Source: Eledone cirrhosa | Taxonomy: Eukaryota | Length of the DNA stretch: 64,000 nucleotides | Direction of reading: 5' to 3' | NCBI GenBank assembly: GCA_964016885.1 | Contig: OZ024745.1 | Coordinates: 82,274,001-82,338,000, forward strand | Made by a program: the position numbers and the translations under genes | Part shown: in pieces, positions 1-64,000 of the stretch | How positions within the stretch are numbered: the first letter of the stretch is position 1 | How the letters are laid out: each line of letters opens with the position of its first letter | Notes under the pieces: generated by a model | Seen by the model: the letters and a program-made list of their open reading frames with translations, nothing else | Told to the model about the DNA's origin: nothing | Database searches by the model: none

Positions 1-3000
1 TTAGTAATTCACTCACACCAAATTGATAACATATTCCCAATAAACAGATGATTCAATCACACGAAATTGATAACATATTTCCACAAAATTAATAATTCAC
101 TCACACGAAATTGATAACTTATTCCCAGAAAATTAATAATCCACTCACACCAAATTGATAACATATTCCCACAAAATTGATAATTCACTCCCACCAAATT
201 GATAACTTATTCCCATAAAATTAATAATTCACTCACACCAAATTGATAACATATTCCCACAAAATTAATAATCCACTCACACCAAATTGATAACATATTC
301 CCACAAAATTAATAATCCACTCACACCAAATTGATAACATATTCCCACAAAATTAATGATCCACTCACACCAAATTGAAAACATATTCCCACAAAATTAA
401 TAATTCACTCACACCAAATCGATAACATATTCCCACAAAATTGATTATTCACTCTTACCAAATTGATAACACATTCCCATTAAACTGATAATTCACTCAC
501 ACCAAATTGATAACATATTCTCACATAATTGATTATTCACTCTTACCAAATTGATAACACATTCCCATTAAACTGATAATTCACTCGCACCAAATTGATA
601 ACATATTCCAACAAAATTGGTAATTCACTCACACCAAATTGATAACATATTCCCACAAAATTAATAATCGACTCACAGCAAATTGATAACATATTCCAAC
701 AAAATTAATAATCCACTCACACCAAATTGATAACGTATTCCCACAAAATTAATAATCCACTCACATCAAATTGATAGCATATTCCCACAAAATTGATAAT
801 TCACTCACACCAAACTGATAACATATTCCACGAAATTAATAATCCACTCACACCAAATTGATAACATATTCCCACAAGATTGATAATTCACTCACGCCAA
901 ACTGATAACATATTCCCACAAAATAAATAATTCACTCACACCAAATTTATAGCATATTCCCACTAAATTAATAATTCAGTCACACCAAATTGATAACGTA
1001 TTCTCACAAAATTGATAATCCACTCACACCAAATTCATAACATATTCCCATAAAATTAATAATTCACTCACACCAAATTTATAACATATTCCCACAAAAT
1101 TAATAATCCACTCACCCCAAATTGATAACATATTACCACAAAATTAATAATCCTCTCACAACAAATTGATAACGTATTCCCAGAAAATTAATAATCCACT
1201 CACACCAAATTGATAACTTATTCCCACAAAATTGATAATTCACTCACACGAAATGAATAACATATTCCCACAAAATTGATAATTCACTCACACCAAACTG
1301 ATAAAATATTCCCACAAAATTATTAATCGACTCACAGCAAATTTATAACATAACCCCACAAAATTAATAATCCACTCACACCAAATTGATAACGTATTCC
1401 CACAAAATTTATAATCCACTCACACCAAATTGATAACATATTCCCACAAAATTGATAATTCACTCACACCAAATTGATAACATATTCCCAGAAAATTAAT
1501 AATTCACTCACACCAAATTGCTAACATATTCCCACAAAATTGATTATTCACTCACACCAAATTGATAACATATTCCCAGAAAATTAATAATTCACTCACA
1601 CGAAATTGATAACATATTCCCACAAAATTAATAATCCACTCACACCAAATTGATAACGTATTCCCACAAAATTAATAATCCACTCACACCAAATTGATAA
1701 CATATTCCCACAAAATTGATAATTCACTCACACCAAATTGATAACATGTTCCATCAAAATTAGTAATTAACTCACACCAAATTGATAACATATTCCCATT
1801 AAACTCATAATTCAATCACACCCAATTGATAACATATTTCCACAAGATTAATAATTCACTCACACGAAATTGATAACATATTCCCACAAAATTAATAATC
1901 CACTCACACCAAATTGATAACGTATTCCCACAAAATTAATAATCCACTCACACCAAATTGATAACATATTCCCACAAAATTGATAATTCACTAACACCAA
2001 ATTGATAACATGTTCCATCAAAATTAGTAATTAACTCACACCAAATTGATAACATATTCCCATTAAACTCATAATTCAATCACACCCAATTGATAACATA
2101 TTTCCACAAGATTAATAATTCACTCACACGAAATTGATAACATATTCCGACAAAATTAATAATCCACTCACACCAAATTGATAACATATTCCCACAAAAT
2201 ATATAATTCACTCACACCAAATTGATAACATATTCCTACAAAATTAATAATCGACTCACAGCAAATTGATAACATATCCCCACAAAATTAATAATCCACT
2301 CACACCAAATTGATAACGTATTCCCACAAAATTAATAATCCACTCCCACCAAATTGATAACATATTCCCACAAAATTAATAATTCACTCACACCAAATTG
2401 ATAACATATTCCATCAAAATTAGTAATTCACTCACACCAAATTGATAACATATTCCCATTAAACTGATAATTCAATCACATCCAATTGATAACATATTTC
2501 CACAAGATTAATAATTCACTCACACGAAATTGATAACATATTCCGAAAAAATTAATAATCCACCCACACCAAATTGAGAACACATTCCCACAAAACAGAT
2601 AATCCACTCACACCAAATTGATAACATATTCCCACAAAATTAATAATCCACTCACACCAAATTGATAACGTATTCTCACAAAATTGATAATTCGCTCACA
2701 CCAAATTGATAACTTATTCCCATAAAATTAATAATTCACTCTCACCAAATTGATAACATATTCCCACAAAATTAATAATCGACTCACACCAAATTAATAA
2801 AGTATTCCCACAAAATTAATAATCTACTCACACCAAATTGATAACATATTCCCACAAATTTAATAATCCACCCACACCCAATTGATAACATATTCCCACA
2901 AAATTAATAATTCACTCACACCAAATTGATAACATATTCCCACAAAATTAATAATCCACTCACGCCAAATTGATAACACATTCCCATTAAACTGATAATT

Positions 3001-6000
3001 CACTCACACCAAATTGATAACATATTCCCACAAAATTGATTATTCACTCTTACCAAATTGATAACACATTCCCATTAAACTGATAATTCACTCGCACCAA
3101 ATTGATAACATATTCCAACAAAATTGCTAATTCACTCACACCAAATTGATAGCATATTCCCACAAAATTGATAATTCACTCACACCAAACTGATAACATA
3201 TTCCACGAAATTAATAATCCACTCACACCAAATTGATAACATATTCCACGAAATTAATAATCCACTCACACCAAATTGATAACATATTCCCACAAGATTG
3301 ATAATTCACTCACGCCAAATTGATAACATATTCCCACAAAATTGATAATTCACTCACACCAAATTGATAACATATTCCCACAAAATTAATAATCGACTCA
3401 CACCAAATTAATAAAGTATTCCCACAAAATTAATAATCCACTCACATCAAATTGATAACATATTACCACAAAATTAATAATCCTCTCACACCAAATTGAT
3501 AACGTCTTCCCAGAATATTAATAATCCACTCACACCAAATTGATAACTTATTCCCACAAGATTGATAATTCACTCACACGAAATTGATAACATATTTCCA
3601 AAAAATTGATAATTCACTCGCATCAAATTGATAACATATTCCCACAAAATTAATGATCCACTCACACCAAATTGAAAACATATTCCCACAAAATTAATAA
3701 TTCACTCACACCAAATTGATAACATATTCCCACAAAATTGATTATTCACTCTTACCAAATTGATAACACATTCCCATTAAACTGATAATTCACTCACACC
3801 AAATTGATAACATATTCCCACAAAATTGATTATTCACTCTTACCAAATTGATAACACATTCCCATTAAACTGATAATTCACTCGCACCAAATTGATAACA
3901 TATTCCAACAAAATTGGTAATTCACTCACACCAAATTGATAACATATTCCCACAAGATTGATAATTCACTCACGCCAAATTGATAACATATTCCCACAAA
4001 ATAAATAATTCACTCACACCAAATTTATAGCATATTCCCACTAAATTAATAACCCACTCACACCAAATTGATAACTTATTCCCACAAAATTGATAATTCA
4101 CTCACACGAAATGAATAACATATTCCCACAAAATTGATAATTCACTCACACCAAACTGATAAAATATTCCCACAAAATTATTAATCGACTCACAGCAAAT
4201 TTATAACATATCCCCACAAAATTAATAATCCACTCACACCAAATTGATAACGTATTCCCACAAAATTAATAATCCACTCACACCAAATTGATAACATATT
4301 CCCACAAAACTGATAATTCACTCACACCAAATTTGTAACATATTCCCAGAAAATTAATAATTCACTCACACCAAATTGCTAACATATTCCCACAAAATTG
4401 ATTATTCACTCATACCAAATTGATAACATATTCCCACAAAATTAATAATCGACTCACAGCAAATTGATAACATATCCCCACAAAATTAATAATCCACTCA
4501 CACCAAATTGATAACGTATTCCCACAAAATTAATAATCCACTCCCACCAAATTGATAACATATTCCCACAAAATTGATAATTCACTCACACCAAATTGCT
4601 AACATATTCCCACAAAATTGATTATTCACTCACACCAAATTGATAACATATTCCCATTAAACTGATAATTCAATCACACCCAATTGATAACATATTTCCA
4701 CAAGATTAATAATTCACTCACACGAAATTGATAACATATTCCGAAAAAATTAATAATCCACTCACACCAAATTGAGAACACATTCCCACAAAATTGATAA
4801 TCCACTCACACCAAATTGATAACATATTCCCACAAAATTAATAATCCACTCACACCAAATTGATAACGTATTCTCACAAAATTGATAATTCGCTCACACC
4901 AAATTGATAACATATCCCCACAAAATTAATAATCCACTCACACCAAATTAATAACGTATTCCCACAAAATTAATAATCTACTCACACCAAATTGATAACA
5001 TATTCCCACAAATTTAATAATCCACCCACACCCAATTGATAACATATTCCCACAAAATTAATAATTCACTCACACCAAATTGATAACATATTCCCACAAA
5101 ATTAATAATCCACTCACATCAAATTGATAACATATTACCACAAAATTAATAATCCTCTCACACCAAATTGATAACGTATTCCCAGAATATTAATAATCCA
5201 CTCACACCAAATTGATAACTTATTCCCACAAGATTGATAATTCACTCACACGAAATTGATAACATATTTCCACAAAATTGATAATTCACTCGCACCAAAT
5301 TGATAACATATTCCCACAAAATTAATGATCCACTCACACCAAATTGAAAACATATTCCCACAAAATAGATTATTCACTCTTACCAAATTGATAACACATT
5401 CCCATTAAACTGATAATTCACTCGCACCAAATTGATTAACATATTCCCACAAAATTGATAATTTACTCACACCCAATTGATAACATATTCCCAGAAAATT
5501 AATAATTCACTCACACGAAATTGATAACATATTCACACAAAATTAAATTGATAACATATTCCCACAAAATTAATAATTCACTCACACCAAATTGATAACA
5601 TATTCCCACAAAATTGATTATTCACTCACACCAAATTGATAACATATTCCCAGAAAATTAATAATTCACTCACACGAAGTTGATAACATATTCCCACAAA
5701 ATTAATAATCCACTCACACCAAATTGATAACATATTCCCACAAAATTTATAATTCATTCACACCAAATTGATAACATATTCCCTCAAAATTAGTAATTCA
5801 CTCACACCAAATTGATAACATATTCCCATTAAACTGCTAATTCAATCACACCCAATTGATAACATATATCCACAAAATTAATAATTCACTCACACGAAAT
5901 TGATAACATATTCCCACAAAGTTAATAATCCACTCACATCAAATTGATAACATATTCCCACAAAATTAATAATCCTCTCACACCAAATTGATAACGTATT

Positions 6001-9000
6001 CCCACAAAATAAATAATCCACTTACAACAAATTGATAACTTATTCCCACAAAATTGATAATTCACTCACACGAAATTGATAACATATTCCCACGAAATTG
6101 ATAATTCACTCACACCAAATTGATAACATATTCCCACAAAATTAATTAGCCCCTCACACCAAATTGATAACATATTCCCACAAAATTAATTATCCCCTCA
6201 CACCAAATTGATAACATATTCCCACAAAATTGATAATTCACTCACACCCAATTGATAAAATATTCCCAGAAAATTAATAATTCACTCACACGAAATTGAT
6301 AACATATTCACACAAAATTAAATTGATAACATATTCCCAGAAAATTAATAATTCACTCACACCAAATTGATAACATATTCCCAGAAAATTAATAATTCAC
6401 TCACACGAAGTTGATAACATATTCCCACAAAATTAATAATCCACTCACACCAAATTGATAACATATTCCCACAAAATTGATAATTCATTCACACCAAATT
6501 GATAACATATTCCCTCAAAATTAGTAATTCACTCACACCAAATTGATAACATATTCCCATTAAACTGCTAATTCAATCACACCCAATTGATAACATATTT
6601 CCACAAAATTAATAATTCACTCACACGAAATTGATAATATATTCCCACAAAATTAATAATCTACTCACACCAAATTGATAACATATTCTCACAAAATTAA
6701 TAATCCACTCACACACAATTGATTACGTATTTCCAGAGAATTAATAATCCACTCACACCAAATTCATAACATATTCCCATAAAATTGATAATTCACTTGC
6801 ACCAAATTGATAACATATTCCCACAAAATTGATAATGCTCTCACACTAAATTGATAACATATTCCCACGAAATTGATAATTCACTGACACCATATTGATA
6901 ACATATTCCCACAAAATTTATAATTCACTCACATCAAATTGATAATTTATTTCCACAAAATTAATAATCCACGCACACCAAATATATAACATATTCCAAC
7001 AAAATTGGTAATTCACTCACACCAAATTGAGAACACATTCCCACAAAACTGATAATCCACTCACACCAAATTGATAACATATTCCCACAAAATTAATAAT
7101 CCACTCACACCAAATTGATAACGTATTCTCACAAAATTGATAATTCACTCACACCAAATTTATAACTTATTCCAATAAAATTAATAATTCTCTCACACCA
7201 AATTGATAACATATTCCCACAAAATTAATAATCCACTCACATCAAATTGATAACATATTCCCACAAAATTAATAATCCTCTCACACCAAATTGATAACGT
7301 ATTCCCACAAAACAAATAATCCACTTACAACAAATTGATAACTTATTCCCACAAAATTGATAATTCACTCACACGAAATTGATAACATATTCCCACGAAA
7401 TTGATAATTCACTCACACCAAATTGATAACATATTCCCACAAAATTAATTAGCCCCTGACACCAAATTGATAACATATTCCCACAAAATTAATTATCCCC
7501 TCACACCAAATTGATAACATATTCCCACAAAATTGATAATTCACTCACACCCAATTGATAACATATTCCCAGAAAATTAATAATTCACTCACACGAAATT
7601 GATAACATATTCCCAGAAAATTAATAATCTACTCACAACAAATTGATAACATATTCCCACAAAATTAATAATCCACTTTCACCCAATTGATATCGTATTC
7701 CCACAAAATAAATAATCCACTCACACCATATTGATAACGTATTCCCACAAAATTAATAATCCACTCACATCAATTTGATAACATATTCCCACTAAATTGA
7801 TAATTCACTCACACCAAATTGATAACATATTCCCACAAAATTAATAATTCACTCACACCAAATTTATAGCATATTCCCACTAAATTAATCATTCACTCAC
7901 ACCAAATTGATAACGTATTCTCACAAAATTGATAATTCACTCACACCAAATTGATAACTTATTCCCATAAAATTAATAATCGACTCACAGCAAATTGATA
8001 ACATTATTACCACAAAATTAATAATCCTCTCACACCAAATTGATAACGTATTCCCAGAAAATTAATAATCCACTCACACCAAATTGATAACTTATTACCA
8101 CAAAATTGAAAATTCACTCACCCGAAATTAATAACATATTCCCACAAAATTGATAATTCACTCACACCAAACTGATAACATATTCCAACAAAATTAATAA
8201 TCAACTCACAGCAAATTGATAACATATTCCCACAAAATTAATAATCCACTCACACCAAATTGATAACGTATTCCAACAAAATTGATAATTCACTCACACC
8301 AAATTGATAACATATTCCCACAAAATTAATAATTCACTCACACCAAATTAATAACATATTCCCACAAAATTGATAATTCACTCACACCAAACTGATAACA
8401 TATTCCCACAAAATTAATAATCAACTCACAGCAAATTGATAACATATTCCCACAAAATTAATAATCCTCTCACACCAAATTGATAACGTATTCCCACAAA
8501 ATTGATAATTCACTCACACCCAATTGATAACATATTCCCAGAAAATTAATAATTCACTCACACGAAATTGATAACATATTCCCATAAAATTGATAATTCA
8601 CTCACACCAAACAGATAAAATATTCCCACAAAATTAATTATCTACTCACAACAAATTGATAACATATTGCCACAAAATTAATAATCCACTCTTACCCAAT
8701 TGATATCGTATTCCCAGAAAATTAATAATCCACTCACACCAAATTGATAACATATTCCCACAAAATTGATAATTCACTCACATCAAATTGATAACATATT
8801 CCCACAGAATTGATAATTCACTCACACCAAATTGATAACATATTCCCACAAAATTAATAATCCACTCACACCAAATTGATAACATATTCCAACAAAATTG
8901 ATAATTAACTCACACCAAATTGATAACGTATTCTCACTAAATTGATAATTCACTCACACCACATTAATAATATATTCCCATAAAATTGATAATTCACTCA

Positions 9001-10888
9001 CACCAAATTGATAACATATTCCCACAAAATTGATAATTCACTCACACCAAATTGATAACATATTCCCACAAAATTAATAATTCACTCACACCAAATTGAT
9101 AACATATTCCCACAAAATTGATAATTCACTCACACCAAATTGAGAACATATTCCCACAAAACTGATAATTCACTCACACCAAATTGATAACATATTCCCA
9201 CAGAATTGATAATTCACTCACACCAAATTGATAACATATTCCCACAAAATTAATAATCGACTCACACCAAATTGATAACATATTCCCACAAAATTAATAA
9301 TCCACTCACACCATATTGATAACGTATTCCAACAAAATTAATAATCCACTCACATCAATTTGATAACATATTCCCACAAAATTGATAATTCACTCACACC
9401 TAATTGATAACATATTCCACGAAATTAATAATCCACTCACACCAAATTGATAACATATTCCCACAAGATTGATAATTCACTCACACCAAATTGATAACAT
9501 ATTCCCACAAAATTAATAATTCACTCACACCAAATTCATAGCATATTCCCCCTAAATTAATAATTCACTCACACCAAATTGATAACGTATTCTCACAAAA
9601 TTGATAATTCACTCACACCTAATTGATAACTTATTCCCATAAAATTAATAATCGACTCACAGCAAATTGATAACATTATTACCACAAAATTAATAATCCT
9701 CTCACACCAAATTGATAACGTATTCCCAGAAAATTAATAATCCACTCACACCAAATTGATAACTTATTACCACAAAATTGATAATTCACTCACCCGAAAT
9801 TAATAACATATTCCCACAAAATTGATAATTAACTCACACCAAACTGATAACATATTCCCACAAAATTAATAATCAACTCACAGCAAATTGATAACATATT
9901 CCCACAAAATTAATAATCCACTCACACCAAATTGATAACGTATTCCCACAAAATTAATAATCCACTCACACCAAATTGATAACATATTCCAACAAAATTG
10001 ATAATTCACTCACACCAAATTGATAACATATTCCCACAAAATTAATAATTCACTCACACCAAATTAATAACATATTCCCACAAAATTGATTATTCACTCA
10101 CACCAAATTGATAACATATTCCCACAAAATTAGTAATTCACTCACACCAAATTGATAAAATATTCCCATTAAACTGATAATTCAATCACACGCAATTGAT
10201 AACATATTCCCACAAAATAAATAATTCACTCACACGAAATTGATAACTTATTCCCACAAAATTAATAATCCACTCACATCAAATTGATAACATATTCCCA
10301 CAAAATTAATAATCTACTCACACCAAATTGATAACATATTCCCACAAAATAAATAATTCACTCACACCAAATTGATAACGTATTCTCACAAAATTGATAA
10401 TTCACTCACACCACATTAATAATATATTCCCATAAAATTGATAATTCACTCACACCAAATTGATAACATATTCCCACAAAATTGATAATTCACTCACACC
10501 AAATTGATAACATATTCCCACAAAATTAATAATTCACTCACACCAAATTGATAACATATTCCCACAAAATTGATAATTCACTCACACCAAATTGAGAACA
10601 TATTCCCACAAAACTGATAATTCACTCACACCAAATTGATAACATATTCCCACAAAATTAATAATTCATTCATACCAAATTTATAATAAATTCTCATAAA
10701 ATTGATAATTCTCTCACACTAAATTGATAACATATTCCCACAAAATTGATAATTCACTCACACCAAATTGATAACATATTCCCACAAAATTAATAATTCA
10801 CTCACACCAAATTTATAACATATTCCCACAAAATTAATAATTCACTGACACCAAATTGATAACATATTCCCACAAAATTGATAATACA
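1..10888. repeat. 44-bp tandem satellite array (dimer of two related 22-mers), runs off the left edge
   Basis: Consensus aaattgataacatattcccaca+aaattaataattcactcacacc. Period 44 (taattcactc at 181 and 225). About 245 units. Confidence 0.97.
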
Positions 10889-11229
10889 CTGTGTGATTTC
10901 TCCGGGCTATTAGAAATACTAGGTAAATCTTCTGTGGCTGTTGATCGCGGATAAAATAGGTATCATTTATTAATCTATTGTTTCTTCATAGGTACATTTT
11001 AAACTTATATCCTCGTTTAATTGATTTTTTGTGTGGTTAATTATGCTGATTGGGAAAGGAAATTGTGTATATATTTTATCAAATGATTATATTGACTTAC
11101 TTTCTTATATATTGCTCTGATTGTTGATTATTTGATTAATTATTTCGTCATTGAGCCATACATGTGAATGGTTGCCAAAAACACATATATATATCTATAG
11201 CTCTGTCTAGTTTATGTATATATAAATCT

Positions 11230-11232
11230 ATA

Positions 11233-11317
<85 letters not shown>
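11230..11317. repeat. (TA)n microsatellite
   Basis: Direct reading. Confidence 0.95.
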
Positions 11318-11325
<8 letters not shown>

Positions 11326-11492
11326 GAATTAGTACCAACATATGCGTACAGATGTACACTAATGCTAGCAAATACATAAGTTATGTCATAGTACCTAGGT
11401 GGTTCAATGCAGGAGGATGGAGAACAATTATATGAAAGACGTAAAATAAGAAAATTAAAAAAAAAATTAAAAATTAACTTACTAAAATTTTC

Positions 11493-11574
11493 ACTCCAAC
11501 TAATTAGTTTCTGTAATGGGATAAAGATAGTTACATAATGTAACGATCGAGAATTCATTACGTCATCAGGGAGT
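11493..11574 (-). ncRNA. Type I hammerhead ribozyme
   Basis: Reverse complement: actcc-CTGATGA-c[gtaatg...cattac]a-GAAA-ctaattag-TT-ggagt. Helix I is 5 bp and helix III is palindromic. Confidence 0.8.
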
Positions 11575-12058
11575 CTATTCTAAGCTAAGTCTCCAGGCAA
11601 TGCGCGGACACTAGGGACTCATGTAAAAATAATAATAATTCGGTGGATGGAACAGCTAGCGGGGACTGAATTCCATGCACTGAAAAAGTTCGCTGGCTCT
11701 TGTCAAATGGCAGATTCTAAAGAATCAATCACGTGACACTGAGGCTAGTCGGAAGGAGTGACTTGGTAAGATGACAAAAGCCTACTACCACACCAATGAA
11801 TTAGTAGTGGATTTGGCAGGTTTGCTCAACAAATAAATAATTTGGAGATAAATATATAGAATTAGTATATCTACCAACATATGCGTACAGATGTACACTA
11901 ATGCTAGCAAATACATAAGTTATGTCATAGTACCTAGGTGGTTCAATGCAGGAGGATGCAGAACAATTATATGAAAGACTTAAAATAAGAAAATTAAAAA
12001 AAAATTAAAAATTAACTTACTTACTAAAATTTTCACTCCAACTAATTAGTTTCTGTAA

Positions 12059-12138
12059 TTCCCTGATGACGTAATGAATTCTCGATCGTTAGATTATGTA
12101 ACTATCTTTATCCCATTACAGAAACTAATTAGTTGGAG
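12059..12138 (+). ncRNA. Type I hammerhead ribozyme (inverted copy)
   Basis: ttcc-CTGATGA-cgtaatg...cattaca-GAAA-ctaattag-TT-ggag. Confidence 0.7.
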
Positions 12139-12288
12139 TGAAAATTTTAGTAAGTAAGTTAATTTTTAATTTTTTTTAATTTTCTTATTTTACGTCTTTC
12201 ATATATATATATATAAAGAAAAAGAGATGAAATCGAAAATGCAACTGGAGTCTTATTTTTTTAAAAAATATATATATTTATTTGGTTA

Positions 12289-12324
12289 CTTTACCGGTTT
12301 CGCTGTTCTTCTGCTTTTCAAAAG
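12289..12324 (-). ncRNA. Minimal hammerhead-like motif, U3-A8 core
   Basis: Reverse complement: ctt-TTGAAAA-gc agaagaaca gc-GAAA-ccgg-TA-aag. All helices are very short. Confidence 0.45.
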
Positions 12325-12545
12325 GTGAGTTGAGATGGAGGGTCTGTGGTTTTTCTCACATCTGGTTTGTCTCTGAATGTTACTTGTTTTATATGGAAAA
12401 AGTGGCTCGAAATGCCAGGTTTTTCGAGAAGTAATTTGATTAGTTTGTCAATAATTATAATAAATTTCGCGCCAGTTCGCGTTACAATAGTTCTTCAAAT
12501 AAGAGGGGGGGGGGGTTGTCACAGGTTGTTTTTTCATATATGAGT

Positions 12546-12851
12546 GTTTGAATTTCTTTTTACTTGAAAAAAGGAGGCTCACGAAGGCTCTTTTTTGGTT
12601 GGTTATAAATGAAATTATGACTGTCACGTGAACAAATTTTCATTAAATTTTTGTGCCCTTATTTGGAAATCCATTCTGTAGCCTTTTTAGAGAATTTTTT
12701 GATAAGTGAAAGATAATGGTCAAGAGAAAGGGGTGGGAGAATTCTTCTGGTTCAGTGAATATGGTTAATTCGCTGGGGTGTCAGAATTCAGATTTTCTAT
12801 TGAATAAAGAAAGTAAAGATATGTGTGGTTATTTGTGTGCTTGTGTGTGTG

Positions 12852-12884
<33 letters not shown>

Positions 12885-13028
12885 TTGAATTTCTTTACTT
12901 TAAAAAAAGGTGGCTCACGAAGGCTTTTTTTTAATAAACGTTATTTGATTGGTTATAAATGAAATTTGGCTGTCACGTGAACAAGTTTTCATTACATTTT
13001 TGCGCCCTTATTTGGAAAACTATTCTAT
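12546..13028. repeat. About 135-bp direct repeat (12546-12680 and 12882-13028), probably a decayed PLE-type element
   Basis: gtttgaatttcttt..acttnaaaaaagg.ggctcacgaaggct...ccttatttggaaa occurs twice. Confidence 0.55.
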
Positions 13029-13812
13029 CAAGGCCAACTACTCCACCTGTTTGCTGAGATCATTGATGTTATATTCTTATAGAAATCTAGTAAATAATCA
13101 GGAGCTGATTATGCAGGGCGGTTGTTGTTCAGGCAGAAATTAAAAATTAGAATTGGAGCTCTGAAATAGCAATATATATATGGATGTATATATAATGTAT
13201 TTTGCAATACACTTTATGCTTAATTAAAAGCATTTTGAAGACCGTAAGCTATTGTTTTAAAGTAGTGGCAAATTCACTCGCTTTGATCTCAGCAAACAGG
13301 GGAGATAAGCCGACAAGACTTGTTTCCTTTTGGTTGAAGCTTATCAAGGCCAACTATCCCACCTGTTTGCTGAGATCAATGATGTTATATTCTTATAGAA
13401 ATCTAGTAAATAATCAGGAGCTGATTATGCAGAGCGGTTGTTGGTTAGGCAGAAATTAAAAATTAGAATTGGAGCTCTGAAATAGCAAAATATATATGGA
13501 TGTATATATAATGTATTCTGCAATACACTTTATGCTTAATTAAAAGCATTTTGAAGACCGTAAGCTATTGTTTTAAAGTAGTGACAAATTCACTCACTTT
13601 GATGTCACTACTTTAAAACAATAGCTTACGGTCTTCAAAATGCTTTTAATTAAGCATAAAGTGTATTGCAAAATACATTATATATACATCCATATATATA
13701 TATTGCTATTTCAGAGCTCCAATTATAATTTTTAATTTCTGCCTGACCAACAACCGCTCTGCATAATCAGCTCCTGATTATTTACTAGATTTCTATAAGA
13801 ATATAACATCAA

Positions 13813-13907
13813 TGATCTCAGCAAACAGGTGGGGTAGTTGGCCTTGATAAGCTTCAACCAAAGCGAAACAAGTCTTGTCGGCTTATCTCCCCTGTTTGCT
13901 GAGATCA
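13813..13907 (+). ncRNA. Type I hammerhead ribozyme, U3-A8 core, extended helix I
   Basis: tgatctcagcaaacagg..ggcc-TTGATAA-gctt caacca aagc-GAAA-caagtcttg-TC-ggct..cctgtttgctgagatca. Confidence 0.85.
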
Positions 13908-14130
13908 AAGTGAGTGAATTTGCCACTACTTTAAAACAATAGCTTACGGTCTTCAAAATGCTTTTAATTAAACGTAAAGTGTATTGCAAAATACATTATA
14001 TATACATCCATATATATATATTGCTATTTCAGAGCTCCAATTCTAATTTTTAATTTCTGCCTGACCAACAACCGCTCTGCATAATCAACTCCTGATTATT
14101 TACTAGATTTCTATAAGAATATAACATCAA

Positions 14131-14225
14131 TGATCTCAGCAAACAGGTGGGGTAGTTGGCCTTGATAAGCTTCAACCAAAGCGAAACAAGTCTTGTCGGC
14201 TTATCTCCCCTGTTTGCTGAGATCA
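14131..14225 (+). ncRNA. Type I hammerhead ribozyme, U3-A8 core (second tandem copy)
   Basis: Same motif 318 nt downstream of 13813. Confidence 0.85.
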
Positions 14226-14356
14226 AAGTGGGTGAATTTGTCACTACTATAAAACAATAGCTTACGGTCTTCAAAATGCTTTTAATTAAGCATAAAGTGT
14301 ATTGCAAAATACATTATATATACATCCATATATATATTGCTATTTCAGAGCTCCAA

Positions 14357-14361
<5 letters not shown>

Positions 14362-14433
<72 letters not shown>
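14362..14433. repeat. (TA)n microsatellite
   Basis: Direct reading. Confidence 0.95.
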
Positions 14434-14437
<4 letters not shown>

Positions 14438-15149
14438 GAGACGTATAGAGATTGTTTTAGCAAGAAGCTAACGGCATTCTATAACATATATGCGACTATA
14501 ACGTCAAGATGGGAAAAGTAGTTAACGAAAGATTTAGGAAAAATAACTCAAACTCATCTCAAAAGAGAATCAGGATACAAATTCATCCACAGAATTTAGT
14601 AAAATCCATGGAAAAATCTATAGACCTTTAACTCATGATAAAACAAAGTTTGAAACACTTATCCTTCAATTTGGAATAACATCAAATGCTCTGTATAGTC
14701 TTAAAAGACTATTTCATGAAAACTTTCAGTGGAGATGGTCACGGTTGGAAGATCATTCATCAGCAGAGCTCAACAGAAAACCAGGGCTCTCACAGTAATA
14801 TAGTCCGAAAAAGGGAATTCTAAAACTGGCTAGTTCGCCTTCATGTGTATTTATGAAAAAGCACATGAGGAAAAAACGGGGCTAGTGACGTCAGGATGGA
14901 AGTGAATGTTTATTTACAAGAAATAGCAGTCAAATACATTCTGAAAAAAACTCTACAAGGAGTTCAGCAAAATAGCAATAATTATCACAGTTTTTATGAA
15001 AAAAACCGGGATTAGTCACAGATAGTTTAAGCACTCTAGGAAAAGAATCCGAGTATAAATATAAATGAGACGTATAGAGATTGTTTTAGCAAGAAGCTAA
15101 CGGCATTCTATAACATATATGCGACTATAACATGGAAAAATCTATAGAC

Positions 15150-15153
<4 letters not shown>
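14434..15153 (-). mobile_element. Non-coding HHR-bearing element with a 629-bp partial tandem repeat, between (TA)n tracts
   Basis: 14434-14501 is repeated at 15063-15131, followed by a recopied 14608-14630 patch. Internal HHR. Confidence 0.7.
14688..14769 (-). ncRNA. Type I hammerhead ribozyme, canonical core
   Basis: Reverse complement: gctctg-CTGATGA-atga...tcat-GAAA-tagtcttttaagacta-TA-cagagc. All three helices pair. Confidence 0.88.
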
Positions 15154-15190
<37 letters not shown>

Positions 15191-15242
15191 TACACATATT
15201 TTTTTAAAGAGAGAGAGCGGGAGTAGATAAAGAGAGACGTTC

Positions 15243-15327
<85 letters not shown>

Positions 15328-15651
15328 TGAGAGAGAGACAGAGATCGAACGTCTCTCTCTATCTACCACCGTTCTCTCTCTTTAATATGTGTGTGTCTGT
15401 AAATATATATTTGTAAAGTATATATGGTTAAAATATGTTATGATGAACCTAAAAAATGTATCTATACAGGCGTATACTTCGGAAGTAAGTGACAGTACCG
15501 CCTATGGGAATTGAGCCACGTGTCTGTTGTACACCGAGCAATCACAGAAATATGAAGGCTGGACTGTTTCTCAAATTCTAATTTAGTGTATTTAGATATG
15601 TACATGTATAAACCGCATCTGTTTACCTGCAGTCATATCCCATGACTTTCG

Positions 15652-15726
<75 letters not shown>

Positions 15727-16796
15727 GTGTGTGTGTGTAAAAGGTAAACAGAAATAACAACACAATCGGTACAGTATATGGAAGGTATATAAAGGTATAT
15801 ATTAGGTTAATGCTTGATATGGCAGGAAGATATATATACATATATATACATTCGTGTGTGTATATGCACGTGTGTGTATTTGTGTGTGCACTCCTAGCTG
15901 CTGTCCATTCAGAAACGCATATATTTGTATATTTGTGTGCGACAAGTGTACATGCCATAATTTATTTAACTTAAGAGAAGCAATATTTTCCACATAGACT
16001 CCATACAGTGATGCAAACCAGTTATAATGTGTTATGAGCTAAATGGTTTTAAAATTCATCAGCTACTTAGTTAAAAAAAATAACAACCAAAATATGTTGG
16101 AAGAGAAATATACACTAGACAGCTAAAGGAAATGAAATCTTTGAAATATATATAAACTACCAGAACACGTAGCTTTACAATGTAGTTATCGATTCGTTTG
16201 CAATGATGCAAACAAGCCTCAATCTTTTAGCCATGTAAGTAGAATGAACCGTTTATTCTTGCTCTGGCATTCTAGTGACATGGCCATAAAATTAAGGTTT
16301 CTTTGCATAATTGCAAACGAATCGAATGTTATTATTAATATTCGAAAAACTCAGATTACATTGAATGTAGAATGTATTACAATATACTATATTCGCAGAC
16401 AAAGGTTTAGAAAGTTTGTGAATTTTAATGGTATATCCCTACGGCTTTTAGATCAAGTAAAAATAAATATTTAGCTTCAAACACACATAAAAACATAGGC
16501 ACAGAATTAGCTGCGCGGTTATGCAATAATCTGGTTCTGATTTCAATGCATTCATTGCATCCTCGGCAATTAGCGTATTGTGCTGAACATAGCATGTAAA
16601 GTTTGGTAATATAATAATAAGATGGAGTTCGACTTCCATCTTTTTCGTTCAGTGGGTTTATACACCCCGTTATTGGATTATTTTATTTAGTCAAAGTTAT
16701 AGCGAAGTCTTCTAATTCAATTTTCAAACTCCGCTTGCCGCTTTCTAAACATATGTTCTCTGTACACCGCTCACTGTTAAGTTCGGAGCTCCTAAA

Positions 16797-16957
16797 ATAA
16801 TTGTTTCTACTTTTGGCACAAGGCCAGCAATTACCCAGTACATTACTGGTACTTCATTTTATCGACCTCGTAAGGATGAAAGGCAAAGTTAACCTCGGCG
16901 GGATTTGAACTCATATCATAAAGGGCCGTAACTTTATGTTGCAAAGCATGGCGTCCG
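16797..16957 (-). mobile_element. tRNA-derived SINE, family A
   Basis: Reverse complement has B box gagttcaaatcc and the core ttgcctttcatccttacg..gtcgataaaat..agtaccag shared by many copies in the window. Confidence 0.85.
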
Positions 16958-17146
16958 CACACACGTAATATCGTTATAAACAAAATTTATAACATTTCAA
17001 CCAATATAGAGCTCTGTTACATCTGCTGAATATTATATACAATGTATGCATATGTGTGTTTGTATACACAGGCGAGAAAATAAACATAGCTTCTAAAAGA
17101 AAAAGTACCAACGTGGGATGAAACGAAGGCAAAACCTGTAAAAATA

Positions 17147-17645
17147 TACGAGGGGTGTCAGAAAAGAAATGGGACTGGAATAGGAAAATAAGAAAAAAAT
17201 TCAAATCCAAACTACAAATTACAAGTTTTCCCTCTCGAAATAATCCCCTTCGAGTCTATTGCACTTTCCCATCCTTCTTTTACATGCCTCCATACACTCC
17301 TGGAAAGATTCTCCCTGATTTTCCTAGGGTCCAGCGTCACGGCCCTCTTAATAGCTTCCACGTCCGGAAAATGGATCACCGGTGATGACTTTCCCCAGCA
17401 AGTCTAGTTCGGTTTCAAGACGCTCGAGGATGTCCTGACACATCTGCATACGCTGCTCCTTCTGGTCATAGTTCAGCAGCTTCGGCATCATCTTCGCGCC
17501 GATCTTCCACATGACCAAATATTCGATGATAATCTTCCAAATACTGTCTCGGTTTCATGCCCTGCTCACTTGTGATCAGTCGAACAGTCAGCCGACGATC
17601 ACCACGGAACAACTGCCTCACACACCCAACATTGGCATCAGTTTT
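17147..17645 (-). mobile_element. Tc1/mariner transposon relic (3' TIR plus internally deleted, frameshifted transposase)
   Basis: ta+tacgaggggtgtc terminus. Minus-strand peptides NVGCVRQLFRGDRRLTVRLI, KIGAKMMPKLLNYDQKEQRMQMCQDILERLETELDLLGKVITGD and KCNRLEGDYFE. Confidence 0.88.
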
Positions 17646-18469
17646 AAAAAAGAAGAAATTCTGATAAAGTGTTGTTGAATAATGTAGTTTGAATAAATAC
17701 GGGAACGTCACTTCTGGGATAATAAAGACACAAAGAAATATGAATCACTGGTAGAAATGGAGCTTACATGAAACAATATGTTTAATTTCATTTAAAGTAC
17801 TTCTTGTAACCACTCACACACATACATTCACAATATACAGAATCTCTCCAGTAAAAAAAAAATCTAATGAGGTCGTATATGGCTTAATTACAGAGAAATT
17901 ATATTATAAATTAGCATCTATAGTGACAGACAGTCTAAGTACTGATTCCTCTTGAGCATTGGTAACCATGATAAGCGGAATATCGGTCTCTTACTTTTCT
18001 CTGCTTAAAATGCGAATGTGTTTGACAGAGGATAAAATTGCCAGTATTTAATCTGATATAAAAAAAATTTTTGTACAAATTATATGATTTGAAAAGACAA
18101 TCTCAAATCAGCGAAACACAATGTAACAAGAAAAAATATTTTAAATTAAAAAAATGTTTCGTATTATTGAAACAAAAGAAAAAATGACAGGTAATCTTTA
18201 AACATATTCAGAAAAAAACAACATTTATTTTGTTACAAACAAAATATTTTGTTAAAACCAAAATACCAAGGGAAGTCATAACATTGACTTTAGAACAGGC
18301 AGCCACCGCAATAGTGATGAAATTGTTGAGTAGAAAACTGGCCTTATCTAAAAGTACGAGGTATAGGCAATCAAAAGTACGAGGTATAGGCAATCGAAGC
18401 ATATAATATAAGCTTAGATTTTGGAGATGCATACAATGGAATACGAAGTTTTGTAAGACGACTAAAAAC

Positions 18470-18889
18470 ACTTTACCATGGATCTTAGGTAATGATCGGA
18501 AGAATACTATCGTAAATAGGGCTCCTCTATAGGGTCTTCGGAGTCACGTTACTCGATAGAGTACGTAGTTTAGAGATCAGGGAGTCATTCAGGGTAAAAA
18601 CCGCTATTTTTCTGAATTGAAAGATCACAGCTCTGGTATTACGGAGATGTGGTTATAATTTTTAAGGAAAAAATCGCTGGGAAGAAATTACGGGCAAAAC
18701 CAAACGGTGGGAAACGAATATGAACTCGGCTGGTTTTGCTTGGTGATCTAGCCGGATTAATTGGAGACATTTGCTTTTGACAGGACGCGGATACTGATCG
18801 AAAGAAGAAGAAGAAGAAGAAGAAGAAGAAGAAGAAGAAGAAGAAGAAGAAGAAGAAGAAGAAGAAGAAGAAGAAGAAGAAGAAGAAGA
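18470..18889 (+). mobile_element. Decayed RTE-clade LINE 3' end with expanded (GAA)n tail
   Basis: Aligns by eye to 24160-24600 (acgttactcgat, agatcacagctc, ggcaaaaccaa). (GAA)n at 18803-18889. Confidence 0.7.
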
Positions 18890-20671
18890 AATGAGATATT
18901 GGAATGTACGTACATGGATTGGCATGACAGATGTCTTAACTCTACAGAAATTGATACTTAAACTGTAATTGCAGATACTACTGCGTTAATACAGAACTTA
19001 TTTACAGTTTTGCAATAGAGATGATATATTTTTATCAAGGCATCCATATTGAGAGATATCCAGGCTGAACAGTTATCTGCTTTTAGTTTAGAATCACTAA
19101 AAAACATAATTGTGGATTTCTCACCCGCCATTCATAATAATAATATATCTCTACACTTACCCTCAGAATACATTTTATTTAAACAATTCCGCTCTTTTGT
19201 GATTTTCTTCCAACATATGTGCAAACCTAAATATACTTTCTAAAATTATCTTATTGATTTTCCTTTATAAACCAGTTTCTTAAAAATCGTTTACCGATAC
19301 ATTTATTCAACCATACAGCCGATACACCTCTTATTGTCATGTCTTATCCAAAGTTCTGAATATAGTGAAAACTATTTTTCATACTGAGAAGGGATGACGT
19401 CCCGATCTTTCCAGGTTATCTCAGATTGATGAAATTGATGCAGTTCATCTTAACTGTTGGTTAGGAGAATACACTCAGCCACTATCATCTCTTGTTATAT
19501 GCATGGTTGATCTATCAATCACTATCCATTGAGTTTCCGCAACTAGAGATGCCAGTCGTTGGGGTGCCAGGCTAGACGCTTGGCAGTGTATCCCTCATGG
19601 CCTTCCACTAGTCATTAGATATGCTTAGCAGCGTCCATCTCATCACTAAGTATCCAGCTTTCCACTATGTTTAGTCTTCCAGTAGAAAAGTGTTTGCTGA
19701 GAGATATCCTGGAGCCAGAAGCGTCCATACCTAAGGATGCTTCTGTCAGTATTGTCTCTGGCCAAACACTACGGTTCTGAAATAATGTTCCTTGAAATAC
19801 TCGATAAAGGTACGTTCTATATTGCAATAACGATTCTACAAATCATTTCACTTTATTGTTTAGTGTTGCAATAACGTTTCTTTAAAACATTTCAACTCTC
19901 TTACAAAGAGATAGGGGCTCAAGGTATGATTGGTCTTAAAATAATGATTCTTTACATTCTGGATAATGGTACCTCCGATAGATATTGAAATAATATTTCT
20001 TCAAATCACTTCACTTTACTTAAAAAAAAAAAACAGTAGATAATGCAATGCCCAGTATTGCAATAACGTCTCATTAAATCGTTTCATTTTGCTTTCAAAG
20101 AGACAGTGGGTAACGTTACATCATGTTGTGATGTCAATGATTTTAGAAGTGGAACAAAGTTTAAGATTGTTTGGAGATTCTGAGTGTCGGTAAGGTGTAG
20201 TGGGTTGAGTGAGAAAAGAACTCGAGATCCAAAAGTAATTGTTAACTCTCAGAGATATTAGCTAAAATAGATATCTATGCAGCCCAAAAGTTAGTTAATT
20301 AAATGTTTCGGAGACAAAAAAAATGAACATGGATGAATGAGGAAAATACACTTTAACTAGAGTAATCGGAAAGGTTTGTTGATCATGTCCAGATGAGAGA
20401 TGTGGGTGATAGGTAAAGTGATTTCAACGAAAAGGCAGAAACGATATTTTAGAAACAATTTAGATTACTAGATATGTTTCTTGAACACCAGAGATGTGTT
20501 AGAGATATAGGATATAGGATAAGGATAATATGTGTGGTTTGCATGTTTAGTCATAAATAGTTCAAGGATTAATGTTTGTCAAATGTCTATGAATATTGGT
20601 AGAGCTGGGATCAAATTGTTGAGTAGCTTGTATCTCAGTATTCATTTGAGAATATGGTTGTGAATAGTGAT

Positions 20672-20805
20672 AATTTCTAATTTAGGTACAAAGCCAAAAA
20701 TTTGAGGTGAAGGAAAAATCGATTAAATCGACCTCCAGTGCTTGACTGGTACTATATTTTATTGACCCCGGGAGGATGAATGGCAAAATCATCGGGATTC
20801 GAACG
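20672..20805 (-). mobile_element. Degenerate SINE family A
   Basis: gactggtact..ttttattgaccccg.gaggatgaatggcaaa. Confidence 0.6.
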
Positions 20806-21637
20806 TTAGTGAAAATTAGTGACCTCAATATTTTGAGCTCGGTGAAAAAAACGAGGAAGAAGAAAATACAGGATATGTACCAAACGAACGGTAGCTTTTC
20901 AAGAGATTACTGACGATTTAGACGTCAAAATGAGTTTAATCATAGCGTAGACATACTGTAGAATGCTCTCCTCTCCAAGAGGGTCTTTGTTGTAAGACCC
21001 GAATCAATCAGTGATAATGTGGATGTATTAAGAACAAAATTAGCCCCTGCTCTCCACGTTTTCACGGAATTCTTATCAGTAGTATCTTTTGTGTTCCTCA
21101 TTCATTTATAATGTGCACGGTATGGTCAAATACATATATACTCACAAATGTGTATGCAACATGCATACACTGACACACACTACATGGTCTTAAATATTCT
21201 GTCATAGCGAAAAATAGATATATTAGAAATCAACCATAGAATACATATTTAGTAGAAATTTATATCAAATTCACTTTACATTCCCTACACTAAAATTAAT
21301 TAAAGAAATGTGAAATAAATTTGGAAAATAAAAACGAACTTCGTTTATAATTTTAATTCCTAAGTAAAATGTAAAAAAAATAAAATAAGTATTATAACAG
21401 CCTTTTGAAAATTGAACATTGCTTTCGCCAAATAGATTATTAAAATTGACTAACCATTTTAAGCCAGCACAGTGCTAGATTATTCAATATATACACCAAT
21501 CATGTTCATACACACACACACACACACGGAGACACATACATACCTACATACACACGCACAGACAAATACACACACAAAAACACATACACAAACACACACA
21601 CACATACAAACACATGCATATTTATACATCATTATGT

Positions 21638-22052
21638 TCTTCCAGCATAGTTACGTCCCTTTACGATCTGAGTTCAAATCCCGCCGAGGTTGACTTTGCC
21701 TTTCATCCTTACGGGGTCGATAAAATAAAGTACCAGTAATGCACTGGATAATTGCTGGCCTTGTGCCTAAAGTAGAAACAATTATGTTCTATAGACAGGG
21801 CGGTGGATTGGCAGTGCCGGTAGAGGGTCGGACGCCATGCTTTCCAGCATAGTTATGTCCCTTTACGATCTGAGTTCAAATCCCGCCGAGTTTGACTTTG
21901 CCTTTCATCCTTACGGGGTCGATAAAATAAAGTACCAGTAATGCACTGGGTAATTTCTGGCCTTGTGCTTAAAGTAGAAACAATTATGTTCTATAGACAC
22001 CAGTAATGTACTGGGTAATTGCTGGCCTTGTGCCAAAAGTAGAAAAAATTAT
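21638..22052 (+). mobile_element. Tandem cluster of SINE family A (two near-complete copies and one tail)
   Basis: Repeated gagttcaaatcccgccgag...aagtagaaacaattatgttctatagaca. Confidence 0.85.
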
Positions 22053-23296
22053 GTTCTATAGACACCAGGTGGTGTGTGGTATAACATTCTGAATTATAGA
22101 TGATTATTTTGCAAAAGTAATAATACGTGGTGTATCAGCCAGCTTTCAAAGTATCGAATAACTAATTGTTTAACCAGATGATATTATATAAGCTAAGGTT
22201 GTTCATAGTATATGAAATGACTGAAAACACATAAATGTTCCAAAGGCATCATGTTACAAAATAAAAATAAAACAAAATGCGACTGTTAGTCTCCCGTGTA
22301 GGTTGGTATCTACCTTCACATGACGTCATATAATATAATTGGATATAATCAGTGACGAATAAAATAATTGTTAAAAATATTGTAATCTTAAAGTGATCCT
22401 ATAAGTGGAAAATAATATTTCTTACGCTTTTAAAGCTACACCTCAACTCAGAATAATTATTTTCACAATTCAATGACTTTCGAACATAATCTATTCTATT
22501 GTTGTATCATGGCCCCAGTGGACTGAATAGCTAATGCCTTATCCCTGGGAAAAGATAGGGCGATGCATTGAAAGAACCATTCCAACTTACAGGGTTCGTT
22601 TTGCGGATGACCATCAAAATACATTATTACGGTTCTATTCGGCCTTTATCTATTTAGTTTGGAATTATCCATCTACGCAATGATATAGTTTCAGTATATT
22701 CAATTTCAAGGAATTTTTTAAAACCAAAATTCCCGAACAAGCCTCGAGCTATGTATATTTTCCCGTGCCGACTTCTATATGATTATTTTCTCCCCCTTTG
22801 CCTTGCAAACATACTTATAAAAGACATGAAAAACTAAATAAATCATACATTCCATCAAGCGTAATACATTTTCTATACTTTTTTGTCGTATTTGTTAATC
22901 TAAACTATAATAAAGTAAGGTCTGCGGGACTGCGTGCGGTTTATTTCTTTTAATCCAGTTAGTAAAATAAGTTAGATTACTTTGAATAAACAATGAATGA
23001 ATGTTACATAATTACTAGATTTCGTAAACAAATAATTTCGTAAAAATAAATAATTTAAAAGTGACTTCTTTTCAAAGTTGCACTTCTGGTATATCGTCGC
23101 CACCACAACCACCACTTCAACTACCATATGTATAGAAAGAGAGATGAGAGATGTGATGAGAGAGATAGAGAGATTATGATTTTCTACACGCTGACGCGTA
23201 TGAGTGTCCACATACATACATCTATATGTATGAGTATATAACTATTATGCGTATATAACTATAATCGCGCAAACACAAACTTATAAAAATACACGG

Positions 23297-23440
23297 ACAT
23301 ACATTCACACAAATACACATACATTCACACAAATACACATACATTCACACAAATACACATACATTCACACAAATACACATACTTTCACACAAATATACAT
23401 ACTTTCACACAAATATACATACATTCACACATATACATTT
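23297..23440. repeat. 20-bp minisatellite acattcacacaaatacacat, about 7 copies
   Basis: Direct reading. Confidence 0.85.
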
Positions 23441-23899
23441 ACACAAACACACACATACAGTCATGATAGCAGCGTTCGATGAAAAAAAAACACTAACAAA
23501 TATAATATATACAAAGGAAAGGGAAAGGAAAAAAAGAAAGAGAAATAATACACAAACAGGTAATGCACACATCTTAGACCGCAGAACAATATGCAGGCGA
23601 AAGAGTGGAGAAACGAGCCGCTACCAGAGCAAAAGATAGCAATATAGCGAGGAGCACAGGGAAACCTCTCTAATAATTTTTTCAGGACAACCTAGACGGT
23701 TCCAAAATTGAGGGGATGTTTGCCCGGGCCAAAGATCTTCAGTGGTAATAGGATAGTGTGTGTCTGTGCACGCGTGAGTTTGTCGGCGTTCTTAAATTAG
23801 AGACACGTGTGTGTGTGTCACTGTTTTTAAGTTAGACATATATATGTGTGTGTATCCCTTTCCTTCCTTTTATACACACATACATTCACACAAACACAC

Positions 23900-24598
23900 A
23901 TACACATTGCGTGATGGATGGGTGGACAGAAGTTCCTCAAATTTATATACATGTGAATGGAGTTCTACTGAAGCAGTTAGAGAAGTTCAAGTATCTTGGA
24001 GCCGTGTTCATGAGTGATGGAATGCAGGAGGCTGAATTAAGGTGCAAGAATCGCAAAAGCTGTAAAGCGCCAGCCCTAGCAATCAGATGACGGGGGGGAG
24101 GGGGGGGGGGGGGGTAAAAGCCAAACTCGCTGTCTTCCTGTTATTCCTGCCAACTCTTACCGATGATCATGAATCTTGAGTAATGACCACAAGAATACAA
24201 TTGAAAATAAAAGTGGCAGGAATGGGATTCATCCGAAGGGCCTTTGGAGTAACGTTACTCGATTAAGTGCATAACTAAGATACCAGAGAATCACTCCTTG
24301 TAGAGCCGCTACTTCTCCGAATTGGGAGATCACAGCTCCGATATTATGAACATGTGGTTAGAATGTCTCAGTAAAGAATCACTGGACACATGTTACAGGC
24401 AAAACCAACCGGCAAGAGACCTAGTGGTAGATCCTGAGTAAGATAGTTGGATAACATCCATGAGCTTGGCTGGTCACGCTTTGGGATCCAACTGGATCAG
24501 TTAGAGATGTTTGCTACTGACAGACTCGCTGGAAGGAGTGTTTGAGAAGGACTCTGCCCCCACGACTCTCTCAGAAATAAATGGGTGAAGAAGAAGAT
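23900..24598 (+). mobile_element. RTE-clade LINE 3' fragment (decayed)
   Basis: IHVNGVLLKQLEKFKYLGAVFMSDG, VEPLLLRIGRSQLRYYEHVVRM and QAKPTGKRP. Short gaagaagaag tail. Confidence 0.85.
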
Positions 24599-25589
24599 AT
24601 TGACAATTTACTTTTCAATTTACATATATCTATATGCATATATATTTGCGTATAATACCAATATGCACACTACATATGATAGCAGAAAACCGCTCGAAGG
24701 GCGGTTTTTCTGCTAGTGTTATTGTAATTGTTTTTGACCCCCAGCCCTCCCACTGTATCTACTCGCATTTTGCTTTCTGGATATTATACAATCAGTTTCT
24801 CTATGACATGATCGCATTAGGGATAATAACTACCGAACGTATTATATACAATTTAAGCTAGGCAACACGTTATTTAATTTATACAACCTGACTATGTCTT
24901 GATCTAAACATGATGGCAGTAACGGTAAAGCGTTGGACAACATAATTCGCGGCATAGAGTTACGTCCATGGAGTGTCTTTGAATGTTGCAAAACATCAAC
25001 GCGTGTAGTGAATCGAGTAGTTAAGTGATAAGACACTGCTATTGAATGCTACGTTTCCTGTTTGTTTACCAAAGCCCATATTCATACATACAAACACACA
25101 TGATAGACACACTCGACAGACGCACACGCACACTGATACACACACACAGACACTGACACACGCACACACGCACATACATATACACAGACACACCAAACCT
25201 TCACATCACTTCCGCAATTAAAACCACAAATAGCCAGAGGTATTTTCATTGAGATAATTCATTATATACGACTTAGTTTCTAAGTGCAAACCTTCTTTTG
25301 TTTAGATGTTCTATAATAACTTTCGGCATTTCAAAGAATAATAGCCCATTGAGTAAAGGTTTTAAAATATCAATTCTTTTGAATTCTCTGTAGAATGATA
25401 GTTTTAGAGATTTTCTCAACATTTCAAGTTTATTTGCGTACTTACGATAAGGTGTAAATATTGAAATAATTTTCTATCGTGATGATCCGAATCGCCAAGA
25501 TCTCTAATCTCATTCGCTTACCGAGTGGGGTAGAACTCGTGACATCGGACCAAGGAATAAATATTTCCATTAGTGTTTTTAATTGCTAA

Positions 25590-25735
25590 TACTATCTAGT
25601 TGTCGCAACTCCAGGCAGAAAGAGCAACCTGAAATAAAGTGTCTTGTTCAAGGATATAGCGCATCGCCCATTTCAGGAATCGACCTCACAACCTCATGAT
25701 TGTGAATCCAACACTCTAATGACTAAACCACGTAT
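25590..25735 (-). mobile_element. tRNA-derived SINE, family B (CORE-like), degenerate
   Basis: Similar to 55525-55670 (gaaataaagtgtcttg.tcaagga..ggaatcga.ctcacaacctca). Confidence 0.75.
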
Positions 25736-25863
25736 CAGTACTTAAATGAATCCAGTTTTCATGGTTGTTTGATTTAAGTGATTGTGGGTAATGGACCCTT
25801 AGATAATACAATTAAAGAGACATTTTATTTTATTTCATTTTTGTATTAGTTTTGCAAGATTTT

Positions 25864-25945
25864 TGATGTGAAATCGTGTTGAAACAGATATGTGTATATT
25901 TTGGGAGGGTAATGTTACTAATAACAACGCACACCCCAGTTGAAT
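25864..25945 (+). repeat. Dispersed repeat of unknown class (second copy at about 42567-42660)
   Basis: gtgttgaaac.g.tat..t..tttgggagggt.atgtt.c.aataa.aac.c.c.c at both sites. Confidence 0.55.
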
Positions 25946-26505
25946 TTCATCTTATTTTATTATTAGATAAGAAACTAATCCATTCATCGGTTAGTTTAGT
26001 AACCTGGTGGTTACTAAAATATTAGCTTTTTTATTTTCAACTGTCTCAACTGTTATCATTTGTCCATAATAGTTTTACGGAGGACACATTCTGCCGTTAT
26101 ATGGTCTCGTATTGTAACAGGCTGTAAGCGTATTAATGTTTATATATTGTTGTGTGTAATTCCCCAAGTGTGCTCAAACATCTTTACTCTAAGGATACAA
26201 GCCCGGAGATATGAAGGAGCACTCTCTGACGTGCAGGACGCCAGGTGCTTGTTGCCCCATAGTCCCAGCGAACAGAATGATGGCGAGGAAGATGCATTGA
26301 AATTGCCATTTCAGCTCATGGGGCTTACTCTTGTACATGACCAACTCCGTCCCAATAGGGAGGTCGTCCGAAGACCAAGGACAACGGAAGCTTTCATTGT
26401 TATAGGTTCGAATCAAGTTACAGCTAGAGATGATATCATTGAATATCGCGTCTCGGATGAGGGGCTTACCACTGCGGAAAGGGATGATTGTGATGCTGTC
26501 TGACC

Positions 26506-26548
<43 letters not shown>

Positions 26549-27362
26549 ATACATATATATATATATATATACAGAAGGTCATACAATCATTCCTTTCCGC
26601 AGTGGTCTGTATGTGTGTGTATGTGTGTGTATGTGTGTGTATGTGTGTGTATGTGTGTGTATGTGTGTGTATGTGTGTAAGTAGATAGTAGATATGAAAG
26701 AAGAACGGCAGTTAAAATGATTTTTGTTGTACATGCTATATCAAATCATCTATATATTATATTTCATCTGTCATACATATGTTGTTTGTTGTATTTATTA
26801 TCTAAAGTCGTATCTTTGTGAATTAATCACGCCGGAAACATTGTTTAACAATTGAAATATGCAATATCGCCCTAAGAGTTATATATTCAAGATCTCCGAT
26901 GAAATGAATGACAGGTCAGTTTTATCTTGGCACATTTTGCATTTGAAATGTAGAAAAAGGAAATGAAATATTATAATGGAGACATTGAATCCAAAGATTT
27001 ATCATTTGTACAAAATAAAATAGTAGTAAGATAAAGAATAAATTAAAGAACAAGGGAACCACACTGGCAGGTAGAAGCCAATTTAGGAAAAGTATCTGTA
27101 GTTTTATTTGGCAGCAAACCTGTCCAGTGCATGTCAGATTCACTTTTCGACGAGTTAATGTTATGTAGCATCAAGTGGTCTGCAATTATCACCCGACTTA
27201 TCCTACACCAGCCAATTTTGGTACCACTCCCAACTCAACTGCACATGTCAATCCTAGTCATGAAGCTTACAAACAAGTGAAGTGATATCCATCACTGGTA
27301 GAGTCACACACCCATTTAGCCGAACACAAACACTACAGGGATAACGTACAGGGAGTTTAAGG

Positions 27363-27653
<291 letters not shown>

Positions 27654-28087
27654 ATAATAATAATAATAAATAATAATAAGTGAAGAAGACGCACGAGGTG
27701 GTAGAAGGTCATGAAATCGCTCCCGTAAGTTTTTGATTTTTAACATATTTAAATCAATTGTGAAATAACAATTCTTAGTACAAATGTTGCATAAACCACC
27801 GAATGAAGTCCCATAAAATTTCGGATCCATATTATATTGTTATATCGCTCAAATATCCAATTTTGTATTATATATTTTGTATTAAAAAAAAGAAAATGGT
27901 TATAAATGGAAGAAAACACCCTCTGTCTACACTATATAGAACAGCCAAATAACAGCAATTTCACCAACACCAGAAACTTGATACACCACCTATCCCATCA
28001 CACTAAATATAACAGCCAGATAACGGCAATTTCACCACCACCACCATCAATCACGGAATGATAATAATAATTACTATTATTATTGTC

Positions 28088-28200
28088 TCAAATCCCGCCG
28101 AGGTTAACTTTGCCTTTCATCCTTACGGGGTCGATAAAATAAAGTACCAGTAATGTACTGGGATAATTGCTGGCCTTGTGCCAAAAAGTAGAAATAATTA
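28088..28200 (+). mobile_element. SINE family A, 5'-truncated
   Basis: Core and tail present. attattattgtctcaaat is duplicated on both sides. Confidence 0.85.
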
Positions 28201-28789
28201 TTATTGTCTCAAATTTTAACAAAATGTTTAATTCCTATTTTACGGGAATATGTCAACACGATATATATTAAACATACGAACACAAACTCATAGATACTAC
28301 ATATCACAAAACCCAGTAACCACAACGCCACCGCCGCCACCACCCCATCCATCATCTTGCTACCACTATCCCATCGCCGCCGCCACCACTCCTTCATTGC
28401 TACCACCACTATTCCCCTGTTAACTTCAGAGAGAAAGGGGAAGGTGGCGGTATCACTAGACAAGGGAGAGGCTAGCAAAAGATATAAATAGATTGACTTA
28501 GTGACCTGGCCACCGGCCAAACGTCAACATCAACAACTATGGGACTGCTGGCTCCCCCCTTCCTCACCAACAATATAAAAAGCCCCGGCACCACCACCGA
28601 CATAGCCAACAACAATAACAGGCAACTACAGCAAAAAGTATATTATATTATTGTAATGCACTGGGTGATTGCTGGCCTTGTGCCTGGAGTGGGGACAATT
28701 ATTAATAATTTCATTCTTAAGCCACGCAATGCTCACATTAAGGAACCACTCATGATAATAACAATTTAAAAAAAACAACAAAAAGAAAA

Positions 28790-31700
28790 CCCCGTGACCA
28801 AGAAATACCGGGATGGCGGCCGGCGGGGAATAGCCGTGTCTCTAGGGGAGAACGACCCCTCTAGTCTTGGTTGACACTCGTTCTAGAAGTGGTAACACGA
28901 AATGATTACCCCTTGGCCGATAAGGATAAAACGCGACAAAATAAAGTAAATGTCTAATGATAAAATCTCATACCGGATCGGCCGTCACCCGGGTAAAAAA
29001 GGGCCGCGTCCCTCAGAGAGGAACCAGACTGGGGTCGAAAAATCAGCTAATGGTTCAAACATTCCCATCACTTCGGAGCTGGAGACCTCCCATAACCAGA
29101 ATACTCCTACTGTTGGCCCTCCATGCTCACCACCAAGAAATCCAAAGAAAAAGAGAGAAAAATGGTCAAGGGAAGATAATAAAGAAGTCCTTGAGGCTTT
29201 CTACACTGCCATGTACTACCCATCAAATACATCTAATACAGAACAGACATATATCAACTGGAAAAAGAAACATCCCGAAAACAGAGGCTATATTGACAGT
29301 AACAAACTAGCCAATATACGAAGAAATATTGTAAGAAAAAAGTTACTAACTGATATAGAAATTGATCAGATCAAGCTATTAGCACAAAGTCAGCGAAGGG
29401 AAAATGAAACATGTGTCAGTGAAAACGAGGTAAACTGTAACACTTCGAACCCCAGGGTTGGGGCGGAATCACTGGCAACAGAACAAATTAAAGAAAGGAT
29501 CGAAAAAGTGGAGGGTGTGCATGCTCAGGATGAAACTCCAAATGAAAATAATGAGATCGTAAATGATAAAGAAATGAATGAGAATGAACTTGCCAACTTG
29601 AGGGATGAAATTATGATCGAATGGATGAAAATGAAAGAATCTGACATGGGGCAACGAGACACTCTCCCTAAGATCCAGAACTCCAAACAGAACCAAAAGA
29701 TAATACACAAGACTAACATAATTCTCAAAACATTATCATCACGAACAAACTAAACATTACTGATTTAAATCATCTCTATTATGCATCGGCTAAAGTCACC
29801 ACTCACTTATGTGGAGTGAAGATGAAAAAACAAAGGAATTCCCACAAGAAATCTACTTGGCAAGAGAACATCAATCGCCAAATAAACCTTCTCCGATCTG
29901 ACATAGAAATTTTAACAAACTATAAAGTAGGTGAACATGTTAAACAAACTAAACTTAGGAAATTGAAAAGAAAGTACAGTATAAAATCAACATGTGACAT
30001 AGACATGCTGATAGAAATAATCAAGCTAAAAGTGTCGGCCAAAGCTGCTCGTATAAGGCGCTTTGAAAAACGATCTAGATTCTATAAGGACAATAATATG
30101 TTCAAAAACAACCAAAGAAACTTCTACAGAAAAATTGGTAAGTCAACAATAACTGCTAAATCAATACCACCCAAGGAGGAAGTGCAAGAATTCTGGGAAA
30201 AGATCTGGGCCGAAGAAAAAGTTCATAACATACATGCCCCATGGATAGACAGACAAATGAAAGATACAGCTCACCTTGAGAAACAAATATGGGAAAATAT
30301 AACAGTTGAACAGTTGCGCCTGGCTCTAAGAAAAACCAGCAAATGGAAATCCCCAGGAAAAGACAAAATACAAAACTTTTGGATAAATGCCTTCACAGAG
30401 TCTCATGAGCTGTTAGCCCAACTTTACAATGAAATATTTACGGAGCCAGAAAAGATACCATCATGGCTAGTTAACGGCATTACATTCCTGCTTCCGAATA
30501 ATGATGAGACAAACAATCCCAAAAATTACAGACCGATAACTTGCTTGACCACAATGTATAAAATTTTAACATCAGTCCTAACTGAATACACATATGACCA
30601 CCTGATAACAAATGACCTATTTCCCATTGAGCAGAAAGGGTGTAAACGAGGCTCATATGGCTGTAAGGATCAGCTTCTGGTTAACAAAATGATACTGGAA
30701 GATTGTCATAATAGACACAAAAATCTATCGATTGCTTGGATAGATTATAAAAAAGCATTCGATAGTTTGCCACACAGTTGGATTGAAAAATGTTTAGAGA
30801 TTTTCAAAATATCCCCCGTTGTGAGGAGGTTTTTGTCATTCAGTATGAAGACATGGAAAACGACACTCCTTTTGAATAGTGAAACAAAATCACTGGAAGC
30901 TGGAGAAGTTAATATTAATTGTGGAATTTTTCAGGGTGACTCTTTATCACCGCTTTTATTCTGCATCGCACTTATACCATTAAGTAAAATGCTCAATGAA
31001 ACAAAACATGGATATAAAGTCTATGACAAAACCATTAATCACTTGTTCTACATGGATGACCTGAAACTATTTGCAAAAAATGATGAACAATTGCAAGGTC
31101 TATTATCCACTGTAGAGCAGTTCAGTGATGACATTAAAATGGAGTTTGGACTAGATAAATGCGCCAAAGCAACGTTCACGAGAGGAAAGCTGCTGAAGAG
31201 TTCAGACATTAATCTTGATCGGGGGAACGTGATAAGAGAGCTTGATCAAGAAAAAACTTACAAATATCTAGGTGTTTGTGAAGGAGACGGAATCAAGCAC
31301 TCGACAATGAGGGAAAGGATAAGGAAGGAATGTTACCGCAGAGTGAGAGCAATCTTAAGAACGGAATTGAATGCAAGGAATAGGATCGATGCCATAAACA
31401 CGCTTGCCATACCAGTAGTAACCTACAGTTACAATGTCATCAACTGGTCAAGCACAGAGATTGGTAGGCTCGATACAAAAATTCGAAAATTCTTAACCAT
31501 GCACAGAATGCATCACCCTAAGGCAGATATAGATAGAATATATCTCCCTAGGAAAGAAGGAGGACGTGGGTTAATCCAGTTAGACATTGCGTTGAAAACT
31601 GCAACAATTGGATTATCTACATATCTAAGGGAATCACATGATTGGATGATCAAACTCGTTTTGAAACACGAAAGCATCAAAAGATCATATTCCATTACAA

Positions 31701-32740
31701 AAGATACACAAAGATACAGTAATGGACTACAAATTTCAGAAGTCCCATTTACTGCTGAAATGGAAAACACAGAAAAAGCAAAGCAGGTAAAAGTAACTGC
31801 AAAGAAAGAACTGCTACAGAAACTGGCTAAGAAAAGGCAAGAAAAGCCTCTGTATGGAAAATACCCAGAACGAGCTAACAATCCTGATGTTGACAAAACT
31901 TTAACCCATCAGTGGTTGGCATCCTCTGGACTGAAATCGGAGACTGAAGGACTGATTATATCAGCACAAGATCAGTTTCTGCCAACAAAAAATTACCAAG
32001 CCAACATAATAAAAAATGGATGCAGCCCATTATGCCGTGTATGCAAAAAACAACCAGAGACCATTGACCATATAATTTCAATGTGCAGTCCTATAGCTCC
32101 AACCGAATACCTAAACAGGCATGACAGAGCGGCACAATACATACATTGGATAATGTGTAAGCATTTTGACCTGCCCCATCAAAAGAATTGGTGGGAGCAT
32201 CAACCACCTACCATACTTGAAAAAGATCACATCTCAATCTTGTGGAACTTTAGCATCCAAACAGACCGAAAAATAGATGCAAATAGACCTGATATAATAT
32301 TGAAGGACTTTAAAAAGGGTATGGCTGCTAATTGATATGTCCGTTCCAATAGACAAGAATGTATCTATAAAAACATTTGAAAAATTGAGCAAGTTTAAGG
32401 ACCTAGAGATAGAAATTGGAAAAATGTGGAAATTGAGAACTAAAACAATACCAGTGGTTGTAGGCGCTCTGGGAATGATACCTAAGGGGTCTAATGATTA
32501 CTTATCGCAAATCCCAGGAAACCCGCGTATAGGAGAAATACAAAAGATAGTACTAATGGGAACTGCCCATATACTAAGGAAGATTCTGTCAATATAAGTA
32601 CATCACAAGTCTAAACACTATAGATGCATGTGTGAGTATGTATGTTCTTTCTTGAACATGGCGGACCTTATTGTCTCTTGAGATCACTGGTTGTGACTTG
32701 GTGATAAGTCGTATGAACATAAAGCAAGATAAATGCAACT

Positions 32741-32742
<2 letters not shown>
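28790..32742 (+). mobile_element. R4/Dong-clade non-LTR retrotransposon, near full length
   Basis: GC-rich 5' UTR, RT plus CCHC plus restriction-like endonuclease, (TAA)n immediately 3'. Confidence 0.92.
28950..32597 (+). pseudogene. Dong/R4 polyprotein (N-terminal domain, RT, CCHC, RLE) broken by two frameshifts (about 29740 and 32320)
   Basis: KWSREDNKEVLEAFY; WKSPGKDKIQNFW; YRPITCL; GIFQGDSLSPLLF; HLFYMDDLKLF; CRVC..ETIDHIISMC; RHD; NRPDIIL; KFKDLEIE; PVVVGALG. Confidence 0.92.

Positions 32743-32793
<51 letters not shown>
32742..32793. repeat. (TAA)n tail/target between two Dong elements
   Basis: Direct reading. Confidence 0.92.
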
Positions 32794-35513
32794 TGGAAAG
32801 CTTGAGTCCCTACTGACATTGGAAAGCTTGAGTCCCTACTGAATGGGACACTAAAAAACATAGACACTAAAAATAGACTGGAAATAAAGTACAAAACTAG
32901 GAGGAAAAAGCTAAATATTATCATAGAGGAACTGAAGCAACGCATTGTAGCAAAGAGTGCAAAAATCAGGCGATACGAGAACAGAGTCAGCCAGTATAGA
33001 CAGAACCGCATGTTCGACAACAACCAGAAGATGCTGTTTGGACAGCTTGAGGGGAAAGAAAGAGGCAACGACTTGATCCCTGAGGCGGAACAAACTAAAA
33101 CATTCTGGAGAGAAATATGGGAGCAGGATGTTAAACATAATGACCAGGCAGTGTGGATTGAGACAGTACAGAAGGAGATCAGTGAACAAGCACGCCAACA
33201 AACTGATTTGAGTATCACAGTTGAAACTCTTAAGGGGTAGGCCAAAAAACTAACCAACTGGAAACCAACTGGAAATCACCTGGCCCAGATGGTGTGCAGG
33301 GGTATTGGATTAAAAACATAACATCCCTCCACCCGAAACTGACAATCATGTTCAATGACTGCTTGATGTCAGGTGAGGTACCAGAGTGGTTGACAAAAGG
33401 TACCACAGTTCTGATAATGAAAGACCGAATCAAGGGTAATGATGTTACCAACTATAGACCTATCACATGTCTGTCCGTAATGTGGAAACTGTTGACAAGC
33501 ATTATGTCTGAGGAAATATACCATCACCTCCACACAAACAACTTGTTACCGGACGAACAGAAAGGATGCCGAAAGAAGTCACGTGGTACAAAGGACCAGT
33601 TACTTATTGATAAGATGGTAATGAGGAATTGCAAGAGGAGACACACTGGTCTTGCCATGGGATGGAAAGACTACAAAAAGGCATTTGACATGGTGCCTCA
33701 TTCTTGGATCACCAAAAGCCTGGAGATCTTCAAGGTGGCAGATAACATCAGGCAGTTGTTGGGCAAAAGTATGAAGTCCTGGGAAACAGAGTTAACATCA
33801 ACTGGAGAATCCTTGGGAAGCGTGAAGATCAAGAGACGTATCTTCCAGGGAGATAGTCTGTCCCCTCTGTTGTTTGTCCTTGCCCTGATGCCCCTGACCA
33901 GTGTACTGCGAAAAGTGAGAGCAGGATACAGGTTGGGAAAGGGAGGGCTTACCATCAATCACCTCCTCTTCATGGACGATCTTAAGCTCTTCGGGAAGAG
34001 TGAGAAGGAGTTGGATGTGCTTGTTGAGACTGTCCGTATTTTCAGCAATGATATATGTATGCAATTTGGTATTAGTAAGTGTGGAGTAATTGTGATGAGG
34101 AGGGGTAAGTTGAGCAGAAGTAACGGAATCCAGATACCAACAGGTGAGATGATAAAAGAAATTGACTCTGAGGAAGGATACAAGTATTTGGGCGTTCTGG
34201 AGGCTGATGACATCAAGAACAAAAAAATGAAGGAATTGATAAGAACTGGATACCTTCGGAGAGTAAGGAGCGTATTAAAGTCACATCTGAACAGTAGGAA
34301 TGCCATAAGTGCAGTAAATTCCCGAGCTGTGTCTATTATTAGGTACAGTGCGGGAATTCTGAGATGGAATGTTGCTGAACAAAAAGAAATGGATAGGAAG
34401 ACTAGGAAGCTATTCACTATCTACAATATGTTACACAAGAGGAGTGATGTCGATAGACTCTACTTAAGGAGATCTGAGGGTGGAAGAGGTCTTATCAGCA
34501 TAGAGGACTATGTTCAGATGGAGAAAAACAACCTACACAAATACGTGACTGATAGTAAGGAGCCAATGCTCAGAGCTGTACTGAAGGAGGAGACAATAGG
34601 CCAGGGGATGTCCAAGGAGGAAATAACATCAAGGAGAAAGAGCAGCCTTCAGGAAAAATCCCTTCATAGTACCTTCTTTGAGAAAACTGAATTTAGAGAT
34701 CCACAGACATGGAACTGGTTGAAAAGAGGAGACCTTAAAAAGGCTACAGAAGGAATGTTAATGGCTGCGCAGGAGCAGGCCCTCAAAACGAAGTGGTTGA
34801 AACACCACATTTACAAGGAGGAGGCTAGCCCACTGTGCAGGATCTGTGGAGAGAGAGAGAGAGGAGGCTGTGGCTCACATTGTATCCGAGTGTAAACACC
34901 TAGCCCAGACTCACTATAAGGGCTGGAGACATGATGTGATGGGCAGGGTGATCCACTGGCACCTATGCAAAGTAAACAATTTACCACATTCTGAGAAGTG
35001 GTATGAGCATAAGCCAGAGGCGGTGATAGAAAACGATCAGGTGGAGGTGCTGTGGGATTTTAGGATACAGACGGACAAGAAACTGGAACACAATAGACCT
35101 GACCTGGTGGTTTTGGACAAAGAAAAAAGATAGTGCCTGATTGTGGATGTGGCCTGCCCATTAGACACGAGAGTGCAAGAGAAGGAGAGGGAGAAAATTA
35201 ACCGATACCAGGACTTAAAGTGGGAGGTAAAAAGGATTTGGAACTGCCATGAAGTCAAAGTGATCCCGATTGTCATAGGCGCACTAGGGACTATCTCAAA
35301 AAGTTTCCAGGGATGGTTAAAGAAAATTGGCCCCTTCACGCTTTTTGGAACGCTTCAAAAGGCATGCTTGCTGGGAACAGCAAGAACCCTCCGATACGTC
35401 CTGAATATCTGAGGCTGCAGGTAGTGACTTGATATTCATCTCAACAAACTTTCCAGTTAACTAACATCAATGACTGAGACTCAAAGAGTAATAACAATAA
35501 TAATAATAATAAT
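32794..35513 (+). mobile_element. Second R4/Dong-clade element (different family), 5'-truncated, with stops and frameshifts and an (AAT)n tail
   Basis: YRPITCL, IFQGDSLSPLLF, HLLFMDDLKLF, CRICGE, RHD, NRPDLVV, PIVIGALG. Stops at about 33238 and 35131. Frameshift in (GA)n at about 34860. Confidence 0.92.
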
Positions 35514-38500
35514 CTGTATTTTCGAATATTGATATATTACTGAAGTCTTTTCTAGAATTTACAAAAATAAACAGCTTTTTGTGTTGAAGGAAATTATTTA
35601 TTTTTCTTTGAACTATTTATTGATTTACTGATATTTCATGTCTAGATAATTGTTTTACGTTTATGGAAACTCTTCATTTTGTATTAAAAAGTTGTTGTTA
35701 ATTACCATTTTTTTGTAGCTTGTCTGTACTGATGTTTACAAAACAACAATCGCTAAAACAACAGAACCTTCAGGGACAACTCCAAACATCGGATTCAACT
35801 TCTAAATATTTTTTAATATTTTATACCACCCGTAACTTTGTATATTAGTTAGCCAACTGCATATACACTTATCGATATTCGAATTATTATTGATACTTTA
35901 GGGGGAACTTTGAGGACTGTATCTGTTGTAAAATTTGAACTTTCTATCATTGAAGATGGTTGTTCATTGTATTTATCTATCCAGTTTTTATTGAATCTTT
36001 GGGGTTCTTTGTTGAATATCTCACTGTTCATATTCATAGTCCATTGTTGGGGGATGTGATATGGTTTTGTGACGATAATTATTAATATCATTACAATATT
36101 GATGACATTACAATGTGGTAATGAATATTTGCGCTCGTTTGATAGTATACACAATGTGTTAGATAATAAACCCAATGTACTGCAGAATATGTGGTTAATG
36201 TGTTGGATAATGAAGATAAAATATTCTATAGACAGATAAATGAAAATACTCTTTAATCTACAGCAGTTAAAGCGACGTTTTTTTCATACTGTAATCAAAC
36301 CGTCAAATATATATTGTATTTCATCTCGTCGATCATATAACCCTGATTGTTCTTCCTTATATATCTTGCTATCCTCTGGCATTTATATTAGAAAGGAATA
36401 TATTCATACTAATAGTTTTTCATTTCATATTTCATATTAATGCTTTCGTATGTCTTTAAAACACTAATATTTTCACATCTCTCTAAAACATGGGGGTTTA
36501 TAACCTCGACTAGACTGCGTACTTCTCCTAAGGATTCTTTCATCACAGTGTTCATCCTATTGTTCCGTTTGTTGTTCCACGTCACAACCACGGGAGATTT
36601 TGACGTTAATAATATAGCAACACCGTAGCACAAAAGGAATGTTGGCACTATTTTGTTGGCACTTCAAAGTAATTGAAAGGTTCTTCATATAACACTTGAA
36701 TAAACGTCTTTGATGCTTACGTTCCACGTACACCAATTGAAATGTTATTGCCTAAACGTTAGATGTGTTATTTCTAAAGAGATGAAGCGTAATTATAGTG
36801 ATGTTTAATAGAATAGGTCCATCCTGATGTTGTTAGTAATTCAACGTTCAATAGATTTAAAGTGCTTCTATTTCAGTTTTATTCAGTCTGTTTATGATTT
36901 CAACTTCCGAATGAGTATAGAGTTATTACTATAATTATACTTTTGCATTACTCGTTTTCAAACTATCTGAAATTCTCAAGATATTACTTGTAATTGCTGA
37001 GTAAATTTAGTTATTAATTACAATGTTGAACCGTGATGGAGAATGAGATACATTAGCTATAATATTCTACTATATTAACGTATAAAATGATGATAGTCGA
37101 TTTAGTACAGTACTGTTATATATTTCTGTCTACTTGATTTAATGAACTAAAGTAGCTTTACAAAGTTGATTAGGTTTGTAATATTTGTTCTGTAATTAGG
37201 CACAAAACATTATCAAGCCATAAGATGATTAAAAACTCGACTACCTTACATTATCCCGAATGTGTATGCTTTGTCATTCTTAAACGCGCTCTTCTATACA
37301 TGTCAGTGTGAATCTGTTCAAATCGTATTAAAGCCAGAAATCATAAAGCTAACTATAGTATTCAATTTGGTCTTTATAAATTTTGAATTCAATGTTTGTC
37401 GGGGTTGTCTTTATCTTCTTTGTCTTGCATTATTTCAAAGTTCGCCTAGTTAAATAATTACTTGCTTAGACTGAACTGACATGTGTAATCCATCCACCTC
37501 ACTCTACAATAACTTTCTTTTAATGAAAGAAATTGATTTCTATATCATATGTTGGCCAATCTCGCTATCCATTTCGTAGAAGCTTAGTTATTTCATTTAT
37601 TTTGAAAAACAGTCAAAATATAGCTGCCAAAAATAGTTGTATGTTCTCATGGTAACGTTAATAAAAATAGTTGTATGTTCTCTATGTTCTCATGGTAACG
37701 TTAATAAACCAATTTGTTTTTTATTTCGTTTTAAAATTTAAATATTTTGTCATATATTTCTTGGTACTGCAATGACAGTATATACCATGCTAAACACAAA
37801 TTTCGTAAAAGGTAAAATAAAATGTTTGAATTTTTTTCCCTCATTTATTTTTAGACATGAATATGAAATTTACTTACAAAATATTTTTGACGACTGCTAA
37901 TGTCTCATTCTTTTGTGCTTATTTCAAGAAAATAACACTTTCTTTTTATCTTTTAAGCTTATATAAAAAAGAAAATTGATTCAATATTCGATCATAAAAA
38001 TACTTTCAAGATAGATAAACTTTAACTGAAAACTTTAGTGCGATATTTCTAATTATAACTTCAGATAAATTTCAGCAAGTTCAGCATTTCTTTGTAGATA
38101 TTCAAATACTAAAACAACAGCAACAACAAAAACGAAGAGCTATGATAGAAGTGAATGCTATTAAATATACGTAAATGTATAAATGCTAACCAATTGTTTT
38201 CTAGACGTACGTGAAGGAAATATCATTGAGTAAATGAAAATAAATAAAATGACTTGTGGAAGAAATGTGCACATGTTCGGTGAGATCATTAATTAGCAAT
38301 AGAACTTATAGATTTTTTGTATCAGTGGTACACATTTGTAAATTTAAGTGAAATAATAAGTTTGATTAAATCAACTGCAAAACTTCATTGGTATTTTAAT
38401 TTATCGACCCCGGATAGAAAAATAAATTGGTGACCTCGGCGAAATTTGAACCCACAAAGAAATAGATCGTATCTAAATAACACAATCTACCACCCATGAA

Positions 38501-39220
38501 AATGGGACAAAATTATATTCACATATAGTTCGTAAAATCTGTATATAACACACGTATCTGATATAACACACACACGTACACACAAGTCACGTACGGATAT
38601 ACATACATAAACACACACACACACATAAACTGTGTTTTTTTAATGATTTCATGCGCTAAAAGCTTGTAACGTTTAATATTGTATATTAAGCTCAACGTAG
38701 TTCCATGTGTGCATTTATATTAAACTATTGCTACCATAATAAATATACAATGGTTTCACACTGAAATTCTAGTGGATATTAAGTTCTAATGGATATGGTT
38801 GTTTCTTTCCGCGATCGCTGAGAGCAGATTAACACTCGGATACCAAAAAGAATGTAATGTAAACATATAAGAGTATAAATACAATCATTTACATGCGTCG
38901 TACTTGGTACACACTCTCACACAAATTATATACACACTATATATATATATATTAGAAAGAGTCGAGGTTCGAGGGCTGAGATCTTGCCATTTCAACAGCT
39001 AGTTCCAGACTGGAACTAGATGTTGAAACAGCAAGAACTCAGCCATATTCTATGTATGTATAAATCTGTAACTCCTGACTGAGTTGTAGTGGGCATTTGA
39101 AACCTGGTTGACGCCCAACCCTTCTCCATATCTAAACACGCCCATTTTCTTCCAGAGAAGGAGAGCGTGAGTGTGCGTGTATGTGTGTGTGTATATATAT
39201 ATGTGTGTGTGTATATATAT

Positions 39221-39267
<47 letters not shown>

Positions 39268-39710
39268 GGAGAGAGAGAGAGGGGGAGAGGGAGAGATGGG
39301 GAAATAGAGAGGATGTAAAAAGAGATATATACACATTAATCAATTTGGATAAAACGAAAATTAAACACGATGATTGTAAACAAAGGAGCTCCGTAGAGCA
39401 TATTTGGACGTTTAAATTAGCTAAATGGTTTGAAAATCTTCTTCTCATGTCTAACGTCCAAATCTATTATTTTTCTAGCTTAATGTTTTCTCTTTCTATT
39501 TTCTTTCTTGCAATGTTCTCTCTTTCTATTTTCTTTCTTGCAATGTTCTCTCTTTCTCTCTTTATTTTCTCTTGACAAAGTTGTTTTGCACACTGTTCAT
39601 CATTTCGTTTCTAGTTAGAGACACCCTGATTTGTAGTCCATCGTCCCGATAAATTCCACCGCGAAGTTGAGGAATTTTCCGATTCAAAGAGTTCAAAATA
39701 AAGATACCAA

Positions 39711-41060
39711 TTCGCGGTGGAATTTATCGGGACGATGGACTTTTTACTATCTTAAATTGCAACATAGTTAACCTTAATATTATTAAGAACAATATACGTG
39801 ATCTCTTTAACCAACATAACTTAAAAATTGAATTTGATAACAACATCAAACTAGCTAACTTCTTGGATATATCCCTTAATCTTGACACTGGCCTATATTA
39901 CCCTTACCATAAAAACAATGAGAATCTAAATTATGTTAATTTTAAATCTAACCACCCCACTAACATTAAAAATGCTATAGTTAGTAATTTTGGAAAAAGA
40001 ATATCAAACCTATCATCTAATAAAAATATCTTTGATGCTAACGCCAATTACTATAATAACGCGCTTTCTAAAGCCGGTTATCCTGATAAAATCAAATACA
40101 GTAAAGAAACCAATCCTAGAAGATCTTACAGTAAAATAATTAATTATGATCATTCCAATAACATTAATAAAAGACCTAGATACAAAAATATAATCTGGTA
40201 TAATGCTCCTTTCTCCATTTCTATTAATAATAATATTCCTAAATTATTCTTTAGTGCCTTAAATAAATGCTTCCCTCCCTCACATATCTATAGTAAAATA
40301 TTTAACAAACATACAATAACAATTTCCTATTCCACCTCCTCCAACATCTCCAACATTATCGCTAAACACAACAATAAAATATTAAATACTAAATCACTTC
40401 CTTCCAACACTGAATGTCATAATAATAGCAGTAGTACTCCCGACGTCATTGTTAACTCTAGGCTAGTTTCTGAAAACCCAAATACGACGTCAAACGTAAC
40501 TTCGTCAAATGTTCTTAATACCAATCTAAATCAGAAAACTATTATTCCTATCGTAAATAACTTCTACAATCCAATTCCTCATATAGATAACACTAGGTCA
40601 TTTGTTAATAACTCTGTTAATTTCTCTAATCGCAATTGTAATTGCCCTGTTAAAAATAAATGTCCTCTCAACAACCATTGTCTTGAAAAAAACTTAATCT
40701 ATGAATGTAAAGTTATAACTGACACCAATTCCTTTACCTATTTTGGCTCCACTTCCACCTCCTTTAAAGCCCGTTTTTATAATCACAATTCTTCTTTTAA
40801 ATACCAACTTAAAAGAACCAACACAGCACTCTCAGAACTCATATGGTCCCTGAAAGACAAAAATATTAACTATAACATCTCTTGGAGGAAAGTTGTTCTG
40901 CCTCTCCCTACTTGAATGCCTAGCCAGAACGTGTAATATTTGTTTATGTGAGAAATTTACCATTATATCTAATTTAGATTCTATAATAAATAGACGCACT
41001 GACTTTATTTCTCTCTGCTTGCATAAATTCCACAGAACATTCCATAAAGTATACAGCTAA
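39711..41060 (+). pseudogene. PLE RT thumb plus GIY-YIG endonuclease (truncated, late frameshift)
   Basis: GGIYRDDGL..ANFLDISLNL..KSNHP..IIWYNAPFS..CNC..KCPLNNHCL..LIYECKV..YFGST..FKARFYNH, then CNICLCEKF in another frame. Confidence 0.88.
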
Positions 41061-42303
41061 TATCTAATACTTTACCAGTTTAAAATCCTTTTTCTCAAAG
41101 GCTTATATATATATTTATTTAAAAATATATCCATCTTTCTACCTTATTTCAATGTTATTTATTATACATTATATAATACTAGTTACTCATTCTATATCAT
41201 TCCTATTTATCACTTTCCTTTTCTTCCTCTTTTCTTTTAATTTCTAACCTCTAATCTGTACTTTTTCTTCCTAAATACTTCTCAATTCTTATTATTACTC
41301 ACCACAATATATCCATTCTTCCTTCTTCCTATCATTGGCCATAAAACTTATTATTACCTTTTAAATACTTTATAGTATTACCTCTAAAAATCCTTCGCAA
41401 ACATAAACATTTTTGACGTTAGATTATTCCTTCTCAGTTCATTATATTTTTCTCCCTTTCATGCTCGTCTAACTTTTACATATTGCATATCACAATACAT
41501 AAAAACAAACTTAAACCCTAACTAATCTCCTTTATTACATTATATTATTACCATTAGGAAATACTTCATAATCATATATATTTTGATGTTAAAGTCTTCT
41601 CTTCCTTAAACAATATTTTCTTCTTTGCTTTCTGCGCTCATTTGTAAACAAACTATTTACATATATTACGCATACATATTACATTACATAAAAACAAACT
41701 TAAACACTAACTAACTCCTCTAAATTCATAATTTATCCCCTCTTATACTTCTTTTCACATTATATCCTTAATAACATTAATATTTTTATTTTAATAATAC
41801 ATATTAACAATTTCTTTTCATCGCACATATTATTAAACCCTTCAATATACAAACCTTAATTTAATATTATTCTTAATACATATTAACAATTTCTTTTCAT
41901 CGCATATATTATTAAACCCTTCAATATACAAACCTTAATTTAATATTATTCTTAATTTTTTTCTCTTCATTAATTTTTTTTCTCTTCATCAATTTTCAAA
42001 TTCTTTTAAATTATATATTATCTTCCAACGGCTTTTTAACCTCTCCCTGTGAAACAATATATATTTTTCTCAGTTATAAAGGGTATCGCTCTCTTTCTAT
42101 CACCCATCTCTCCTATCTCATCCTTCCTTATTATACTCCTCCCCCACCATTCTTTACTCTCATCTCCTCCTCTTTTTCACCCTTTCCACCCACCCCTCAT
42201 TGTTTTCCCAATATCACACACCAATCTTAAATTATTTTTCATATGTTGATTTAAAACTTCACTATTCACAAGTGTTTTTTAACCTTCATATCATGTCTCC
42301 CTA

Positions 42304-42370
42304 TTTTATCTGACGAAAACGCAAATATCATCTCATGATGATATTTGTTTTTGAAATGCGCATAATAAAA
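42304..42370 (+). ncRNA. Type I hammerhead ribozyme of the PLE
   Basis: ttttat-CTGACGA-aaac gcaaatatcatc tcat gatgatatttgt tttt-GAAA-tgcgca-TA-ataaaa. Confidence 0.85.
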
Positions 42371-42492
42371 TACCTGGAACTCTTTTAACCATCTTTTGAT
42401 CTTATATTATTTATACTCGAGTCCTACAAACTGTAGAGTGCTACTTATCCGATATCTGCATTGCTTTATTGTACTACAATAAAACTCACCTC

Positions 42493-42536
<44 letters not shown>

Positions 42537-42719
42537 CGTTTCTGAATTTGTTTAGCAAGATTCTTTATCTGAAAACGTGTGTTGAAACCGGTATTGTTAT
42601 ACTTTGGGAGGGTCATGTTGCCAATAAGAAACACACGCACAGTAGCTTTCACTTCAATTTATTATAATAAATTTATAAATTTAGGAATTTATAAATTTCC
42701 GGTTGGTTGGTTCCACAAC

Positions 42720-43570
42720 CAGATGATTGTTTATATATTGTCAAAGTTCTTTCGTCACACATTCTGTGACGTCTTCAGTGACTGGGTATTCTTTTCTTTG
42801 TTTTCGTGCCTCTCCTTTGTTCTGTCCTACGCCATCTTGTTTCTGTGTGTGTGTTGTGTGCTCAGTCTGCGCATGTGCCACATCCGGGTGTCTGTGTGTG
42901 TTTATATTCGTTTATTTATTTGTTTATTTACATGTTACTGGCTGGTTGTTTGTTCTATGTGCGTGTGTGTTTTCATTCTGTCCTTAATTGTAAGTTGTGA
43001 TGTTGCTATTCCACTCATGTTTTCTATTTAATTTTGGTTGGAGTTGATTTATGTGATTTGTCTAAACATTGTGTCTTTTCTGTGTGTAGATTCTATTTTT
43101 ATTTCTATGTTCTCTAATTTACCGTAGAGTACAGATGATTCTTTACTATCTTGAAGGTCTCGCCAGTGTTCATTTATCCGTTCCCCTATACTACGAGCTG
43201 TCTCACCTATGTACACTATATTTTTATCTCTACATTGTCCTTCAGTACATCTTATGCTATATACTACATTTCTAGTTTTACAGTTAATATGGGGGCTTAA
43301 TTTACAGATTATACATTTCTTATCTATACAGGGAGGTCTTTGAAAAGGGTATGTCTTGCTAATAAGTGTTTTTATGGAGGTACCTGGTCTTTCAACTATC
43401 TTAATATTGAGTTTATGTTTATCTAGGGCCCTTCTAAATTTGTAAGGTAATTCACCTCTAGGTGTTTTATCGATGAACATTACACTCTGGTATTTATTGC
43501 TATCATACCATGAGTTTATTCTATTAGCCTTATTCCTAGTTCTTTCTATTCTAAAGAAGTAGGAATAAGG
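42720..43570 (-). mobile_element. Penelope-like element 3' fragment (tentatively Nematis-like): GIY-YIG, 3' UTR and HHR
   Basis: WYDSNKYQSVMFIDKTP..IVERPGTSIK..C..C..C..CKTRNVVYSIRC..YIGETARSIGERINEH, then PKLNRKHEW. Confidence 0.82.
42740..42782 (-). ncRNA. Minimal type I hammerhead ribozyme
   Basis: Reverse complement: gtca-CTGAAGA-c-gtcaca gaatg tgtgac-GAAA-gaac-TT-tgac. Confidence 0.75.
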
Positions 43571-43769
43571 AGTTATTAACAATATATTTAGAAACACACA
43601 GATACATGCGGACACACACATATACATGAATGCATCCACACCCAACCGTGAGTTAATGGTGCCAACCTCACCGATGTTGCTCAATGAATGACTGGGACAG
43701 ACCAATCCGGTTGAATTAGACTGAACCAGTATCAGAGTTAAAGTGTTTCTAAATATATTGTTAATAACT

Positions 43770-44175
43770 CCCTCTGGTTGAGTAATCTTTGAAGTGTGGT
43801 GACTGCTGGAAAGCTGCCATTACTCATACTTCTCGCCCCCTTCACCACCTCTTCTACGGCTTCGATATAAATACCCCCTCCGCCTCCGTGGTATTTTCTT
43901 CGGGGTTATAAGAGGCTTAGCTCTGTTTCTCGACCGTTATATCGCGTGACTATCTCCCCCTCCGCCTTTTGGGATTCTTTCTCACGTCGTGTAGACGCGT
44001 TCTTGAAGCTAGTAAAATGAGGTATCCTCTTGATAAGTCGGCAGACCTCGCAGAGACTCTATATCTTTATGATGTATTTTTGTTTATGCCACGAAACTAC
44101 GTAGTCGAGGAATCTAGGAGCAGTTTAGGTATGATACATTTTATTACTAATTATATCTAAATGTTTCTTCTCTCT
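43770..44175 (+). mobile_element. Solo pseudo-LTR-like non-coding element with HHR, ending at (TA)n
   Basis: TATAAATA at about 43867, HHR near the 3' end, and a 28-bp inverted repeat upstream (43570-43597 and 43743-43770). Confidence 0.55.
44025..44111 (+). ncRNA. Type I hammerhead ribozyme, U3-A8 core
   Basis: tcctc-TTGATAA-gt c ggca...tgcc ac-GAAA-ctacgtag-TC-gagga. Confidence 0.82.
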
Positions 44176-44180
44176 TCATA

Positions 44181-44236
<56 letters not shown>

Positions 44237-44721
44237 ATGTATATATATATATATCGGACTCAAAGATGGCACTTGGACTAATATATTTCCACCAAACCAA
44301 TTAAGAACGAGAAAAATGAATGTGCCAGAAGGAATATAACTTTGCTTCATTTTTATAACATTAAGTATTGGACTAAAAATGGTTTGCTCTTGAGAGGTTA
44401 GGTTTCGAGGTTAGGTTGGGGTTATTTTTATATGGTCACCAAACCGAACAATAAACTTTCGTCCATCCCTCTCATAATGAGACCCTGGACGTTTCCGCCG
44501 AAATGTTAAGAATAATTTGATAAAATCCAAAATAGTTTTATTTCATTTCTTTCAAGATAGTAACCTTTTTTACGACGTTTTACGACTAATGTTAAATGTT
44601 AGCTTGAATACATTTTGTTGCCCATAATAGATGTTAAATGGAAATAGTTTAATGAAAAAGACTTGTTTCTACTGGATGGTATGTTGTCACATTGATCATC
44701 TGGCGTATCATACCATCACTA

Positions 44722-44912
44722 ATAATTGTTTTTACTTTTGGCACAAGGCCAGAAATTATCCCAGTGATTACTGGTACTCTATTTTATCAACCCCGTACGG
44801 ATGAAAGGCAAAGTTAACCTCGGCGGGATTTGAACTCAGAATAGCAAGGGCCATAACTCTATGCGACAAAGCATGGTGCCCAACCCTCTACCGACACTGC
44901 CAATCCACCGCC
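44722..44912 (-). mobile_element. SINE family A, full length, with target-site duplication
   Basis: tcataccatcactaataa is duplicated on both flanks. Confidence 0.9.
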
Positions 44913-45178
44913 TCATACCATCACTAATAATAACAAGTAAATATCAGTAACGAATAATGACACTCGAAGAAGTCTCAGTACTGCTTCTCATAAATACACC
45001 CCACTCACCCACCTCCACACGCACACAACACAAACATAGAATATATATGAGGAACGGGAATCATATGATTCCAGTTCCTCATAGAAAAAAAACCCAACCA
45101 GGAACTGGGCATATCAGAGTATTGAAAAAGTTAAACACCTCAACAACATGTGTACTCGTCTCTACCACACCAATTCAG

Positions 45179-45233
45179 ACAGCCTGAAGAGGTCACAGCC
45201 AAGGATGGCTGTCACCGAAATATATATAGCAGT
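45179..45233 (+). ncRNA. Type I hammerhead ribozyme in a solo pseudo-LTR-like segment
   Basis: acagc-CTGAAGA-ggt c acagcca agga tggctgt c acc-GAAA-tatata-TA-gcagt. One mismatch in helix I. Confidence 0.75.
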
Positions 45234-45398
45234 AATAAACGAAGCCAAATTTTAAATATTTGACTTATTTATTTTAATTTAATTTACAAAGTAACCAGAG
45301 TAACCAAACCAACCTGCGCACTTCGTCGAGTGTTCCAATCTGCATACTGAGGTGTCGGTAAACAACCAACATATACTCAATATATATATATATATTTA

Positions 45399-45443
<45 letters not shown>

Positions 45444-45482
45444 CGTGTGTATATATATATACGTGTGTGTATATATATGTAC

Positions 45483-45527
<45 letters not shown>

Positions 45528-45803
45528 CGTGTGTGTTCAATCATCTATATATATATATGTAGATGATTGAACACACACGTGCTTTTTAACAAAAAATATT
45601 TTTATGTTTCTTCCTGATCTCACTCTTCTCTATCGTTCTATTTCTTCTTTTATTTCTCATACTGTATTCTAATGGACTGGTGCCCGAAACGTTAAGCCTA
45701 TATCAAGCGTTAAACTAATATAAATATTTATTGCACTGCACTGTTTGATTGTTGCTTTCCGTTAACGTTTCGTATAGGCACCCCGCCCCACACACATATA
45801 TGA

Positions 45804-45835
<32 letters not shown>

Positions 45836-46030
45836 GGATACTATTTATGGTTATGTATATATTAAACTTTTTATAGTTATGTATGTTTTAAACCCTAAAC
45901 AGTGAAGGTCAGTAATTTATTACTACCTTATTACCAGTAAGATAAATAGCTCAATGTAATAACATCAGTTGTTCTACAGAGCAGTTATATAGAATTCACA
46001 AGAATCAAAGCTATGTTCAAAGCATTTATT

Positions 46031-46076
46031 CACTTACAATTGTTTCATCCAAACCTTGGCTTGGGTCTTCGGAGCA
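46031..46076 (-). ncRNA. Hammerhead-like motif with CCGAAGA core (3' pseudo-LTR)
   Basis: Reverse complement: tgct-CCGAAGA-c ccaagcc aa ggtttgg at-GAAA-caattg-TA-agtg. Confidence 0.6.
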
Positions 46077-47548
46077 TTTTTCAATGTTTGTACATATAAT
46101 TGACCTCCTATCCTACGCAAGAGACATGCAGATATATATATATATTGATGTACAGTGGAGTGACATATATTACACTATACTATTTTTGTACAGCAATTCA
46201 AATTCAAGATCAAAATCAAAATCAAAATTAAAATCAAAATCAAAATTAAAATACATTCGGCAGATAACATAGATAATGGAGGAGGATAGCTTGATAGTCA
46301 GATCTAGTAGGTAGTGTATGCGTTAGTTACACGTGGAGCATGCAAGTGTGTCTCATTTTTATACGATTATTGTGTGGCAAGGTGTTACATGTAATGCAAG
46401 CACTTTAAGCGGGTAAGCAAGAGTATTATGGTGGTTGTAGTAGTAGGGTATTTTTAGTATAGATAAAAAAAGTATGTGTGCAGAAAAAAAAAAGAAGCAA
46501 AAGAAAGTTATGGTTTTCGTATCCACCACCATTTTCACATTCAGAAAAAGCAAGAGATAGTTTTTACATCATTCACATAAGTAACGATGATTCCGTAGTG
46601 AATGTTTGATGCATTAAATTATTGTAGTGTATTGAGGCTCAGTGTTATTTAATCCATATTTATAGAATAGGTTCTTTCTGCTGTGAGAATTTACAGTGGT
46701 TTATTACCCGGAAGTATGTTTGGAATTAAGGGGAGTTAATGCGTAAGAGGAGGTAACTAGCTGATTCTCATAACTAAATTCATTGTTCTAACATACATTA
46801 TATGGTGCCTCAATTGAGTCCCTTATATAAACGGTTATATATTTATATCTAGTTTTCAATATTAAATACAGTCTACTCTATCATAATGTACTAAAGGTAT
46901 CTATAGTAAGTTGATTACTCCTTATTATATAGTGCTACAATTGAATTTCCCATACAAAGTGCCATATCTCTATATCAAAGTTCACTGAAAATACAGTCTA
47001 CTCTCAAAACACATCAGAGTGCCTATTAGAATTTTGTCTACATAACCCCTTGTAAGTTATGGAGCAGCGTATGGCTGTTAGCATGACAAAACCAAATACA
47101 ACTCCATGGCAGACAAATACATCCCTCATTTACAATGTCATTAATCTATCCATCAATACTTGCATATATAATTCTTATATAATTCATATACAATTCATTG
47201 CAGCATCCTACATATAAGTTAGACAGATCCCTTATGTTAATAAATTAATTTTATATATATCCAATGTTATTACTCCATACATTTAATTACAATTGCATAT
47301 ATAATTCACTGCCGTATCTAGTATTTAAAGTTTATATAGACTGTATTATATCACTACATAATTATAAGTAATTGAAAGTAATTATATTAAAAGTAGGTGT
47401 TTATGGGGATATTTCTAGGGTATAAAGTTATAGATAGATGGAATGATTTGTGTCGAGATAGGGTGGATCAGAGAGTGTGGTCTTGTGGTGTAATGCGTGC
47501 CCTTGAGGTGTGGTGTTAGAAGCGGTGATGGGTTCAAGTCTGACATTG

Positions 47549-49995
47549 TTATTTATTGGGTTTAAAGTTTTGGAAGGAGTGCCGGAAGCGGTGCTGGCAC
47601 GACTCAAACACTTGCGATATTTTATTAAGGAGGTTAAGATTCGAGAAGATTATAGTATGGGTCTCTAGAAGACAGAGGTTGCAGAAGTAATTAGGTGGTT
47701 TGTACGATGCCGCCTTACCTATAACTTCCCATTTAAGTGTATAAGATCTATTTTTAGTTTTTAGATAGTGTATGTAGCTAGATAGTGAAGTGGAGTTGGC
47801 TAGACTGTGTTTTTTGAAAGAATGGAGGTGTGAATTGTATCTGGTTTTGAAGCAGTTCGAAGTAGAGCCTATATAGGTTTCAGAAGAGTTGCTAGTTTTG
47901 ACGGTGCATGAGTATATGATGTCCTTGATTAAGCAGTTTTTATCTAAAGGGCAGGTTCTATTAGATCTACAGTTACAATTTCTTTGGATGTTAACCTGCC
48001 GGTTATTATGTTGTGTAGAAATCTGGTTGCTAGGTATTGCATTATGGCTATGGGGGCTGTCGCTCCCAGTGTTATTGATTTCACTAGTGTTATTACTATT
48101 ATTACTATTGATATCAGGGTTTGCAGATATTACGTTGTTTTGAAAGTTTACCCCCTGCTGTGTTTTAGTTAGTTGAAAGTAAATATTAATCTTTCTTTTA
48201 TTGCTACTAGCTATGTGGTATGCTATGTTAGGCGTAGTAGAGTAGGAGATTTTAATGGTGTTTTTATTTATAAGACTATGGTACTTGTAGCCAGATGGGA
48301 AGTTTTTATCCAGGAGTGAGAAGAAAGCCTTAGGTAGGTTGGTAGAGATGTTTAGATTGAAAGGGAGGTTTAAAAATGTATTAGTTCTTCTTCTATTTTT
48401 GTTTTTTATGTCTGGTGAGATATTTTCTTTTATGGTATTTTGGTGTCCTCTCTGGTGTGAGTTACGTTTGTTGCCACCCTTCGTACTAGTGTGTGCGTGG
48501 TTATTATTCTTATTACTATTTTTTCTCATGGACATATTGTGCGAAATATGTGTTTTTATAGGTAGGAACTCGATCTCATTATTATGTCCTGATCTAGCTA
48601 ATGCCTGATTATAGTATTGTGAGTTTTTGTTGAATATGGTTTCGTCATAAGATAGATTAGAGATTCTATTGGATATTCCTTTAGAGATAGAGTTTAATAT
48701 TGATCTAGGGTGGTTAGACTTGGTATCTACGTAAATCAGTTTTTCGTTAGGTTTATGGAATGGTGTATATATCTTAGAGTCTAGGTAAAGGGTGGCATCT
48801 AGGAAGTTAACGTTTTTAGTGTTTTTGTCTATGGTGATACATAGGTTATAGTTTTTGAAAGTCTTGTGCAATAGTTTTCTAGTTCTTTCTATATTAAATT
48901 TTTTATAGTCTATAAGGAGTAGCGCATCGTCGCGGTACAAACCACCGTTGAGGTATGGAAGGTCCTTATGGATTTCGTTTAGTAGGTATAGGCCCACCAA
49001 ATCAGTGACCTGCGCCGAGTCACTAGATCCCATGGTTATGTCAAAGTTGTTATGCGTATTCTTGCGGGTCCATAACTGGTCTTCAAAAGTGATTACGGTT
49101 TTGCGGGCCGCAAGTATGACATCAATCTGGGGTCTAGTCAGGTCACTATTGTTCATGACCATAATTAGTGCCTTATTTAATAGGATAGAGGAAATAGAGG
49201 TGTAGTATGAATTGATATCAAATTGAATACATTTTTTATCTTTGTTTTCCTTGATATCCTTAAACCATTCAATAACTTCACCCGTATTTCCCCACTGTTT
49301 AAAGGTATATTTTGTGTTTAATCTGTGGGATGATTTCATCCAGAATTTTCTTACTGATAATGCCAATGTCAGACTTGGAAGGGCAGATTAGTCTAATCGA
49401 AGGGTTACTAATGAAATCCTCCTTATGGTCTTTCAGAGAGAATCTAGGGGGTTGAGGTGTATGGTTGTGTATGTCTCTGAAGTCCCAGTTTGGACACTAT
49501 ATTACGGCTTTCTAAATTAATATCTTCTAGGTTTTTCATAGTAGTTTTCTTGTAGCTCTTGTGTAGTTCATTATATATAAACTTTCTATATGTATCATAA
49601 TCTAGGCTGTATATGTTATTAGTTTTGACCGCATGCACAATAATTTTACTACTTGCTTTGAATCCATTAATAGAGGAGTTAAGTTTGTTTAAGAAGGTGT
49701 TGTTTCTATTACGATGCTTTTTGTATTTAATGTTCTTAACTAGTTTTATTAGGTCATTTTCAAAGGAGTTTAGTAGTGTGTTGTGAGGGGGGCTTCTAAA
49801 AGTTTTAAAGCCGAAGGAGTCGAATTTGTTAGTATCATTAATTTTGTTAGATTTGTTTTTATCATAATGGAATGTCCTCCATCTCACTCTATTGATAAAG
49901 GAGTTGACACTATTGATCAATAATTTCTCGTATGTATCTTTGGATGGTATTGGTATGTTAATGGTTGACATAGGAAGTTGGTCTTTGATCAGCAT
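47549..49995 (-). pseudogene. PLE RT plus GIY-YIG polyprotein with two frameshifts (about 49450 and 49310)
   Basis: FINRVRWR; [22 protein letters not shown]; QFDINSYYTSI; FDITMGSSDSAQVTDLVG; GGLYRDDAL; CNC..CPLDKNCL; IIYSC..YIGST..FKTRYNSH; CNLCLLE; CQHR. Confidence 0.92.
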
Positions 49996-50239
49996 TCTGG
50001 TAATTTAATGTATGTTAGCTCAACAGTATGGAGCAGTTAATAATATTAAGGATACTATTTATGGTTATGTATATATTAAACTTTTTATAGTATATTTTAA
50101 ACCCTAAACAGTGAAGGTCAATAATTTATTACTACCTTATTACCAGTGAGATAAATAGCTCAATGTAATAACATCAGTTGTTCTACAGAGCAGTTATATA
50201 GAATTCACAAGAATCAAAGCTATGTTCAAAGCATTTATT

Positions 50240-50285
50240 CACTTACAATTGTTTCATCCAAACCTAGGCTTGGGTCTTCGGAGCA
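50240..50285 (-). ncRNA. Hammerhead-like motif with CCGAAGA core (5' pseudo-LTR)
   Basis: Same motif, about 250 nt upstream of the ORF start. Confidence 0.6.
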
Positions 50286-51887
50286 TTTTTCAATGTTTGT
50301 ACATATAATTGACCTCCTATCCAACGCAAGAGACATACAGATACACATATATATATATATATATTGATGTACAGTGGAGTGACATATATTACACTATACT
50401 ATTTTTGTACAGCAATTCAAATTCAAGATCAAAATCAAAATCTAAATTAAAATATAAATCAAAATTAAAATATATTCGGCAGATAACATAGATAATGGAG
50501 GAGGATAGTTTGATAGTCAGATCTAGTAGGTAGTGTATGCGTTAGTTACACGTGGAGCATGCAAGTGTGTCTCATTTTTATACGATTATTGTGTGGCAAG
50601 GTGTTACATGTAATGCAAGCACTTTAAGCGGGTAAGCAAGAGTATTATGGTGGTTGTAGTGGTAGGGTATTTTTAGTATAGATAAAAAAAGTATGTGTGC
50701 AGAAAAATAAAAATAAAAAGAAGAAGCAAAAGAAAGTTATGGTTTTCGTATCCACCACCATTTTCACATTCAGAAAAAGCAAGAGATAGTTTTTACATCA
50801 TTCACATAAGTAACGATGATTCCGTAGTGAATGTTTGATGCATTAAATTATTGTAGTGTATTGAGGCTCAGTGTAATTTAATCCATATTTATAGAATAGG
50901 TTCTTTCTGCTGTGAGAATTTACAGTGGTTTATTACCCGGAAGTATGTGTGTAATTAAGGGGAGTTAATGCGTAAGGGGAGGTAACTAGCTGATTCTCAT
51001 AACTAAATTCATTGTTCTAACATACATTATATGGTGCCTCAATTGAGTCCCTTATATAAACGGTTATATATTTATATCTAGTTTTCAATTTTAAATACAG
51101 TCTACTCTATCATAATGTACTAAAGGTATCTATAGTAAGTTGATTACTCCTTATTATATAGTGCTACAATTGAATTTCCCATACAAAGTGCTATATCTTT
51201 ATATCAAAGTTCACTGAAAATACAGTCTACTCTCAAAACACATCAGAGTGCCTATTAGAATTTTGTCTACATAACCCCTTGTAAGTTATGGAGCAGCGTA
51301 TGGCTGTTAGCATGACAAAAACAAATACAACTCTAGGGCAGACAAATACATCCCTCATTTACAATGTCATTAATCTATCCATAAAGTTATACTTGCATAT
51401 ATAATTCTTATATAATTCATATATAATTCATTGCAGCACCCTACATATAAGTTAGACAGATCCCTTATGTTAATAAATTAATCCTATATATATCCAATGT
51501 TATTACTCCATACATTTAATTACAATTGCATATATAATTCACTGCCGTATCTAGTATTTAAAGTTTATATAGACTGTATTATATCACTACATAATTAAAA
51601 GTAATTGAAAGTAATTATATTAAAAGTAGGTGTTTATGGGGATATTTCTAGGGTATAAAATTATAGATAGATGAAATGATTTGTGTCGAGATAGGGTGGA
51701 TTAGAGAGTGTGGTGTTGTGGTGTGGTATTTTAATTTTGATTTTGATTTTGATCTTGAATTTGAATTGCTGTACAAAAATAGTATAGTTTAATATATGTC
51801 ACTCCACTGTACATCAATATATATATATGTATCTGTATGTCTATTGCGTTGGATAGGAGGTCAATTATATGTACAAACATTGAAAAA

Positions 51888-51933
51888 TGCTCCGAAGACT
51901 CAAGCCTAGGTTTGGATGAAACAATCGTAAGTG
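51888..51933 (+). ncRNA. Hammerhead-like motif (inverted copy)
   Basis: tgct-CCGAAGA-ctcaagcctaggtttggat-GAAA-caatcg-TA-agtg. Confidence 0.5.
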
Positions 51934-52000
51934 AATAAATGCTTTGAACATAGCTTTGATTCTTGTGAATTCTCTCTCTCTCTCTATATATATATACATT

Positions 52001-52031
<31 letters not shown>

Positions 52032-53704
52032 GAATATATATATATATTTACATACACACACACATATATACATACATACACACACACACACACATATATA
52101 TATATACATACACACACACACACACGCCTATATATATATATATATATTTGTGTATGTGTATGTCTATATATATACACATGTATATATACACAAACACATC
52201 TTTATGCAAAATTTTTATATCGATTATAAATTTACTTTTCCTGTTCGTTCATTTGCCAATACATTTTCATACATATGTATCAAACGCTGCATGACATAGT
52301 GTGGAGCAATGAAGAAATAAGAACGCTGAATAACTACAACAAAAAGAAATAAACAAAAGTAATAAAATAAAACAAAATAAAATAACAAATATCCAGGTAA
52401 AATAATACCAAAATGAAAAATGGAACCAAAACAATTTCTGAATCTACATGTCAGAATATTTAGATGTGTCTATTTTTTTTATTTTTTTATAAATTGTGTT
52501 AGTTTTATTTAGTGTATATTATTTATAAACTTAAGGCATCTATTTTTATTTATTTTTGATTGGCAGAAAACTTTTCCAAAATTGTATATAACAAAGGAAA
52601 TACTATTACAGTTACATTAACTTGAGGAAAATGTTGTTTATATGCCTCATCAGGGAACAGCATAAATATACAACAGCAAACTTCTTTAGACTATGATTCT
52701 TTTGCAATAGTTTTGTTTTTAATAAGATAATGTTTTTCACTATTATTTATATTCTGTATAATTTGTACAACCACAAGCCAGTGCCAAAAATATTTCGATA
52801 ATTTCAAGCAGACACTACTTACCTTCTATTGTCTAAAATTCCAAGCAAAGGTAAAGTCTTCAGCGTTTTCTTTACTAATTTTACCCTTTTTTTAATTGTT
52901 TGTATATCCGATTTGCTGACTCTTCATTGAAATAGGAGCTCGATGATCGTGCATAATCACATTGTGCGGCTCTTCTTGGTTAGGCTTGGCCCTTTAGTAG
53001 AAACAACCCTTCCTAAGGAGTAAGCAGGCTTTTAACCTCAAAGGAGTTGCACTGATCAACTCTATTTCTGTTTTGATCAAGTCTGTTTGTTTTTTCATGG
53101 CATTGCATAATTTGGCGCCAATAAAGAACAGCATGCAGAAAGGAGAGGAGTAGAGTTGAGAGCAAGTGTGTTTTTCTATAACATCTGTCACCAATCCTGT
53201 CGCAACCACAAATGCAGAAACAACAAAAACTAAAACTACCATTACTAACAGACACAAAGTTCTAACCCAAAATGCAACAGAATGTTAAATAACAGTCAGA
53301 AGACTGAGAATGTCATAAAACGCTGTATCAAGATTAGTTAGTTTTCCATCAGTGACACTCACCCATGAAATAGAGTAGAGTAGTGTCTATATAAAATTTA
53401 GCGTGATTTAGCGTGATTTAGGAGAGGCGTATTTGCATATAGCAAATAGAAAAAGTCGGCTAGAAATTCTCATTTGCATATAGTGCTAACTTAGTGTGAT
53501 TGGGGGTAGCACTAAGACAACGTTTAAGCATTATATATAGGAAAGCATATATAAACGTGTATTATCCTTTTATATACAATAAACATACTTTTATGCGGCA
53601 TATGTTTAATGTATATAAACGTTATGTTTAAACGTTGTCTTAGTGCTACAGCCAATTAAATATAACAATCCCAGTAATATATATACATAATATGGAAAAC
53701 GAAG

Positions 53705-53988
53705 AATCAGTGATGCATCGGAACACAATTTATTACGTATTACAATTGTTTCTCCGGCGAACAGCTCGAGGTGCGATCTGTTTGTGGATCGAACCTGACT
53801 CTGGATTCGCAAGTTCCTCAGATACGTCTAGTGATTTCGAAGAGGATTTGATTCGAAATCACTAAACATATCTGAGGAACTTGCGAATCCAGAGTCAGGT
53901 TCGATCCACAAACAGATTGCACCTCGAGCTGTTCGCCGGAGAAACAATTGCAATACGTAATAAATTGTGTTCCGATGCATCACTGATT
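53705..53988. repeat. Near-perfect palindrome (arms about 135 bp) whose arms are hammerhead motifs
   Basis: aatcagtgatgcatcgg...ccgatgcatcactgatt. Confidence 0.92.
53735..53827 (-). ncRNA. Type I hammerhead ribozyme
   Basis: Reverse complement: acgtat-CTGAGGA-a cttgcgaa...ttcgccgg a-GAAA-caattg-TA-atacgt. Confidence 0.78.
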
Positions 53989-54063
53989 ATTATACTCTGC
54001 TCTGAAGGAGCATAGAGTTCTCAACTGGTATACCGCCTATGAACGCATCCAAGCAACCGTACT

Positions 54064-54068
<5 letters not shown>

Positions 54069-54145
<77 letters not shown>
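54069..54145. repeat. (TA)n microsatellite
   Basis: Direct reading. Confidence 0.95.
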
Positions 54146-54152
<7 letters not shown>

Positions 54153-55450
54153 GGTAGCAACATGTGCTTACGCCGTATTTGACTAAATAGAATTAGTCTG
54201 TTAGTTGGGATTTAAAAAAAACAACCTCTGAATGGAAAAAAAGAATGAGTATTGATGTACATGGGATACGAAGCCACATCTTTGGTTACTATCTAATTTT
54301 CAAATTCGCTAGCCGTTTGTAAAGACAGCCTGCTTTGTGTCTTCCTATTCATACACATATATATACATGAGATGGCCACGGTTAACAGAGACAACTTTTC
54401 GTCAGGTGGCATTCTCATCGCCCCAGCATGGTGCAAGAAGAAATAATAATATTGCACGAAGATCTACTAAGAATGAAAATATCTGTATACACAGACAAAG
54501 CGACAAGTCTAAATTGCCACTAGAAATATTTCCCTTGTTAGTAGATCTGCGCATGCGTGCAATATCATTATATTTTTCTTGCACCATGCTGGAACATTGA
54601 GAATGGACTCATTTCTTTTAATGAGAATCAAAGGAAATACATAGTCGTGAAAAAGAAGAGGAATTTTGGAGGGAAAGCAGATATGTGTTTAGTCAGTCAT
54701 TTTGGGAAAGAGCAAATGAAAATATATAAGAGAGGTTTTGAAAGGGAGATAATCATTGTGTATTGTGAGTAAACATGTGTATGTATGTGTCTGAGTGTGC
54801 GTACAAATCTGTGAGGGCATGTGCATCAGTCAATGACAAATATCGCCCTGAGAGCGTAGAGATATGTGTGTGCGAGCACACACACACACACACATATATA
54901 TATATTCCTATGCAAATGAGGGGAATCAGCCCACCTACACAGGCTAAATGCTATATATTCTTGCCTATTTTCAAGTTCCAGCAGAAAGCAGCACAGAAGC
55001 ACTGTTCCGATGAGAGACATTAGTTCAAAATGCGCAAGGACATCTGTACCTCGCTGCTTCAGTTGGAAATCGCTAGATGGCGCTGGCCGTTAGCCTTTCA
55101 ATATTCATAGTTTGCCTTTCAAAATGTTTATTTATTAACATACCGCATATCTTTAGATATACGAAATTTACGTACATATATGTATACAGTTACGTTGGAG
55201 CTAAATTTTGATATATGAGCAAGCGATATACAGGAAGAATGGCACCCAGTATTGAATGACTGGTACTTTTATTGACCTAGAACGGATGGAAGTCAAAGTT
55301 GACCTCGACGGGATTTGAACTCAGAGAGCAGAGAGCCGAAATGAATACCGCAAAACATTCTATCCGACGTTCTGATGACTCTGCTAATTGTGTGTGTAGG
55401 CGGAGAATTGGCAAGCATACACACACACACAAATATATATGTATTATATA

Positions 55451-55670
55451 TATTCCTACTCGATCGACTTTCGTCAAATCGGATCGAGGAAACAATGATT
55501 CCGTCGGTCTTTCCAGTTGCTAAAACTATCTATCGGTTGCAACTCCAGGTAGAAGGAGCAACGTGAAATAAAGTCTCTTGCTCAAGGACATAACGCATCG
55601 GCCGGTCCAGGAATCGAACTCACAACCTCAAGATTGTGAATCCAATTCTCTAACCACTCAGCAACACGCC
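55451..55670 (-). mobile_element. tRNA-derived SINE family B (CORE-like)
   Basis: Near-exact reverse complement of 56643-56862. Confidence 0.88.
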
Positions 55671-55778
55671 TATATAAATATTTATACCCTTTATTATTTC
55701 CTTACCTTATAAAATTATGTTTTTTCACAAAAAAGTATTCTGTCTCTTATATATTCCATGTGCCATTACCAACCTCAA

Positions 55779-56162
<384 letters not shown>

Positions 56163-56391
56163 CAGTGTTGAACAAAAAGGTGACGTGGTTGCCTTAACAC
56201 CGTATGGCATAAATTCAGGCTGTTCAGTTTGTTGACAAACGAACAAAGCGGCGTTATAATAAGCGTCCGCTAAACTGATATATATATATGTATTGAAATT
56301 TCAGTTAGAAACAGAAAAGGTCATAGAAATGAAGAGTGCTCTATGTCAGTATCAGAGCAAAATTTAATGTATAAAATCAATACAATATTAT

Positions 56392-56465
56392 TACCTCATT
56401 ACCAGAGGTTTCCCGAATGAGGCGAATACGAAATAAACGACTTCATTCGTTCGTCAGATGAGGTA
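56392..56465 (-). ncRNA. Type I hammerhead ribozyme
   Basis: Reverse complement: tacctcat-CTGACGA-a cgaatga...tcattcg g-GAAA-cctctgg-TA-atgaggta. Confidence 0.8.
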
Positions 56466-56468
56466 TTG

Positions 56469-56538
56469 CCTCGTCTGACGAACGAATGAAGTCGTTTATT
56501 TCGTATTCGCCTCATTTGGGAAACCTCTGGTAATGAGG
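56469..56538 (+). ncRNA. Type I hammerhead ribozyme (mirror arm)
   Basis: cctcgt-CTGACGA-acgaatga...tcatttgg-GAAA-cctctgg-TA-atgagg. Confidence 0.75.
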
Positions 56539-56567
56539 TAATAATATTGTATTGATTTTATACATTA

Positions 56568-56642
<75 letters not shown>

Positions 56643-56645
<3 letters not shown>

Positions 56646-56862
56646 CGTGTTGCTGAGTGGTTAGAGAATTGGATTCACAATCTTGAGGTTGTGAGTTCGA
56701 TTCCTGGACCGGCCGATGCGTTATGTCCTTGAGCAAGACACTTTATTTCACGTTGCTCCTTCTACCTGGAGTTGCAACCGATAGATAGTATTAGCAACTG
56801 GAAAGACCGACGGAATCATTGTTTCCTCGGTCCGATTTGCCGAAAGTCGATCGAGTAGGAAT
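56643..56862 (+). mobile_element. tRNA-derived SINE family B (CORE-like)
   Basis: A box ttgctgagtgg, B box gagttcgattcc, then tccttgagcaagacactt. Confidence 0.88.
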
Positions 56863-57560
56863 ATATATATATATATATATATTTCACTGTCATTTATACA
56901 CCTGTACGAGACAATAAATATAGAAATTGATGGAGACGAATGTGCTGCCAGAAATATACTCCTCAATATATGTAATAGAAAGAGAGAGGGGGAGTGAGAG
57001 GGAGATGAGAGGGAGAGAAAGAGAGTGAGAGGAAGACATAAAGAGAAACTTAGTTGCTGAGGTTTTACAATTTATATCTATTATTGTAGGTCATAGAACC
57101 TTCCCTCCATGTTGAGCATGAGGCACATTAAATGTATTCATCTACAATTTCCGACATTATTATCGACTCTCTTTCGCTAGGCCTTATATAATACTAAATA
57201 TTGTTCTGAAATATGGGAAAACGACGAAAAAATAATATATCTAAATACAATTAAGTATATTTATGTACGGATATTGTATTAATTTTATTCTCCTGGTGAC
57301 AATCATAAAAAAGATAGTAATAATGAATAATTTCGACAGAATAATTCCAAGGATATATTTCTGCTATCAATACAATATATATCTCCCTAAGGTAATTATA
57401 GAAAAAACAAGCAAACAAATAAAGGTTATCCACGACAACTTCTTGCATTTTCCACAATTCTCGTTTGTTGCCACCATCCTCATTTCTTTCTTCTCACCAA
57501 AAACTCCTTGTGTACATGACTAAATCAATATATTTACAATGTCACTTCTCGGAAACCAGT

Positions 57561-57766
57561 TTACATTAAGGTTTTTCTGTAAACACTTATATCCGGTAAT
57601 ACTCGAAGTATGAGTTTGTCACATGACGCAACCATATCATGTGCATCTTCTACAGTCATGCAACTCGTAGTTATGCCATTGATTTCAAGTATTTCATCAC
57701 CAATGCTCAAAAGTCCTGCAAACATTTTAGCAGGATAGCCATCACTAAATCGTGATACATATATGC
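57561..57766 (-). CDS. Last coding exon of a PDZ-domain protein (KIAA1614/Par-6-like PDZ, C-terminal half)
   Basis: Acceptor tttttgtcttacag. IYVSRFSDGYPAKMFAGLLSIGDEILEINGITTSCMTVEDAHDMVASCDKLILRVLP...stop. Phase 1, matching the upstream exon. Confidence 0.85.
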
Positions 57767-58061
57767 CTGTAAGACAAAAATATATAATTATAAAATATAA
57801 ACGGAAAAAATGAAACGAAATTTCATTTCTCACTCTTAGTACGGCTGTTACTTAAATATAAGTATGTATACGTACATACATATATGTATACAGACGTACA
57901 GTAGTATGTATATATACAAACATGCACACATATATATATGTACGTATGGATTCACCGAACATTTATTATAATGCTCGGTGTGTTTGTAAACAAACATCCC
58001 GAATTAAGCCGTACAGTGTCTCGCAACCATCGTTGCTCATTTGTTCAACCCTGACAAAGGA

Positions 58062-58104
58062 ACGCTGTGCTAGTTTCAAGCTTATTAGCTATCGTCAGCA
58101 ACGT
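58062..58104 (-). ncRNA. Hammerhead motif with mutated cleavage site (U16.1 to C)
   Basis: Reverse complement: acgttg-CTGACGA-t agct aata agct t-GAAA-ctag-CA-cagcgt. Confidence 0.65.
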
Positions 58105-58782
58105 ATACCTTCCTGCCAGATGATTGAACGTCTGAAAATAAATAATTATTTTCAGACGTTCAATCATCTGGCAGGAAGGTATACGTTGCTGACTACTGTA
58201 CGTCTGTATACATATATACGTCTGTATACATATATGTATGTACGTATACATACTTATATAAAATATAGTTATCACAAAAAAATATGTAATAAATTTACTT
58301 TAAAAAAAGTACTTTCAATCCTAGTTGTATATCTTATTCTGAAAAACATCTCGCTCTTTCTCTCGCCTCTTGCTCTTTCCCTCACCTCTCCCACGTTCTC
58401 TCACCCGTCTCTTGCTCCTTCTCTCGCCCCTCTCTCTCTCGCTCTCTTTCTCTCTCTTACTTTGTCAACATATCTTCTCCCACCCCAACTCTCAGACTTC
58501 CTCCTTCTACCTTGAATAATTTATGATATTGTTGAAAGAGAGACGGTACACAAAAATATTTCCCAGTTTACTTAAAGCACTGTTTTTAACGGATCTTCTG
58601 TGTAATAAATTCACAGAAAGGAACGTAGAACAACGCTTGCTACACGTTCAACTTTGAAATATACACAAATAGAAACGGTGTAAGCTATGGAGTTTCAATA
58701 ATGTGGTTCTAGAGCGGTAATATAAATAAAGAGCCATACTCCGCTGTAAAAAAAAAAAAAAAGACTAAACATATAAACCAGT

Positions 58783-58857
58783 ACGGGTCGATAAAATAAA
58801 GTACCAGTAATGTACTAGCTAATTGCTGGCCTTGTGCCAAAAGTAGAAATAATTATT
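58783..58857 (+). mobile_element. SINE family A 3' half
   Basis: ggtcgataaaataaagtaccagtaatg..gtgccaaaagtagaaataattattatt. Confidence 0.75.
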
Positions 58858-59619
58858 ATTATAGTCTTTCCATTGTTTTATATTTCTGTCTATCTTGCTT
58901 TTACTTCTTAACTGTAAGGGGTGTTAGATATTCGCCCTAGTCTGTAATGGCTTACTAGCTTTATACGGTCATTAAAATTGATTAACTAGATAAATAAACA
59001 TTATATTGGGTGTTGCATTTATAATTTTATACATCCTGTTGGATCACAGTTTAAATTTTTGTTGAACATTATATTTCTGTTCTAAGTTTGAGTTAATATA
59101 ATGCAGAAAATGATAAAAACCTTTATTATTCTATCGGTCTTGTGCCAGTGTAATAGCATCACATTTGTATTCCCCGTGTGAATACTAATTCCAGAAAGTC
59201 GAAGGAAATGATTTCTATCAGATCTGAAGACGTAAGACGAAACCGACTTAGTTTCTTAGCTACTAGTGTTTCTAACAGAGATATAAGGCAAACAAAAAAA
59301 AAAAAAAATGAGGATAGGATTTAGCCGATGAAATCAACTCAGTACTTGACTGGTATTTTATTTTATCAATCCCGGAAGGATGAAAGGGTAAGTTTGTTAT
59401 TGTGAGACTTAAGTTCAAAACTTAAGGAGCCAGGACAAATATCAGAAGATATTTGACCCCACGCTCAAACTATTCCGTGTATTTATTTATTGTTTTAATC
59501 ATAAATTTCATTCGTAGCTGTTTCAGAAAGAATTGAAGATTTTTGTTGGTTAGGTTTTATATCCAACTATTTCCAGCATCACATTTATGATATATATAAA
59601 AAAAAGTCTAAAGTCTGTC

Positions 59620-60290
59620 TCGAACCCGGAGGCTCATCGGGTCGGTGTTTATCTCGGTTTACATAACGTTAAGCGACTGAGAGTACCAGACTCTCCTGGA
59701 CAAGACGCCAGTCCATCGCAGGGTTAAACCCCAGTTACTGTTGGTACTCATTATTAGTTGGCAGTATCGGTAGAGGGTTTGACGCCATGCTTTCCAGCAT
59801 AGTTACGTCCCTTTACGATCTGAGTTCAAATCCCGCCGAGGTTTACTTTGCCTTTCATCCTTACGGGGTCGATAAAATAAAGTACCAGTAATGCACTGGA
59901 TAATTGCTGGCCTTGTGCCTAAAGTAGAAACAATTATTAGTTGAGTATACCATTCTGAGTTGCCATTCTGAGTTCAAATCCCGCCGAGGTTAACTTTGCC
60001 TTTCATCCTTACGGGGTCGATAAAATAAAGTACCAGTAATACACTGGTGAATTGTTGGTCTTGTGCCTAACGTAGAAACAATTATTAGTTGAGTATACTG
60101 AGGCCCAAGTTGTCGACCTCCTCGCGGTGGGCGCTGGAAACTTATCTCTGATTTCGATCAAGTGAACGACAACAACCTAAGTCAGCAAGTCTCGTACACA
60201 AGAAGACAACACACAACCTAGTCCAGGAATTGAACCCACGATATTATGATTATAAATCTGATACCCTTACCACTCGGTCACATGCCTCCA
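59620..60290 (-). mobile_element. Old tRNA-derived SINE interrupted by two family A SINEs (59757-59937 and 59967-60085, +) and an HDV-like insert
   Basis: Head ccaggaattgaacccacga..taccactcggtcacatgcctcca. Tail ccagtccatcgcagggtta..ggtactcatt. attattagttg is repeated at the junctions. Confidence 0.7.
60100..60173 (+). ncRNA. HDV-like ribozyme relic (probably inactive)
   Basis: P2 gttgtcg/cgacaac; P3 acc/ggt; L3 tcctcgc; P1 3' strand gggcgct followed by gg; P4 cttatc/gatcaag; J4/2 tgaa. Confidence 0.75.
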
Positions 60291-61848
60291 CCTAAATACT
60301 ATATATACCTAAGTGATTTGATCTCGCCTAATGTTTAAATTACTATTTTCGTTGGCTATAACACAGTCTATTAGACAGTTGATGTCTAAATTGACATTGG
60401 TTTCTTTGTCCATTTATGTTTAGCAATAAATATATGATCCCGTGTTTCCATGGTTTGGTACGTAGTTCTGCGCTTGCTTGTGTCGTTATTTATTCTTTGT
60501 GTTACAGAGTTAACAAGTTGCTTGAATCTTTCAGGGACTTGATATCTAATATATTGTGTATTGACATTTTATTTGCTTTTCCACCCAGCTCTGCTTTCTA
60601 CAACAGTTTCAAGAATGTTTCATTTTCATTTTGTCCCTTGCTCAATCTATATAGAAAAACATATTTCCTTTTACCTCTAACTGCTTTCTTTCTAATCATA
60701 CCACGATCACTGGTCTGATTCTCAATCTTCTTCCTCCATGCTTGTATCATACTTCTATCATACTTATTTTCTATCACATGTAGGATATAGTCATACTTCT
60801 TTTAAATATTAAACATTTTTATAATTCAAATAGAATTCTAAAGATATGCTAGTTTCAACAACATTGAGTATATAGATTTGAACGTCAGTATTCGTTTTTC
60901 AGTCGAATCATGCATCTATGTTTAGTCTACTTAGAATATTTTTCTCTGAATGATTAAACTAGCTAAAAGTAAATCATTACTGCTTCAAGGTATTCTTATC
61001 GGATCTTCGATTTTTTCCCCTAACCTCTATTGTACACCCCAATATGAACTTTTGTGTACTACCTTCATTATATTCAGAAAAGAAATGTAATCAATAAACC
61101 ATCCTTTCCTGAAAGTCTTCTATTATTTGCCCAACAGAATAATGTTTCCTCTGCTACATGTTCCCAGTATTACAGTATTTTAAAACTTATTAGCTGATTC
61201 ACTGAAATCTATCAATTTCTGTTTGCCTTCTTAGTTCAACTCCTGTTAAGGTAAACTTCGCCTTTCGTCCAATAGATAGTCAATATAATAAAGCACCAGT
61301 TCAAGTTAGGTGATTGGCAGAATTGTTAGTGTCGGTTGAGATACTGTCGGATCATTGCGATCTGAGTTCAAATTTTGCTATGGCCTACTAGTGTGGTTGA
61401 ATTAATTGGTCGTTTAGTTTATCACCAACACCTAGCCCGTGGATGTATTTAGCGGAGTCATTGCAAGCATTCAGGTGAGATCTCCAGTTTGAAGATATCT
61501 TCCTCTTTTCTTCCATCAGTCTCGGAGGCTCTGATAAGGTTATGGGCACAGCCTTTCCCGCCCTGATTAAAAAAAAAAAAGGATTCATATTGTCGTTTTA
61601 CTCCCAATTTCTATGTTTAGATATATATTTCAAGGACCGCCTCTCTGTTACAGACCATGTTTTTCGTAGGTATTCTAACTCCCACCTATTTATGATCTAT
61701 ATCATTTACATTAATCTAACTCAGCATATACCCGAGACATTCTTCGCCATTTCTGCGTTTGTTATTAATTGTTGAGAATAAAAGCGATGGCTTCTCTTTG
61801 AACCGTCTATGATTATATTATGCCAATGTAACAACACATAAAACTTAC

Positions 61849-62057
61849 TATAACCGTGGTGGTGTTTAACACGAGTCATGTAAATGCCACACAAACCATG
61901 AGGAGGCTGTGTTAACTCAATAATTCTGGTACCATCTAAGCACATCTCTAATATACGCCCAATTACTCTGAAGTGGGTCGGAGCGTCTACATCATTCGCA
62001 AGTACTGCTGGCTTCTTTTTTCGTTGAAGTTTATCAAAAAATGCCGATATTCTTGAC
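61849..62057 (-). CDS. Internal coding exon of the same PDZ protein (N-terminal half of the PDZ)
   Basis: Acceptor atttcag and donor gtaagt. Open frame SRISAFFDKLQRKKKPAVLANDVDAPTHFRVIGRILEMCLDGTRIIELTQPPHGLCGIYMTRVKHHHGY, splicing in frame to 57766. Confidence 0.8.
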
Positions 62058-63046
62058 CTGAAATCATTGAAATAAGTTGATTATTACAACAAAAAATGAA
62101 CAAAACTCATTATGAAATCACATAATATTGATATTAGGGATTCGAAGATATTGAATGCTTTATTTAACGTTTGCAGTTATATAATAATTCAAACATGTCA
62201 TTATGAAGAGAGGCATCTGTTGGCGATATTGGTTAATGTTTTTTTTTGTGATTTAGGGGTGAGATGTTTGAGTAATCATAAATGGGAGTTGTATCGGAAA
62301 TAGTTTCCCGAATGGCACTGTTAGACGAAACCGAGTCAAATATTTTCGGCTCAAAATGGAAAACAGATTATGAATTCAGTCAGTATCTTAGAAGATCACA
62401 CTATAGAGAGCGGCGCTTTAAAACGTATTAATATTGGTATCTTTCAACAAGAAGGGAAATGAAATGTGAAATTGCAGTTTGGCGAATGGAGAAGAGAAAG
62501 CTTTCTATCTGTTGTAGAATCTATCTAGCAGCCTGGACATATGGGAAGCTTACCCCTTACATTTCGATACTCGTCTCAGTAAATATGGATATTAACATAA
62601 ATTATGAATGCTTTCTTATTGAGTATGCACAATGGCAAACATAGTTCTTCATCTGGAGATAGAATGAGAAATAAAAGATGAAATAGAAAGATAACATGTG
62701 AGAAGAGAAAGGACCAGAAACAAATTTTGGGGGAAGAAAAAACACGTGTTCAGTCAGTTATTCGAAACACATCGTATCTTCAGCTCATATTGTTCTTACA
62801 GTGTTTAATTCATATTCTTTCCTTTACTTACTCTACTTCGATAAAGGAATCCACCCGAAAAGGCATATCCCTTCTTTCCTTTCTATTCTCTGTAAATATT
62901 TATACAGTACACACATTATTCTTATTTGTGTGCAAATGTGTTCTCAATCATGTCTTTATTTCACAATTGTTTTCAATCTTTGTTTATGTCATTAACTTTT
63001 AAGTTTTAACTGTTTGCTTCAGCGTCCATTTGTGTCAGCCTGACTT

Positions 63047-63262
63047 AGGGCGGTGGATTGGCATTATCGGTAGAGAGACGGACACGATGCTTTGCAGCAT
63101 AGAGTTACGGTCCTTTACGGTCTGAGTTCAAATCCCGCCGAAGTTAACTTTGCCTTTCATCCTTACGGGGTCGATAACATAAAGCACCAGTAATGTACTG
63201 GGGTCGATTTAATCGACTTTCCCCTCCCCCATTACTGGCCTTGTGACTATACTAGAAATCAT
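63047..63262 (+). mobile_element. SINE family A, full length
   Basis: gggcggtggattggca head, B box gagttcaaatcc, core and (ATT)n tail. Confidence 0.88.
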
Positions 63263-64000
63263 CATTATTATTATTATTGTTGTTATTCCTTGAATCTCAG
63301 TCATTGATGTTGGTTAACTGGAAAGTCCGTTGGATTGAATATCAAGCCACTACCTGCAGCCTCAGATATTCAGGACGTATCGGAGGGTTCTTGCTGTTCC
63401 AAGCAAGCATGCCTTTTGAAGCGTTCCAAAAAGCGTGAAGGGGCCGATTTTCTTTAACCATCCCTGGAAACTTTTGGAGATAGTCCCCAGTGCGCCTATG
63501 ACAATCGGGATCACTTTGACTTCATGGCAGTTCCAAATCCTTTTCACCTCCCACTTTAGGTCCTGGTATCGGTTAATTTTCTCCCTCTCCTTCTCTTGCA
63601 CTCTCGTGTCGAACGGGCGGCAGGCCACATCCACAATCAGACACGATCTTTTTTCTTTGCCCACAACCACCAGGTCAGGTCTATTGTGTTCCAGTTTTTT
63701 GTCCGTCTGTATCCTAAAATCCCTCAGCACCTTCACCTGATTGTTCTCCATCACCGCCTCTGGCCTATGCTCATACCATTTCTCAGAATGTGGTAAATTG
63801 TTTACTTTGCACAGGTGCCAGTGGATCACCCTGCCCATCACATCGTGTCTCCAGCCCTTATAGTGGGTCTGGGCTAGGTGTTTACACTCGGACACAATGT
63901 GAGCCACAGTCTCCTCTCTCTCTCCACAGATCCTGCACAGTGGGCTAGCCTCCTCCTTGTAGATATGGTGCTTCAACCACTTCGTTTTGAGGGCCTGCTC
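63263..64000 (-). mobile_element. R4/Dong element 3' end (same family as 32794-35513), continues beyond the window
   Basis: CRICGEREETVAHIVSEC, RHD, NRPDLVV, PIVIGALG..RYVLNI and the same 3' UTR. Confidence 0.92.

Follow-up and report, generated by a model that had tools for sequence, protein, structure and literature searches.

Hammerhead ribozyme motifs occur in tandem within a paired array in the genome of Eledone cirrhosa. Here we report the organization of this locus, which lies in a 64,000-nt stretch of DNA (the window, to which all coordinates below refer), and of the dispersed repeat family to which it belongs. The array consists of two head-to-head arms of retrozyme units between tracts of TA repeats, and a fragment of a Penelope-like element (PLE) adjoins the left arm. 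The features are as follows.

12201..12215, no strand: left (TA)n target tract, adjoining the short end of the PLE fragment
12212..13026, − strand: fragment of the autonomous PLE family A (PLE-A), comprising its 3' 815 nt (3' UTR/pseudo-LTR) and terminating at the PLE-A short end
12288..12325, − strand: minimal hammerhead-like motif of PLE-A, U3-A8, differing from the PLE-A copy L111 by substitutions in both helix I and helix II
13025..13026, no strand: PLE/retrozyme junction with 1-nt microhomology and without a TA tract, unique in the genome
13026..13607, − strand: inverted retrozyme arm of about 1.8 units (unit positions 21–318, then 1–288), period 316
13284..13378, − strand: hammerhead whose helix II carries two substitutions; cleavage predicted after C13312
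13603..13607, no strand: head-to-head arm junction, 5-nt overlap
13603..14363, + strand: direct retrozyme arm of about 2.4 units (42–318, 1–318, 1–168), period 318, stopping at the family long end
13813..13907, + strand: type I hammerhead 1, with U3-A8 core at 13844–13850, 4-bp helix II and palindromic helix III, predicted cut after C13879
13813–13829 / 13891–13907, + strand: distal stem of hammerhead 1, a perfect 17 bp continuing helix I
13880..14197, + strand: 318-nt cut-to-cut unit, the predicted excised monomer
14131..14225, + strand: type I hammerhead 2, identical to hammerhead 1, predicted cut after C14197
14338..14363, + strand: tail of about 26 nt separating the family short end (unit position ~142) from the long end (~168)
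14362..14434, no strand: right (AT)n target tract, 36.5 copies

The original prediction had described two identical hammerheads on the + strand with GUC sites 318 nt apart, a helix I extended by a 17-bp distal stem, and a mirror array on the opposite strand whose hammerhead has a damaged helix II. All of this is real and was correctly described. The + strand cores (TTGATAA at 13844 and 14162) are accompanied by GAAA and by GUC sites that end at C13879 and C14197, 318 nt apart, and a comparison of the two + strand periods showed 6 differences over 318 positions. The minus arm aligns with the plus arm over about 565 columns, and both substitutions in its hammerhead sit in the 3' strand of helix II. 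A second minus-strand hammerhead is incomplete, being interrupted within its core at 13026, where the mirror array ends in the PLE fusion, unlike a normal family end. The retrozyme region contains no open reading frame of at least 150 aa. A 100-nt hammerhead motif folds with a z score of −8.8 (equally stable shuffles, 0 of 200). Against Rfam, no match in the 64-kb window reached the gathering score; each + strand motif gave a sub-threshold match to Hammerhead_HH9 (24.6 bits against a cut-off of 52, E 0.0033), and miRNA-like sub-threshold matches at 13540–13650 were rejected as the central palindrome.

The original prediction had also called the element recent and retrozyme-like, and had asked for its copy number in the genome. 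A 23-nt hammerhead core pattern yielded 697 exact matches in the 3.0-Gb genome (control pattern, 0); the first 98 of these occupy 50 loci, which suggests by extrapolation a family of roughly 350 loci. A similarity search gave at least 219 matches (from 40 of 1088 candidates); the best full-unit copies are 95–98% identical to the unit, and most of the full copies listed are 316 nt long, not 318. The family is young, as proposed, and older subfamilies (75–89% identical to the unit) in many cases share the same two ends. Units inside one locus share one haplotype, with a divergence of 1.4% within arms versus 2.5% between loci (L168 left out), and arrays reach 26 units. Non-LTR retrozymes are taken here as non-coding tandem units of 150–450 nt with a hammerhead in each and at least two consecutive intact motifs; the locus shows these features, and the family is dispersed and multi-copy. 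By its sequence, the locus belongs to a non-coding hammerhead tandem repeat of the non-LTR retrozyme type that is present in hundreds of copies, in line with the proposed tandem family of 316–318-nt units. The longest array, with 26 units (L168, C1:293634300-293644299), contains a 6-unit higher-order duplication and is a candidate source locus. Further C3-G8 hammerhead-like families that are unmatched by the unit were also seen (L034, L036, L043, L050, L057 and others), some of them inside inverted repeats.

A relaxed core pattern recovered 1937 motifs genome-wide, of which 1291 have a U3-A8 and 599 a C3-G8 pair, so that 47 are mixed; a Watson-Crick 3-8 pair is present in 1890 of the 1937. The proposed compensatory U3-A8 core therefore reflects real covariation. 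As a new variant it has been anticipated, since U3-A8 hammerheads are described in the Schistosoma Cercyon PLE (PMC4209133) and by Perreault et al. (PMC3088659). Pairing at 3-8, together with GAAA and an NUH site, gives the motifs the core of a type I hammerhead. In an alignment of 28 motifs, 93.7% of the cells are paired (36–46% in slid controls), and double changes occur at 13 of 25 pairs, distributed over helices I, II and III, the distal stem and the 3-8 pair; covariation in all three helices is what a type I hammerhead should show, although it represents few independent events because the aligned motifs are related and split across subfamilies. Common stem polymorphisms within the young family either leave the bases paired, as G-U, in the + strand RNA or are compensatory. 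The U3-G8 combination occurs naturally (2 of the first 100 rows), so an A8G mutant, which yields this wobble and had been proposed as an inactive control, may not be a clean null. The fold constrained to the active form lies 6.2 kcal/mol above the minimum at the locus and 2.6–7.9 kcal/mol above it in 8 of 8 motifs, in a model that covers neither tertiary contacts nor proteins, and folding as a monomer, as two motifs or as a circle each gave a predicted minimum other than the active form. The structure of the hammerhead is conserved; its predicted cleavage is weak, or would require a dimer or the help of a protein.

The integration footprint was determined mainly from 51 consecutive loci on chromosome C1, which correspond to the first 100 core matches. 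Counts of inverted loci are lower bounds, since matches below 84.5% identity or confined to an internal AT patch were filtered; L071, a near-duplicate of L069, was counted here and left out of the divergence and haplotype comparisons. Head-to-head inversion was found at 34 of the 51 loci, and 31 of these 34 pair one long with one short end. Two fixed sites, at unit position ~142 or 168–179, account for 81 of 85 3' ends, and 75 of 85 lie beside TA repeats. The 5' ends are variable and scattered over the unit, with 3 of 68 at the predicted cut site and no pile-up. Among 22 further, non-randomly chosen loci, 14 are inverted (8 long + short, 1 long + long); the only long + long inverted locus sampled, L028, has arms that differ in haplotype. 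No target-site duplication is readable within the TA repeats. Classic LINE-1 twin priming was considered and rejected, as both arms begin in the same terminal unit and their sequences overlap.

PLEs are described as leaving an inverted 5'-truncated copy, a one-sided tail of 30–40 bp and insertions in (TA)n targets (PMC8557442, PMC3846280). The two strands of AT-rich DNA are each cut and extended by a PLE protein in vitro, and its reverse transcription begins at two internal positions, which delimit the tail, a feature called unique to PLEs; hammerhead cleavage in that system is protein-assisted and not needed for insertion, and unprocessed RNA is used (PMC11167929). The Eledone family shows the same combination of adjacent fixed 3' ends with a one-sided tail, head-to-head 5'-truncated inversion and (TA)n targets. 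With its TA-repeat targets, mirror half and pairing of one long with one short end, the retrozyme is likely copied by a PLE enzyme, and we consider its mobilization by PLE machinery as such to be very probable. The inverted geometry that the original prediction had seen at one locus is hence a family-wide property. The link between retrozymes and PLEs that it drew from this geometry is supported by the footprint; as an idea it is not new, having already been put forward (PMC7229834; PMC8969392; Li et al., bioRxiv 10.64898/2026.07.22.740005). PLE mobilization of animal retrozymes has been proposed in these reports, not demonstrated.

Candidate partners were sought with a GIY-YIG search of the genome, which gave 10,597 first-look candidates; 150 were scored and 40 loci examined, and young coding PLEs were found among them (20 stretches inspected). 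PLE-A (L111) encodes 938 aa in a frame that matches RT and GIY-YIG (the RT match just below the curated cut-off); it has a CX4CxxC linker, a U3-A8 motif of its own and two pLTRs that are 97.8% alike. Its core has 7037 matches in the genome, and 17 of 20 loci chosen for opposed core pairs combine a long and a short end. The last 7 nt of the PLE-A long end are identical to those of the retrozyme long end; beyond them the unit and the PLE-A pLTR show no similarity (score 26, shuffle mean 30), so that PLE-A is a candidate partner and any shared recognition signal is putative. Among the 40 GIY-YIG loci, no unit was found flanking an RT + GIY-YIG reading frame or resembling a PLE pLTR; the only locus matched by the unit was L092, where an older copy lies downstream. 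In 140 retrozyme locus records, tblastn found PLE matches in 9. Descent of the retrozyme from a PLE pLTR is likely, with no such pLTR found among those examined. In many short inverted PLE-A copies (L191–L210; loci chosen for closely spaced opposed cores), 5' truncation recurs at one site, some 40 nt upstream of the hammerhead core.

Direct fusions of retrozyme and PLE sequences were found at the window locus and at two others, and involve three different PLE families (A, B and C), each with its own pLTRs that differ from the unit. The fusion at 13025/13026 had been overlooked in the original prediction. The PLE-A fragment there is up to 97% identical to other genomic copies and has the orientation of the retrozyme arm, which it joins within a hammerhead core; no second copy of the junction exists in the genome with up to one mismatch allowed. 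The pairing of a PLE short end with a retrozyme long end follows the long + short rule of the family. At L150 (L150/L241), the short arm of the retrozyme stands head-to-head with a young 5'-truncated PLE-B that ends at the PLE-B long end (2-nt microhomology), and at L160 a short arm stands head-to-head with a young 5'-truncated PLE-C (3-nt microhomology); the end-type motif of PLE-C matched at none of 16 comparison loci, and the PLE-C copy at L160 runs into other sequence. Both are among 23 single-arm loci screened for neighbours of the 5' end, nine of which were flagged: PLE coding-region DNA adjoins L137, L150 and L160, and the other six were judged by eye to be simple or other repeats. L137 was read as a nested insertion and not as a fusion: its retrozyme sits within a tandem PLE-B copy, in the 5' part. 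Deletion between neighbours does happen, as the tail-to-tail fusion at L073 has both ends clipped, and TA tracts (36 in the window) are common, frequently hit targets shared by PLEs and the retrozyme. Nested insertion followed by deletion can explain the fusions at L150, L160 and the window. A private variant common to both window arms marks the left arm as a normal arm minus about 170 nt. It is somewhat the better bet that the PLE fragment in the window was inserted into the TA flank by a later event that removed these ~170 nt; a template switch within one event is plausible at rather less than even odds.

The form of the template can be judged from the arms themselves. Insertion ends lie 142–168 nt downstream of the predicted cut site and arms cross that site up to 26 times; together with the lack of a 5' pile-up, this excludes cleaved linear monomers as the template. 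Both arms share a subfamily haplotype at 25 of 28 scorable loci (chance, 0.17). Variants that are common to both arms and yet not present in all units were index-matched in six of seven cases at non-chimeric loci, with the unit index counted from the 3' ends (matched: L063 twice, L079, L085, L140 and L169; non-matched: L026; L168 was left out of the variant list, and L001 and L028 out of the index comparison). Look-ups of five of these six showed that four do not occur at other loci. Between the arms, units of the same index diverge by 1.36%, and units of different index by 1.61%. Such private variants, recurring at the matching unit index in both arms, favour an uncleaved, ordered multimer over a monomer circle; they come from five loci (most loci carry no such information), and either gene conversion or multimeric circles might have produced them as well. 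A multimeric, uncleaved RNA is the template we consider probable, and index-matched variants allow circle and multimer templates to be tested against each other on genome sequence alone.

The reading that we favour, with reasonable though not strong confidence, is that a non-coding 316–318-nt hammerhead repeat is retrotransposed in trans by PLE proteins, probably from a largely uncleaved multi-unit RNA. A PLE RT/GIY-YIG protein would cut both strands of a (TA)n tract, and cDNA would be primed from each DNA end at two internal start sites. Reverse transcription would then continue over one or more units, reading past the ribozyme, and microhomology would join the resulting pair of cDNAs; monomers and circles may form and need not be the transposition template.

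The same machinery might instead roll around an excised unit-length circle and so build the tandem arms. This is a published model (PMC7229834, PMC4209133), and the original prediction likewise expected a unit-length, possibly circular RNA. Repeated crossing of the cut site in arrays of up to 26 units, the single haplotype per locus with its lower within-arm divergence, and the conservation of the hammerhead helices and core agree with such a circle, as does the formation of circles by related repeats of mussel, coral and axolotl (PMC7229834). A monomer, however, predicts no variants tied to unit position in both arms, its active fold is not the predicted minimum in any of the three folds, PLE insertion in vitro proceeds without a need for cleavage (PMC11167929), and in the Xenopus preprint only 1 of 9 dimers was cleaved (bioRxiv 10.64898/2026.07.22.740005), so that we regard a circular template as rather unlikely. 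Contigs from four sequencing runs of unrecorded kind numbered 1004, 2, 12 and 2 on one unit, and the 316-back joint present in contigs of two runs fits a circle and tandem DNA alike. That the arrays are multiplied pseudo-LTRs of an unsampled autonomous PLE, moved in cis, has a precedent in Xenopus, where retrozymes match PLE pLTRs (24 of 57 families match known TEs, PLEs making up 21/22; bioRxiv 10.64898/2026.07.22.740005), and a parent could lie outside the 40 GIY-YIG loci examined; the scarcity of PLE matches in the locus records, direct joins to PLEs with different pLTRs, the single old downstream match at L092 and arms that pass from unit into unit without an open reading frame make it improbable. 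A DNA-level repeat (satellite, foldback or MITE-like) with the hammerhead as a relic would account for the higher-order repeats in the long arrays L168, L169 and L163, which indicate DNA-level duplication. This reading is already largely refuted by the end structure, since the copies are dispersed, their 3' ends are fixed and their 5' ends vary, the two ends are asymmetric and the joins show microhomology, and polymorphisms that maintain or restore pairing on the + strand RNA weigh against it further, leaving it a very slim chance. More speculative, and on balance doubtful, is a viroid-like hammerhead RNA parasite without pLTR homology that several unrelated PLE families mobilize: the PLE complex would prime on a different RNA at each end of a single DNA break (retrozyme and PLE mRNA), leaving the chimeras at the window locus, L150 and L160, and a conserved inactive fold would keep the ribozyme off, with uncut multimers as templates.

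Metazoan non-LTR retrozymes (Cervera & de la Pena 2020, PMC7229834; Li et al., bioRxiv 10.64898/2026.07.22.740005) are, like the Eledone family, non-coding repeats arranged in tandem, a few hundred nt long and low in GC content, with a single type I hammerhead in each unit, a helix III that is palindromic and co-occurrence with PLEs (PMC7229834). The Eledone family differs from those described there in its U3-A8 core and long distal stem and, relative to both reports, in the inversion, tail and TA targets described here; its unit is unlike the pLTRs examined, in contrast to many Xenopus families (bioRxiv 10.64898/2026.07.22.740005), and it is known from genome sequence, with the circle a predicted product, whereas other metazoan retrozymes form circles (PMC7229834). 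EN+ PLEs, of the Neptune/Nematis type by the CX4CxxC linker (PMC8557442, PMC3846280, PMC11167929), share the head-to-head inverted 5'-truncated copy, the one-end tail, the (TA)n targets and a hammerhead upstream of two 3' ends; the retrozyme differs by having no open reading frame, a tail of ~26–33 nt (~63 nt in PLE-A) and a hammerhead of canonical size with closed helix I, that of PLEs being minimal. The published U3-A8 hammerheads (PMC4209133, PMC3088659) have the same compensatory 3-8 pair and are described as active in vitro (PMC3088659), whereas here the motif resides in a tandem element, and the genome also contains C3-G8 relatives (75–80% identical). Non-autonomous Chlamys elements such as MRC1 (PMC8557442) are likewise non-coding, PLE-mobilized and inserted in multicopy head-to-tail form; unlike the retrozyme, they tend to share 3'-end similarity with the autonomous partner, and most Chlamys elements, as described there, have no canonical hammerhead. 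Neither a retrozyme with an inverted/tail footprint nor a retrozyme–PLE fusion was found in the literature, of which supplements and subscription papers may hold one. On these comparisons the locus is a variant of the known retrozymes, presumably mobilized by PLEs. Because of the PLE tail signature and the young intact PLE frames, trans-mobilization is directly testable in the existing in vitro assay (PMC11167929), which could use the candidates named here and the predicted start sites.

The window contains several other repeats and coding sequences. Frames at 39671–40915 (+), 43049–43819 (−) and 47549–49387 (−) have RT-like and GIY-YIG-like motifs by eye; they gave no tblastn match with PLE-A/B proteins and possibly represent more distant PLE clades. 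A 44-bp satellite of about 247 copies with strong strand skew occupies positions 1–10890, duplicated 164-nt and inverted 116-nt segments lie to the left of the PLE fragment (11309–12175), and a near-perfect 182-nt palindrome of microsatellites lies to the right of the array (15204–15385). Long RT frames of 872 and 553 aa are located at 29717–32335 (+) and 33234–34895 (+), near (AAT)n/(TAA)n tracts, and resemble R4/Dong-type non-LTR elements.
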